The translations under genes and the position numbers were made by a program. A stretch of 63,834 nucleotides of DNA, filler included, from Dimargaris cristalligena (taxonomy: Eukaryota), in NCBI GenBank assembly GCA_003614675.1. It is 18 parts of 18 records of this genome, joined end to end, with 100 filler letters (N's around TTAATTAATTAA, not from the genome) between each part and the next. Parts side by side here need not be neighbours in the genome. Positions count along the whole stretch, not along the records: positions 46,251 to 49,694 come from ML003942.1; positions 49,795 to 53,232 come from ML003943.1; positions 53,333 to 56,767 come from ML003944.1; positions 56,868 to 60,301 come from ML003945.1; positions 60,402 to 63,834 come from ML003946.1; 13 more parts are not named here. The stretch is one strand, 5' to 3'. Shown piece after piece: positions 1-63,834 of this stretch. The number at the start of each line of letters is the position of its first letter. The first letter of the stretch is position 1. The notes under the pieces were generated by a model. The model ran no database searches and had not been told where the DNA came from. It saw only the letters and a program-made list of their open reading frames with translations.

Positions 1-1
1 A

Positions 2-168
2 TGGGGCGCCGAGGACAAGCTGAGCCATGTGAGCACCGGTGGTGGTGCAAGCCTCGAACTACTCGAAGGTGAGCATGGCTGGTGGCACATCCGATGCACC
101 GCGCCTAACTATGATTCATGGCAGGCAAGCAACTGCCAGGCGTCGTTGCCCTCTCCAACCGTGCCTAA
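2..168 (+). CDS. PGK1: Phosphoglycerate kinase, 3' end (exons <2-68 and 125-168)
   Basis: Reads [23 protein letters not shown], then intron 69-124 (GTGAGC...CTAAC...GCAG), then [13 protein letters not shown]. This is the canonical PGK C-terminus. Confidence 0.95.
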
Positions 169-301
169 GCGATGGAGCATACCATCCACGGATGGTCGCA
201 AGCGTATGATGCCAGCAGGCATATATGCAATAAAGCAATGTTGACGATGATGATGATCAGAGGCATGCATGTACTACAGGATGATACGTGTGGGCTTTAT
301 T

Positions 302-730
302 CTAGTGGGGTGGCATGGACGATGTTGGATCATTGTTATCATGGTTGAGTGGAGGCTGTGCCGCAGAAGGAGGAGGAGGAGGAGGCAGCGAGACAATCGA
401 TGCAGTGTGGGCCATGTCCACGCCATTGCTGCCTGCATCATTCATAGGAGAAGGAGCAGCATCATTGCTATCCTCGATGGTGGGCGTCATATCCACCGGT
501 GTCGCCATAAGCTCGTCCTCCTCCACTGCGTCTGCTACTGCATCTGCTGCTGCAACGATGGGTGTGGCTGGACTGTCGACCTCCATCGTATGGATACCGG
601 GCGGCATGGGCGTGGTGGGCGCGCTTGAACTGGGCGTGGCACTGCCAGCGGGCAGCAGATTGATATTCACAGGTGTATTGGCGCTGGACTGATGTGGCTG
701 CCGATCAGTATCCGGTCTGGCAGTCTCGTC
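302..730 (-). CDS. Low-complexity Pro/Ala/Asp-rich coding segment, probably a terminal exon of a hypothetical gene
   Basis: Open frame with disordered-protein composition, convergent with PGK. No convincing ATG at the 5' end of the open frame. Confidence 0.3.
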   Translation of the reverse strand, partial: DETARPDTDRQPHQSSANTPVNINLLPAGSATPSSSAPTTPMPPGIHTMEVDSPATPIVAAADAVADAVEEDELMATPVDMTPTIEDSNDAAPSPMNDAGSNGVDMAHTASIVSLPPPPPPSAAQPPLNHDNNDPTSSMPPH

Positions 731-822
731 AAATGCATATAATTAAAACTAATAAGCATGCCACATGCCATGCATAGAATGAACATCCAACGATTTATCA
801 ATAAACACTAGTAGCATCGCCA

Positions 823-1791
823 CTACAACTTCTCCATGATGCGCTTGACCCATCGTTCCAGCTCCTTCGCGCGTGCCTCGGCCGTCGCAAGCACTTCCTC
901 GTGGGTGGGCGCATCGACATGCACGTCGGCTGAGGTGTCGGCCACGGTGATCTCCTCGCTCGCCGCCAGAGCAAGCTCACCGTGCGAGGTGCGCACACGA
1001 TTGGTGACGAGCGATATGGCGAGCACGCGCATGCCACAATGGTTCGCCACGACGACCTCGGGCACCGTCGACATCCCAACAATGTCGCCGCCCAGCACGC
1101 GAAGGGCACGTGCCTCGGCGGGTGTCTCGTAGCTGGGACCGCCGACGTAGCAGTAGATGCCTTCGCGTAGCCATTCGCGGGGCAGGCCAATATCCGCCGC
1201 CGCATCGACCGCCAACCGACGCAACTCGACCGGATACGCATTCGTCATGCCGGGGAAGCGCGGCCCAAAGTCGGCTTCGTTCTTGCCGCGCAGTGCATTC
1301 AATCCGGCGAGCGATGGCAGTGCCATATGATCATAGACAAGGGCGAAATCACCAACACGCCACTTTGGATTAAGACCGCCCGCCGCATTGGTCACTAAAC
1401 ATCCATCGGCATACCAATGAATATGTAAATAAATAGGACAGCCATCGTGCTTACCGAGTAGTGTCTCGACGCCCAGTAGCTTCATCACACGGATGGGAAA
1501 GGCCGTGTGGGCAACCTCGTGGCCTTCGTAGTAGTGGAAGCGACCGACCATGCAGACGACGCGCTGGCCGCCATACTCGCCAAACACGAGCTTGCCGGCG
1601 TGGCCACTCACCGTGCTCACGGGGAAGCCGGGAATCGTGTGGTAGTCGTAGGTGGTCGTGTCGGTCAACTGCGCGCCGAGACCGCCGAGACCACTGCCGC
1701 ACACAACGCCGACCTTGGGCGTGGCGTGGACGGGCAGCGTCGATAGAATGAACTGCACCGCGTCCTGAACCGTAGCGCCATTCGATACCAT
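823..1791 (-). CDS. PNP1: Purine nucleoside phosphorylase (trimeric PNP family), intron 1395-1454
   Basis: Motifs GVVCGSGLG, IPGFPVSTVSGHAGKL, GRFHYYEG, TNAAGGLN, GPSYETPAE, VGMSTVPE, THEEVL. A 60-nt GTAAGC...TTTAG intron restores ETLL|VTNAAGG. Likely start MVSNG at 1791. Confidence 0.93.
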   Translation of the reverse strand: MVSNGATVQDAVQFILSTLPVHATPKVGVVCGSGLGGLGAQLTDTTTYDYHTIPGFPVSTVSGHAGKLVFGEYGGQRVVCMVGRFHYYEGHEVAHTAFPIRVMKLLGVETLLGKHDGCPIYLHIHWYADGCLVTNAAGGLNPKWRVGDFALVYDHMALPSLAGLNALRGKNEADFGPRFPGMTNAYPVELRRLAVDAAADIGLPREWLREGIYCYVGGPSYETPAEARALRVLGGDIVGMSTVPEVVVANHCGMRVLAISLVTNRVRTSHGELALAASEEITVADTSADVHVDAPTHEEVLATAEARAKELERWVKRIMEKL

Positions 1792-2089
1792 AATGACAAC
1801 AGTAGTCCACGCACGCGCGGGAGCAGCTAAAGACGACAAAGAAGAAGAAAGCGAGGTGAGAGGTGAGAGAGAGAGAGAGCAAGAGAAAGAGAAAGGATCG
1901 GATGTGTGCACGGCATCATCGTCGGCCATTCATTCTCTCACCGCCACCTTACATGTGTGTGTGTGCACTAGAATCATTGTTTATTGTCCAGCCATCCCGG
2001 TGATTAATCTGTACGTTGCAAGCATCGACGATGCACTGCACCGATGGCTTCGTTGAGCAGTTGTACTAGCGTGCTGTATCATGCATTAG

Positions 2090-3492
2090 CATCACCGATC
2101 ACCAGTGGCATCCACGCATGCCTACCTGTCCTCGCCGACTAGTTCTTTGATGCTCTGCACGACATGCTTCACGTCGAGCTCCATCTGACCGAGGCCATTC
2201 GTCGAGTAGGCAGGAATACGCGCAAGTTCCGAGTAGGCCTATCGTTGCATGTATTAGCATCCGTGCCCATTGCCATCGAGCATCTCTTCGTCACCTTGAT
2301 CGCCACACGTAGTATGGCCACCTGGATCGACTGGCAATCGATAGACACACTGCCTAGGATCGGCGTCTTCTGCACGAATAGCTTCCCCACATCGCGTAGC
2401 CATAGATGGCTCGTCGTCGCGCTCTGCTGCATCCACAATGGTTCTGGCGCTGTCGATAGGCGATTGGGCCGGTGGCTACTTGTCGCTTGTGCGGCTGTCA
2501 TCTGGCCTATGATGCTGCGCGTGCCTCGCGTCGATGAGCCCGGCCCGCCCGATATGCTGCTGAATCGCGTGCGTGAGGTACGCACCGATCGAATACTCGT
2601 GCGCTCTAATGCCCCCGCCCGCCATTCCTGCTTAGCCACACATCATGTCGTCCATCCGCCTGCCATACTTGCCTGCACGATCGTGCTCCACGTCGGCGAT
2701 CGACTCGGATGGCTGGCGGCTGCGTCCACGGGATATCGTCGCATGGTCGTTGCCCTCCTTCTCCACGTCCTCATCCTCATCGCTAAGTAGGAGCCGTACA
2801 TCGGCACACGCTTGCTTCCAGTCCGCAAGTATGCGATCCCAGAACGCGCTATGCTCAACGGGCGCACGAGCAATGCGCCAATCCGTACGCTCGAATGCAT
2901 CGGTCAGGTGCGATGCCAATCGATGGCCGGATAGTGCCACATAACGATTGATAAGCTCCTATCGACCGCATCACCCATCAGCATAGCATATCCACTCCTC
3001 CCCCCTCCCCACGCTCGATGCCTACATGCGAGGCTTGCTTGCACCGGCTAATGACCTGCTGGCTCTCCTGCCGCCATGCAAGCATCGGATTGTTCACCGC
3101 CACATCCGGTCCATTGCCGCCACGATCCCACCATCGGTCGAAGTCGTCGCTCGAGAAGCCCGGCGATAGTTGCTGGCCAAAGGCGTCAAACACCGATCCG
3201 ACGGTGGCCGCCTCAAAGTCCATGCATAGATTCGCCGCAATGATGAGCGTGTGCGTGCGTGCATAGGTCAGGCGATGCGAGCGCGACATGTCCTGCACAG
3301 TCATGATATAATAAGGATCACTCGTTGCCCGCAAGTGCAATGCAGCAACACCTACGAGGAATGCATCGAGTAGCGACATCCAGAACCGACGTAGCGATGT
3401 CTGGACGATGCCCACGAGCTGCGATGACTTTTCAAGCTGATGCCGCCATAGTTCACCATGTCCGATCAATGCCTAGGACGCATGTTATATGA
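2090..3492 (-). CDS. Multi-exon hypothetical protein, 5' truncated
   Basis: Successive helical-looking open frames on the minus strand (2978-3469, 2632-2940, 2254-2436) with intron-like breaks. Family not recognised and boundaries approximate. Confidence 0.4.
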
Positions 3493-3592
3493 NNNNNNNN
3501 NNNNNNNNNNNNNNNNNNNNNNNNNNNNNNNNNNNNTTAATTAATTAANNNNNNNNNNNNNNNNNNNNNNNNNNNNNNNNNNNNNNNNNNNN
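3493..3592. other. Artificial contig linker N44-TTAATTAATTAA-N44 (first of 17)
   Basis: Identical 100-nt linkers start at 3493, 7073, 10652, 14230, 17803, 21372, 24934, 28496, 32054, 35612, 39165, 42604, 46151, 49695, 53233, 56768 and 60302. They have stops in all frames. Confidence 0.99.
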
Positions 3593-3726
3593 AAATGGAG
3601 GAAAAATGACCATACTTGTCAGGGGCAGGGACAGGGGCTCATTCACTCGTCAGGGGCGTACTTCCAATAAGTGCAAAAAATGGATTAAAAATAAAAGTGG
3701 GTAAAAAATGTGGTAAGTTCACCACA
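3593..3726 (+). repeat. LTR family B, 3' end
   Basis: AAATGGAGGAAAAATGAC...GGTAAGTTCACCACA also occurs at 17903-18133, 56868-57016 and 56668-56767 (-). Ends in CA. Confidence 0.7.
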
Positions 3727-3736
3727 CCTATGCTAG

Positions 3737-4320
3737 TATCAGCCCTTCTAATCCAACTTAATCTGGACCCAATAATCATCTGCCCTTATTAGGCCTTATA
3801 GTACTATAATAACCTCCCCATAGTCACCCCTGGTACTATAGGATCATCCTATATTATATAACTGTTCCCCTTCCAGACTCTATAGTTTGCACTAATCACT
3901 CCCATGTAGATCTAATAACTCTTCTGGTTCCCAATAGAGTCTTCTAAGTCCCCACAGCTGTCTAGTTGGCTTATTCATTATACCATTAGTCTTAGTAGTA
4001 CCTTCCCTGAGGACCTCCCTTTGGAGTCATCCTCCACATATATATAACTGGCCCCCATTGGGACCAGTTCAATTACTTAGTTTATTCCAACCCCTAGTTT
4101 ATCCTAATAAATACTATATATACTCACACCCTTTATACTGACTAGTAAGTGTGCCTACTGCATAACCCTTGTGTGTACCTGCATTCTAGTAATCTTTATT
4201 AGTTAGTATCACACCCCTACCTAGTGCTAGGACCCACTTGGCTAAGTCTAAGCCCCATCTACTGTTAGATGCCTATCCTTGGGACTCTTGATGGACTAAG
4301 AGTGGTTAACCCAGGTGACA
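3737..4320 (+). mobile_element. Solo LTR, family A (~550-590 bp)
   Basis: TATCAGCCCTTC...GACTAAGAGTGGTTAACCCAGGTGACA. The family consensus has TGTC...GACA termini. Confidence 0.85.
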
Positions 4321-5322
4321 GGGATGGTGCATTTTTAAAACCAGCAGTTATGTGGGTTATTTATAGACTATCTGCAGATCACCTTCCTAATTCTTAAAAT
4401 ATATTTAAGGGTGAAGGAATACTGTATCCCCCTAGGGTGTGTATGCCAAGAAAACAAGGGGTATATAAAGGATTAACAAATGTGAGGGAGAGAAGAATGT
4501 GTTTAGGGTAGTATATAGTAAGTACCCATAAGATCACTGAGTCCCCCCTTTTTTCTTTCCCCCATCACATATGATCATTTATATATTCACCCCCATTATT
4601 TCTTTAACCTATCCTATGCAGGTGCACTTTCCAAAAACCCAATAATAAATATATTACATAATAGTGAATGTAAAGGTTAGTCAACAGCAGATCAATTTGT
4701 ACAAAGGGTCCAGAAATAGTGAGTTAACTCAGTGATGCCTTTCTAAACTGTTTGGCTGCCATATCATTAAGATTGTCATAAAATCTGCTCTGGAAAATGC
4801 CAGACAAACGGAATGACTAATGAACTCTGCATAGCCCACTGAGTGATATCCAAAGTACAGGCTTGTTAAACCAACCATTTAGTTTGTACCCCATTAAGCT
4901 GATATTTATGCAAGTACCTGTACAGGATATATTATCTTTTTGATAATGCAATATACCCCAGGGTAGAGACCAGGTATTTTTAGGTACCAGAATAACCAAC
5001 CTCTAAGTTCACATTTACTCTCTCAGTTAGTTGAACTCATAAATTGGTATATTGGTAAATTGGTTTATATTGTTGTTTCTAACCTAGTGGTCGAGGCCTG
5101 CCCTGCCAATAATGACATGACAGTACCTTTGCCAGAAGGTGGTGGGGTTAGGGACCTGGTTATTCAGATACCCCAACTAACAATGAATACTAAACCTATC
5201 CACAAGTAGTAGTATGCCCAACCCTTGATGCTTGCTATCATACAAGGTTACCTTAAGGGTCCAAGGCCCAGTGGAGACAATCTCATACATATTGTATATT
5301 ATTAGCAGTCTCACAATAGAAT

Positions 5323-5906
5323 TATCAGCTCTTCTAATCCAACTTAATCCAGATATAATGATTGTCTATCCCTATTAGGCCTTATAGCACCCTATTAACC
5401 TTCCCATGGTCACCCCCAGTACTATGGGATCACCCTATATCATATAACTGTTCCCCTTCCAGACTCCTTGGTTTACACTAATCACACCCATACTGATCTG
5501 ACAACTCTTCTGGTACCCAACAGAGTCTTCCAAGTCCTCGAGGTTGTCTGGTTGGCTTCTTTATCATACCTTAGTCATAGTAGTATCCTCCTTTAGGGAC
5601 CTCCCTCTGGAGTCACCTCTATATATATATAACCAGGCCCCACTGGGACTGGTTCAATTCCTTAGCTTATTATTACCCCCTTAGTTAATCCCAATAAACC
5701 ATATATACACTCACCCTCTTGTATTGACTAGTAAGTATGCTTGCTATATATCCCTTACTTATACCTACATTTAGTAGCCTTTATTAATTAGTACTGTGCC
5801 CCCAACCTAATACTGGGATCCACTTGGCCGAACCTAAGCCCTGTCTATTGTTAGAAGCCTATCCTCAGGACTCTTGATAGACTAAGAGTGGTTAACCCAG
5901 GTAATA
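5323..5906 (+). mobile_element. Solo LTR, family A
   Basis: Collinear with 3737-4320, with decayed termini TATC...GTAATA. Confidence 0.85.
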
Positions 5907-5909
5907 AGC

Positions 5910-6660
5910 CCAAAACTAAACTTAGATAATAATCTATATTCACCAATCATTAATTACCTCCACTTAGTGATTATTATATCTAAATAACCCATCAGTAACT
6001 GATAACCATCACCTACAATAATTCATGCAAGGGGTCTATAAAAAATGACCCTCAGTCCCTAAACCACCAGTTTGGGATATCAAACAAGTCTTAGGTTATT
6101 TACAATTCACAGGGCCAATGGAGGACTTGACAATTCGCCAATTAAGTCTCAAAACCCTAGGCTTATTAGCTCTAGCAATAATGTGGCACCCACATAGTGA
6201 TCTTACCAAGATTACTTTAACAAGTACTCAAATCAAACCTGACCATGAATCACTGATCCTAGTGAATTTAGTGGCTATTCATGTCAAGGAGAGAGATTAC
6301 AAACAATTAAGTCACTGGGCCCTACAGGAAGATCCAACCATCTGCCCAGTCCGTTATCTGGCTAAATACCTGGAATGGTCAGTGCCTCTACAACACCTTC
6401 CACAGGACTATCAAAATCTATTCACGGTATTTCATGGTCACCACAATGCCTCAGGGGATACTTTAGCCCAATGGCTTAAATTATTGTTCCAAGAGGCGGG
6501 AATTAATACATCCCAATTCACAGCCCATTCATTTTGTGCAATGTTATCAACAGTGGCAAAGCTCTGTGGAGTAAAGGATGAGGATATCCTATAATGTGCC
6601 AATTGGTCCTCAGTAACTACCTTCTGATGTTATTATTACTGGCCACAACCATCCCTGGAA
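5910..6660 (+). pseudogene. DIRS-type tyrosine recombinase remnant
   Basis: Reads PPVWDIKQVL...LKTLGLLALAIMWHPHSDL...ICPVRYL...ASGDTLAQWLK...AHSFCA...ANWSS, homologous to the YR at 59017-60008. Contains stops, and the catalytic Arg residues are mutated. Confidence 0.85.
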
Positions 6661-6870
6661 TATGTCCCTTTGGGACTATCTGATAAATAATATCATTAAC
6701 AAACTTCCACTGGGAATGCCTAGCACAAGTTGTCCAAGGGGAAACAATGTTCCCATGAAAGACAATTACTTCCACTGGTTCACCAGTGGAAGTAAAGTTG
6801 ATGATAGTATCCTACCCAATATAATTCATGAGCCTATCTGGAAATATTGATATTTAGCATCAATCCACTT

Positions 6871-7072
6871 TGTCACCTGAATTAACCACTCTTAGTCTGT
6901 CAAGAGTCTCAGGGATAGGCTTCTAATGGTAGGTGGGGCATTGGGCATGGCCAAGTGGGCTGTTAACATTAGGGCAGGTTGTACTAATTTAATAAAGCAA
7001 GTGTTTAATGCATGTGTAGGGGACATGCACTGATGCACACTTACTAGTCAGTATGAGGGGGTGAGTGTATAT
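6871..7072 (-). mobile_element. LTR family A, partial
   Basis: TGTCACC...AACCACTCTTAG, truncated by the contig end. Confidence 0.8.
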
Positions 7073-7599
7073 NNNNNNNNNNNNNNNNNNNNNNNNNNNN
7101 NNNNNNNNNNNNNNNNTTAATTAATTAANNNNNNNNNNNNNNNNNNNNNNNNNNNNNNNNNNNNNNNNNNNNTCAATGGGTGCCCATGTGTCCCAGATCT
7201 GCCAATAGACATGGAGCTGAGTGACTAAGGGCGATGACAGTGAACGGGCTTTGGCACAACAAATTAGATTTATAAAACATAAATTATTTGAACATATTCA
7301 GTCTGGAGAGTCGGAATGTAGATTTCTATATTCAGTAATATAACCAGAATATAAAGCAGTTAGGGTTCATTAAGTCTATTTACCATATAGCAATGATAGA
7401 TAGCGAACCCCAAACTTTGGTTAATTGTACATATCTCTGCACAATAACTACGGTACTTTAAGCCCCACACGTCTGTCTAATACCTTCTTTCCATTCAGCG
7501 TAGCTATTACTGCTGGGTTACTGGCAACCACATTTCCGGGTGTTTATACACAGCTCAACAATCCTTTAGGAATTCACCTCGGCATCAAAGGGTTCTAAT

Positions 7600-8290
7600 C
7601 CGAGTGCCAAATATAGGTGGTTTAGTAGCTCTACCAACCTACCGGTTTATATATCTGTGTATGTGCAGTGCCATCCGGCATGCCATGATTGATTGTTAGC
7701 GGTTGATATTCTATCCCGCACATGGCTTATTAATCAGTGGTGTACTAGGCTTGTTTTTATCATGCCAACGTTTATTGTGATGGATTTTATTTACCACTGC
7801 GATTAATAACCTCGAAATTCTTGTATCGTTGATATATTGCCAACGCAATCAACAAGTATAGCTTCCTACCAATTCGTTAGTACCCACTTTTGCAACGTAG
7901 CTAGTATTTTCTATAGGATTCGAAGCTGCATATAAAAACGCAGGAATCCGGCCAAGGAATCAAAAAATTGTCTGTCAATTGAAGTTCACATCTTATATTC
8001 CAACCTATTATGCATTATCATAATATTCCATTGTTATATTCGCTGGTAATATTTTGAGCACTTCGGCAGTTATATTTCCTCGTTTCCTACGCTTATACCC
8101 TACGTCCACCATGAGTTACAGCGCCCCCGAGACCACCCAATCCGCGTCCCTGAGTATCCCGAAACTTTTCAGGTTGGGACCCTCTATCGCAACGTCGAAG
8201 CAGCCTGAGATGGGCACCAAGCAAACCTCGCACCTTTCCCAACTTAGTACGTCAAATGTGGGGCCACCCAGCATTTCATATATCTACAAT
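7600..8290 (+). repeat. Degenerate dispersed repeat, homologous in inverted orientation to 23380-24050
   Basis: Shared blocks include CAACGTAGCTAG, GAAG(T/C)TCACA and CAGCGCCCCCGA...CGCGTCCCTGA. One frame gives RVPEYPETFQVGT in both copies. Confidence 0.7.
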
Positions 8291-11200
8291 TTCAGAAGGA
8301 AGTGTTTACTTCTCCCACCCATTCTTCGACTACGCCTCCACCTTCTTTTTACAATATATATTCCCTACAAATTCTACATCAATGCTACTTTCTGGCATTC
8401 AGCACCTACCCTGCTCACCTGGCCTTTACTCGTGGTCCGGGATATTAATGTTCCTAGCCCTATATATTTTTTATAAAGACCTACCGCCAACTCCCAAGGG
8501 CTTCCCCGCTTGTAATATTTTTTTCTAATATTACGAAAGACTCGACAATAGGATTTTCAATCGTATGTTTTTGCGGATTAGCTTGGTATCGAATCAGTTC
8601 TGAGCAAGTGAAAATCTGATTTAGTTGGCACCAATAAAAATCCACTGTTCGACTTGGGTTATAATCGAGTCATTCGTTTTTTAAACATTGTTCTATAAGG
8701 GTTTTAGCACCGATAATTCTTCAGAGTAACCATACCAGCCCAATCGGTCCATTTTTCGATTGGATCTTCCTCCAAATACATGCCAATTTAAACCAGGGCA
8801 GTGGAAATCTATCTCCAGTTTTGAAAGCAATAATCATGCAAGGATATCAAGTTAGCCACCTATTTCTTATTTATTTATATATAATTCCGTAGCCGGAATT
8901 ATTGACCATGTCCTAGGGGCTGTTCATACCTCAAAGCGCTACTCCGGCTCTTAGATATCGACGCATGTCACTCAATATCACTCCATTGCCCATAAATCCA
9001 CGTAAACGGTGGGTGGCATAATCATTTGGCAAGTCAATCCCCATCCCCAATTCCGCAATCCTATCATGACTATACCTAGGTGAGCTGCGTTTAGCCTTAT
9101 GACAGGCATTAAACTGGCCATGATATATAGACCACATATAACTACTTTATCTCCATATCTCTCTGGTCGACCTCTGCCCACTACCTGGCTGTGGTAACAG
9201 CCAAAATTATTCTGAAATAGAATCTACAAAATACTACCGTTATAGAAGCACATTCTTCAATTACGTAGCCTGCCTAAAGGATTGTCTAGAAATCACCGAT
9301 AACACCAGAGACCCAGGTATCTTTACGTCACATTTTCGGTACACCTACCGAGCGAAATCGGAGTACACTGATTTTTGCTGTTTTTGCCCATTTAATGGAC
9401 CAAGGGAGCCGTGTACATGCCGGTAGATAACTCGTCAATGTTGGGAATCCGTTGACGTATCCCAGAGGAAATCTATTGATCACTAATCACATTATAGCAC
9501 TGGCCGTGAGATTTTCGCGGGGTAAAAGTGTAAGTAGGGCCAGATGTTGGAGGCGAGTAAATGCCTGGTGAAATACAATTCGGCTATACTGCAATATGAT
9601 TTGATGTGCAGAGAAGGAAGGCTGCTCCTGGATATATTAGCGGGTTTTAGCCCTGATAGCCTGGGATTGACTGATTGTCGTGAAGTATAATGGGCATCGA
9701 CATACCCGTGGATCATCGGGGTGTTCCAACCATGGTTGGCCCATCTGCGTCTGGCCCTAGTCAAATGAGCGATTGATCAAACCACCCCCCAAGTTCGTAA
9801 CCCCTGTTATCGGGAAAGATGAACATCATATATTTATGTTCCGATTAGTGGCCCAGGCCTTGAAATTGAAGGGGCATTACATTAGGAGTGTATTTCGGTT
9901 ATTTTAGAAGTCTCTTCAAAGAAGGCAGGAAAATTGATGATTTGCCGATTCTAAATCGATACCTCGTATTGGCTGGACAGATTAAGTCTATATTTAAGTA
10001 TAGCTGGAATACCGCCTGTCTACGGCTCACCGAAGGTTGGGCTCCGCCTACGGTAAACAGGGCCACTGAGGATCCATCGCTACCCGATATCACTGGGCAC
10101 TGCCATCGCCTCAAATCCCGCCTAAAAATACAACAATGTAAAGTGTGATGTAGATCCGAATAGTAAGTCGGTGAGTCGACGAATTGGATCGAATTACACT
10201 ATGGATCCCGCGAGAATACCATTCATATTGCCTAGGAAATACCATATCGTTTTAAACGTCCCCGGTGACTGCAGTTAGAAATTCCCTCCAAAAAACAATA
10301 TAATGAACAAATGATATAAATAATACGCTTTCCGGTGCACATTCAAAAATACACCAGATCCCAATTCTCATTCCACCTACCATTCACAAACTGTCGCCAG
10401 CCGCCGCGTATGCTCCAACTACTTGAAACCATACTACACACCCATCCCCCGAGTCTTCAACATTTACTACTACACCCCATTATTTTTGAATTGTCACCTT
10501 AAAGGCCGATTTATCATTACTCGGTTATATTATCAGCGGATTCCCGAGTATCTTCATTTCGGTTGCTAGCTTCGTCGCCTTCTCCCCATTCTTTCTATAC
10601 AAATTTTCCCTTTGATTTCTATATATTTCTATTGGCTAATCCACCCTCCCCNNNNNNNNNNNNNNNNNNNNNNNNNNNNNNNNNNNNNNNNNNNNTTAAT
10701 TAATTAANNNNNNNNNNNNNNNNNNNNNNNNNNNNNNNNNNNNNNNNNNNNATATCTATTTATACCCCCTCCCCTAGTACTGTATCATTCCTATACTCCC
10801 AACCCACGATGTCCCAAACATTGTGGGTCTAGCACTTTTATGGTGTATATTTAGCCTGGTAACAAGGCAATTGTGATCCTTTGCTTTCCCGTCCTGTCAA
10901 TCTGATTTTCATCTTTTAGGGCCTGTTGGCCCATGCTTATCTTAGCCTGTCCTATTCCTCCTAGAATTAGGTTTCCTTTGTTATCACCCACCAATGTTTC
11001 AAACAGCTCCTCCTAATGCTAATGCCAATGTAAATATAAATACGTACATCTAAACCCATGTATGTATTGTATGTGTTGAGCACAGCCATATTTATTTATG
11101 CTCTTTATAATTGACATGCTCATTTAGCTGGAGTGAATTGGTGGTTTGGTCCGGAATCCCAATATCCTTATCATAGTTTACTACTGAGTTATATATTTGT

Positions 11201-11579
11201 TCAATATCAAAATACCAACTTTAACTATATATTTACCAGAACAATATTGTAGTTGGCTCATTTTGTGTATAACCAAAATGATATACCAATTGTGTATTAT
11301 TATATAGTATAGAGATGTATTGAAGACTAGAGGCAAGTGTAGGGCTGGATTTGACTAAAGTGAACATATAAAGAAAGCCATTAGAGATACGAGCAACAGA
11401 TCCAGGGAGCACACTCCCCTCTGATCCCTCATTTCAACTGATGGTACAGGTGTGCTCTCTCTGTAGGGAGTGCTGTGATTTTTTAGGTGCCTTCTACATA
11501 GTAATAAAACAAGGGTTAATTTTTGATGGAAAAATAGAATGTTTTCACTTTATTACCACACCCTGTACTCTACATCACC

Positions 11580-11815
11580 TCACTGTAGTGCCTTACTGTA
11601 CACCACATTCCTGGTAGTCCTGCATCTATTTGGAGTTGCCACGTAGAGATTGGTGGGGTTAGCCACCCTGGAAAGAGCCACATATAGTTGGCCATGAGAA
11701 AAGACATTTTGATTAAGGAATACTGCTACTTTGGAGAGTATCTGGCCCCATGACTTATTAATTAGCATGGTAAAGGCAGCTTGGACAGGAAATTGCCAGT
11801 GGAGAAACTTAATTA
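11580..11815 (-). mobile_element. Helitron PIF1-type helicase C-terminal remnant
   Basis: QFPVQAAFTMLINKSWGQIL...VFSHGQLYVALSRV...TTRNVVYSKAL* matches the Helitron helicase end (QFP.AFA.TINKSQGQ, FSHGQLYVALSR, T.NVVY.E.L), decayed. Confidence 0.88.
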
Positions 11816-12007
11816 GTACCTCTGCACCTGAGTAGAAGGGCTTGGGGATGGGAATATTGATGCACATGTCATACATAGCCATGTTAACTATTTCAAAATG
11901 GGCAGCAGGGTTGTCCCCTTGCTTGAAAGGATCCACAGATCCCTCTCCCAGCTATAGAAGTTGATTGGCAAAGACTCTAAGGGTAGCTACTTCTTGTAAA
12001 GTATAAA

Positions 12008-12008
<1 letters not shown>

Positions 12009-12080
<72 letters not shown>
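12009..12080 (+). repeat. Microsatellite (TATGGG)12
   Basis: Perfect hexamer tandem read directly from the sequence. Confidence 0.97.
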
Positions 12081-12081
<1 letters not shown>

Positions 12082-12352
12082 GTAAATGTAGCACCTGTTA
12101 ATGAGCAATTCAGTGACTGGGTAGCCAAATAGGATAATAGTTTATTGAAATAAGGAAAATAATGGATTATATAATAGTAATAATTGGGTAATAGGCTGTA
12201 AGTGTACTGCTATGGGAATTGATGGTGACAATAGGGCTAGGTAATTCCATCAATAATGGTCAAAGAGGACATTCAGGCTTTGATGTTTGGTAATAATGAG
12301 TCTACAATGACAAGGAGCTTTTATTACCAATATCAAAAAACTTTGATATGAT

Positions 12353-12897
12353 TGTCACCCAGGTTATCTACTCTTATTCCATCAAGAGTCCCAGGGTTAG
12401 GCTTCTAATGGTAGGCGGGGCTTAGACTTGGACAAGTGGGCTACTAGCATCAGGTACAGGGTGGTACTAACCAAATAAAGGTTTAGTGTGGTTGGATATG
12501 CAAGGGACATGCAGTGGTACACACTTACTGATCAGTACAATGGGTGAGTGTATATGGGGAGTTTATTGGGAGTAAACTAAGGGGGTATAAATAAGCGCTG
12601 GAACTTAACCAGGCCCCCTTGGGACCAGTTATATATATGCAGGGACAACTCCAAAGGGAGGTCCCTAAGGGAAAGTACTATGAAACTAAGGTATCAATAA
12701 TTAGGCCAGCCAGATAGTCCTTGTATCTGGAAGACTCTCATGGGAACCAGAAGAGTCTTAAGATCAATAGCAGAGTGATTATTGTGAACACTGGGGGTCC
12801 AGCCAGATAGTGGGTATATGATAAATGATGGTGCTATAAGGCCTAATATGGTGGGTGATCATCTAGCCCAGATTAGGTCAGATTAGAAGGGCCAACA
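12353..12897 (-). mobile_element. Solo LTR, family A, with 5-bp TSD ATGAT
   Basis: TGTCACC...GCCAACA flanked by ATGAT at 12348-12352 and 12898-12902. Confidence 0.92.
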
Positions 12898-14037
12898 ATG
12901 ATGAAATATTAGTGTATTACTAGTGAAATTATCATAGGGAATATAGTAATAAAAAATGGATATAAAAACCCACAAATTTTCTACCTCAAAAAAAAAGGAA
13001 GTCCTCTAATTTTTCTTCCTCTTTCTTTGAATAATAATGTATTGAAAAAATATTTATTTTTCTCACCATGTCTCCCTCCAATAATCATAAAATAAAAAAT
13101 GTCATCCCTGGGGAACCCTTGACACCCATACTTAGTGAAAAAGGAGGCAAAACTCATCTGTGCAATGTAGGTGCTGACCCATCCCCCACCAACTCCAGCA
13201 TAAGCAAATATGGGGAATAGTCATCTAAGGTCTGCCAGAATGTCAATTGGCCCGTCCTTTATATTGAAGGGCCAAATGGCCAAGTAGAGAAGAGAGTGAA
13301 CCATCACGTCTGCCATCTATGTAGAGAGTCTAAATCCTTAACTAATTTAAGGTTAGGACTGAGTGCAATATCAATAGTGGCTTGGAAGTATGTATATAAT
13401 AGTAGGTTATATGTAAATGAGACTGGGTTGGTTCTAGCTGCATAGCCAGGTTCTTATCCTCTGGGGTGGTTTTACCCTGGGTATGGGTGCTAATCTGTTT
13501 AGTTGGTACTGCAGTTGGTTCAGCATTAACCCTCCTTTAGTATATAGATAGATATAGATAATAATAGTAATAGTAATTAGATGGTAGTTCTAATCAATTA
13601 AGCATGAAGGAGAGTTTGGGATCAGGTGACTAGAAATGCTAATACTAAGGTGTTAGCCCCATACATTTTTACAACAAATATTGGCTTTATAATATAGATA
13701 TAGATTATACTCTGGTGTATATTATATAGCTTATAGATTTAGCTATGAAAAGGAGGGCAGAACAGCAGGTGTGTATACCAGGAAATGGATTATTAAGACA
13801 ATTTAATAGAGGTGTTATCTGTCTTTTCCACCCAGATTTGACAATAAACACTGATGCCAATAGCTGCTATTTAACTAATAAATAGCTATAGGACACACTC
13901 ATAGAACCAGTATATATTGTTGAACTGCATCTCCCTCTCAGTTCCATTTACTATATTGGGTATTTTGAGTTATCCTATTGGTCAAAACTACACCTAATGA
14001 ATATTACTATGATGAGCTTAATTCTCACCTTGTGGTT

Positions 14038-14229
14038 TATCAGCCTTCCTAATCTGACTTAATCCAGTCCTAATAATTGCCCATCCTTATTAGGCCTTAT
14101 AGTACCATATTAACCCTCCCATAGTCACCCCTGGTACTATGGGTCATCATTTATTATATAACCCTGCCCATTGTGACCCCAACACTTTGCACCCCAAATA
14201 CTCCACTTGCTGATCCAAGTCTCTTCCAG
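14038..14229 (+). mobile_element. LTR family A, 5' part
   Basis: TATCAGCCTTCCTAATC...; truncated by the contig end. Confidence 0.8.
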
Positions 14230-15723
14230 NNNNNNNNNNNNNNNNNNNNNNNNNNNNNNNNNNNNNNNNNNNNTTAATTAATTAANNNNNNNNNNNNNNN
14301 NNNNNNNNNNNNNNNNNNNNNNNNNNNNNAGCTTTTCTCACATATATTCGCCCGTGCACGTATTATGTCAAACCTTATACAGCTGGTTTGAATTTCATCC
14401 ATATTCTTCTGATCGGGCCGTCATCTGCCTTTTAATGTCATCGGTTTAGGGATTTGCCGGAGAAACACCACCTTTGGGACTAGGTGTACTTAGGTTAGCA
14501 GATCCGACATAGCGGCATTTGATAACTCACAGTAGCAACCATAATTACTGGCTTACCATATTAATTTAGATATGACCTGTTACTTACTCTCACCCACATT
14601 GGTGTGGACGTAGGCACATATATTGGTATCGCCCATTTCAAATGAGGGTAATGTCTGATGCGTCTCGACCTGATTACGGCAATAGCTTGCTTTGAAGTGT
14701 ACTTGGTTAGATTTGAAATGAAGGCTCGACCTTCTAGTAAAAGGCACAGATGGCACACCTATTCAACGAGGAACAGCACATTTGATTTACAATAAATCCG
14801 GCGTCCGTTTAAAATAAAAGTATTTTCAATTTGGCCTACTTAACATCAACCTGTACGTTCGATCCCTTTCGCGACATAAATATGTACAATGGGAAAGCCA
14901 AGATAAGAAGCTGCTATAAGATTGACCCGACCCTCAACTGCTTAATATTCTTCGCCAATGGTCTCGCCGATTACCTTGGGTTCCGGTGGCTCTGCTTGCT
15001 GGCCAGAGTCAAATAATAAAATCATATGTAGTACCGAAAATGATCAAAGCAATTGAGTTGATACCCCCCTTTAGGAGCATGTTCGTTTTCTGTGTTATTA
15101 CAAGTAATTACATGGAGTTTACCAATCATCGTTTTTATCCATTACTTTGTGCCTGACTAGGTAATAGATAGCGGGGACAAATAATTGTATGTTGGCAACT
15201 TGTTTAAAACTATTTCACCTACAGATTATGCTATTGATGAATAAGCAAATGAGATGAGTATTATATTGTGGAGATATAGCAAAGGAGATGTAACAAAGAA
15301 ATATAATAGCAGTGGGAATGCTAGTAAACTAAGAGAACATTTACAAGGTAGCCAGAGCACCTTTTATCAAGTCGGTTTTAATTCTGTTATGCATGACTGT
15401 TAGCACCTAGCAGTTTCGGGGTTGCACCCATCAAGCAGCATAGTTTTGGGATGGATCCAGCGGAAGAGAGGGGGCGTGGTGACATCCTATCCAATATGCT
15501 TTTGTTAATGAATGCCTCGGAAGTTGGGTTGTTGTAACGGTAGACCGGGGTCACTCTTCGTCCATGACCGGGGTTTCTGGTTAACTGACCCTCCGGTTGT
15601 TGTGGTTCCAAAGCATGTTGTCGCCAGACAAGGGTGGTGACATGTCAGTCTCAGTAGGACTGTGGTCGGTCGTCAGTTTAGATGTAACACTATCTACAAT
15701 ACATTTGAAAATATATACAGGCA

Positions 15724-16013
15724 CATCACTATGACTAATCCCTCTTAATCTACTAAGAACCCTTGAGGGAAGGCTTCTATTGGGAACACTAAAGAGGCGG
15801 GTTGAAGGACGTCAGTATTCATAAAACTCTAATTGGAATACCAGAGGGTTTGAATTAACGCTTTATGTGATGGGTAGGGCATTGTGGTGGTGAATTGGGG
15901 TAAACCAGGTGAGCTCCACGGCACTACATTACCATACAAAGATATTAGGGTAGAATGAGGCCAAATAGGGATGGACATATGACCCAGGTCTGACTTAATC
16001 AAGTTCGCAGACA
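15724..16013 (-). mobile_element. Highly degenerate, internally deleted LTR family A copy
   Basis: CTCTTAATC...AGGCTTCTA near one end and AGGCCAAATAGGGATGG...GACA at the other. Confidence 0.45.
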
Positions 16014-16463
16014 CATATTTAAGTAATATTTACTTAGAAATTGTAAATTGAAATAGTACTTTTGATAAGAAACGTAAGCCCAATTCTCAGGCTCACTACC
16101 AAAGGCATCTCTTTTATGGTGATATCTAAGCCCAAGAACCAGTTCCACTAACCTTATACACTGAGCAAATTCTGTGGATTATGTTGTCAGTGCCACTGTT
16201 CTACTTGGTGCTGGCCTAGTACTCAATATCTACAGCTGTTAACCCCAAACTTATAGGTATATCACCAAGTTATTATTTACTTGCTCTTATATTCAATATA
16301 GAGTAATGTGCACTATTTAGGACGGATTTTCTGCCTTAGTTGTGGCCTAAATTAGCTATGTGTATGCTATAACTAATGTTACATGGCACTACCCAGTATC
16401 AGAGTGGTTATTTCTCGACTTTCAACTACCACTTGGAGGCTCTTTGGATACACATTTATCATT

Positions 16464-17047
16464 TGTAAGACCTACTAATCTGACTTAATCCAGGCACAGT
16501 AAACACCCATCCCAACTAGGCCATATAGAGCCATATGTAACTTCCCATGGTCACCCCCAGTGCTATGGGATCCTCCTATATCATATAACCCTCCCCCTTC
16601 TGGACTCCACTTCTTTACACTAATCACTCCATTGCTGATCCAAAGACTCTTCTGGTTACCATTAGAGTCTTCCAGGTCCTCATGGCTGTCCAGTTGGCTT
16701 ATTCATCATATTATTGGTCTAGTAGTATCTCCTCTTGGGGCCTCCCTCTGGAGCTGCCCCCCACATATATATAACTGGGCCCCCTTGGGACCAGTTAAGA
16801 TTCCTTAGCTTATTCTTATCCCCTAGTTTACCTCATATAAACTTTATATGCACTCACCCCCATGTACTGACCAGTAAGTGTGCCCACTGCACATCCCTTA
16901 CATACATGATTGCCTATGCCTTTATTAGTTAGTACTGTACCCCTACCTGACATTAGTAGCCTGCCTAGCCAAGTCTATGCCCCACCTACCATTAGAAGCC
17001 TATTCCCAAGACTCTTGATGGACTAAGAGTGGTAAATTTGGGTGACA
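16464..17047 (+). mobile_element. Solo LTR, family A
   Basis: TGTAAG...GGTGACA, flanked by TCATT and TTATT (a TSD with one C>T change). Confidence 0.88.
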
Positions 17048-17677
17048 TTATTGAATGTAATATTCTTATGGTACCCATTAGCATACTAGGTACACACATA
17101 TACCTCCTTGTACCACTTTCATTATATAGTTCAGAGGGTTGGACTTTGCTGGGTTTGAGGGGGTTGAGACTGAGTTAGCCTTGGGGAAGTTGCCGCTGAT
17201 CTTCTGGTCATCCATCACACTGTATATTGTTATCACATGTCATCAGTTGATAAGAAAAATAAAATAAACTGAAAACATTATTAAAAAAATGTTATAATCA
17301 AACAGTATAATCAATTCAGTACTCAGAGATACCATAACTTTGAACTAAGTTAATGAAAGTGAATAAATAGGAGTAGTGGCAATAAAATAATCAATAATGA
17401 AACTGGGTAAAAGGTTAATCATTAGTATCATCTGGTGAAGTTAAAACATATATTTATTTATTTATCTTGAAACTAACTTGCCCCTTCAACTGAGGGGATG
17501 CTGCTAAGGTATATATAAGAAATCAACCAAACTAAATAACTATCACTAAGAAATAAGGCTGTAATAATTGTGGGTCATAAAAAACCTATAATAGGGGAAA
17601 AAATTGACCTACTGGCCAAACTATAGTTGTGAATATGTTAAATGGAAGTAAAATGTAGAAATTGGAAGGTTGGAAGA

Positions 17678-17802
17678 TGTAAAGAACTGGAATCAAATCC
17701 TTGAAAACTGAACTTTATTTGAAAATATAGATGATAAGAAGGGAAAGTTGATAATAGACTTGCTGTTCCAAGAGGTGACAGCAAGGGGGAGTATTTATAC
17801 TT
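17678..17802 (-). repeat. LTR family C, 3' end
   Basis: Reverse complement of GTATAAATACTCCCC...AATAAAGTTCAG...TTCTTTACA. Also at 42704-42764, ~49860-50061 and 60402-60555. Confidence 0.75.
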
Positions 17803-17902
17803 NNNNNNNNNNNNNNNNNNNNNNNNNNNNNNNNNNNNNNNNNNNNTTAATTAATTAANNNNNNNNNNNNNNNNNNNNNNNNNNNNNNNNNNNNNNNNNN
17901 NN

Positions 17903-18133
17903 GCCAGGGGCAGTGTGAATGCAGGGGTATCATCCGGTCAGGGGCAGGGGTACATCATAGACAAGTGTATAAAATATAATAATAGAAAAAACAATATAGT
18001 AATGAAAATGGAGGAAAAATGACTATACTTGTCAGGGGCAGGGGCTCATTCACTTGTCAGGGGCATACTTCCAATAAGTACGAAAAATGGATTAAAAATA
18101 AAAGTAGGTAAAAAATGTGGTAAGTTTACTACA
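17903..18133 (+). repeat. LTR family B, 3' end, inserted into a family A LTR (remainder 18134-18198)
   Basis: The family B end TTTACTACA abuts CCACCTACTATTAGAAG...GGGCAACA, which is the family A 3' end. Confidence 0.75.
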
Positions 18134-19564
18134 CCACCTACTATTAGAAGCTTACCCCTAAGACTCTTAACAGACTAAGAGTGGTTAACTTGGGCAACAC
18201 TGGTAGAGGACCATATTGAACAGTCTCTCAAAGGATTGCCTCTGTACCCCCATCAGCTATAGACCCACCTGCACCTTATGAAGGACTGTAAGGCACTGTG
18301 GAAGGAATGGACCCCCACCCACAAAGGGCCACAGACAATCAAGTCATCACACCACAAAGGACCATGGAGACATACCCCTAAGATACCCAACCATAAAGGA
18401 CTATAGAAGTGCACCTCCTAACAATGCCCACCCCCTCTGAGGATGAACTCAGAACTGCCCAAGTACAGCAATACATCAATTAACCAGTGCCAAACCATGG
18501 AGTATGCATTTTATAAGGCTACTTATGAAGCCTCCTGAGATCAGTCTTATGAGAAGCCCAAATTCAAGCAGAACTATCTCTTATTAGAGACTTCCAACTA
18601 CACTCAAATCCAGGAGACCTGATACCCCCCCACTAACCCTCCCTGACAGGTACACCCTGAGACCAGACAGTGACCCCTACCAACTCACTGTATGTTAGAG
18701 TAACTAAATATATTCAGTTACATAATGAATAATAACAGAACCACAGTTCACCCTCTGGCACTTGCATGCTGGGGCCCAACTATCCACTCCCCCAAGCAAT
18801 GGCTGACAATGATACACCCATCTCAAGTTGCACCTACCAAGGCACCCAGGCAACAGCTACCACTAATGAACCCCCCACCCTCACCAGCTTGGAGGCCCGA
18901 GCTAGTCAAAGGAGGGAGGAGACTGTCCCGGTAACCCAGCCCACACACCACACCCAAGGACAGCCTGAAACTAGTATTCCGACAACCATCCCAGTCAACC
19001 CAGACAATACACCTGAACTCCACCACTATAACAAGTAGAATAAAGTAACCCCACTGTGCATCAAGATCAGTAATTCACTGAGTACTAATATATCACAGCC
19101 CCCAAACCCAACCCTGCCAGCCCTGGCATGCAACCCCAACCTGTACTAAGAAATCTTAGCAATGCTCTAGGAACAAAGTGCCACACACTCCCAGACCCAA
19201 GAATGACTAGTGGATAGCATCATTCAGATTACCAATTGAATGCAGGGCATAGAGGAGCAATAAGCCACCCTCTAACAGCTAGAGAACTCTACATAAGAGA
19301 CATTACACTAGATTGAGGCAGCTCTGGCTACCCGCCCAGGGAATGCACTGCCCGTATCTACCTCAGTGACTCCACCAATGCCCCAAGCCCAGCCCAACCC
19401 CAAATGAGCACCCCAATCTGAAACAACTTGCCATGAAGTAGCTACCAAAACCCCCAGTTCCAACTCCTGTCATTCAATGATACCCAATACTATAATACAC
19501 AGGAACAGCTTACTCCATGCACACCCAACTGTGCAGCCCCATAACTACCCCCATCCTCCACCAG

Positions 19565-20144
19565 TATCACCCAAGTTAATCACTCTTAGTCTGTCAAGAG
19601 TCTTGGGGGTAGGCTTCTAATGGTAGGCAGGCTTAGACTTAGCTAAGCGGGCTACTAGTATTGGGGAGGGGGTAGTACTAACCAATAAAGGCAAGTGCAA
19701 TAACTATGTAAGGGACGTGTAGTAGTGCACACTTACTGGTCAGTATAAGGGCCGGTAAGCATATATAGGAGTTTATTGAGTAAACTAAGGGGGTATCAAA
19801 ATAAGCTAAAGAATCTAACTAGTCCAAATGGGCCCGGTTATATATATGCAGGGGACTACTCCAATGGGAGGTCCCAAGGGGAGGAACTATATAACTAAGC
19901 TATCAATGAGTAAACTGGCTGGGTGGTCCTTATATTGGGAAGACTTCCATGGGAACTGGAAGGGGCCTCGGATTGATGGTGGAGTAATTAATGTGAACAC
20001 CAGAGAGCCCAATTGGCGGGGTTATATAATAATGGTTGTCCCCATAGTACCGGGGGTGACTATGGGGGGTTCAATATGGCACTATAAGGCCTGATATGGC
20101 AGATAATCATCCAGCCAGATCAGGTCAGATTAGGAGGGCTGACA
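19565..20144 (-). mobile_element. Solo LTR, family A
   Basis: TATCACCC...GGGCTGACA, collinear with the other copies. Confidence 0.85.
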
Positions 20145-23100
20145 ATGTTCTAGGGTAGCTATAATCTGCCCCCCTGGTATACAGCTGTAGTATTCTCTTC
20201 CCTTCTTTCTACCATGATTTGTTTAGTGGGTGTGTCACATTAGAGAGCACCCCCCTCTGGGTTCATTCCTATCCCTTTTCTCCCAAAAAAAGGAGATGAG
20301 GGGTGGGGGAGGTGACAGGAAGTGTCTACTTTTTATTATATTCAACAAAATCCGCATCCAATTGCATTTTTTAACTGTTGTGACCTTTCTTTTTTTCCCC
20401 ACTTATTTCGAGTCACTGACCATCCCGAACTCTTTAAATCATATTCACTGTCTATAAAAAATAAGTGTGCAGTACCCCTCCCCCATACCAGTTGAATACA
20501 TAAAAGGGTTTACCATATTGTATGTGCTTTACCTTGGTGATTTTATTAAGGCATCAGAAGAGGACCTATCCATTGCTTATAAGATTAGAACACGGTCTGG
20601 AAACATCACTACTCTAAAGAGGTCCTCTGATTCATCTCCAGTTGTCAAGCGATACATCCTTGCAAGCTATGCCGAGGTTCTCTTATAAATCTAGCTTTAG
20701 GCTTCTAGATTTCCCATGGTGGGAAGAACTTATCCCCAATACCCCTTCTCCCCCCCACCTTGTGTTATTATCCACATATTATCCTACCATTCCAGTAAGT
20801 CCACTGCCTTGTTGCCGAGACACTCTTTCTGCTACCGTATCAAAGTCAGGCCTTTGCAGCCATCAATGTATAATAATATGGGTGCCAAAGGCATCGTCGA
20901 GACTTTAGTGGTGCTGCTACAGGTGAATAGGCCACTGTGGAGGTTTTGTCTTTCTGAAGAGGATGAGGCATCCCTTCCCGATTTCTCACCCACTTCCTCC
21001 AACACCCTCCCAGGTAAAGCCACTTCAGAGAGCTTATTAAATGAATACATCTGGTAAGGAGGGAAGGTGGGTGGGTTCTACTCTACTCTCTCCATTGGCT
21101 GATACTTCACACCATCCCCCCGGGTTATCTCGAGATAAACATATCTGATGTCCCAAGGAATGGAAGGAGGGGGTGATCCGGGTGACCAACAACACAAAGT
21201 CTAAATAAAACTGGGCCATCGGACTGAGATGTATGGGATGAGAAGGAGGGTGTGTGATATCTGCACCAGGTGACACAGAAACCATAAGCCCAAGGCAGTG
21301 ATGGGGACGGTGTGGCAAGGTGTACTGTCCCCCTATAAGCCACACTAATTATATCACTATTATTATTATTANNNNNNNNNNNNNNNNNNNNNNNNNNNNN
21401 NNNNNNNNNNNNNNNTTAATTAATTAANNNNNNNNNNNNNNNNNNNNNNNNNNNNNNNNNNNNNNNNNNNNTACTAAAAAAATACTGCAACTGGTGAATA
21501 CTATACGTAGTTACCAAGAAAGGGGCCAGATAACGCCTTTCAGATGCCAGTAGCTAGTAATAGAGAATGAGTAGACACGAATCGGCATACCAGGTCTGGC
21601 AAGCAAACCCAAGTTAAAAATGGGTTAGTCTGGAGCATGTTGACCTTTTGCGTAGATACACCTGTCAACCTCGCATGTATTCATGAATAAAGGCGGGAAG
21701 AGCAGGCAGGATTGCAATAACTGCGTATCGGCCGATTTTGCAGGGCTTTACACAAATGCCGTAGGTGATTGTGCAGTGACCATTGGTAGATTCCGCTTGT
21801 TCTCTAACATTCCACCCTGGAGATATGGGTATTTCATATATTTAACTATGAACTGTCAGCTACTTCCAGGCCCAGTACTCGGGACTTAGCTGGAGGTTAG
21901 AGGTGATCCACGGGATTGACAAATCTAGCTGCTATTATAAGAGTGATAGTGGTATGGGGTGCACCAATAGCATGAAGATAATGATTCTGGGTAAGGCATT
22001 ATATAGTCACCTGGTGACCGGTACATACCGAAGTGACTGCTCGGGACTGGGTGGCAGGGTGTGTCTTTGTGGTGAATTTTACACATTTGGACTTAGTAAT
22101 CGTCATGTCAATGAGAGTGGATGCCGGTACAGTGGCAGCAGTGGCCTGGGGCACAGTGGTGGCACAAGGGCTAAGTTTAGGAATGAGGGACTGGTTAGCC
22201 ATAGTCTGGTCAAGATTGATAGGAGCAACTAGCGGGGTTAGGAAGGCGGGATGGGTCTGAGTGGTAAAATTCGCAAATCTAGTTGTAATGTACTCGTTGG
22301 GTTTTTATCTGATGCTTTGGCGAGCAAGTTGTTAAGCGGGTACCAGATTTATATGCAACCACGCTGTTTGTAAGCAGCCGATGACAAACATATGCATGCA
22401 GCCTATAGACACATATTTGCCAGTTCAGACCGTACTTACGCGGTGCCGGAGGACGGCAGGAAGTATGCCAGTGTGAAACAAAGGACGGGGGTGCAATATA
22501 TTATTCAGGGACATTATAAGGCTGCGGTGGGGTAGAAACGGCATAGTTGTGGCATTATTGATGGGAGACAGAAGACCAGGAGGGAAGAGTTGGAGTTTAC
22601 TACCAGGGGGCTGTATAAATAATGGCAGAAGCAAACTATACTAGTATACATTAAAAGTAGGCGAGTGGTGAGTAAATAGGTGAGCAGTCGGTGAGGGAGT
22701 CAACAACCGACAATGACTGTCTGGGGATATAGATGTGCCGGTGTGGGTGTGGGTGCGTTAAGTATTATCACGGCAATGGAGATTGGTGGGCGAGAAGGTG
22801 GATTGGGTAAAAAGCACAATAGGGGAGAAGGGGATAGAAAGGCAAAAAAGCCAAACATAAAGGCAGCTTGGGCTTGTTCCTTATATATTTGGTCCTATGG
22901 GAACTGCAGTCCTCAGGGCCACGATCCATGAACCTATTACCTGCTCCCAGTATCATAACTTGGGCTCGGCCATGGAAAAGCTGAATCATAGTGCTTCCAA
23001 ACAGCTTGGCAGATTGCTGCCATAGTACCACAGCCTCTGTTGCCAGGCCTACTTGGCCAACTGAAGATTATTTTTTTGTTTTAGTTTTGCTAAAGACATA

Positions 23101-23379
23101 TTGTAATAATTAGTAAGCCCATTTGCACTTCAGTCGTCTTAAAATAGATGCCATTACCGGGTACCGTTAAAATAATCCGAGGGCTCAGGGGTGGAGGTTT
23201 AAGGAGCCCAGGCAAAATGGGGCTTAGGCAAACCTCACCCACTCTCGATTAGGAACTAAACAGGCTAAATCGATGACCTAGCGAGTGACCATTCTCCATC
23301 TTTCGCCTGTCACTAATATTCCTCAATTGACATCTTCGGGACTCTTGAGTGGGTCTAGTTGCGAGCACCTAATAGATAT

Positions 23380-24050
23380 ATATGAAGTACTAGGTAGCCC
23401 CACTTTCGACGTGCTAGGCTGTAAGGTGTATGAGGCCGGGTTGATGACCATCTCGGGCTGTTTCGACGCCGTGATGGAAGGTCCCAACTTGAAAGGTTTC
23501 TGGATATTCAGGGACGCGGGTTAGACGGTATCGGGGGCGCTGAAACTCGCAGTATGCGTTGGATATAAACGTAGGAAACAAGGAAATAGAATTGCTGAAG
23601 TGCTTATACTATTACTAGGGAAAATAGCAGGGCTTTATTAAAAATGAATGATAGCTTCAAATAGAGAATGTGAGCTTCAGTTGGTGGACGATTTATTTTA
23701 TTTCCTTTGCAGGATTCCGTCGGTATTACATGAAAATTCGAATAGTGTAAAAAATGCTAGCTACGTTGACAAAGTGGATACAGCGATTTTGTAGGAGGCT
23801 ATGATGACTGATTACGTTGGCAATACATCGGCGGTAAAGGTAGTTGCAAAGCTATTATTCGCAGTGATGACAAATGATATCCGTCGTTGTATACGTTGGT
23901 ATGATAAAAAAAAGCTAAATATATTGCTGGTGAATAAGCTATGTGTAGGGTCCCATACCAACCGCTAGCAATCAACCATCTTATGCCAGACGGCACTAAA
24001 AATATGACACTGGGTTCTGCCATAATGCTACAATGCTATATTTACGTTAG
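23380..24050 (-). repeat. Second copy of the degenerate repeat at 7600-8290
   Basis: The reverse complement aligns by eye with 7600-8290. Confidence 0.7.
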
Positions 24051-25033
24051 TCGTAATATGCGACCTTCAACTCAATTCGCTGGCTTGTCCCTGACCCAAA
24101 CTATTATTAGTCGGCGGTTCCAATAATAGCTCGCCTCCCCCAACTTTGGTATTGTTTGTGTTATAAAATACAACTATCCTCCCATGTGCTGTTCGGTAAT
24201 CAGGCTAACCCCGGAATAGATTCCTTCAGAATATGTTCAATCTAATGCCAATTTGGACCAATAGTGCCATGTGGATCCTCTTAAATCCAATGGTTGGCAC
24301 TAAAGAAACTGCGAAGCCCGTTCCGCATCCTCGGCAGCATCTTCAGACGTTCACTAGTCTGGTATTTCCGGTTCATAATAAGTACCTACTTGTCGACGCT
24401 TTAAAGGCTATCCACAATATAAATGTGCTACTTTTTACGATCTATTATCAGTTGTAATACTCCGGCAACTAGTACACTGTATACAGGTTGCAGTCCTCAA
24501 ACTTCACTACATTCTACTACCCATCAAACTTAGCACAGCTGATCTAATAAGTAATTATGCCGTGCCGAGACCCGGTGGACCGGTTGGGTCGGGGATTACG
24601 TCATAAGGGGTTATAGCTGGGCCATTCGGCGGGAGGTTCGGATTGATTGGAAACCCACTGGGGGATGTAAGGGTCGCCACAGTATAGATTGTAGATATAT
24701 TTATTTGAATCTAAAAGATGGAATAGACTGGTTATAATATTTAATAATAATGAACTTGACAATAATGAATGATGGGATTTCAAGATATCAGTAGGCTATT
24801 TCGAACTTCGCCTTAACTGAAAACTACAAACTATATAACGGACTTGGGGTATAGAAATAAACAACTATGCGAGACTCAAACTTTAGATGGTTTGTGTACG
24901 AATTGTTGGTGATGCTGTGTTGTTCCTCAGTTCNNNNNNNNNNNNNNNNNNNNNNNNNNNNNNNNNNNNNNNNNNNNTTAATTAATTAANNNNNNNNNNN
25001 NNNNNNNNNNNNNNNNNNNNNNNNNNNNNNNNN

Positions 25034-28000
25034 TTATTCAATCTCCGGTCCGAACGAGTCGTTCCGGCCCCATACTAAATTTCGCCGATTGGCATCGACC
25101 GTTTTCAAGTTCAAAACTTAAAAGTCAAACTTTTTATTATAACATTAAGAGGAGACCAGAAAGATGCTCCTGGCTCTGAAAATGCGTTTGGGAGTGTTCC
25201 CGAGTCGATTGGACCACTCCCCATTGCGTTACAGCATCTGCCGCTCGGTCCGGCCGATTCGGCACTTTTTTTAATATGGTCGGCCGTTTTGGGGGTCCAA
25301 ACTAACCCTCTAATAACTCTATTATAACCTTACAAGTAGACCAGAAAGATGCTTCTGGCTCTGAAAATGCGTTTCCAAGTGTTCCCGAGTCGATTGGATC
25401 ACTCCCCATTGAGTAGGAATTTTTTCCGCTCGACCGATTACATCGTCGAAAAAACGTCGGCACGGACTTGCCTTTTATGGTAACTCCGTCAGGGTCCATG
25501 CACGTTTAGGAGATTTTATACAGCCTCAGGGAATGGTGCTAGAGTAATTCTGCCCGCGTGGTACCTCAAACCAGCTCTGAAAAATCGTTTGGAAGTGGTT
25601 TCAAGTCAATCGGAGCAGTATTCGCGGAGTTATTCGTCTCCGAGTACTTTTTACAGCCAAAAGTCCTGCAGAAATCGCCCGATTTTTGATAACTTTGCGG
25701 ACCCGAAACTCCCCTTTAAAGTGCCCTAATTCAAATTCGGCCCGCGTTGCCCGACTAAACCGACCCTGATTTGTCTAGCGCACATATTTTTAAGTCAATT
25801 GGACCAATATCCAGGGAGTTGGTCACTCAACGATTCTTTTTGATTTTAGGCTAGAGACTATAGTACACTCTTTAGCTAGGATTCAACTTCGGGACTTCCG
25901 ATTACGAACGTCGAAGCTTGTTGTGGCCCATTTTCTAGGGCTAGAAAGGCGTAAGATGGCTTAAAAAACGCGCAGAAAATAGCCTGACAATCTATTAGAC
26001 TCTGGGGTACGTGGACGTACCCCCTCAAATGCTACGGCCGATACCGTCCAAATAAAATCTTGCTATTCCGATTTGACCGCTTTAAAGTGCTCCAATCTTA
26101 ATTCTGATACCGGCAAACGTTCCTAAATGCCCTGAATTAACCTATAGGGTGTTCATTTAAATTCTAAAGGCTTCAGGAAAATACTTTTTCTATAAGAGTT
26201 TGGGTACATCGGCCCAGGCCGTGACCACGTGACCTGGCATCACAAAAAAAAATTTTGTGATGCCGCCGCTTTTTTTACACAGGTACCTTAAACCAACCCT
26301 AAAAATAACACTGGAAAAGGTCTTATTTTAATCAGATACATATTGAACGAATGGCACCATTTTCCGTCCGATCGCTACTAGCGGCCTATATTAATAGGCC
26401 TCGACCAGTATCGGCCGATTTGGGGGTCGTCACCGACGCCCACAGGACTCCATTTTAAATATAAAAGGGGACCAGAAAGATGCTTCTGGCCCTGAAAATG
26501 CGTTTGGGAGTGGTCCCGAGTCGATTGGACCACTCCCCATCGAGCAGCGGCATCTGCCGCTCGATCGACTACATCGTCGCTATAGTGTATGCAGCACTTA
26601 GCGGGCATCACAAATGACCAACCCAAATAATTTTATTTTGATACTTTTCACACCGGCAAACCCACTAAACCGGCAAAAATATTTCGATTGGCACTGGTTT
26701 CAAGTCGATCCAACCATTTGCTGACGACTTCGAAATCAATCGTTCGGTCCGATTGGGGCCCCCATAGTAAGTCGACGACCACCGTCGCCGATTTGGGGGT
26801 CGTCACTGACGCCCACAGGACTTTATTTTAAATATAAAAGGGGACCAGAAAGATGCTTCTGGCCCTGAAAATGCGTTTGGGAGTGGTCCCGAGTCGATTG
26901 GACCACTCCCCATCGAGCAGCGGCATCTGCCGCTCGATCGACTACATCGTCCCCATAGTAAATGCAACACTTAGCGGGCATCACAAATGACCAACCCAAA
27001 TAATTTTATTTTGATACTTTTCACACCGGCAAACCCACTAAACCAGCAAAAATATTTCGATTGGCACTGGTTTCAAGTCGATCCGACCATTTGCTGACGA
27101 CTTCGAAATCAATCGTTCGGTCCGATTGGGGCCCCCATAGTAAGTCGACGACCACCGTCGCCGATTTGGGGGTCGTCACCGACGCCCACAGGACTCCATT
27201 TTAAATATAAAAGGGGACCAGAAAGATGCTTCTGGCCCTGAAAATGCGTTTGGGAGTGGTCCCGAGTCGATTGGGCCACTCCCCATCGAGCAGCGGCATC
27301 TGCCGCTCGATCGACTACACCCGCTATTAAAAGTTCGGGACATAATTTCCTTTTATGGTAAGTGCCTCGCCGGCACGCACATTTAAAGGATTGTCTACAG
27401 CCCCAATACATGCCTCTAGAGTAATTCTGCCCGCATAGTACCTCAAACCAGCTCTGAAAAATCGTTTGGAAGTGGTTTCAAGTCAATCGGAGCAATATTC
27501 GCGGAGTTATTCGTCTCCGAGTACTTTTTACAGCCAAAAATGCTGCAGTAATCGGCCGATTTTGGGGAACTTTGCGGACCCAAAGCTCCCCTTTAGAGTG
27601 CCCTAATTCACATTTGGCCCGCGTTGCCCGACTAAACCGACCCTGATTTGTCTAGCGCACATATTTTCAAGTTGATTAGACCACTATCCAGGGAGTTGGT
27701 CACTCAACAATACTTTCAGATTCTAGGAACGAGACTATAGGACACTCTATACCAAGAAATCAACTTCGAGACTTCCGATTGCGAACGTTATAGCTTGTTG
27801 TGGCCCATTTTCTGGGCCTAGAAAGGCGTAAGATAGCTTAAAAAACGCGCAGAAAATAGCCTGACAATCTATTAGATTCTAGGGTACGTGGCCGTACCCC
27901 CTAAAATGCTACGGCCGATACCATCCAAATATAATCTTGCTATTCCGATTGGACCACTTTAAAGTGCTCCAATCTTAATTCTGACACCGGCAAACGTCCC

Positions 28001-28495
28001 TAAATGCCCTGAATTAACCTATAGGGTGTTCATTTAAATTCTAAAGGCTTCTGGAAAATACTTTTTCTATAAGGGTATCGTTACATGCGCACAGGCAGTA
28101 TACACATACATAACACCTCTGCAGGAAATGTTACAAACTAACCCTCACTAACCCTTACTAACTCTTTCAAACACCCCTGCAAACTTTTGGAATGATTGGA
28201 AATGTTTAATTGAATTAATCTTTAGTTCAAAATATATTCCAGTAGGTCGTGGAGGTACGGTCACTGTTTTTTAAAAGGTGAACCAAAAATAGTTGTACTA
28301 AGTAGAACCTTTTAATAATTGACAAGGGGCCTATACTAACCCTAAACAGAGCCCTTGCAACAGGAATAAGGTTTAGACCTTCCAGGGAAAAAGTTGGAAA
28401 TTTTTTTGAAAATATATACGCGCACGTATTATTTTCTTAGAACAGCGACCAAAAATAGTTGTACTAAGTGGAAGTCCCTGCAAAGTTGCAGGGAC
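25034..28495. repeat. Complex satellite-like repeat array
   Basis: A 373-bp tandem unit starts at 26414, 26787 and 27160. A ~860-bp duplication links 25340-26196 and 27217-28073. The core ACCAGAAAGATGC...GATTGGACCACTCCCCAT occurs at 25155, 25340, 26471, 26844 and 27217. Confidence 0.93.
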
Positions 28496-28979
28496 NNNNN
28501 NNNNNNNNNNNNNNNNNNNNNNNNNNNNNNNNNNNNNNNTTAATTAATTAANNNNNNNNNNNNNNNNNNNNNNNNNNNNNNNNNNNNNNNNNNNNCTCAT
28601 CAAAGTGATTAAACCGGCACTGACCACTTGTGAAGTACTGGATTACCATCAAACGCACATGTGATGTTTATGAAGTTTACGGAAATGTGACTGCGCTCTG
28701 TGCTAGTACTTTGATCTTTGATTCCATAGGCAAAGCGACCTTGTATCGCCTGCATGGGCCTCATCAGCAGCGGGTCGCCCATTTCTAGACTTTGAAAGAA
28801 GTGGCTTGACAAGCATATAAAAAGCAGCCCTCGCCTCCCCCAATGGACTCTTCAGTCCGACTTGAATCATTCCATCATCACTACAGTCCACCCTATTCCC
28901 TCTAAGCCGCTTCAATTCCCAATCCTATTACTTTTACTACACTTTTTTCATTTCACTCCCTACCCATCCCACCACCACC

Positions 28980-30004
28980 ATGGCCTGCCTCCGCTCTAAC
29001 AAAATCACCCTCTGCGTCACCTCCTGCGACCAGTGGATCGGCTTCAGCTTCTGCTATGGGATGCTGCATGGCAAGGCCCGCGACTGTATCGAGAGAATCT
29101 ACTGTGGTGTGACCGATGAGAACCGCGAGTGGGCCAAGATGCTCCGCAAGGAGGACCGTGTGCACCTGTTCAAGTACAGCGAGGACCACATGCAGGATAT
29201 CGGCAAGTACTTCAAGGAAACATGGCCGTGATCCTGGTGCCCGTCCACCAGCACCTCTCCCAGTCCGGCGAACAGCATGTTCCCAAACTGTGGAAGTGTT
29301 TCCTGGAGTGCGCCATGGAAGTCCAGGTGCGGTGCCTGACCATGCTGTCGGTGCTTAATCTCGACAAGGCCGAGGGCCAGCACCTGAAGATGCTCCACCA
29401 CATGGAGAAAATGTTCAAGGAGTGCATCGAGGGAGGCGGCCACGGCCAGCACCGTGGTCACCAGATGCACGGCCTGGTCCTCCGGATGGCCCTGCCCATG
29501 GAACACCTGTACTTCTTCCAGGACCGCATCCAGGGTGAGAGCCAGATCCCCCTACCCCTCAAGGACCATAAGTTTGCCTCCATGGCCATGTTCGACTTGG
29601 CCACCGGGTACCTGCGTCTGGTGGGTAAGCACATGAAGCAACATGAGGTAATCTGCGGTGTTGATGAGCAGGATATCTGGCTGTCCAAGGGCAAGATGCA
29701 CCTAATCTGTGCCACGGGCCCTGAGAAGGTGACCGGCAAATGTATTGCCGAGGAGGCCAGCAGTGCCCTGGACACCAAGTTCGAGTTCAAGCGCATTTCC
29801 ATGGACGAGCTCAAGCACTGCCTCAAGGAACACGGCTACCTGCGTGAGGAGGAGATTTCATGTATGGTGGAGATTTTTGAGCACATCAACAAGGGCCACA
29901 TGGATGAAGTGACCAAGGACCTCGAGAAGATGCTAGGCCACAAGCCCACCACAGTCAAGCAGTTCTTCCAGCACTACGAGAAGGACTTCAAGCCCCAGCA
30001 CTAG
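28980..30004 (+). CDS. NmrA-like/atypical SDR (NAD(P)-binding Rossmann) protein with a 1-nt frameshift near 29220
   Basis: N-terminus TLCVTSCDQWIG and C-terminus VTKDLEKMLGHKPTTVKQFF are typical of NmrA-like proteins. Strong C/G third-position bias in both frames. ORF1 stops at 29231 while the -1 frame continues MAVILVP. Confidence 0.7.
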
Positions 30005-30669
30005 ACATTTGGAGTGCAGTGGTGGCCCAGCCTGGGATATACCAGGTTACGGCCATGTTATGATAAATCCCAAAATACTCTTCAATTTGCTATCTAGTTC
30101 CTTTTGCATGACTATCTAAATCAAATACTTTACGGTCTGTTGCATATAGCCTTACTTCATCATTCATGTCATTCTGTAGGTATATTTTTGACAATAAATT
30201 CTCATGATTCTAATGAGTAAATCCGTTTGTTAACCAATACTTTAAGTGGGGAACATGTTGACCCTGTGCAAGTATTTAACTATTGTGCAAAGTGCACCAG
30301 ATGATATCTGGTAATAGGGGTGGTTAATGAGTTCCGAGTATTCTTAGCTGACGTTGGAAAATCTAGTTGCCACCAAACATCTGGGAGAAGTTCATATAAG
30401 CTGTATAACAAAAAATCCATTAGATAAGGCCAATATTACTAGTTAAAAATGAATTTCCCATATATTCACCCATATACATGTAATGCAAACCCTTATATAG
30501 CTGAGCTAAATTTTACCAACATCATCCAAAACCTTATACAGCTGCACTGAATTCCACCCATATGAATATGGTACTAGGTAAATGAAAGAGTATTCAGGTA
30601 GGGCAGCAACCTGGGGTTCAGGTAATTCAAAAAATGGCCCTGTTGGAAATACAAAATGAACATCAAAAA

Positions 30670-31223
30670 TATCACCTGGGTTAACCACTCTTAGTCCATC
30701 AAGAGTCCTGAGGATAGGCTACTAATAGTAGGTGGGGCCTAGACTTGGCCAAGCAGGCTACTAGTGTTAGGATGGGGGTATAGTACTAACTAATAAAGGA
30801 TAGAAGCAGGTAAATGTCTGGAACATGCAGCAGGCATACTTACTAGTCAATAAAAGGGGGGTGAGCATATATAGAGTCTATTGAGGTAAACTAGGGGATA
30901 GGAATAAGCTGAAGAGCTGAACCAGTCCCAGAGGGGCCTGGTTATTTATATGTGGGGACCACTCAGAATGAGAGGTCCCTAAGAGAATGGGATGACTAAA
31001 GAAGAGGTGAGAGTTGGAGTCTCAACCAAGTGGGCTTACTTTCGGAACACTCTACCGGGAAAGGAGGAATGTTGGATCAGCCAGTGGAGTATTGTGTGAG
31101 AAGTGTTGGGACCCAGACATAGTAGGTTATATAGTAAAGGGGGGGGAGTAATATGGTACAATAAGGCAAGATAGGATGGGATGATCAGTATTCCTGTATT
31201 AGGAAGGATTAGGTGGGCTGATA
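30670..31223 (-). mobile_element. Solo LTR, family A, TSD AAAAA
   Basis: TATCACC...GGGCTGATA flanked by AAAAA on both sides. Confidence 0.85.
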
Positions 31224-31366
31224 AAAAAGTCTGGTCAAAGGAAAGAAGGTAGTTAAAAGATGATAAGTACTTCTAGATAGTTAGTTTTATTGAATTGTGT
31301 AGTCAAGAGGGGAAATTATTAGTAGTTAAAATTAGAGGGTACAGAATAACTATATAATTTAATATA

Positions 31367-31949
31367 TGTTGCCCAGGTTAACCACTCTTAGTCTATCAAG
31401 AGTCCCAGGGATAAGCTTCTAATAGCAGATGGGGCTTAGGCTCAGCCAAGTGGGTCTTAGCATTAGGTTAGGGGCATGGTATGAACTAATAAAGGCTACT
31501 AGATGCAGGTATAAGTAAGGGACATATGGCAAGTATACTTACTAGTCAATAAAAGGGGAGTGGGTGTATATATGGTTTATTGGGATAAACTAGGGGGTAA
31601 GAATAAGCTAAGGAATTTAACCAGTCCCAATGGGGCCCAGTTATATATATGCAGGGACAACTCCAGAGGGAGGTCCCTAGTGAAGGATACTACTAAGACT
31701 AAGGTAAGGTAAATAGGCCAACTGGATGGCCATGGGGACTTGGAAGACTCTGATGGTAGCTGGAAGAGTCTTTGGATTGGCACTAGAGTGATTAGTGTGA
31801 AATAAGGAGTCTGGAAGGGGAATAGTTATATACTATAGAGTGATCCTATAGTACTGGGGGTGACCATGGGGAGGTTGATATGGTGCTATAAGGCCTAATA
31901 GAGATGGGCAGTATTGTGTCTGGATTAAGGCAGATTAGAAGGGCTAACA
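31367..31949 (-). mobile_element. Solo LTR, family A
   Basis: TGTTGCCCAGG...GGGCTAACA. Confidence 0.87.
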
Positions 31950-32153
31950 AATACAACAGAAGAAAGGCCACTAAAATTACCAGTAAAAAATAGTGTCCAC
32001 CTAGGAGTGATGCTGGTAATCAAAATACTTTTATTTTATATAACTATGGAAACNNNNNNNNNNNNNNNNNNNNNNNNNNNNNNNNNNNNNNNNNNNNTTA
32101 ATTAATTAANNNNNNNNNNNNNNNNNNNNNNNNNNNNNNNNNNNNNNNNNNNN

Positions 32154-32207
32154 TAGAAGCCTATCCTTGGGACTCTTGATGGACTAAGAGTGGTTAACCC
32201 AGGCAAC
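32154..32207 (+). mobile_element. LTR family A, 3' end fragment (another fragment lies at ~32796-32861, minus strand)
   Basis: GGACTCTTGATGGACTAAGAGTGGTTAACCCAGGCAACA. Confidence 0.75.
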
Positions 32208-33299
32208 ACTGAGTCTTAAGGCTTTGGCTAGTTTTCTCCCTCTGTGGTTTTATAGCTGAACAGCTGACTAACCTCTGTAGTGATACCATTTTTACATATC
32301 TTCCTTTATATATAGTCTTATAGTCAGCTTCAATAGCTGGTAAGTTATCTTTGAGATAAGTTTTTATTATCCAGAATAAATATCTGTTCTTAACTTAGCT
32401 CAGTGATTTATCTAATGTCTGCTGAAGACTTCAACCAGAAGTCGATTTTATATTTTATATTTTTTATTCCTTTTATTTACTTTATTTACTTTATTTTCTC
32501 TATAAGCCAGTTTATTAGCACATAGTCACTATGGCTCCTCCAGTTCCTAACTCCAACAATGGGAGTTTAGGATCAATTCATTTGGAACATTTTCCACTGT
32601 ACCCCAGTTCCTACTCAAACAGTAGTTCTGATTCACTTCAATAAGTGGAAGGACCATTTCCTGAGTACCCCATGTTCCACCCAGGTGCTGACCCCTTGAA
32701 CCCAATATCTGATGAATCTACCATCCTGGGAGAAGTCAAGGAGAATCCCTCCAGCTCTTCCCTCAATATGGAAGTCCCTCAAATCACTGGCAGAACACTA
32801 TAAGGCCTAATAAGGATAGACACTAACATGTTGGGATTAAGTTAAATTAGAAGGGCCAACAGTAAGTAACAGATGTCAGAATCACTTTTTTGGGAGAATG
32901 GAGTACCTTCACATTAACATAGACTAAGCATGACATCTGAGCCAAAGGACAGAGGAAACAAATGGATTACATAGGAGTGCATGGGGGTTTATATTTCGGT
33001 ATTGTTTGGTTTTTTATGGGGGATGTAATTTCATTAACAAAATTGGCAAAAAATTGACACACATAGGGTAATGCATTATTCCCTGCTGAAGATAAGCCAG
33101 ATTATGAAGTTTGAAGGCCATGTGTATTGTTGTTAGCTTTGTATAGTATTGCCAGTGTTTTCTACTTGGTAGCACTGTGCCAATCCATTGGAGTCTGATG
33201 GCCTCCCATTGTACTTGCCCAAGATGACACACAGTAAAAACAATAACATCCCACTACACAATATTAATGGACAAATTCAGTCACAAAAAGTCTCACCTA

Positions 33300-34050
33300 T
33301 CCTTTTTGTGGTGTATAAAAGTCCCGGACTATTCTATGTTTATTTTAATCATCATAAACATCCAAAGCCCAATACCGTTTATACCTGAGTCTCTAATATT
33401 CAACCCCCCACACCTCACTCCCGATATTCGAGCTATCCTCCTCGCATTACATCTAAATCCCGAATTCGCAATTACAATTACAGCAATGTCATTCCGATAC
33501 TTCACCAACCAGTATTCTCATGGAATTATCTACAGCAACCCGAGTGACCTCTGCCGGGATTATGTGGCCTATGACCCCAAGGCCAAATAGATCAGACCTG
33601 TATAATTTCGCTACTATGCTTAAAATTTAATGAGATTAAAATCGATCCATCTTTTTCATTATGGATGCCAACATTATCTAGTCTTTTCAACAGGGCGCGG
33701 GAATCGAATTACCAAAGAAATCACCTCCCTCCCGCCATCCCCGCCTCTCTAGCCATGAATATGTGCCCGCTATCTAGACATTTCCTTTAACAATAGTATT
33801 ATGCGTCATATTCTTGGTTGGCCTAATGCTTATATATTCATGTCTGCTCAGCTGGATAAAGTCAAGTCTGATCTTTTAGTTTCCACCCAGCCAAGTATCG
33901 AACATTTTATATCACATTTTCTAATTGACTCACCACCATATATCCGATACCCACCCAGCCTTTACCAATATCTACAAAGCGCCCTCTATACCTCTTTCTT
34001 GTGGGTTATTTGGTTTCATTCTTTCTGGGCGTAGGCATTCGAGCATTTAC
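33300..34050 (+). pseudogene. Possible degenerate non-LTR (LINE) ORF2 3' end (zf-RVT-like)
   Basis: Broken frames give W...HLP...MCPL...HILG.P...FLWVIWFH, resembling the decayed CCHC region and terminal W.IW motif of L1-like ORF2. Confidence 0.4.
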
Positions 34051-35955
34051 TAGGACACGCGTCTATAGTACGAAGCGGTAGGGATGCAAACAACGATTAC
34101 TTTATCATAAATTATGTATCGAAAACGGTAAATTCTTACTTTAGAGTAAGGCAATAATATCCCATACCGTATAGCCCTTGAAGATGTTAACTGAGCTGGG
34201 ACCGGAATTTGAATTATTTCAAAGTGAGGTCTGGACCGCCGTCTTCGAATACTTTACGTTACATGCAAAACCGGGATAGTACTAGTCCCCCATTGCTAAT
34301 AAAATACACATTTTTCCTCCCAAGACCCATGGTTTTTCCATTAGCCAACCCATAAGCCAATTATATATATAAGATTATGATTTGACCTATAATTTATACT
34401 GTGGCATTGCCGTTTGATCATGGATTCAGTTTTGGGGCAAGTGGACCAGAAAGGAATCAAGGTGTATTGGCTTGGCATGGAAGAGGTCACAGCCATCAGT
34501 ATTAGTTTACAAGTGATTAAATCAGAGTGAAGACTTTGGAACATTGCAACATCCGACCAGCTGATTGGCCGCTTGGTCTGCCTAACAATACATCATCTAT
34601 ACACAAAGGGTGCTCCCGGATTAATTGCTATATAGAGATATACATGTTTATATACACTGTTATACTTCGTGTAATGTTTTTTTTTTTGCATTAGAAATCA
34701 GCCGGAGGAATATCAGCTGGCGCATGGTTAAAGAGGGTCTCATGGACACGCCTCGACATATCCCCCTGGGCAGGCAAGTCGCGGGGTAGATCCCAATTGA
34801 AATGGGAATCCTTCGTAGTACGAGCATTTTTAATGTCCGCCTGTCGGTTAAAGGGCCGAATGGTATATCCCCAGCCGAAGAGAGAGAGAGAGAGAGAGAG
34901 TAGGTTTGCCCACAGTGTCAGAGGCCAATGTTCTATGCCATTGGCTGGCTGTAATTCCCATCCAACCAGATGCTGATCATGCCTCTTTGGCCATTTGATG
35001 CAAAACGGGAAAAGAAATGGAAATGGAAGGCGAGTGTAGATTAGAATGACCAGAAGACTGTTTTGGCTGCTTCCCACAGGGGGAAATCAGCCGAACTGCG
35101 GTGGTGTCTCTTATGGCATGTCGCTGTTAATGAATGGATGGCGCACAGCAGCAGCAGCAGAAGAAGGATTAGGCTGGTTCTCTTGGTGTTCCATCCCGTT
35201 CCCCCTGGTCTTCCATTGGGCCAGGCATGGAACATTCCGTCGCCCCACAAGTTCCTGTAGGAGAGAGTTGAGGTTAATCACTGGGGTGGCCTATCGGCTC
35301 TAAATCACACTGTACATTAAATATCAGGGGATTGGTCGTCGGGATGGGTGAGTAGGTGAGAGTGAATGGGTTTAGGGTTGGTCCTCGTTACAGTGGTTGT
35401 TGAGCTTGCAGCGTCTAAGGACTCATGTCGAATACTTATATTTTATCATCGACCAGATTCATCATACGACAGCCTAACTAGATAAACCGAAATGCCCTGG
35501 GTTTGGGGCACCCGTTTCTAGACCAGGGCAGCTCTCCGGACAAACAGAACCTTCTTGGTGTGTCCTCCTCCTCCTTTTGAACAAGGCTATTTATTCCTAA
35601 CGAATGGGGTCNNNNNNNNNNNNNNNNNNNNNNNNNNNNNNNNNNNNNNNNNNNNTTAATTAATTAANNNNNNNNNNNNNNNNNNNNNNNNNNNNNNNNN
35701 NNNNNNNNNNNGGAAACTTGACAGGTAAAGCCACCCGAATGGGGACTGAGCATGTTTCTACTGTAATGGCATACCTAGGCACCGGCAGTATTCGGATTAT
35801 GATTCTCGGCCGATATTCTGGATCATGCCCAATACCAGAAGCACTAATCGACTTAAACCATCGCTATTTCGCGTAATTGACATAACCTACCGGCTTTTCT
35901 GGTTCTTTCGAACCTACTATGTATGTCCCCGTTATTTTCTTGATGTGCTTTTTAG

Positions 35956-37684
35956 CCGCCTCCACGACTTCGGCTTTCGTGGTTGCACCAGTGTCGAACA
36001 GTCTTTGATTGGCGGTTGTGCCCATCTGGTATGTAGCCCGAATACTTCTTCCAGCGAAGTTTAGAGTCATTGTCACATTAATTAGCCGCCCCATCAGGCG
36101 GACAATGTATTAATCATTACTACACCTTACCATCTTAAGTATTTCATTCACTGTATTTGTATGAACCTCTGTAACTATACTGTACAATGTCAGCTCAATT
36201 TTTCAGGGTCGGATACGCTGAGTGCGGCCTATTATGCACAGTTTCACCTGAATGGTGGCTTACCCGTCGCTACTTCGATTCCGGCGACCGAGCATTCGGT
36301 AATGACGGCGTACGTGAGTGAAATAGAAGCCATTCGCGCGGTCATTGACCGGTTTGGAACGGGGGTGTTTGCCTGTGTCATGGATTCCTACGATTATGTC
36401 GCTGCCCTGGAAAAAATCCTCCCGGTGGTGGCCCAGCAGAAGCTAGCGAAGGGCGGATTTATGGTCCTTCGTCCGGATAGCGGTGATCCGGCTGATATGG
36501 TGCTCATGGGTTTAAGGTAGGTTTGGCAGCCGTATTGTGGATTTACAATAACTGCATTGCTTCTCATGCTTGATATATTCACACATATACTTACGCTCAT
36601 CCAAATCCAACGGAGTTGTATCTACATCGCGCTATTATTTTTCTTCGTTTGCTTATTTCGTCTTCTTCTTCATTTATATTTATATTTATAACGAATTTGA
36701 CCAATCGATCAGGGCCGCTGAGAAAGTATTTGGAACCGAATTAAATAGTAAAGGCTTCAAGGTAAGTGGTGTATCATTTTTATTCGACCCTGTCGGAGTG
36801 CACTTTCGATAAATTTAATTGTAAGTCGCTTTGCCCATTTACTTGCGCTGGACTAGACGTTTTAACCCTAGTTTACACTATTTTCTACGCTCCCCCTCCT
36901 TAAATCATAACTTTACCAACATAGGTACTGAAAGGATGTAGTGTTATTCAAGGTGACGGAGTGAGCTATTCTGTAATTTGCAGTTTACTTACTCTCATTC
37001 AGGACGCCGGGTTCTCGGCCGAGAATGTGGCTTTCGGAATGGGTGGCGGATTACTACAGAAAGTCCACCGCGATACGCTGTCGTTCGCCACTAAACTGTC
37101 TTACGTCAAATACGCCAACGGGGATGTTAAGCAAGTCATGAAAATCCCCCAAACTGACAAGGCCAAAATTAGCATGCCTGGTGAACTGGATGTATACCGG
37201 GACGAGCAATCGGTAAGTAAATATATAGTTCAACATTCTGTACCCACTGTCCAATTCATCTCACTAGGTCATCGCGACCTATAGACCATTATAACAATCC
37301 CCGGCTAAATCTACTGGCTCTATTTGATTTAACCCGTATTTTAAATGTCCCTGTTTACGCTATCTTGGTTTTCAACAATCCCCATGGGCAAATATACCTC
37401 CCCCCACGCATACTTAAACAAATGTAAAGCGCCCGACGACTTTTCCGCGGGATCAACCTCCTCCGACTGAGTCACCTTCGCTATTGCAAGTGGTCTACGA
37501 CCACGGTCCGCTCCCCAATTACACTTGGGATACATTTGCCCAGATTCGGGCTCGGGCTAACCGGGAGTGGGCCGCTGCCCCAACTCACCATAATGCGATC
37601 AGTACCCTCCTTCAGCAGAAAACCGCCACGGTCTTGGATGGCCTGCGTAAGGGACTAGTCGAATGCAACGCCGAAAATCGCTAA
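35956..37684 (+). CDS. NAMPT: Nicotinamide phosphoribosyltransferase-like (NAMPT/NadV type), 5' part missing; exons ~35956-36028, 36194-36516, 36713-36761, 36925-37212, ~37430-37684
   Basis: Motifs LHDFGFRG, GGCAHL|LNFSGSDT, SIPATEHS, VMDSYD, LRPDSGDP, NSKGFK|VL, IQGDG, FGMGGGLLQKVHRDT, FATK. GT-AG introns with consistent phases. Confidence 0.88.
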
Positions 37685-38557
37685 TAAGCTGATAAAAGAA
37701 TAAGGAATGTTCTCCTCCGAACCGGGTTAATTGGTATAGATTTATATATATATATTGGACTCGCGGTGACGTAGGATTGCCCGCAATAAAGTTTAACTAA
37801 TGGTTGTAATTATACCTGCCAAATGCCCAATAAGTGGTATAGTAATGGAATGCAGGGATTTGAAGTCGATTCGATGGGGGCATTTTCCATCTATCAGATC
37901 CTACGGGTTGATCCGTGGCCGAAAATTCATTAGTAAGTGTGGCTTCTAATATTTGACCATTGATATGGTGGTGGTACGGTAATCAAAAGAAGGGGAATCT
38001 GATATGGGGGATTTTACAGGTTAAGCGGAGTGGAATGTTAGTTTACAGGTCACGTGTGCTATTCTGCTCCGAAGCCTCAATTATGTGCATTATATTTATA
38101 GGGAGAAGGAGGTCTTAAACGGGAGGAAGAAGCACACCCATCCATCCACCTATACTATAGCCACCTGGCCTTTCTTTACTAATTTGGCGGGGGAAACCCA
38201 CCACCCCTTCCTTAGCCAAAAGACCAATCTTCTCTGCCATATATCTACCTCTCCATACTTCGCGGTTTTGTTTGGACAAGTTGACTGGGAATATAACGCG
38301 TTTCTTACTGGGTGAGGCCGCCCACCCCTCCTTTACAAGCACACGTTCTATCTAGTCGCGCATGCCTTCTTAGACCTTTTTTCCTACTCATTGTTCACCT
38401 ATTCATTCCGACCACCTTCCCTTCAGACTTCGTTGGTTTAAATACACGCATCGGTTTTCTAATTAATTTCCCATAACTCTCCTTATTGAACCTGAACATC
38501 CCTCCTACTCTCCTTCGCTGCATATCCCTCCCCAACCCTCCTCCTCACTCGTACACC

Positions 38558-39124
38558 ATGGATGTCGATCAGCTTAGTAAAATGAAGGTGGCCGAACTCA
38601 AGGAAATCTGCGCCAGTCTGGGTCTCTCCCAGACCGGCAAGAAAGACGACCTGAAGGCCCGCATAGTGGAACATAACGCCCAGAAGGCGGACACACCGGT
38701 GGCCAAAAAAGTCAAGACCGAGCCTGTCAGCGGCGGGGATACGCCGGCCGAAGCAACTGGGAAAAGTGCACCGGCCCCATCGGCGGCTGAGCCTACCACG
38801 GCTACCCAACCCGAGAAGGCTGTTGTTGCTACTGCTGCCTCCAGCGTCCCTCACCCGGCCACCACCACTCCTTCATCGACTACTGCCCCTTCGAATGATG
38901 CTACCTCACCCTCTAAATCAGATACTAGTCCGGCGGCGACGGCTACTAGCCCTGCCCCGGCAGTGGTCGATGCCGAAGAAGAGAGACGGCGTCAACGGGC
39001 GTCGCGGTTTGGAATTACGTACCGTGCCCCTCCGAAAACTACCCCCTCTACCACCACCACCGCTGCCGCCACCAAGCAATCGACGAATGGATCTGGTAGT
39101 TTGACTAAACAGGCGAAGGTTTTG
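38558..39124 (+). CDS. THO1: SAP-domain RNA-binding protein (Tho1/SARNP-like), 3' truncated
   Basis: SAP domain LSKMKVAELKEICASLGLSQTGKKDDLKARI and EEERRRQRASRFG motif. GTAAGT donor at 39125. Confidence 0.8.
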
Positions 39125-39729
39125 GTAAGTATACACTCCGTACATTTATAGTGCCGCAATAGGGNNNNNNNNNNNNNNNNNNNNNNNNNNNNNNNNNNNN
39201 NNNNNNNNTTAATTAATTAANNNNNNNNNNNNNNNNNNNNNNNNNNNNNNNNNNNNNNNNNNNNTTCCTCCTATTTTTTTCGTTCCCAAAACTAATACCA
39301 CGAAATAGAATTGAAAAAAAATGCTTCGGCTTTTTAAAAAAATCAACCTTACCACACAGCGGGGACTACCAGCTAAGCCGAATGCCTCGGTCAACGAAAA
39401 CCAAAGCTTCAACCAGACAAGATTACCGTGTCCTAAGTTCCAGTCGGCATTAACCTTCCCCTCCCTCCTTTACTCAGCCATCCCTTCGCGATTTGCTTTT
39501 CCTGGGCAATCCTCCTATTCCTTACCCTAGTGTATTACTTCGTTAATTGGTCCTTGAAGCTCAGTCTTCACTAAACCCCGAACCCTGTCTGAGTAGTCCC
39601 TTTTTACTCTACCCCAACCAGCCTAGTCCGTATTGATATTTATAGCTTTGTTTCGAACTCAAGCAACCTTATTCTGCTCCCGCAGTTCCCGGAACCTTCG
39701 TCGACTCCGAAAAGCCCCCGCTAATCACA

Positions 39730-42003
39730 ATGGGTAAAGCCAAAAAATCCTTCGCCAAGGCCCGGGTAAACCCAATTGGCGTTCTCACCTCGCAGGCCGC
39801 CGCCACCACCACCACTGACCGGAGTAGCCAACTCTCGCTCTCCGAGCAGTCGTCTTCGGCCGCCAAGGGCAATTCCGACGGCCTCCCCATACTAAAGAAA
39901 CTCGAATCGGCCGATGCGTCGGATCGGACGTGGGCCGCCGCCAGTCTGTCCAATATCTTCATGACCAACCCGGCCTTCCGCCGCAAAATGCTGTCCCTGG
40001 ACCTAGTCGGTCGTTTGGTGGAACGCCTAACCGACGACTCCCTGGAGGTGGTCTGTGAGTGCCTGGGCGCCCTACGCAACCTGGGTACCTTGGCCGATCC
40101 CGGTATTGACGCCCAAATGTTCAAGAAGAACTTGCACGTGGCTATGCGCAACCTTATCGCCAAACTGTCGGGCTACATCGACCAGTACCTTAGTCAGCAG
40201 ATGGACAAGGCAGATAAGCAACTGCCCGTCGATCTAACGGCGAAACTCATGTGGGATTTATCGGAACATATCATGTCTCTGATGCTATCCTTCAGCGAGT
40301 CTTCCCGTACCGGCATGACCAATGTTAACTCCATGGATCCCCTACCTTTCCTTATGTCGTTCCTGAGCACCCCCGATGAGCGTATCCCTCCTGCTTGCCG
40401 TGTTCTGGCGGGCCAGTGCCTCTACACCATCACCGACGAAAATGACGGCTGTACCCGTCGGGTGCGCAGTCGGTCCGACTATATCGAGACCCTGTGCGGC
40501 GTGCTGGAAACCAAGCCCAAGCTGCTCAAGGGGATGCGCGAGCTGCCCGTGTTTGCTGGCGGTGTGCTATACCACGTAGTGACCCTCGACTCCAAATCCC
40601 ACCCCACGACCGCTGAACTGGTCAAGACTCTTCCCACCACGCTATTAGGCGTACTCGCCGACCAACTGCCCAATGAATCGGAGGTCGAGTCCATAATCAA
40701 CAAGGCCGTCAGTCAGGCCCGCCTGATCAACCTCGATGTCACCGTTTTAGCTACTGATAAACGGAGCAAGGCCAGTAGCGCGGCTATCCAGGCTCTGGGT
40801 GAACTAGAAAACTCGGTTATTTCGCTCCAAGTGAATCTTGAATTGCTGGCCAACCTGTTCACTCAGGAACAGGCCAAAACCGAATCGGGCTCCGGTGATT
40901 CCAAGCCTGTGGACCCCAGCCAGGATAATGGCGATGGCGAGGAACTTGCTGGAGACTCGGATGCCGATATGGAGGAGGATGACGACTTGGATGAGGAGGA
41001 TCTGGATGATATGGACCAGTTAGCGGCGGGTGACAACGACGGCGAAGTGGACGAGTCCCTTAGCTCGCGCATTGTCGATTTGTTTGTCAAGCGCGTTCTA
41101 CCCCGTGCTTTAGCCTGGCTTACCACCACTGGCCCGTACATGGCCGCTCTGCCCGTGGAGGCTAGTGAGGTCAATGAAGAAACCGACGCTCTGGCTGCTT
41201 CAACCCTTACCTCCTTCCAACGTGCCCTCCACGTCGTTCAGCTTCGGGCCCTGGGCTGTCTCAACAACTTCTTGTTGACTATGGCCGAGCCCCAGAACCG
41301 GGCCTGGTTTGCTTCCGCGGCCCAAAACGGGGGCCGTGACCTGACCCCCAGCTACTGGACCCAACTGTTTGCCCTTGCTGACGATGTAGCCCAAACTACT
41401 CCCCAACAGGAACGGTTTACGTCCGCGTTGGACTACCCCCGTTTCCAGCAGGAAGCCCTCGATACTATCTTGGGCTGTCTATGGTCGATTGGGCGCGGGT
41501 GCGACGGGCAGGTTCCGGTTAACGGTGCCCAAGTGCAATCCCTATGCCAAACTGTGCTCAATCCAGTCTTCCCCGCTGCCCTCAAAGTCAAGTGCGTGGG
41601 TATTTTGGGCCAAGTCGCCCGGCGTCAGCCCGGTCATATTGCCGAAAACCGTCTCATTGGCGACTTCCTCGTCCATCAGATCATCGACCAAGAGACCCAG
41701 CGGCTCGCTAACCTACCTTCCAATAGATCATCTAGCTATGACCCCACTCCCCTCGAATATATTTTCCAAGCCATTGATGCTATTTACGAAATCTACGGCG
41801 ATGCCGAGTTTGACTACGACCGGCCTGTGTTTGTCGAACAAAATTACCTTAACATCCTGCGGCAGCGGCAGGCCCAGTTGAAGCGGCTCGTCAAGACTGT
41901 AGATAAGCGCACCCATGGCCCTATTCGTAAACGGATCGAGGAGGTGTACATGAGCTATGCGGCCTTCATTGCCTATAAGGACGAGGAACGCAAGCGCAAG
42001 TAA
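39730..42003 (+). CDS. SYO1: Synchronized import protein 1 / HEATR3 (ARM-HEAT Rpl5/Rpl11 adaptor)
   Basis: 757-aa intronless ORF with ARVNPIG, LPILKKL.S.D..DR.WA and LTDDSLEV...GALRNL, a central acidic loop, and C-terminal DAIYEIYGDAEFDYDRPVFV. Confidence 0.88.
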   Translation: MGKAKKSFAKARVNPIGVLTSQAAATTTTDRSSQLSLSEQSSSAAKGNSDGLPILKKLESADASDRTWAAASLSNIFMTNPAFRRKMLSLDLVGRLVERLTDDSLEVVCECLGALRNLGTLADPGIDAQMFKKNLHVAMRNLIAKLSGYIDQYLSQQMDKADKQLPVDLTAKLMWDLSEHIMSLMLSFSESSRTGMTNVNSMDPLPFLMSFLSTPDERIPPACRVLAGQCLYTITDENDGCTRRVRSRSDYIETLCGVLETKPKLLKGMRELPVFAGGVLYHVVTLDSKSHPTTAELVKTLPTTLLGVLADQLPNESEVESIINKAVSQARLINLDVTVLATDKRSKASSAAIQALGELENSVISLQVNLELLANLFTQEQAKTESGSGDSKPVDPSQDNGDGEELAGDSDADMEEDDDLDEEDLDDMDQLAAGDNDGEVDESLSSRIVDLFVKRVLPRALAWLTTTGPYMAALPVEASEVNEETDALAASTLTSFQRALHVVQLRALGCLNNFLLTMAEPQNRAWFASAAQNGGRDLTPSYWTQLFALADDVAQTTPQQERFTSALDYPRFQQEALDTILGCLWSIGRGCDGQVPVNGAQVQSLCQTVLNPVFPAALKVKCVGILGQVARRQPGHIAENRLIGDFLVHQIIDQETQRLANLPSNRSSSYDPTPLEYIFQAIDAIYEIYGDAEFDYDRPVFVEQNYLNILRQRQAQLKRLVKTVDKRTHGPIRKRIEEVYMSYAAFIAYKDEERKRK

Positions 42004-42703
42004 AATAAAAAAGCAGCCTCATTCAGTTTTAGCCTTTTAAGTCTTTTTTTATTTATTACATATATCCACATCATTCATTTTCATGCGGGCTTTCGCACTC
42101 ATCTATATTTGGCCATTCAACCATAATTATAAATAATTTTAATTCAACCCCATCCATGGCTTATATTCTCTGAATAATCATGAACACTTGCGAGCCTAAA
42201 CTACTTCTATTAAGGCACACGCTTGGAAAGGGTACATAATGGCTATTCTATTAGCTGTCAGATATGTAGAACCCAAAAGCCAATAATGCACAAATTGCCC
42301 AATTGGCCCCTTATTCAAAATTTTATGTGGTTCTTTTGTATCCGCTCGACGTACTGTCCAAACGAAACCCAAGCTCGATTGAAAACATTATTTATTACGA
42401 AAACAGGAGTGGGTGCGATATAACGCAGTGGGTCTGTCGTAAATATGATGAATACAAAAGCCCAAGATTAATTTACAGTGTTGTAGAATACCTAGTCAGG
42501 GTCAACTGAAATAAACATCAAAGGGAATGGTCCTCGAAGGTGCAAAACCAAACCTTATTAAAATATTGGTACAATGGGGTGTGGTATAGATTATAGGTTC
42601 CCTNNNNNNNNNNNNNNNNNNNNNNNNNNNNNNNNNNNNNNNNNNNNTTAATTAATTAANNNNNNNNNNNNNNNNNNNNNNNNNNNNNNNNNNNNNNNNN
42701 NNN

Positions 42704-42764
42704 TTTATTATCTATCTTTTCAAATAAAGTTCAGTTTTCAAGGATTTGATTTCAGTTCTTTACA
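42704..42764 (+). repeat. LTR family C 3' end abutting the gypsy protease region
   Basis: AATAAAGTTCAG...TTCTTTACA is followed directly by pol coding sequence. Confidence 0.75.
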
Positions 42765-45700
42765 CCTTCAGACCATGCACAACCCCCAGTACGTACGACT
42801 TGGGGATACCCATCATCTAGAAATTCGTCAACAGGGACAACTACCGCTATGCCTTGGTACCTGGAAGCACCAAGTCCCTGTCCAAATTATGTCTAAAGCC
42901 TCTTACGATATTATCTTGGGACAACCTTGGATTCTAGAGCATACCCCCATTCCCCAGTGGGCTGAATACCGTCTAACTATCCCTAAGGGTAATTACATCC
43001 TCCAGGGCCAGCCTAGTTTTAACCCAGCTAAAGCAGCCATTACTTTAGTAGAGGCTAAGGATATTGAAGAAGACCTGGCCACCGAGTTAGATGCCTACCT
43101 GGTCTTAGTAGATCAAATACTACCAGAGCAAGTCCCAGTCCCTGACACTATCCAACCTATTTTGGATAAGTATCAAGATTCAGTTCTGGGACCCCTCCCT
43201 GGGGGCTTACCACCTGTACGTGCAATAGACCATCGTATTGAGACTGGTACAGAAGCCCCTGTTTACCGCCATCCCTACAAGCTACCCCAAAAGGATCTAC
43301 AGGAATTACGCCAACAACTAGATGAATATTTAGGAAAAGGTTGGATCCGACCAGGTTCCTCACCTTGGGGGGCTCCAGTAATCTTTGTCCCTAAAAAGGA
43401 TGGCTCTCGCCGGATGTGTATTGACTATTGAGCTCTAAATACCAAAACTGTTAAGAACCGGTACCCTCTCCCTCATATTGAGGAGACTTTTGCCCGCCTA
43501 GCTGGAGCCCGGGTATTTTCAAAGATTGACTTAAAATCAGGATATCACCAAATTCGGGTTCATGAGGACCATGTCGGGAAGACTGCTTTTAATACTCGCT
43601 ATGGCCAGTATGAATTTCTAGTATTACCTTTTGGGCTGACCAATGCCCCGGCCACTTTTCAGACCCTTATGAACTCAATCCTGCGGCCTTTCCTAGATAC
43701 CTTTGCCATGGTATACCTAGATGACATTCTCATTTTTAGCCCCGATATGAAATCTCATCAGCACCATTTGGAGCAAGTATTTGCTCTATTACAGGAGCAC
43801 CAGTTATTTGCTAACTTAGCTAAATGCCAGTTTGGCCAGTCCTCTATTGAGTATTTAGGACATATTATCTCTGGCTCAGGCTTGAAAGTTGATCCAGCTA
43901 AAATTCGGGCCATGCAAGAGTTCCCGGTGCCTACAACGGTTAAGGCCCTTCAGTCCTTTCTGGGGCTTACCAATTATTATCGCCGATTCATTGCTAACTA
44001 CTCCCAAATAGTGGCCCCCCTGACTAGTACATTACGGGGCAAACCCAAGGAACTCAATTGGACACCTGAATGCCAGAATGCTTTCCAAACCCTTCGCCAA
44101 CAGTTAACCCAGGCCCCTGTCTTGGTATACCCTAATTATGAGCGGCCATTTTTAGTCCATACTGATGCCTCCATAACTGCATTAGGTGCAGTCCTTATGC
44201 AAGACCATGGTCAGGGACCTCAACCCATTGCCTATGAATCGAAGAAACTTAATCCTACAGAGGCCCGCTACCCTGCCTATGAATTAGAATTATATGCCTT
44301 AGTACATGCTCTCCAAACCTGGCGCCATTACCTGTATTTACACCCATTCACAGTATATACTGATCACCGAGCCTTACAATTCCTAGCCCATACCCGCACC
44401 ATACCACTTCGGGTACATAGGTGGCTGGAGCTACTCCTAGAGTTTGACCCGGAGGTAACCTACCTCCCTGGTAAAAAGCAACTTGTAGCTGATGCCCTAT
44501 CCCGGTGTCACGAGGCCTCTATGCTGGAAACAGGGGAACCTGCCCTAAGTTCGGCCTTACCCTCAGTATTACCTACAGAAATTGAAGCTTCTGTCCGTAA
44601 TATGGTGCAACAACAGCCAGATCAATTCAGTTGGCAGGGCCAACCAGGACGTCTCCACTACCTGGTGCATGGACAAGCAGTCCCCTATATTCCACCTAGC
44701 CAGCAATTGCAAGAAATTCGCCATTATCATGATTCATTTGGTCATGAGGGTCATAAAGCAACCTTGTTTCGAATGGCACTCCGTGTTTGGTGGCCTAATT
44801 TAAAGGCTGCTATTTACTGCTACATCCAAGAATGTCCCCAGTGCCAAGTTGACCGCCGGGCATATCCCTTTATGGCTATTGAACCATCCCCCCCGGCCCC
44901 CGTAGCTAACCCAGGTGACCGATGGGCATTAGATTTTGTAGGTCCACTTCATGGAACCCCTCGGGGAAATCGTTACATTATCACTGCTATGGATCATGCC
45001 ACAGGCTATCCAGTATGCCAGCCTGTTCCTGATGCCTCAGCCTCAGCCCTGGCCCAGTTCCTGTATGAACATATTGTGTGTGTTTTTGGTTTACCTAGGG
45101 AAGTTCTATCAGATCGGGGTACCCCATTTATGAGCCAAGTATTTCAGCAATTTCTACAAGTACAGGGCACTTATCATCGTAAGACGTCAGCCTATCACCC
45201 CCAGACTAATGGCCGACTAGAACGTTTTCATGCAGAACTCAAAGGAGCTATTCGCCGACAGTGTCCTCATCCTCAACGTGACTGGGATATATTTCTTCCT
45301 GCAGTATTACTGGGTATTCGTACCCGTCAAAGTCGTGTTACCCAAGCTGTCCCAGCATATTTGATGTTTGGCATATATCCTCGTATTCCGGGGGATCAAT
45401 TGCTACCCCAATTACCAGAAGCAGAACTCCAAGACCTTCAGATGTTAACCCAGCAACGCCTGCCTGTAGTGCAGCAGAAACGCCAACTAGTTTATGATGG
45501 CCGCCGCCAGTTACATCAGCAAATTCGTGCTAAGTTTTGGCGTAATAACCCCAAGGTCTACCCCTTCTCAGAAGGAGATCATGTTATGGTTCGTGATCCT
45601 ACTGCCAAGAGTCTCCAACCGCGTTGGTTTGGTCCATTTAGAATTCACCAGGTGCTAAATTTCAGTACCTATCAAGTAACTACACTGCGTGGACATGTTC

Positions 45701-45831
45701 TAACTACTCCAATCCACCAATCCCGTATGAAATCAGCAACAGTAAACCCCCAAGGACGTCAGGTTTGGCACCTCCCTCGCAGGTATACTCATGCTTTAAG
45801 GGGGGAGGGTGTTGTGGCCGGGCCTGCTTAA
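42765..45831 (+). mobile_element. Ty3/gypsy pol (partial PR, RT, RNase H, integrase) with one premature stop
   Basis: Motifs YDIILGQPW, SPWGAPVIFVPKKDGSRRMCIDY*, YLDD, TDAS, ADALSR, HHCC, LDFVGP, SDRG, YHPQTNG, WFGPF. TGA at 43429-43431 replaces the expected CGA (Arg). Confidence 0.96.
45798..45809 (+). promoter_or_regulatory. Polypurine tract
   Basis: AAGGGGGGAGGG immediately before TG at 45810. Confidence 0.85.
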
Positions 45832-46147
45832 TCTCTAATAGTATATCCCGGCCAAACTATTTTTAGTTTAGGAAGATGAAGAACACCACCAAATACCAGT
45901 CTTCATCTTTTCCCACCCAGTTATAAGCCATTCAATGACTAGGCCGTTTTTCCAATATTCAACATTCAATATTCAGTATTCAGTATTCATAGTTCTTACT
46001 TATAACTCAAGGATCAGTTAGTTATAGGAGTCTGGGGCATATCCCCAGACTTAGTACTTGCAGAGCCACCAACATTGGTGGCTCTTTTTATTACGTTTTT
46101 ATATAAATACCTGTCGGGTATTCTCCTAATAAACAGGCAGTTTTACA
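45810..46147 (+). mobile_element. 3' LTR of the gypsy element
   Basis: TGTTG...TTTTACA with TATAAATA and AATAAA near the 3' end. Confidence 0.8.
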
Positions 46148-47013
46148 CCTNNNNNNNNNNNNNNNNNNNNNNNNNNNNNNNNNNNNNNNNNNNNTTAATT
46201 AATTAANNNNNNNNNNNNNNNNNNNNNNNNNNNNNNNNNNNNNNNNNNNNGATAAGACTAAAAAAAGAGTTCATGCTAAGTAGTTGTATGGCGTAATTCC
46301 AAGAAGGAATCCACCGGAGACTGGTTATTCCCAAGCCCCATTCATATAGGATTGTCAATAGTATAAAAGTAGTGATATAAAGTAGTCAATCATCATGGGT
46401 TAAAATCACCATTGATTTCGACGACCTATAACTTCGTCAATAATAAACGTAAAAACAAATGGAAGTATGATTTGGAAAGCTGAAGGAAAGGAGAATCGGT
46501 TAGCATAAAGAAATATTATAATAAGTTCAGCCCCGGACTATTCCCATGGGACTGACTCATCAATCATCCGGTGACCTTAAATCCACCCAAAGTATTACTA
46601 CTTTCTGGATTGATAACTGGTACTGGTGCTTACACGACCTTGACCCAGCTGCCCACGGCAGCACATATATCGAGGAAAGGGGGTACTTTCAAGGCCATAT
46701 ACCATAGTCAATATAGGGTGTGATCTGTGGGCCACGTTATCCACAGCTGCTGGACTTGTAGTTGGTAATGATGTAACTTTATCATGCTTACAGACAGTCG
46801 AAGACAAAATATGCGATAGGAATAGCAACAATTATAAGTTTAGGTACAATTTTTTATATTGTGACCTGTTCGTTAAGATGCGTGTAGGATATAAGTATAC
46901 TTCCATCGTAATCAAAAGTCGGAGGGCATTAGTCAATATATATATATAGTCAAATAGCGATTTAAGTTGCCAGGTTTCGCGAATATATGTTCACAATGAT
47001 CACAAGTGGCTGG

Positions 47014-48303
47014 CTACTCCCCATGTTGATTTTTCATGTGCACATTGAGATTACTCTTCCAAGAAAAAGATTTCTGGCAATGCACGCAGTCAAAAGACTT
47101 ATCCCTGCTGTGTATTTGGGCATGGGCAGTGAGTGCGCTTTTGCGCGGAAACATTTTTTGGCAAATATCACAGGAAAAAGTCTTCTCGTTGGAATGGGTT
47201 TGCATATGTTCATTGAGGGTGGATTTCCGTGAAAATGCCTTGCCACAATCAACGCAGGGATAGGGCTTCTCCCCGGTGTGTATTTTGGTGTGACTACGTC
47301 GATGCCCAGATGTTTTAAATGATGAGTCGCATATAGTGCAGGAGAAGGGCTTCTCCCCGGTATGCGTTCGCAAATGGTCATCGAGATTTCTTTGTAGTGC
47401 AAATGATTTGTCGCAAATATTGCAGCTATAGGGCTTCTCCTTAGTGTGGGTTCGTGTATGGACCCGGAGACGGCTGGCAAAGTCAAATACTTTACCACAA
47501 ATTTGGCAGATATGTGGAGTTTCCCTGGTATGATCTAACATATGTTTGTTGAGAGATACCAGCTGTATATACACTTTGTCGCACTTCGTACAGGGATAAG
47601 GCTTCGCTTCGATAGAGGAATTGGCACCAGTTTTGAGTCGTTTCTGGGTCGTGGTTGGGCTGTTACGTTGATCATAGGCGTACAGTTTTCTATCCTTGGG
47701 CGACGCTGGTTGTTTTTTATGACGAAGAGGTCCCGTAGGTCTGGTTTGTGGGTGACGGCGACTCTCGGGATCTAATTCCGCCGCTGCCTTTTCCTGACTC
47801 TCGAGCGGACGGCCTCCGGATGGCGAGGCACTTGCAACGACGGGTTTTTCATCCACATCAGATGAATAGTTGAACAGAGTTGATGTCAAAGTGGCATTAT
47901 CTACCTCACTGCCCGCATCAATTGTGTCGTCGATATCGTTCTCTAGACGGGGAATGCTCCCAAACGGCATGAGTTGATTGTTGAGATAGATAGAGCCAAG
48001 CGCAGCTTCTATTTGGTCGAGCTCCATTATTTCACTCCCATCCATGGTCTGCCTGGCTTGGCCAGTGAATTGTCCGAATTCGTTCCCGTCGAATTGACCT
48101 ATTCGATTAATGGTCTCTGATAATGGTGGGTCCTCGGTGTAAGAACCGGGGACGATACCCATGTTTGTGTCGCCAGTACTGAGCGGGTGGTCATGGGGAT
48201 AGTTGATATAGTCGTCGAAGTTGAATTCGGGATCGTACTCTTCAGAGGCACGGGCTAGGGAGAGAAACGCCAGAATAAAACCGACTGTTTTAACCACCCG
48301 CAT
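47014..48303 (-). CDS. Signal-peptide-bearing C2H2 (Kruppel) zinc-finger protein, 7 fingers, 429 aa
   Basis: The first in-frame ATG gives MRVVKTVGFILAFLSLARA|SEE, then an acidic region, basic patches (RHKK, KRLK) and seven C-x2-C...H-x3/4-H fingers with TGEKP-type linkers. Confidence 0.9.
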   Translation of the reverse strand: MRVVKTVGFILAFLSLARASEEYDPEFNFDDYINYPHDHPLSTGDTNMGIVPGSYTEDPPLSETINRIGQFDGNEFGQFTGQARQTMDGSEIMELDQIEAALGSIYLNNQLMPFGSIPRLENDIDDTIDAGSEVDNATLTSTLFNYSSDVDEKPVVASASPSGGRPLESQEKAAAELDPESRRHPQTRPTGPLRHKKQPASPKDRKLYAYDQRNSPTTTQKRLKTGANSSIEAKPYPCTKCDKVYIQLVSLNKHMLDHTRETPHICQICGKVFDFASRLRVHTRTHTKEKPYSCNICDKSFALQRNLDDHLRTHTGEKPFSCTICDSSFKTSGHRRSHTKIHTGEKPYPCVDCGKAFSRKSTLNEHMQTHSNEKTFSCDICQKMFPRKSALTAHAQIHSRDKSFDCVHCQKSFSWKSNLNVHMKNQHGE

Positions 48304-49859
48304 CTTTGGACTGCTGCTTAAGAGTTCTTGCGGAAAGTGGACGGTAAGGGAGTATCGCTGGAGACAGAAACGGAAGCGGCAAAACAACAACCAAGAAAAC
48401 TACGTTAATTACTAAAACAATCTGTAAATTCGTCGCTAAATGTATGTTGTGGGGCTGAAAAAAAATATAAGTTGATGTAAACGCGAAAATGCTAAACGAT
48501 GGGTGCACTGGGGGGAGACGTGTCATTGCAAAAATAGGGAGGGCTAGTGTATATTTATAAATTTATGGCTTTTATGGGAAGACACATAGGATGGGCACTA
48601 ACGAAAAAATAATACTTACCAGGCACATGGTGCGACGCCTTGTGTAATAAAATCCACTAATGCCATGTCGTTAAGGTCGAGGCCGTGGTTACATTGTTCA
48701 ACAACGCCTGCATGAGTGCAGCTTCACTATTAATTGAATTCACGATGCCTCTATTAATGGTACGCCTTTCCTCTACGGGACCCTTCTCAATCACAGCCGG
48801 GAAAAGGGCGCTGTCGATACCGGCGAGGAGTTATGCGCAAGTGATACAGGTGTGTATCACACATAGCGGACGGAACCACTAAACAGCCAATGAATTGAAC
48901 GAAGTGGCCCTTTTTTTTTTAATGGCGCTGTTTTGACCAGATGGTATACACTAATATATAGACTTATACAACAGGGATTAGGACCACTGTAGGACTATGC
49001 CCTCAAACTGCTACACTTGGGAACGCAAGGGAATAGTGCTACCTTTCAACCAGTGTGGTCTAAGGGCGTTTAGACCAGCCCCCTAGTTGAAAAAAATATA
49101 CGGAATGCTCATTGAGTTAGAGGAGGCATTCCCGGGTGTAGCTGCAGCTATATTGCCACTAATATTCGGTCTGATGCAGTTGAGTTAAGGAATATTAATG
49201 GGGAACTTGTCTCCTTTTCTGGGTGTCCCGGTGCTGAAGAGCGGGTTTCTTCACTACCATGAATAGAGGCCTCGGTCAGGTTATAATGAACATAGGAGGG
49301 GGGTTAGGCATCTTAGCGACCTATACGTCCGAGGCATACAATATACACGGAGATATTGCGACAATTTTTTTATTCAAAACCCCATTTAAAAAAAAATCTA
49401 CTCGAATTCGTAGTGTCGTAAAAGTCAAGTAAAGTAGCGAACAAAATACGGATGTTCCGAGTCAATTAGGGCTCCCCGAAAAATGCCCATAGTGTAATAT
49501 TTGTTGGAATGCATCTCCCCCCGAGTGCCATATACTGTATCGGACATTTGGAGCGATCCTATTGGCCCAAGTCATCTCTAATAAATACTGTCGCAGAGTG
49601 TTGGAAATATGGATTTGATAGTAAACGCAAGTACCTTCTAATACAACTAAAATGTTTTAAAGAAGAGAGAAAGAACCGCAAGGGGCAAGGCTAGNNNNNN
49701 NNNNNNNNNNNNNNNNNNNNNNNNNNNNNNNNNNNNNNTTAATTAATTAANNNNNNNNNNNNNNNNNNNNNNNNNNNNNNNNNNNNNNNNNNNNAGTATT
49801 ACCTATCCTTTGTGATGACTAATATTATTATCTGGGAACTCCCCTCCCTCTCCCTCTGC

Positions 49860-50061
49860 TTAGTCATCCAATATTCTGGGACCTTCTCTCCCTTTCTTTA
49901 TTATTCATTTATCTTTTCATTTAGGCTTCCCCTTTTGAGTATAAATACTCCCCCTTGCTACCATCTCTTGGAACAGTAAATCTATTATTACCTTTCCCTT
50001 CTTATCATCTATTCTTTTGAATAAAGTTCAGTTTTCAAGGATTTAATTTTAGTTCTTTATA
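49860..50061 (+). repeat. LTR family C, 3' part
   Basis: GAGTATAAATACTCCCCC...AATAAAGTTCAG...TTCTTTATA. Confidence 0.75.
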
Positions 50062-51429
50062 ACAGGGCTGAGGGATATGGGATGCTGGATAAAGGGATGG
50101 CCATAAATAAGTACTAATATACACCTACTAATAATATGAGAATGTAGATGGGCTTTTAAAGAAACTAAGGGGAAAATAGGCCATAAGGTCTTAGTAGGTC
50201 TTCACCTGGAGAGTAAATTTATATGCAAGGATGCTTCTATAAGGGGGTCATCCTAGAACTCCTAACATCAATATCAGTCAGACACCAATGGTATCCAAAA
50301 ATTACTCTTATAGGAACAGGAACAGTCCTTGGGTCAATGGTTGATAAGGAGTTATTGGGCAACTTGGCTCTGGTCTATGACCAAGAATTTACCCTTGGCA
50401 AGTTGATAAAAAAATTAGGAGAATAACATTGTACTGGAAATAACCCCTGGCTTTTAGACAAAAAGTACATGTATTGCTGCCTTGAATTCCTTGGGAATTT
50501 GTCCATGCTGACCATCATATGGGCAGCTCACAATGAAGAGGATTAACCTACTATAGCCCTATACACATGCCCTATCAGCTTTAAGGACCCTCTAATAAAT
50601 ACCACATCATTAGTTCTCTGATAGAAGCAGGGGAGTACTTTGAGGGAGTGGATTGGGGCCCTCACAGACCATATATATGTCAAGCATAGCCAAAGTGGTT
50701 GATAACATCTACATGCCTGATGGCTAATTAAGAATAAGGTTAATGTCTATACTAATTCAATTAGCATTAATATTATAAATTATAGTTGTATTAGTCTGCA
50801 TAGCCCCATTCTTAAAATACCAAACCAATTAATAAAGAAACAGCCAAGGGAATCGGAGGACATGAGAGTTCATTATTAATACCAATAAGCTGGAAATAAG
50901 GCGGGATTAAAAAAAAAGGTGGGGGGTGTATGAGGTGAAATGTAATCTAAGCCATGTAAACGAAAATACATGTAGGTGGGATAACGTAGGGAGTGCCGGT
51001 TAAACACTAAAACGAACCGGGTATTAGAATCCAATAATAAAAATCAAGGGCCATTAAAATTCCTCGGTGGTTAAATTTAGTTAGAAATGAATGACATGTA
51101 GTTATATATTTTTTTTAGAAAAATAAATATATCTATTTAAAAAAATAATAATTAAAAAACAGCCAAATAGCAAGGAGTAGTAGAGGTGAAGCGAGGTGAG
51201 GTTGAGAAACAAAGAGATGGAGCGATGAGAGCAGGGATATGTGAGAACAACAAATTAAAGGGAATAAATAGGTGAGGAGCAAAAAACAATTGGAGGGGAG
51301 AAGTAAGACAAGAAAGGGCTATCTCAAGGACTCTCCCTTCTCTCTGATCTACTACACCGAAGCCCACACACACACATTCCTACGACTACTACTACTACTC
51401 CTACTCCTCGTGTGATAACCGACCCCGCT

Positions 51430-52506
51430 TTATTCGCGTTTCTTGGCGGGGATAGCAGTAGCCGAAGTCGCTGGTCGCTCATCGGCATCCGATTCATCCG
51501 AACTACGATTATCGGCGGCCTCCTGGCCACTCACCACCCGTGAAATGACCCGAATGATCAGGACAAACCAGAAGATGATAATGATCTGCAGTAGGGCAAA
51601 CAGGAACAAAAAGAAGTACTGCATGTGGTCCGAATAATAGTATTCGCTCGGGGGGTCAAAAGCGCCGTGGATGATCCGCCGGGAATCGGCGTAGGTACTG
51701 TACACAATGACGCCGAATAAGATGTGCCGAGTGACGATCCAGACCAGCACGAACAGGCCGAACATGAAATCGCATAGGGTTTGGAAACCAATGTAGCGGA
51801 GGACCTTGGCACTGCACAGGAAGATATCGGCGAAATCCATGACACACAGCACGGCATTGCCGACCCGGGTGAAATGGGTGAAATACGATGATATGATCAA
51901 AGCGCACGTTATCACATGGTGGCACAGCATTTGCCAGTAGTCTTTGCGCTGCTCCTCGACCTGCAGGACAAAGAACTGCTGCAGCCAAAATGCCATGGAC
52001 CAGAGATAATACCGCTTGAAGCGACCGGTCATGTAAATGTGCGGGTAATCGATCCAGTATTGCTGGGTGTCGAACCAGTGTGGCAGCTCACTCATCAGGA
52101 GTAGACCCGCGGTCCATGACGAGGCGTAGAATATCACCAACCAAAGCTGTTCGCAGAAGCGGTCGATTTTAAACTTGTTTTTCAGTCCGTTCCAGGCGGC
52201 GAGGGGTTGGAGCACGTAGGTCATGATCGAGGCCCGGATGAGCGTGAAGCCGAGAATGCCGAACAGGACAAAGTAGAAGTCATCCCAGTGGTTGCGGTAC
52301 AGCGGGTCAGTCAACGGGGCCACGGGAGGACTGCCGGCGGGGAGGGCGTGGGAGGCGGCGGCGACGGCATCGGCGGTGGCGGCGGGACTGTAACCAGCGA
52401 GTTCGATGAACTTGGAGGCGCCCGGAACACCCAGCGCATAGCTCAGGAGAATCGCACCAATGAACGTGGCTGATAGCTCGATTTGGTTGTTCACGATGTA
52501 ACTCAT
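51430..52506 (-). CDS. LAG1: Ceramide synthase (TLC domain, LAG1/LAC1 family)
   Basis: Lag1 motif RKDYWQMLCHHVIT...GNAVLCVMDFADIFL, RFCEQLW, and C-terminal DNRSSDE. Likely start MSYIV at 52506. Confidence 0.92.
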   Translation of the reverse strand: MSYIVNNQIELSATFIGAILLSYALGVPGASKFIELAGYSPAATADAVAAASHALPAGSPPVAPLTDPLYRNHWDDFYFVLFGILGFTLIRASIMTYVLQPLAAWNGLKNKFKIDRFCEQLWLVIFYASSWTAGLLLMSELPHWFDTQQYWIDYPHIYMTGRFKRYYLWSMAFWLQQFFVLQVEEQRKDYWQMLCHHVITCALIISSYFTHFTRVGNAVLCVMDFADIFLCSAKVLRYIGFQTLCDFMFGLFVLVWIVTRHILFGVIVYSTYADSRRIIHGAFDPPSEYYYSDHMQYFFLFLFALLQIIIIFWFVLIIRVISRVVSGQEAADNRSSDESDADERPATSATAIPAKKRE

Positions 52507-54453
52507 GGCGGACACTCTGGGAATGAGGAGAGGGAGGGGGAGAAGGAGGAAGTGGGGGAGGTAGGAATGTGAAACGGGGGAGACTCTACGTAGGCACACC
52601 CCCTGGAAGGAAGAAAATAGAACTGGGGTGCGGTTATTAGGGGAATAAGGGATGAAGGAGAAAGGGAATGCCAAGAAGGGGATAAAAGTTATGGCGGTGG
52701 TTTAGGATGCCGTGACCTGGCGAAGAGAGGGTCAGTAGTAGTAGTAGTAGTAGTAGTAGCAGTAGTAAATTAGTAGTAGTATAGGATCAGCTAAGTGGTA
52801 TTAGCTTGGTAAGAAATAAGAAAGTCGCTTGACTCTCGGTATAAAACTGGACGGGATTAAAAGAAGGGCAACGACCGACCAACCAGTTAGATGGCTATGA
52901 AGGAGCAATGAGGAGGAGAAGGTGTGCTTAAAATAGGTCTCCAGCAAAGTTATATAATTAACTAACTAACTACCTAATTAATTATATAAATAAAGGAGAG
53001 CAGCCAGTCAGGAACTAATGAGTAGAAGTATAAGTAGGTGACAAACGAACGGAAAAACAAATGCCCGATACCTGCCTAGAAAAACAGACACCAAGTTATT
53101 GTAAGCCTACAACCACGGGGCGGGTGTATAGCGTTAGAAATGGAAACGGGTACGAGAGGAAGAACGCTATGTGATATTGTTACGTTTGGTCGTGGTGGAC
53201 TAGTATTTAGGGGAGCCGAGTAGGACGTAGGGNNNNNNNNNNNNNNNNNNNNNNNNNNNNNNNNNNNNNNNNNNNNTTAATTAATTAANNNNNNNNNNNN
53301 NNNNNNNNNNNNNNNNNNNNNNNNNNNNNNNNTTCTGGGACATATACTTCTTGACATAAATGTCTTTTAGATTGTAATATTACTTTTGAAATTGTAGAAA
53401 CCCCATCAGTGTCAGCAATGGGGAGGTGGCTTATAACATCAATTAAATTGAAATAGCCACTTTCCATTATGCTGTTTTTATTATATATTTTTTCAATTAA
53501 AAATTCAACCTGTATTTTAATTGCTATTTTACTAATCTAGAATTTATAGGATATTTCTTGCATCCCTCATATTTGTATTTTGAATGTTAATATCTCACAG
53601 ATTAAATGCCTTTTTGTATCCCGAAAATGAACAGCATGCTTTATCAGCTGCATCGAACCCCGAGTATACACAATTCGAGTTTCAGCCCATATCCACCCAC
53701 ATTCCGACTAGGCTTATGCCAGAACAATACGTCTGCTGCACTACTACTTCAATGAATTATTACGCGATAAGGAATTTCCTGTACATTATCCTCATCAACC
53801 CTCCAGCCACTTGTCAATATCTCAATGTAAGAGTAAATATTACTCTTCACATCATAGTATTGTTACTTCTAACCCAATTGCTGAGTGCAGTTCTATTGGG
53901 ACTAATGTGGCACCATACTTGGTAAATGGTAGTGTGCTTGGGGACCACAACAACCAGGGTGCTGGCTATCCAGAAACCCTGGTCATGGACAAAGTTGAAC
54001 CCCTGCCTAAAAAGCCATATATGTATCAGGGCCTTCCAACAACAATCTATATCCCTTCCTTGCTGACCCAATTTTCCAATCTTGCTTGTAACCCATACTC
54101 CCTCAAGTAGTCCTGGTCAGTCTACATCAGTGCCCATTGCAGATTCATTCATCTCCTTGGCATCAACATTCTAGGCTCACTCTCTTGGTATCAACTAGAT
54201 TTACCTTTCCGACCCATCTATAGCATCTCCACCTGTTCATCATAATGATAATCATCATTGTGTTATTTACCATTTTTGCCAAATAGCACCCCTCCATATT
54301 GACAACCCCAGCCCTCCATTTCCCCTCTGGATAGGCTATAATATTCAAGGTGTTTTCCTATAAAGCAACCTAGGGGCTGCAAAATTCAGTATTATTGGAC
54401 TATATTTTGTTGAATTATAAAAGCCATATTGTCTATTTATTTTTATCTATAAT

Positions 54454-55000
54454 TGTCGGCCCTCCCAATCCTACCTAAATGTTGAAGTACTGATTGTCCT
54501 GTCCTATCTTGCCTTATAGCACCATATTACCCCTCTTCTATCATATAACCCCTATGACTGGCCTCCAACACTTCACACATAACACTCCACTGGCTGATCT
54601 AACAACCCCCCTGGTTCCCATAAGAGTCCTCCAGAAGCAAGGACACCCAGTCAGACTCCTTCCTTCCTTAACTAGTCTTTATCATATTCCCCTTGGGACC
54701 TCTCATTACAAGTGGTCCCCATGCATAAATAGCCAGGCCCCTCTGGGACCAGCTAGTTCCTTAGCTTATTCTTACCCCTATAGTTTACCCCTAATAAACT
54801 CACTATACACTTACCCACTGCATTAACCAGTAAGTGTGCCCACTGCACAACCCTTGCATTAGCTACACTTCTCCTTTATTGGTTAGTACTGATCCCACCC
54901 TAATTCTAGTAGCCTGCTTAGCCAAGTCTAAGCCCCACCTACTGTTAGAAGCCTATCCCCAAGACTCTTGTTAGACTAAGAGGGGTCAACTTGGGTGACA
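54454..55000 (+). mobile_element. Solo LTR, family A
   Basis: Intact termini TGTCGGCC...GGGTGACA. Confidence 0.88.
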
Positions 55001-55730
55001 ATTAATAAAACTAACTATATAAAGTTTTTAACTAAAGTAATCCAATATGAAAAATACTTGTTTGGAAGCTCAAAAGGTTGGTCCTTGGCAACCACAACTT
55101 GAAGTATATAAACCAAATATCCACAGTAGTTATAGAGGCAGTTTTATTTTAAAAGAAATATGAAAGAAAATTGATACCCAAAATTTAATATAAAGAAATT
55201 AATACTTAAATTTGACATACAGAAAAAAAGAGGGGAAAAAGTTTCCCTTCTATATAAAAATATGCATACTAATGTATGTACCAATCACCTACATGCATAG
55301 CCCAACCAAGTACATCAATGGTGCATATTTAATCTAAAATAATGCTAAGACCTTTAGCTCTATAATAAAAAATACCAAGCTATTCTCTGTATAGGACTGA
55401 GAATTATTAAAACCAATAAGCCTATAGTAAACCTACATAACCAATTAAAAGGGGAAAGAGAATTCATAAAGTAGAACCTATAAAGTAAAGAATATAACTA
55501 AAGTGCTACTAATAATCATATATGAATATGCATATCTAATCATAGGGATAGTATGCATCCACCAATAGAAATAGAAATAAAATTGAAGGAAAAATTTATA
55601 TAGAAGGAATAGGTTAAAAGGGAAGGGAAAAAAACTGGATATACTAGATAAAAAAGCCACTTCATACCTTATATATAAATATAATAATAAAATAATAATA
55701 GTTTGTACCTATGGTAATCAAGGGGACACT

Positions 55731-56667
55731 CTACCTTGCCACAGTAGTGGCTTGGTGGGACTTGGGCAACACTAGGTGGTTCGGCCTACTGGGTCCCTGC
55801 TGGTAGTGGAGTTGTTCATTGATTATAAATGTCTGATTCTTCCCACAAAACTTGCAGAATGTCTGGTCTTCCATTGAGTCACATAGGTTCTTAATGTTAG
55901 GGCCCACCAGTTGGTCCTGGAGCATTAGGGTCAGGGGGACAGTTATAGCAAGGATGATAGCCTGTGCATCAGTGGAACCAAAGCCGGAGGGGCTGTATTC
56001 TGTTTCATCCAGGATGGCGGTTTCAAGCAGGAGAGGGGCCTCATATTGCTGGAAGATAAGCTGAGCAATATGGTCTCCCAGCTGGAAGTGGAGCATTTCG
56101 GTAATGAGGTTGTGTATGAGTACCTGGATTTCTCCATGGAAGTCAGCATCAATAGCCCTACCTCTGATGGCAATGCAGCACAGGCTCAGGGAGCTATATT
56201 CTCAGATAAGGGACACCATGGGTGGTTCTATTTGAAGGGCCCATCCTCTCACTACTTTGGTGTATTGGTGTAGTACTAGGTCAAATTCAGTGACACACAC
56301 AAGGTCATAGCCTGTGGAACTGGGGGTGGCCTACATGGGTAGGATGGCCTTTGGGTGGCAATGTTTGATGGTGAGCATGGGGGAGTTGGTCTTGGGGCCA
56401 ATGTAGCTGACCAGGGTTTTGTCCCGTAAGTCTACCACCTGCAGGGTAGCTAGCCAAGATAGTCCATCAGCATTACTGTGCACTCAGCTGGGGCAGTTTT
56501 GGATAGCAAAATTGTATTCCTATAGAGTTAGATACCAGTATTTAAGGCAGCCTAAATGTGGGGTGGTGGAGCAGAGCCATTGTAGTGGTATGTGGTCTGT
56601 TTCAATAGTAAAATACTGTCTGTACAGGTATGGCCAGAACTTTTTTAGTGCAAATAGGATTGCTAGG
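55731..56667 (-). pseudogene. Degenerate Ty3/gypsy pol fragment: RNase H, dUTPase, pre-integrase linker
   Basis: RNase H LAILFALKKFWPYLY...TDHIPLQWL...HSNADGLS, then dUTPase STGYDL, RIAP, GDHIAQLI, SGFGST, then HLVLP. Several stops and frameshifts. Confidence 0.85.
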
Positions 56668-56767
56668 TGTGGTGAACTTACCACATTTTTTACCTACTTT
56701 TATTTTTAATCCATTTTTCGCACTTATTGGAAGTATGCCCCTGATGAGTGAATGAGCCCCTGCCCCT
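56668..56767 (-). repeat. LTR family B end inserted into the RNase H of the dUTPase element
   Basis: TGTGGTGAACTTACC is the reverse complement of the family B 3' end and interrupts coding sequence. Confidence 0.75.
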
Positions 56768-56867
56768 NNNNNNNNNNNNNNNNNNNNNNNNNNNNNNNNN
56801 NNNNNNNNNNNTTAATTAATTAANNNNNNNNNNNNNNNNNNNNNNNNNNNNNNNNNNNNNNNNNNNN

Positions 56868-57016
56868 ACAATATAATAATGAAAATGGAGGAAAAATGAC
56901 CATACTCATCAGGGGCAGGGGCAGGGGCTCATTCACTCATCAGGGGCGTACTTCCAAAAAGTGCAAAAAATAGATCAAAAATAAAAGCAGGTAAAAAATG
57001 AGGTAAGTTCACCACA
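56868..57016 (+). repeat. LTR family B, 3' end
   Basis: Matches 3593-3726. Confidence 0.75.
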
Positions 57017-60000
57017 GACTAGACTAGAAATGGTCAAAACTTCAGCAGTCAAGGGATATTTCCCAGTTTAAAAAACTACTAAGGGAAAAAACCTAGCCAT
57101 CCCCCAAACAATCAACCAGGATCAGCACTGACCAGCTAATTACAGCTGACTAATACCCCACAATAGGCCTGGGGTAAGTGGCCCTATCACAGATGACTGA
57201 ACACTACAGGAAACTGGACAACAGGATTGCTCCCAAGGGCTGCTTATTCCACTTTCACCCCCAGTGGCTCTGATTAACCAAGGACCCCTGGGTACACCAG
57301 GTTATCCAATTTGGGTATCAGGTAATATGGAAATCCACCCCCATATAGGAGATACCCCAACCTTTCCATACCACAACCATCAACTAGGCCAGGATCACCA
57401 AAGTAATTAATAAATTATGCCAGTGCCAGGCCCTGGAACTAGGCAAGACCAACCAGCAAGGCTACTACTCAAACCTGTTTATAAAATAGGAAGTGGACAA
57501 ATGATGACCACTAGTGGATTTGCACCAAATCAACTAATTCATTTGTATTCCCCAGTTCAAAATGGAGGGTCTAACTGTATTCAACTCCATGGTTACCCCT
57601 GGGGCTTAATTGACTAAGGTGGATATCAAGGATGCCTACTTAACAGTCCCTATCCACCAGGATTCCCACCCATTCCTTTCCATACAATGCTAGGGCCAGG
57701 TATACCAGTACTGGTCCCTACCTTTTGGCCTGGCTACAGCCCCAGTGGTTTTTTCCCGGGTCATGAAGACTGCCATCAAACCACTTCAGGCCCAGGGAAT
57801 TGTATTATCCTATTACCTAGGCAATATAGCCATTATATCCCCATCATTTACCAAGGTGCAGAGGGATTTGGCCATAGTTTTAGGTCATCTACAAACCCTG
57901 GGGTTCCCTATCAACTGGAAGAAATTAATTCTGACCCCCACCCAGTAGATGGACTTCCTGGGGATGACTATCAATATCCAGCAGATGCAGATATTCCTAC
58001 CCAATAAGAAATGTCAATCAATCCTGTGGGGCTGCCAGTTATTTCAAGCCCAAATAGTCCCTGCCTACAAGATGGCCTCTATCTTGGGTACCCTAACTTC
58101 AGCTCTACCAGTAGTACCCAATGGACTAATCCACCTACACCAACTCCAGTGCTGCTTGATCCAGCAGAACCAGACATGGACTGAGCCCATTCAAATCGAA
58201 CCCTGGGCCCAGCTGGAGTTAGAATGGTGGGTCCAACAAGTGCAGACCAATTTGGGGATACCCCTGCACAAGGACCTACAGCCTACTATGACCATCTTCA
58301 CAGATGCATCCGAAACAGGCTATGGGATTGTGAGCCTGATCCTCCATTAGGCTGGACTCTGGTCCCCTACCAACCAGTTATAAACCATCAACTGGAAGGA
58401 ACTCAAGGTGGTTGAACTGGCTATTAATCAACTACCAGCTCAGATTTGGGACCAGTCCCTACTACTTCAGACAGACAATACTACTGTCCTAAAGTATATC
58501 AATCGGCAGGGGGGTACTCGAGTACCAACCCTACAATCACTAGCCCTTGCGATTTCCAATAAATTAACCTACCAAAAATTAACTCCAAGGGCAGTGCATA
58601 TCCTAGGCAACTATAATACCAAAGCCAATCAGTTGAGCAGGATAACCCCAGCCTACCAGGAATTAGTACTCCCAGCCCCATTATCCCAGCACCTGAATTC
58701 GAAATGGGGGCCACTGAGGATTGACCTCTTTACCAGTCCCCTCAATCGTCAACTTCCCCAGTATTATTACCTTTATCCCCACCGGCAGAAACCTTTGAAG
58801 GATATGTTTCAATTTCCTTAGCCTCAGGAAAACGCCTATGCCTTTCCACCATGGAACCAGATCCACTATGTGATCAATTGGGTTCTGCAATGCAAATTGA
58901 CCCTGATCCTAGTAACCCCATATTGGTGGACCCAATCCTGGCTTCCTTGCCTACTCCCGATAGTTGTAGATTATCCACTATTACTACTGACCCCACAGCT
59001 CCTGTTAATTGCCTAGAAGATATCAGGGCAATCCTCAAAAAGCAGGGTATTTCGCTGGCAATTGCCACCAGTGTCTGCCAGGGACTGCGTAACAATACTA
59101 ACAAGGCCTACCAGTATGCCTGGCAAAAGTTTGCCCATTGGTGCCTATCTCAGCAAAAGAATCATTGCTAACTGGATGCCTTAAACCTGTTAAATTATCT
59201 GCCTGGACTTTCCAAAATGGCCAGTATCCATACCATCAAACTCCACAAGGTGGCTATTATTTCTACCTGGGACATCAGGTACCCAGGTCATCCAGTATCA
59301 AAACACCAACATCTCAATCTATTTGTACGAAGCTTGGGCCGTTTAGTGTGGCCTACTGAGAAACCCCCCATCTGGTGGGTGGAACAGCTTATTGACCATT
59401 TGGCCAACCTTCCGGATAATGATGCATTGCTGTAGCACCGACTCTGCCAGAAAGTCTTGGCCATACTATGTCTAACCACCATGTGGCGACCGCGTAGCGA
59501 TTTTGCCCAAGTAACCCTGGATTCTGTAACTTTTCACCAGGAGAGTGACCAGCCTGAGGTCATCATGATTACGGCATACCATGCCAAAGAGGGTAAACAA
59601 AAATCGATCAATATCCAGGCCTTGGAAGATAGTTCCCGACTATACCTGGTCCGTAATACCCGGTTTTACATTGACAAGCCCTATACCTTCCGTCAACCTA
59701 AAGAACAGGCCCTATTCATTACCAAGCGGGGCCATATGGCGTCGGAGGATACTCTGGGTAACTGGATCAAATCCCTGTTACAGGAGGCCCAGATCGATAC
59801 CAACGTCTTTTTGGCCCATTCCATTCGGGCTGCCGCGTCTACAGCGGCCTACCAACTCAGGTTTAGCCAGGAAGATATTATGAAAGCTGCCAATTGGCGC
59901 GTCTGGACTACGTTTATGGACTATTACAACCGGCCAACTCCGCATAAGAATGTGGCCCGATCGGTCCTGACGAATTATTCCCATGATAGAAGGGGTAATA

Positions 60001-60301
60001 ATGATTAAACGAGCCTGCGACGTTTAATAGGGCGATTACCTCTTCTATCATCGAATCCCACCCTAATTATTAGCAAACTAACCAATCATCGAACTAGTAT
60101 TATTCTATCATCGAAATTCATTATTTTATTATTAATATTATTAGCAAATTACTTCATCGAGCCCGTCCCCATCTTATTAATTGTTTTTCTGGACTTAAGT
60201 TCCGGCCTTGAAAAGGGTCTATAGTACTACCAGGGCGGGTGAGGCCTGCCATATATACCCAAGGGCATATAGGGGCCTCGGAAAAATTACTAAATAAAGC
60301 A
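57017..60301 (+). mobile_element. DIRS-type tyrosine-recombinase retrotransposon (RT, RNase H, methyltransferase-like, YR), decayed
   Basis: RT FKMEG, DIKDAY, LPFGLATAP, YLGN (decayed YLDD). RH TDAS, TDNTT, INRQGG. MT-like IDLF...N...AFPPW...TPYW. YR R...HSIR...ANW...YY overlapping in another frame. Many stops. Confidence 0.93.
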
Positions 60302-60401
60302 NNNNNNNNNNNNNNNNNNNNNNNNNNNNNNNNNNNNNNNNNNNNTTAATTAATTAANNNNNNNNNNNNNNNNNNNNNNNNNNNNNNNNNNNNNNNNNNN
60401 N

Positions 60402-60555
60402 ATCTATCTTTTCATTTAGGCTTCCTCTTTTGAGTATAAATACTCCCCCTTACTGCCACCTCTTGGAACAGTAAGTCTATTATCACCTTTCCCTTCTTAT
60501 GATCTATTTTTCAAATAAACTTCAGTTTTCAAAGATTTGATTTCAGTTCTTTACA
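60402..60555 (+). repeat. LTR family C 3' end, nested in a family A LTR
   Basis: Ends TTCTTTACA and is followed by mid-family-A sequence. Confidence 0.75.
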
Positions 60556-60964
60556 CCAACAACTCTTCTGGTTACCCTCAGAGTCTTCCAGATACTTGCA
60601 GCCATCTAGTTAGCCTATTTACCTATACCTTAGTCTTAGTAGTATCCTTCCCTTAGGACCTTCCTCTGGAGTCACCCTCATGTATATATAACTGGGCCCC
60701 ATTGGGACTAGTTAGATTCTTTAGCTTATTCCTACCCCCTAGTTTACCCTAATAAACTCTATATATGATTACCCCCTCTTGTACTGACTAGTAAGTGTGC
60801 CTGCTGTACATCCCTTACCTATACCTATACCTAGCCTTTATTAGTTAGTACTGGGCCTTGCACCTAATACTAGTAACCCACTTAGCCAAGCCTAAGCCCT
60901 GCCTACCATCAGAAACCCATCCTTGGGACTCTTAATGGACTAAGAGTGGTTAACCCAGGTGACA
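60556..60964 (+). mobile_element. LTR family A, 3' portion
   Basis: ACAACTCTTCTGG...TAACCCAGGTGACA. Confidence 0.85.
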
Positions 60965-61644
60965 GAAGGAATGAGGGGATGAGGGGATAGATGGATAGAT
61001 GGGTGTGTATGGGCTTCTGTACTTTGTTAAGCTTCTATAAGTAAATAAGGTTTTGTACTATGGTTATTTATAGTAATAAAGTTCACAGGACTCATAACCT
61101 GTTAGAATATTAATGGGATGGTAAAACACAAGCTTTATTGAATCGAAATGGAATTACTAGTAAAAGTCAAAATGAATCATGAAGAAAACCACAATTAGAA
61201 ATAACAACTTCAATTGAGTTGTTTTATTGAATAGAGACCGCGCCCATAAGAATGAAAGGGGACGTGGTTATGGAGGGAGAATAAAATACCACCCAAAGGA
61301 GCTATGAGGGAATCGTGTTAGGTCACGTGATTTCTAACATCTGCAACTGGTGCTACCTACAAAGTCGGCAATTGTCCTGAAAAGAAACGAATTAACTGAC
61401 TATATATAAATAACTATATGGCTCTTCCTTCTTAGTTTTACCCCCAATACTTCACTTAAACCACACCATCTTTGAGTATGACACTTGTACGGACCACTTC
61501 TTAAAAAGTCTGCTTTTATCTAAAAATACTTTAACTAATATATGACCTGGGATTAGGTTAAATAACTAAATAACGAATGTGTGAATATATGTTTTCAAAA
61601 GATGGAGGTGGTTGTATCAACAATGGGGTCTCATGGCCGAATTT

Positions 61645-63205
61645 CTATACGATACCTTCAGGATCTAACGGCCCAGCAGAATTATCCGCATCCGACAAAA
61701 AGGTGGGAACGGCTAGTGAAATTGGGCTGTGGTTCAGGGGATAGAAATGCATTATGACCCTGCCGTCTTTTTCCAAAGAAATTGGGGTGGCATGAAAATG
61801 AAATCGGGAGAAGCAATCAACCTTGTCCATGTCTGATTGATCGACCGACACGCTTGGGCGAGGTTCCTCCGAAGGGGCTGCCCAACCCTCTGGGAGGTGG
61901 TCTACAGCTGTCCATTTTTCTTGTAGGGCACAATAGACCAGCTCCCGACGGGACAGCCCCTCGGGTTCAGAGACCAATATCCCGTTGGCTAACCTCATTT
62001 TCCCCTAAAAAATGGCAGCCAATGCAGCCATGTTCCGATCACGATCATTTAAAACACTTTGCCCGGACCCGGACGTATTGGTTCTAGACTGATGGGTAAT
62101 TCGGGCCGTATCCTGGAGCTGGTTTAAATCGCCCGACTGCGTCGCTAGATAGGTAGTAGCCTGAGCCAAGGTGATGTGGAGGTCACACTGAAAGTACATT
62201 GGAATAAAACTAGTTCGTCGCTGATTCAGGTAAGCGGTTGCGGACATGCGATAATCTCTGGTGTGAAGGTCAACCTTTAGGATTTTCAGAAGATTGACAT
62301 AATTTTCCGGTACCCTGCCAGGTGGGCCGTGTCGCATGGCATCAGTGAACGCTGGGGTGTACATGAAGTCCACTGCTGGCTTAAGGTGATCCAAGTCACC
62401 CGTACAAATGACATTGATAATGGGAAAATAGGCATCCATGATTTCGTTCGAGCTTGAGTCAACATGGATGACAAAGCGGTTCTCATGGAGCCATTTGAGC
62501 TCTGGTTTGAAAGCTGCAATGGCATGCAGGACTAGGGATTTTATAGTAGATCCTACCTTGGAGCCTTCCGAATCTAGCTTTCGATTGCCTAGCGTATCAA
62601 AACCAAGCGATTCCAAATGATCGTAAATCAATTGAACCACGATTGAGCGCATAAGATTGCTGCAAAGCGGACTAAAATCATCGAGTAATGTACTATCTAG
62701 AGTGGTGGTATTGGAACTCCTGGCCAGATGTCTAGTGGAGACGAGCATAAATTTTTGCATGGTCTACGCATAGAAGTGTGATATTTAAATATATACATTG
62801 TAAGAAGTCGGAGGGGCAATGCGTTATAAAAGATGGCCAAGCATATTTTCCAGCTACGGGGAATACGGCACCAAACCAGGCACTGCCGCAGTTAAAATAA
62901 ACAATTCAATAGTTGTCCAATTAACAATTAAGCCAGTGGCGTTAAATCATAAATTGGCGGCTTCCATAATCTACGGCCTGATATAAATTTATCTTGGCAT
63001 TCCAGGCAATCTGCGTTCGCAGAATAGTGGCCCGCCATGTTTTGCTCACATTCATGGCGTTTAGTTGGTCAAGCTGAGATAAATGGCTGATAGTTTCGTG
63101 TTGAAGCTCCGCTGGCAGTTTGTCTATTATACCACTGGGCATGGCAGATACCATTGGGCTCAGCAGGGCCAGATGATACAAGTCGACGGAAATGGATACT
63201 TTCAT
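61645..63205 (-). pseudogene. Signal peptide + F-box protein gene, apparently disrupted
   Basis: MKVSISVDLYHLALLSPMVSA|MP followed by an F-box (IDKLPAELQHETISHLSQLDQLNAMNVSKTWRATI), stop at 62942-62944. Downstream frames 62005-62760 and 61645-61998 are in frame, separated only by TAG at 62005-62007. Confidence 0.6.
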
Positions 63206-63834
63206 AATGACTTAGGGATGAGTGGGTTAATCTATTTAGGAACGCGAGAACTATTGGACAACATCAGTGGCAAAAAAATGGCGAGGGTCGAAATTGAAAA
63301 GAAAATAATAAAATAACCGACAGGGGAAGGAAAACTGGGTAAAGTAAATATATGGGGGCTTCAGTTATCTGAAAAACGGCCTGGGGGTGGTATTTCAATT
63401 TGAGGTGGCTTGGGATCAGAGGTCAAACACAATAGTGCACACGAGGGCTATTTCAATATTGGGTCAAAGAGGGCTGTGGTAAACTGACATGTAGACCAAT
63501 CGGCTGGGTTGGTTATGATGGAAAACATAGTAGGACGGAGTGTGTGCGAGAATAGCCTGCCAATCGGAAACATGGGGGAGTAAAGGGAAACGTGGTGGCA
63601 TAAACAGGCTCGATTTCAAAGCAGGTGAATGGAGGTGGCTTGGTACTCGTTGGCGGTTATCGGCGGGTGGCCTGTGGTGTAACTTTACCTCGAAGATTGT
63701 GTTGGAAATTCATTTCCCCCGTCCCACCAATTCCTTTACTCTGATTGGCTCGTCCTATACTCGGGACTATATTCTAATCTTTACTATATCATTCTATACC
63801 CGGGACTTCGTCCTAGTCATTATTACTACTAATT

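Follow-up and report, generated by a model that had tools for sequence, protein, structure and literature searches.

Is a zinc-finger protein that begins with what looks like a secretion signal a regulator made for another cell's nuclei, or is it an ordinary transcription factor with a misleading N-terminus? The question is raised by a gene in the window, the 63,834-nucleotide stretch of DNA analysed here, which consists of contigs of about 3.4-3.5 kb concatenated via N44-TTAATTAATTAA-N44 linkers. Since the window is a chain of joined contigs, physical linkage to the zinc-finger gene is limited to positions 46251-49694. Within this contig, the gene is the sole ORF longer than 101 amino acids, barring an overlapping frame of 166 amino acids on the same strand. 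Its features and flanks are the following:

47014..48303, minus strand: complete coding ORF, ATG to TAG, 429 amino acids plus stop
48247..48303, minus strand: signal-peptide-like segment, residues 1-19 (sequence and a home-made rule)
47734..48246, minus strand: acidic Cys-free region, residues 20-190 (composition and pLDDT)
47599..47733, minus strand: basic NLS-like patch, residues 191-235 (11 K/R vs 3 D/E)
47017..47598, minus strand: seven tandem C2H2 fingers, residues 236-429 (Pfam and motif reading)
46936..47016, minus strand: TAG stop in a finger linker, with a decayed eighth finger in frame behind it (sequence)
46251..46700, no strand: high-copy repeat at one contig end (summed contig depth 10^3-10^5, many diverged contigs)
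49470..49694, no strand: high-copy repeat at the opposite contig end (depth 10^3-10^4, many loose ends)

A seven-finger C2H2 protein on a contig with repeats at both ends

The encoded protein is a C2H2 (Kruppel-type) zinc-finger protein. Pfam recovers zf-C2H2 (PF00096, E 8.2e-38) in seven stretches together with zf-H2C2_2 (PF13465, E 3.7e-40), and 7/7 fingers match C-X2-C-X12-H-X3/4-H, with all 28 zinc ligands present. No frameshift interrupts the 429 codons, and the residues at helix positions -1, 2, 3 and 6 vary between fingers. The linkers read TGEKP twice and TKEKP once, and three are degenerate (TRETP, SNEKT and SRDKS). The original prediction of an intact single-ORF coding region with seven C2H2 fingers and TGEKP-type linkers held. 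AlphaFold2, given a 7-row alignment (mean pLDDT 48.1), modelled a strand pair plus helix in 6/7 fingers at a pLDDT of about 60-86, with finger 4 (residues 317-345) at pLDDT <50. A word-indexed search with the finger array returned 7962 significant candidates out of 8000; 120 were listed, nearly all animal, and among the matches listed the identity to animal Kruppel-type arrays was 32-48%. Behind the TAG stop, the remnant of the eighth finger reads C-X2-C-X12-Y-X3-Y, Tyr replacing both His. This stop is common to all four runs compared, in pieces with 0-1 other letters.

Ahead of the array, residues 20-190 hold 33 D/E vs 9 K/R and no Cys and are probably disordered; the AlphaFold2 pLDDT is <50 across residues 14-231, and the N-terminal 231 residues are unmodelled. 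The patch that follows is a putative NLS, and the predicted succession of an acidic region and a basic patch is confirmed by these compositions. N-x-S/T sequons lie at residues 136, 145 and 228. Searches with residues 1-235 matched 0 Pfam families and returned no usable match in the ESM Atlas by features, while residues 20-235 gave 0 matches in the PDB by sequence at E up to 1.

The contig stretch is present in 5/5 listed sequencing runs (4 samples, 2 studies, one organism label throughout). The ORF is identical in contigs of runs X1, X2 and X4, and run X5 carries a single change, A>G at 47542, which is synonymous (His254) and is the sole difference between runs of the two studies. Summed contig depth over the gene is 25-376, vs 10^3-10^5 in the repeat at 46251..46700; paralogous contigs accumulate over the 5' end of the gene, and high-copy repeats lie on both sides. 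An Rfam search of the contig returned 0 matches. Joints within the gene region were seen at 47376/47752 (2 runs) and at 47386/48153 and 48137/48220 (1 run each), each of the three consisting of one paralogous contig whose sides span 28-56 letters.

The signal-like N-terminus and its start codon

The signal-like segment comprises a basic n-region (R2 and K5), an uncharged 11-residue core at residues 7-17 with a mean Kyte-Doolittle value of 2.55, and a c-region with A-R-A at 17-19 followed by S-E-E, Ala17 and Ala19 preceding Ser20. AlphaFold2 gave a low-confidence helix for residues 2-19. The segment satisfies a signal-like rule that is home-made and is not SignalP; 2 of the 104 ATG-ORFs of at least 60 amino acids in the window pass it, this one included, and 0/120 listed zinc-finger proteins do, these controls being nearly all animal. 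The signal-like start described in the original prediction is therefore present. Because the candidate was picked for its signal-like look, the finding carries a selection bias.

A basic n-region followed by an 11-residue core would normally be captured by SRP. By the positive-inside rule, which is established knowledge, the charge asymmetry around the core predicts a translocated C-terminus, and at 11-12 residues the core would be too short for a stable membrane anchor, which makes cleavage the likelier fate. On these same grounds we rejected a membrane-tethered factor, whose fingers the charges would place in the lumen.

The start of the protein can be drawn in two ways, according to these features upstream of the ATG at 48303:

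48304..48357, minus strand: in-frame open 54 nt (18 codons) from acceptor to ATG; 5' leader, or coding if joined to the mini-exon (sequence)
48358..48619, minus strand: candidate 262-nt intron (GTAAGT donor at 48619-48614, TTAAC at 48408, pyrimidine tract plus CAG)
48552..48559, minus strand: TATAAATA motif in the candidate intron (sequence)
48620..48628, minus strand: candidate 9-nt first coding exon, ATG plus two codons (phase fits the acceptor)

The splice acceptor suspected near 48358 was found again: a pyrimidine tract with CAG ends at 48358, and the exon that would begin at 48357 is open and in phase 0 over the 54 nt before the ATG. Its 18 codons match the residues that precede Met in two annotated relatives, P0003 and P0004, with 13-17 identical. 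The GTAAGT donor is the sole GT[AG][ACT]GT hexamer within 1391 nt upstream, and the candidate 9-nt exon encodes the first three residues of P0003. Both relatives are annotated as starting 21 residues farther upstream, and the mini-exon and acceptor together recreate the same 21-residue extension. Since the mini-exon, the GTAAGT donor and the in-phase acceptor match annotated relatives, the predicted upstream coding exon is plausible. Such an exon, which according to the original prediction had to be excluded as it might make the hydrophobic stretch internal, thus fits the sequence, but the stretch would stay N-terminal and not be buried: whichever candidate start is used, the hydrophobic core is translated among the first 40 residues. 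With the mini-exon, the core would lie at residues 28-38 behind a longer n-region of 26 residues, in a signal of 40 residues, which is unusually long, and the signal would be unburied but weaker.

The TATAAATA motif is a candidate alternative promoter, which could make the ATG at 48303 the first AUG. The scarcity of ATGs in the leader was also considered as evidence on the start and discarded as weak: the 223 nt ahead of the ATG at 48303 contain no ATG, 224 of 5000 shuffles are equally ATG-free, and a further 248-nt ATG-free gap lies upstream.

A Dimargaris family sharing the N-terminal module

Compared with 1,835,955,588 representative proteins, residues 1-235 gave five matches, all annotated as hypothetical proteins from Dimargaris cristalligena, filed under two accession series (RKP and KAJ) and encoded on 5-41 kb contigs, and no match in any other fungus among these 1.84 billion representatives. 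The exact 429-residue protein is absent from a collection of 15 billion proteins. In word-indexed searches with residues 1-235, 0/2545 candidates of 235-751 amino acids scored, and P0003 alone scored among 100 candidates of 30-234 amino acids. The family of the gene is small and lineage-restricted, so far seen only in proteins named Dimargaris cristalligena. The Dimargaritales, the order of this species, are described as mycoparasites forming haustoria (PMC9866270), and with 5/5 relatives of the module named Dimargaris cristalligena, the haustorial mycoparasite supposed as the source is supported.

Conserved blocks of residues 20-190 are common to P0002-P0007, and a gap-free alignment pairs residues 1-188 of P0002 with residues 1-188 of the ORF protein (55% identity). 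The expectation that orthologues keep the signal was borne out in part. A hydrophobic N-terminus is retained at 3/5 family loci; in P0003 and P0004 the core changes are hydrophobic-for-hydrophobic only and small residues remain at -3 and -1, but P0002 has a Gln within the core, which weakens the segment, and fails the home-made rule, and P0005/P0007 and P0006 (2/5 family loci), as annotated, start downstream and are devoid of the signal-like segment. P0002 and P0004 are identical at 80/82 positions, and both differences fall inside the 19-residue segment, a hint of relaxed constraint there.

All four relatives, as annotated, are 116-211 amino acids long, none with more than one finger; in P0003 the break comes after one finger, and P0004 is divergent beyond residue 103. 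The family is multi-copy with some members truncated, although artefacts of annotation or assembly, rather than real truncation, may account for the short relatives. A multi-copy family with truncated members, paralogous contigs and flanking high-copy repeats make an effector-like setting. Endogenous C2H2 factors also form lineage-specific families of fast turnover with truncated copies, the KRAB zinc-finger genes of animals being an example.

Export, rival readings and known systems

Judging from the sequence, entry of the protein into the secretory pathway is possible, at somewhat short of an even chance. The hydrophobic N-terminal segment would be translated and serve as an ER signal, its 11-residue core being bound by SRP. 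The chain would enter the ER with its N-terminus staying cytosolic, because basic residues precede the core and acidic ones come after, and signal peptidase would cleave after Ala19, yielding a mature protein of about 410 residues that would be exported. For an exported acidic region, basic patch and seven-finger array, the likeliest job would be to act on the host as a DNA-binding effector: the host would take it up from the haustorial interface, the basic patch would drive its import into the host nucleus, and its fingers would bind host promoters, as proposed for MoHTR1-3 in rice (see below). Overall, we consider a host-nuclear effector of this kind, with uptake, nuclear import and host targets, unlikely. 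Counting against export, the 28 zinc-ligand Cys and His would have to cross an oxidising ER, and only the first 19 residues set the layout apart from that of an ordinary nuclear activator.

The protein might instead be an endogenous C2H2 transcription factor of the ordinary nuclear kind, from a family that is young and lineage-specific, and act in the parasite's own nuclei. Its N-terminus would then not work as a signal, perhaps because the 21-residue extension leaves it in a poor context, because SRP captures it inefficiently or because translation starts elsewhere in vivo. An acidic region, a basic patch and a C-terminal finger array form the standard activator layout, identity of the array to generic Kruppel-type arrays is 32-48% among the matches listed, and the candidate mini-exon and intron agree with the annotated starts of P0003 and P0004. 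Within the family, Gln is tolerated in the P0002 core, both P0002/P0004 differences are confined to the segment, and two relatives are annotated without it; moreover, false signal-like N-termini occur, as with the 1/103 other ORFs in the window that passes the home-made rule. However, the core is translated from either candidate start within the first 40 residues, where SRP capture would normally be expected, and selection should act against such a segment in a nuclear factor; the core also remains hydrophobic at 3/5 loci, and such a start is found in 0/120 control zinc-finger proteins (as listed, nearly all animal). We give this endogenous factor well under an even chance. A decaying or silent family copy, with an open frame that is unexpressed or being lost (a fate that most of its relatives seem to share) and a signal-like start that serves no current function, would suit the four relatives annotated at 116-211 amino acids and devoid of finger arrays, the break in P0003 after one finger and the divergence of P0004 past residue 103. 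It would also suit the loss of the eighth finger to a linker stop with both His turned to Tyr downstream, the position between high-copy repeats and the missing exact protein in the 15-billion-protein collection. Yet 429 codons are open without a frameshift, 28/28 zinc ligands of the seven fingers are intact, recognition positions vary from finger to finger, runs of the two studies differ at one, synonymous site, and the short relatives may be artefacts of annotation or assembly; we regard a decaying copy as improbable.

Independently of these readings, the contig could derive from a co-cultured host fungus or another contaminant. Host reads occur in Dimargaritales samples (PMC9866270), the contigs of the window span 36% to 57% GC, and the contig itself is just 3.4 kb, with no second gene as an anchor. 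On the other hand, all five relatives are named Dimargaris cristalligena, in two accession series and on contigs of 5-41 kb, the stretch recurs in 5/5 listed runs from 4 samples and 2 studies under one organism label, and no other fungus matched among 1.84 billion representatives. Contamination is very improbable.

Export into host nuclei, if true, would make this the first report of a transcription-factor effector in fungus-on-fungus parasitism and in the early-diverging Zoopagomycota. Secreted-C2H2 host reprogramming would then not be limited to one ascomycete plant pathogen and would extend to an early-diverging mycoparasite, and long programmable finger arrays, beyond single fingers, would serve as effectors. 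Host target sites could be predicted from the finger code and would offer a way into the control that biotrophic mycoparasites exert over their fungal hosts, of whose molecular basis, to our knowledge, almost nothing is known. In its broadest form, this reading has a haustorial mycoparasite exporting a natural multi-finger Kruppel-type array into another fungus's nuclei, a eukaryotic zinc-finger counterpart of TAL effectors, in which a 'signal + acidic + NLS' cassette specific to the lineage is joined to fingers whose recognition residues are gained, lost and diversified; we judge it distinctly unlikely. If not exported, the protein would be an ordinary lineage-specific transcription factor with a misleading N-terminus and a useful warning for secretome pipelines.

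Among known systems, animal Kruppel-type poly-zinc-finger factors share with this protein the tandem C-X2-C-X12-H-X3-H fingers, the TGEKP linkers and the array identity given above, as well as birth-and-death evolution, with a finger lost behind a stop codon. They differ in carrying KRAB, SCAN or no N-terminal domain, with a signal-like start in none of the 120 listed, and in the word-indexed search no animal Kruppel-type factor matched the N-terminal 235 residues of the present protein. TAL effectors of Xanthomonas are modular repeat arrays that are delivered into the host cell and drive transcription, with an acidic activation region and an NLS. Here the likeness is functional only, that of a modular array with one repeat per few bases: TAL effectors have an unrelated fold (33-35-residue repeats vs 28-residue zinc fingers), are bacterial and use type III secretion with no ER signal peptide, whereas the present protein is eukaryotic, has an ER-type signal-like start and shows zinc-finger families only in Pfam, and so is not a TAL effector.

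The feasibility of such export is suggested by an engineered factor that combines an IgK signal, an NLS and a zinc-finger array in one chain: cells exported it through the secretory pathway, it was found in neighbouring cells (neurons) and, still active on DNA, it altered a target gene (PMC8829036). Like the present protein, where the signal peptide is signal-like and the NLS putative, it has a multi-finger C2H2 array, but it is man-made and contains TAT, an uptake peptide, as well as a KRAB repressor; the present protein has no recognisable uptake motif, and its region is acidic rather than repressive. A literature search that covered article text found no paper describing a secreted zinc-finger protein of Dimargaris or of any other zygomycete mycoparasite; PMC9391592 does not use the terms zinc finger, C2H2 or Dimargaris, and 'zinc finger' is likewise absent from the available text of PMC9866270 and PMC13188720.

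The idea of an exported transcription-factor effector is nevertheless not new. MoHTR1-3 of Magnaporthe oryzae combine a signal peptide, an NLS and C2H2, are secreted and are found in rice nuclei, with a proposed mechanism of secretion, host-nucleus entry and host-promoter binding (PMC7672089, PMC10189765). The present protein resembles them in the same order of signal peptide (here signal-like), NLS (here putative) and C-terminal C2H2 and in being species-restricted, whereas the MoHTRs are described in these papers with a single C2H2 domain (MoHTR3 as 'small'), act on a plant and have been demonstrated to be secreted and to enter nuclei. Seven tandem fingers with TGEKP-type linkers, a 170-residue acidic region, an early-diverging fungal lineage and an export that is predicted set the present protein apart. 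Since its N-terminal module matches Dimargaris-named proteins only, common descent with MoHTR1-3 is unlikely, and since secreted C2H2 nuclear effectors are already known, the protein would be at most a multi-finger, fungus-on-fungus variant of them.

Architecture and genomic setting of the zinc-finger protein

The protein is encoded by a single uninterrupted reading frame:
48303 to 47014 (-): zinc-finger ORF, ATG-to-TAG, 429 codons
It belongs to the C2H2 Kruppel-type family. Zinc-finger families are its sole Pfam matches (PF00096, E 8.2e-38 in seven stretches; PF13465, E 3.7e-40), and a motif scan revealed seven C-X2-C-X12-H-X3/4-H fingers at residues 238-427 with every ligand in place. The linkers between fingers read TGEKP exactly in two cases, TKEKP in one and are degenerate in three, while helix positions -1, 2, 3 and 6 carry different residues in every finger. 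The stop-to-stop frame of the gene contains RYSLTVHFPQELLSSSPKMRVVKTVGFILAFLSLARASEEY, whose Met is the ORF start. Behind this Met, basic Arg2 and Lys5 are followed by an uncharged 11-residue core (residues 7-17, mean Kyte-Doolittle hydropathy 2.55), and Ala-Arg-Ala stands directly ahead of Ser20. Residues 20-190 are acidic (33 D/E vs 9 K/R) and free of Cys, a basic stretch follows at residues 191-235 (11 K/R vs 3 D/E), and three N-x-S/T sequons lie at positions 136, 145 and 228. An AlphaFold2 model, built on an alignment of seven rows, has a helix at residues 2-19, pLDDT <50 over residues 14-231 and folded fingers. The ORF, Pfam matches, motif scan, composition and model all agree with the architecture in the original prediction.

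The TAG stop occupies the position of a finger linker's Lys, and the frame runs on into an eighth finger (window 46936-47016, (-)) with Tyr at both His positions; this finger looks like one lost through a nonsense mutation and then decaying. Within the array, a 110-nt repeat (47171-47280 vs 47339-47448, 69% identity) is the only internal DNA repeat, and would fit a finger duplication inside the gene.

About eighteen contigs, each roughly 3.4-3.5 kb and descending in size, make up the window and are joined by N44-TTAATTAATTAA-N44 linkers (for example at 46151-46250 and 49695-49794); genes adjoining in the window are therefore not genomic neighbours. The gene's own contig (46251-49694) holds no second, non-overlapping ORF >101 aa and gave no Rfam match, and no second copy of the gene was found elsewhere in the window. 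Other contigs carry:
38558-39151: SAP-domain gene
39730-42003: SYO1-like gene
42652-45831 (+): Ty3/gypsy-type retrotransposon pol with reverse transcriptase, RNase H, integrase zinc-binding domain and integrase core
51430-52506 (-): TLC-domain (ceramide-synthase-like) gene, 358 aa, single exon
The pol frame is open for 799 codons, with a 259-codon ORF directly upstream. GC content differs widely between contigs, at 49-56% on the SAP-domain and SYO1-like contigs (window 38001-42000) vs ~41% on the zinc-finger contig. The TLC-domain protein has an exact match on record from a 111,064-nt contig, as well as a 204-aa cluster mate on a 3,438-nt contig; at least one better assembly of the organism therefore exists, from which the true neighbours of the zinc-finger gene could be read.

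Relatives of the N-terminal module and the signal-like start

A word-indexed search with the N-terminal module (residues 1-235) gave no match among proteins of 235-751 aa and, among shorter proteins, P0003 as the sole match. A full HMMER pass with the same residues covered 1,835,955,588 representatives, of which five proteins matched.

Proteins matching residues 1-235 in the HMMER pass
P0002: 192 aa, E 4.9e-55, query 1-188, own residues 1-188
P0003: 211 aa, E 9.8e-32, query 1-50, own residues 22-71
P0004: 129 aa, E 4.1e-24, query 1-83, own residues 22-104
P0005: 116 aa, E 1.9e-08, query from residue 58
P0006: 135 aa, E 1.1e-04, query from residue 87

These five and P0007, a cluster mate, are all named 'hypothetical protein [Dimargaris cristalligena]' and fall into two accession series; the exact window protein is absent from the protein collection searched. 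Since P0002 and P0004 are identical at 80/82 residues and P0005 falls into one 90% cluster with P0007, we infer four distinct relatives, which with the window copy would make a family of five loci.

The N-termini of P0003, P0004 and P0002 read MCLRYSLTVHFPQELLRSSPKMRVFKTVGFILAFISLARAS, MQLRYSLTAHFAQKLLRSGPKMRVFKTAGLVLVFLSVARAS and MRVFKTAGLVQVFLSVTRAS, respectively. Every change in the core of P0003 and P0004 is hydrophobic-for-hydrophobic, and the -3 and -1 residues are still small. Both differences between P0002 and P0004 lie inside the 19-residue signal-like segment, and P0005/P0007 and P0006, as annotated, start downstream and lack it. From these alignments, the signal-like start is a family trait, present in three of the five putative loci.

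We gauged chance occurrence with a rule of our own, not SignalP, that demands a -3/-1 site, an n-region of net positive charge and, beginning within the first 15 residues, an uncharged core of >=8 residues with mean hydropathy >=1.9. The window protein passes, P0002 (with a Gln inside its core) fails, and none of the 120 zinc-finger proteins listed, mostly animal controls, passes. With a core of >=10 residues additionally required, 2/104 window ATG-ORFs of >=60 aa pass, counting the zinc-finger ORF, which had been picked for its signal-like look.

A candidate upstream exon

The splice acceptor predicted near 48358 does exist as a motif: CAG behind a pyrimidine tract ends at 48358, and the 54 nt from there to the ATG are open and in phase 0. 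TTAAC lies 50 nt ahead of this acceptor. The hexamer GT[AG][ACT]GT occurs exactly once in the 1391 nt upstream, as GTAAGT at 48619, immediately after an ATG plus two further codons (48628-48620) that are in matching phase. The candidate splice 48619/48358 would add 21 residues (these three and the next eighteen), corresponding to the annotated extensions of P0003 and P0004, with the eighteen-residue part identical to P0003 at 17/18 and to P0004 at 13/18 positions. Four observations nevertheless count against the extension. The P0002/P0004 locus is annotated with it in one accession series and without it in the other; TATAAATA lies within the candidate intron at 48559-48552; the 223 nt preceding the start contain no ATG, although 224/5000 shuffles match this; and an out-of-frame 78-codon ORF (48290-48526, (-)) runs from 48526 across the main ATG. 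Use of the extension is a credible option, a little short of probable. A further 16-codon ORF begins with an ATG at 48666 (-) and stops at the GTAAGT donor; both upstream ATG ORFs are possible uORFs if transcription begins far upstream. With or without the extension, the hydrophobic core falls within the first 40 translated residues; the extension would lengthen the n-region to 26 residues, giving an unusually long signal.

Export, competing readings and known systems

The positive-inside rule governs which side of a hydrophobic core is translocated. If the segment leaves the ribosome first, capture by SRP would be the default; with basic residues ahead of the core and acidic ones behind it, the C-terminal part would be translocated, and because the core is too short for a membrane anchor, cleavage after Ala19 and export would follow. 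An exported acidic region, basic patch and seven fingers would have no obvious extracellular role, and the known use for this layout is the secreted nuclear effector. We give entry into the secretory pathway somewhat less than an even chance, and a role as a host-nuclear effector, argued by analogy, is rather unlikely.

Alternatively, the protein may be an endogenous nuclear factor whose hydrophobic start is unused or masked, a serious contender yet clearly below even. That the gene is a silent or decaying copy is unlikely. The family looks rich in truncated or badly modelled copies, with <=1 finger annotated in 4/4 relatives and P0003 keeping the basic patch and first finger before it breaks. 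Surplus diverged contigs accumulate over 48091-48435 (ORF 5' end and leader). In contigs of four public DNA runs, the window gene is identical in three and differs in the fourth, from a different study, by one synonymous base (47542, His254). Summed depth over the gene in these runs is 25-376, and in all four the contig ends (46251-46700 and 49470-49694) are very high-copy repeats with summed depth of 10^3-10^5. Among the sequencing runs that contain this stretch, none is recorded as RNA. A host-derived contig, a reading independent of the others, is very improbable. PMC9866270 describes Dimargaritales as mycoparasites acting on Mucoromycota and Ascomycota via appressorium and haustorium, and the sole relatives found, all named D. 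cristalligena, are consistent with the haustorial lifestyle originally considered, with the caveat that host reads are noted in such samples (PMC9866270).

The observation is confirmed, and the proposal of a secreted transcription-factor effector stands in part: its architecture and acceptor motif hold and its lifestyle is consistent with the relatives, but an upstream exon is plausible and the signal-like start, as annotated, is missing in two of the five loci. The crux of the proposal lies in expression, secretion and where the protein truly starts. The gene is a good, cheap candidate that does not yet amount to evidence for a new strategy.

A TAL effector identity was rejected, Pfam showing zinc-finger families only. 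Secreted C2H2 transcription factors that act as effectors have already been published as a concept. Supplements aside, we found no literature on such effectors in Dimargaris or other zygomycete mycoparasites. In Magnaporthe oryzae, PMC7672089 reports 20 predicted secreted proteins with DNA-binding domains, half of them C2H2, and two DNA-binding nuclear effectors, MoHTR1 and MoHTR2, that accumulate in the nuclei of rice. Descent from the MoHTR group is unlikely, since the N-terminal module matches only Dimargaris-named proteins. An engineered signal-NLS-finger-array protein was secreted, found and active in neighbouring cells, and finger arrays can thus survive the secretory route (PMC8829036). 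If the effector reading were true, a long finger array rather than a single finger, a fungus as target, an early-diverging lineage and a dedicated N-terminal cassette common to a small family would be new. In MoHTR3, signal peptide, NLS and C2H2 domain follow in like order to the corresponding putative parts of the zinc-finger protein (PMC10189765).

Follow-up and report, generated by a model that had tools for sequence, protein, structure and literature searches.

The stretch of Dimargaris cristalligena DNA analysed here, the window (63,834 nucleotides), carries a C2H2 zinc finger gene and an F-box gene that we tentatively read, at somewhat less than an even chance, as two unrelated genes on separate contigs, the first encoding a candidate secreted effector of the host nucleus, the second being an ordinary, interrupted gene, with no recurrent architecture linking them. 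The original prediction had described both products as secretion signals fused to intracellular regulatory domains. Pfam confirmed the two domain calls (E=8.2e-38 for the C2H2 array; E=6.3e-07 for the F-box), and the statement that two of 18 contigs carry such fusions stands as a count of contigs, yet as a recurrent architecture it is left with one good case. The window consists of 18 contigs of 3339-3492 bp each, joined via N44-TTAATTAATTAA-N44 spacers. The span originally assigned to the shared architecture (47014-63205) is bounded by the stop codon of a contig-14 gene and the start codon of a contig-18 gene; across its five unlinked contigs of ~3.4 kb, it includes four spacers as well as unrelated DNA.

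The C2H2 open reading frame (47014-48303, minus strand, like all gene features below) comprises 429 uninterrupted codons, with all seven fingers and their linkers intact, and its 429-aa product matches zf-C2H2 as well as zf-H2C2_2 (E=3.7e-40). Its first 19 residues (MRVVKTVGFILAFLSLARA; 48247-48303) resemble a signal peptide under our scoring rule, with a basic n-region, an uncharged hydrophobic core of 11 residues and an A-x-A, followed by an acidic +1 region. Immediately past the putative cleavage site, a conserved acidic/aromatic motif recognised by alignment opens an acidic, cysteine-free region (residues 20-180; 47764-48246; 33 D/E versus 6 K/R by composition), to which no fold was assigned because its AlphaFold pLDDT was 40. 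A basic, NLS-like linker (residues 181-235; 47599-47763; 14 K/R versus 3 D/E) leads into seven tandem Krueppel-type C2H2 fingers with TGEKP-like linkers (residues 238-427; 47017-47598), which a regular expression resolved into seven C-x2-C-x12-H-x3-4-H units, in addition to the Pfam match. The stop codon (47014-47016) occupies the Lys position of a GEKP-type linker, and translation in frame past it reveals what seems to be a decayed eighth finger (46936-47013). A stop falling within a linker thus appears to have shortened the array.

N-termini were scored with a simple, purpose-made n/h/c-region rule on the ATG-started open reading frames of at least 60 aa in the window (n=104), 13 of which passed. 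The C2H2 N-terminus ranked first (score 32.1). Because only 194 of 50,000 random N-termini, matched in composition to the real proteins of the window, reached this score (0.39%), the segment is well above chance for one single protein; in a genome of ~10,000 genes, the same rate would give tens of non-secreted proteins such an N-terminus. The F-box N-terminus ranked seventh (score 18.9), a value attained by 2068 of the 50,000 random N-termini (4.1%), and looks like chance level. The signal peptide predicted for both proteins was consequently upheld under this rule for the C2H2 protein, where all three homologues reaching the N-terminus retain it, but not for the F-box protein.

Homologues of C2H2 residues 1-235 amount to five clusters among 1.84 billion representatives, which argues against a large expansion, and the expanded repertoire of translocated effectors that had been proposed was not borne out. 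Named relatives of this N-terminal module come from Dimargaris only, P0005 being an annotated D. cristalligena paralogue. The three homologues that extend to the N-terminus (P0004, P0005 and P0006) all share Met1, keep the hydrophobic core free of charge and have small residues at positions -3/-1, even P0004, which is 54% identical overall. Judged from these alignments, the gene would represent a small Dimargaris-associated family with a canonical cleavable-signal-like N-terminus. Between the C2H2 protein and P0005, 54 of the first 60 aligned residues are identical, as are 67 of the remaining 131, where two large deletions occur. A conserved N-terminus followed by a divergent body would match the pattern of effector families, while the high N-terminal identity could also stem from recent gene conversion, not selection. 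Apart from the window copy, the members found are fragments of 116-211 aa; a search for members of 235-751 aa returned none and one for members of 30-234 aa returned one. Since every member found besides the window copy is below 235 aa, decay of the family or poor gene models may be the cause.

Where translation of the C2H2 gene starts bears directly on its signal. The sequencing runs listed for the gene, five in number, are all DNA runs. A candidate 9-nt first coding exon (ATGTGCCTG, with CACC ahead of the ATG; 48620-48628) is directly followed by a perfect donor, GTAAGT, and a candidate 262-nt intron read from its donor and acceptor (GTAAGT, pyrimidine tract, CAG; 48358-48619) would connect it to 18 in-frame codons 5' of Met1 (48304-48357), which lie in the open frame of a stop-to-stop ORF (47017-48399). 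P0005 opens with the three residues of the candidate exon and continues with those of the next C2H2 exon, and 17 of the 18 residues upstream of Met1 are identical to it. These codons may be either a 5' leader or, if the spliced model holds, a coding extension; the candidate exon would then possibly add 21 residues to the N-terminus. At the start in this exon, which the D. cristalligena annotation uses, 26 residues precede the hydrophobic core, which is long for a signal peptide. The next possible start, Met48, lacks conservation in the aligned homologues.

The foremost alternative, to which we assign a sizeable but clearly minor share of probability, holds that both proteins are intracellular and belong to the parasite's own machinery, the C2H2 protein as a transcription factor in the nucleus, the F-box protein as an adaptor in the cytosol. 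The hydrophobic segment would then either not form the translated N-terminus, serve as a conserved helix with a structural or regulatory role, or be a false positive of the predictor that recent paralogues have inherited. Such an account is favoured by the open and conserved upstream frame together with a candidate start exon that matches the annotation, by a chance rate that is non-negligible across a whole proteome, and by paralogue N-termini so close to each other that their conservation may only reflect recency. Besides, endogenous activators are usually built in just this way, by combining a seven-finger Krueppel-type array with acidic and basic portions, and the C2H2 protein shares its tandem fingers, TGEKP-like linkers, acidic region and basic stretch with ordinary fungal Krueppel-type C2H2 factors. 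Unlike the window protein, however, these factors have no N-terminal signal-like segment, and its N-terminal 235 residues have no relatives beyond the five clusters. Further against an intracellular role, the core has remained uncharged and positions -3/-1 small even in the distant P0004, either start model would leave the core no further in than residue 40, a location from which it is expected to engage the secretory pathway, and Met48 is not conserved.

In the preferred reading, the C2H2 protein is a plausible secreted nuclear effector by analogy with MoHTR1/2. Going by its sequence features, it probably enters the secretory pathway, and it may act in the host nucleus, a step about which we are rather more doubtful than confident. 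The nascent chain would enter the ER and its signal would be cut after Ala19, after which the haustorial interface would be the site of secretion and the host hypha would take the protein up. The basic stretch would mediate import into the host nucleus, where the fingers would bind host DNA and the acidic region would serve as an activation domain. The source organism is parasitic, as had been presumed: D. cristalligena falls within the Dimargaritales, an order of haustorial mycoparasites according to the available text of two reports (PMC3734964; PMC9866270), so that the objection of a non-parasitic organism fails.

Signal peptides joined to C2H2 domains have already been characterised in a fungus-to-plant setting, as described in the available portions of two reports on MoHTR1, MoHTR2 and MoHTR3 (PMC7672089; PMC10189765). 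According to these, Magnaporthe oryzae has 20 predicted secreted proteins with DNA-binding domains, half of them C2H2 (PMC7672089), and a biotrophic structure of the fungus secretes the MoHTRs, which then reach the nuclei of the host and reprogram its transcription (PMC7672089; PMC10189765), with MoHTR1/2 demonstrated in rice nuclei (PMC7672089). Compared by architecture, and as far as those portions describe them, the MoHTRs share with the C2H2 protein a signal or signal-like N-terminus and a C2H2 domain, and its NLS-like stretch may correspond to their flanking basic residues or NLS; in the preferred reading, the C2H2 protein would be their fungus-to-fungus counterpart. The host of the MoHTRs is a plant, whereas that of the window protein would be a fungus, and the MoHTRs are secreted and enter the host, steps that are putative for the window protein. 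In the same portions, MoHTR1/2 are compared with the single-finger protein GAGA (PMC7672089) and MoHTR3 is described as small (PMC10189765). The window protein differs in its 429 aa, its seven Krueppel-type fingers and its 160-residue acidic region, and in this respect resembles an ordinary endogenous transcription factor, unlike the small, one-finger MoHTRs. Xanthomonas TAL effectors are likewise DNA-binding activators made by a pathogen, equipped with an NLS and an acidic activation domain and delivered to the host nucleus. The analogy is one of mechanism only, not of homology: TAL effectors are bacterial, rely on type III delivery and use another DNA-binding repeat than C2H2 fingers.

Effectors that act as transcription factors in the host nucleus are established for bacteria and one plant-pathogenic fungus. 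Among the papers listed by our searches, no characterised effector of this type acting from one fungus on another appeared, and PMC9391592 has no occurrence of Dimargaris, zinc finger, C2H2 or F-box. The original statement, that its author was aware of no such characterised fungus-to-fungus system, agrees with these listings; the architecture as such is known from the MoHTRs. We consider it unlikely, yet worth stating, that Dimargaris sends complete transcription activators, forming a family specific to its lineage, into the nuclei of its mucoralean host and thereby rewrites host gene expression; that family would, if true, be the first family of nuclear effectors deployed by one fungus on another. 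Its members would each combine a signal peptide, the conserved acidic/aromatic motif behind it, which could then function in uptake, an acidic activation region, an NLS and a multi-finger DNA-binding array, which would be programmable. If secreted, the C2H2 family would be a concrete candidate, open to testing, for the means by which a haustorial mycoparasite exerts control over a host cell closely related to it, and the seven-finger array would permit the prediction of host targets. This case comprises one candidate gene with in silico support only, and the F-box gene lends it none.

The F-box gene (61645-63205) is, in the preferred reading, an ordinary cytosolic SCF-adaptor gene whose "signal" arises from reading at the first ATG. 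Under our splice model, exon 1 encodes 77 aa (62975-63205). The open frame 62942-63205 matched the Pfam F-box (29.5 bits, the cut-off being 20.5), as did the 77-aa exon, with the domain covering residues 27-62 (63020-63127). The claimed signal (residues 1-21; 63143-63205) contains Asp8 and His11, and Met18 (63152-63154) and Met22 (63140-63142) lie shortly ahead of the F-box. A putative 211-nt phase-0 intron (GTAGAT...GCGTAG; 62764-62974), the exact splice sites of which we infer from sequence reading, is supported by P0003 (D. cristalligena H4R33_003608), in which the latter half of the F-box and the C-terminal region are continuous. Behind the F-box lies a conserved region of ~370 aa, 43% identical to P0003, which has no Pfam family and for which the AlphaFold model (pLDDT 37) was unusable. 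An in-frame TAG (62005-62007) divides it into a first part of 252 aa (62008-62763) and 119 open codons (61648-62004) that are likewise conserved with P0003 and end at the final stop (61645-61647). P0003 aligns gap-free across this TAG, placing its Gln275 opposite, and the TAG is identical in contigs of four runs from two studies. The gene is probably a recent pseudogene or truncated allele. P0003, the sole homologue of the F-box body (one among 6942 candidates), carries no signal as annotated; its annotated start lies inside the F-box and therefore says little on the true N-terminus of the family.

The broader claim, that both proteins are secreted into the host fungus as part of an expanded signal-bearing repertoire seizing host transcription and proteolysis, with the F-box protein mimicking SCF adaptors, strikes us as very improbable. 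The haustorial mycoparasitism of the source, the plausibility of the C2H2 half and the dispersed repeats that end the F-box contig would accord with it, as would F-box effectors known elsewhere, namely the secreted Hessian fly SSGP-71 and the injected Ralstonia RipG7, as covered in the available text of PMC4617103. As in SSGP-71 and RipG/GALA proteins described there, the F-box of the window protein sits near the N-terminus and could recruit host Skp1 (PMC4617103). In those effectors, however, LRRs follow the F-box and the route of delivery is proven, whereas the window protein has no Pfam family in this position, a chance-level signal and an interrupted frame. Pfam scans of the window pieces and of P0003 returned no LRR family. 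We therefore rejected the F-box protein as a secreted or injected effector on account of its signal, its missing LRRs and the TAG. The TAG being unchanged across runs, a sole homologue without an annotated signal, and family sizes of five clusters for the C2H2 module and one homologue for the F-box body also speak against a two-effector repertoire. So does sequence comparison, in which the shared post-signal translocation motif that had been suggested did not emerge between the two proteins, and blastn, which found no further copy of either N-terminal module in the window.

About as improbable is that the C2H2 family is decaying or repeat-associated and now functionless, the window copy keeping its long frame by chance: the fragmentary relatives, the array cut at a linker before a decayed finger, and the location on a 3.4-kb contig amid transposon debris would fit, but the 429 uninterrupted codons with intact fingers and linkers do not, contig 14 has no repeat in common with the other 17 contigs (blastn within the window), and the short hits may be gene-calling artefacts of fragmented assemblies. 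Most of the window as a whole is transposon debris. At the end of contig 18, ~680 bp past the 3' end of the F-box gene, blastn delineated a dispersed repeat (60402-60965) that several other window contigs match at 72-94% identity.

The gene on contig 14 (47014-48303, minus strand) joins a signal-like N-terminus to an array of zinc fingers, and it is this gene that emerges from our analysis as a good in silico candidate for a secreted nuclear effector, in an organism that fits such a role. Its open reading frame of 429 aa matches Pfam zf-C2H2 (E=8.2e-38), with seven C-x2-C-x12-H-x3-4-H units at 28-residue spacing and TGEKP-like linkers between residues 238 and 427. The N-terminus (MRVVKTVGFILAFLSLARA) is built like a putative signal peptide, with two basic residues, an uncharged hydrophobic core of 11 residues, alanine at positions -3 and -1, and an acidic stretch directly behind. 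By a crude rule of our own, which scores the n-, h- and c-regions, it came first among the 104 ATG-started ORFs of the window (13 of which pass), and its score was reached by 194 of 50,000 random N-termini. Judging from the residues themselves, we rejected both a transmembrane anchor and a mitochondrial presequence, the uncharged core being only 11 residues long and uniformly hydrophobic, not amphipathic. Residues 20-180 are acidic and cysteine-free (33 D/E vs 6 K/R); they are followed by a basic segment (aa 181-235, 14 K/R vs 3 D/E) and then by the finger array. An AlphaFold model of aa 1-235 (alignment A1) reached a mean pLDDT of 40.1 and thus says nothing on the fold of this module.

The signal-like segment recurs among the relatives of this protein. 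While a word-indexed search with aa 1-235 against proteins of 235-751 aa gave no match, a full HMMER scan against 1.84 billion representatives yielded five: P0004 (192 aa, ∼55% identity, aligned from residue 1), P0005 (211 aa) and P0006 (129 aa), both of which likewise reach the N-terminus, as well as P0007 and P0008, two fragments beginning further in. Met1, an uncharged hydrophobic core and small residues at -3 and -1 are retained in each of the three homologues extending to the N-terminus, each of which also passes the crude rule, so the signal-like N-terminus is a family trait and no one-off accident. This family-level conservation backs the candidacy of the C2H2 protein as an effector, whose secretion, uptake and function we infer from sequence. 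The best-conserved part of the family alignment is an acidic and aromatic-rich motif directly after the putative cleavage site. Compared with P0005, 54 of the first 60 aligned residues are identical, vs 67 of 131, along with two long deletions, in the remainder; the C-terminal end of P0005 carries one finger-like unit, which at 22.7 bits lies below the Pfam cut-off of 25.2. The family is small and all its other recorded members are short. No usable match to the N-terminus was obtained from the ESM Atlas, none of the 247 pattern matches from a metagenome scan was a relative by tblastn, and the window holds no further copy of the N-terminal module of either this or the F-box protein below E=1 (tblastn).

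The start of the C2H2 protein may lie further upstream. The frame preceding Met1 is open for 32 codons, and the 18 codons adjoining it, which start directly behind a CAG-terminated pyrimidine tract, are identical to P0005 at 17 of 18 positions. Another 262 nt upstream lies ATGTGCCTG, with CACC before and GTAAGT after it. Since P0005 and P0006 open with three residues of exactly this kind and continue with the 18, a candidate spliced start may lengthen the N-terminus by 21 residues, which would shift the start of the hydrophobic core to residue 28. The core would still pass the crude rule if a long n-region is allowed, making for an unusually long signal. A downstream start is unlikely, because the family alignment does not conserve the window protein's Met48. 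At the other end of the gene (46936-47016, minus strand), the stop codon occupies the lysine position of a GEKP-type linker, and the in-frame sequence beyond it still resembles an eighth finger with decayed histidine positions; taken together, these features suggest that the array was shortened by a nonsense mutation.

The original prediction had paired the C2H2 gene with an F-box gene on contig 18 as a second fusion of a secretion signal with an intracellular domain. The F-box gene does not fit this description. Its first exon (62975-63205, minus strand) encodes a Pfam F-box at aa 27-62 (E=6.3e-07), and the signal claimed for aa 1-21 is weak on several counts: it contains Asp8 and His11, its core spans only eight residues by the crude rule, it ranks seventh of the 104 ORFs with a score matched by 4.1% of random N-termini, and Met18 and Met22 shortly precede the domain. 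The gene body resumes at 62763 after a putative intron of 211 nt and finds a homologue in P0003 (43% identity over 95% of the query, E=2.7e-77), whose annotated start lies inside the F-box and which, as annotated, shows no signal. In a pairwise alignment of the body with P0003 (151 of 355 positions identical, one gap), an in-frame TAG (62005-62007) faces Gln275 of P0003; the alignment runs straight through it, and the 119 codons that follow are still open and conserved. An intron of 51 or 53 nt that would remove the TAG was rejected, as P0003 aligns there gap-free with conserved residues. Contigs of four runs, drawn from two studies, carry this TAG unchanged; at least one of these runs may be the window's own source. 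Together, these findings indicate that the F-box gene of this organism is probably a recent pseudogene or a truncated allele. One of the four runs, X4, differs from the window at 61752, 62977 and 63270, i.e. at three positions in 1901 bases (the TAG not among them), one of which would replace alanine with threonine at the end of the F-box exon; such differences suggest that the run represents the same organism in a second isolate or allele. Pfam assigned no family to the gene body, an AlphaFold model of the family body (P0003 plus window pieces) was unusable at a mean pLDDT of 37.0, and the best ESM Atlas score for P0003 (0.80) led to bacterial and viral hypothetical clusters and was uninformative.

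Neither the proposed recurrent architecture nor an expanded effector repertoire is shown by these two genes. Nor do the two proteins share a post-signal motif: the F-box domain begins five residues behind the presumed cleavage site and does not resemble the acidic motif seen in the C2H2 proteins. The span 47014..63205 extends from the stop codon of the contig 14 gene to the start codon of the contig 18 gene, and since the window consists of discontinuous DNA (18 contigs of 3339-3492 bp with N44-TTAATTAATTAA-N44 spacers), it crosses contigs 15-17, which contain a TLC-domain ceramide-synthase-like gene and retroelement debris. The presumed fungus-on-fungus setting is right, given that Dimargaritales are described as haustorial mycoparasites of Mucorales and Ascomycota (PMC3734964, PMC9866270). 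Host DNA can be present in dual cultures (PMC3734964), and some may be included here too. P0003 (H4R33_003608) and P0005 (H4R33_004614) are named D. cristalligena proteins; the homologue searches returned no near-identical named protein for either window gene. The window may thus stem from a different isolate or from a sister species, or such small contigs may have gone unannotated elsewhere.

A signal peptide combined with C2H2 fingers is reported as an established effector architecture in Magnaporthe oryzae, where half of 20 predicted secreted proteins with DNA-binding domains are of the C2H2 type and MoHTR1 and MoHTR2 were observed in the nuclei of rice (PMC7672089); MoHTR3 is described as a further secreted C2H2 effector (PMC10189765). 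The window gene resembles these MoHTRs in both features, its signal being a predicted one. Effectors with an F-box have been described in the Hessian fly (SSGP-71) and in Ralstonia (RipG7), as reported in PMC4617103; no secreted fungal F-box effector was named among the titles listed by our literature search, and no characterised nuclear effector passing from fungus to fungus appeared among the titles and abstract openings listed. Neither Dimargaris nor zinc finger, C2H2 or F-box is mentioned in the main text of a zygomycete secretome paper (PMC9391592).

Transposon proximity was another of the proposed checks. Many of the 18 contigs carry a dispersed repeat of ∼400 bp (72-79% identity), for instance at 3914-4321, 5501-5902, 12353-12756, 16640-17047, 31376-31775 and 54601-55000, and a copy lies at the beginning of contig 18 (60402-60965); contig 14 has no sequence in common with the other contigs. 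Shorter pieces are common to contig ends (90-94% identity), and the assembly probably broke at these repeats. Proximity therefore says little, as all contigs are small, probably for this very reason.

A Pfam scan covered 56 of the 68 stop-to-stop ORFs of at least 100 aa; the other 12 lie on contigs 14, 15, 17 and 18, and a separate scan covered five of them at identical or nearly identical coordinates. Family matches were obtained for nine of the 56: PNP_UDP_1 (purine/uridine phosphorylase family; contig 1, 1-3492, E=1.3e-39), NAPRTase (two ORFs, counted as one gene), SAP, SYO1-like, Ty3-type pol, a weakly matched helicase, a dUTPase-like ORF (55734-56201, minus strand, E=5.4e-10) and a tyrosine recombinase. 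These include four cellular genes, and adding the C2H2, F-box and TLC genes brings the recognisable cellular genes of the window to about seven, the remainder of the window being mostly transposon-derived. Rfam had no match in the whole window. The rest of the contig with the dUTPase-like ORF looks like repeat DNA, and the enzyme may be retroelement-borne. Contig 17 carries a tyrosine-recombinase ORF (Phage_integrase; 57618-60008, plus strand, E=1.6e-07). By eye, an ORF on contig 2 (6049-6594, plus strand; no Pfam match) resembles the contig 17 recombinase, and both adjoin retroelement-like ORFs, which suggests DIRS-type retroelements. Contig 9 has a 294-codon open frame without a Pfam family (29120-30001, plus strand), and the opposite strand of the same stretch also has long open frames. 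Finally, G+C is 57% in contig 1 vs 39-51% in the other 17 contigs; contig 1 could represent a different genomic compartment or DNA of another organism, e.g. of a dual-culture host, whose DNA can reportedly be carried along (PMC3734964).
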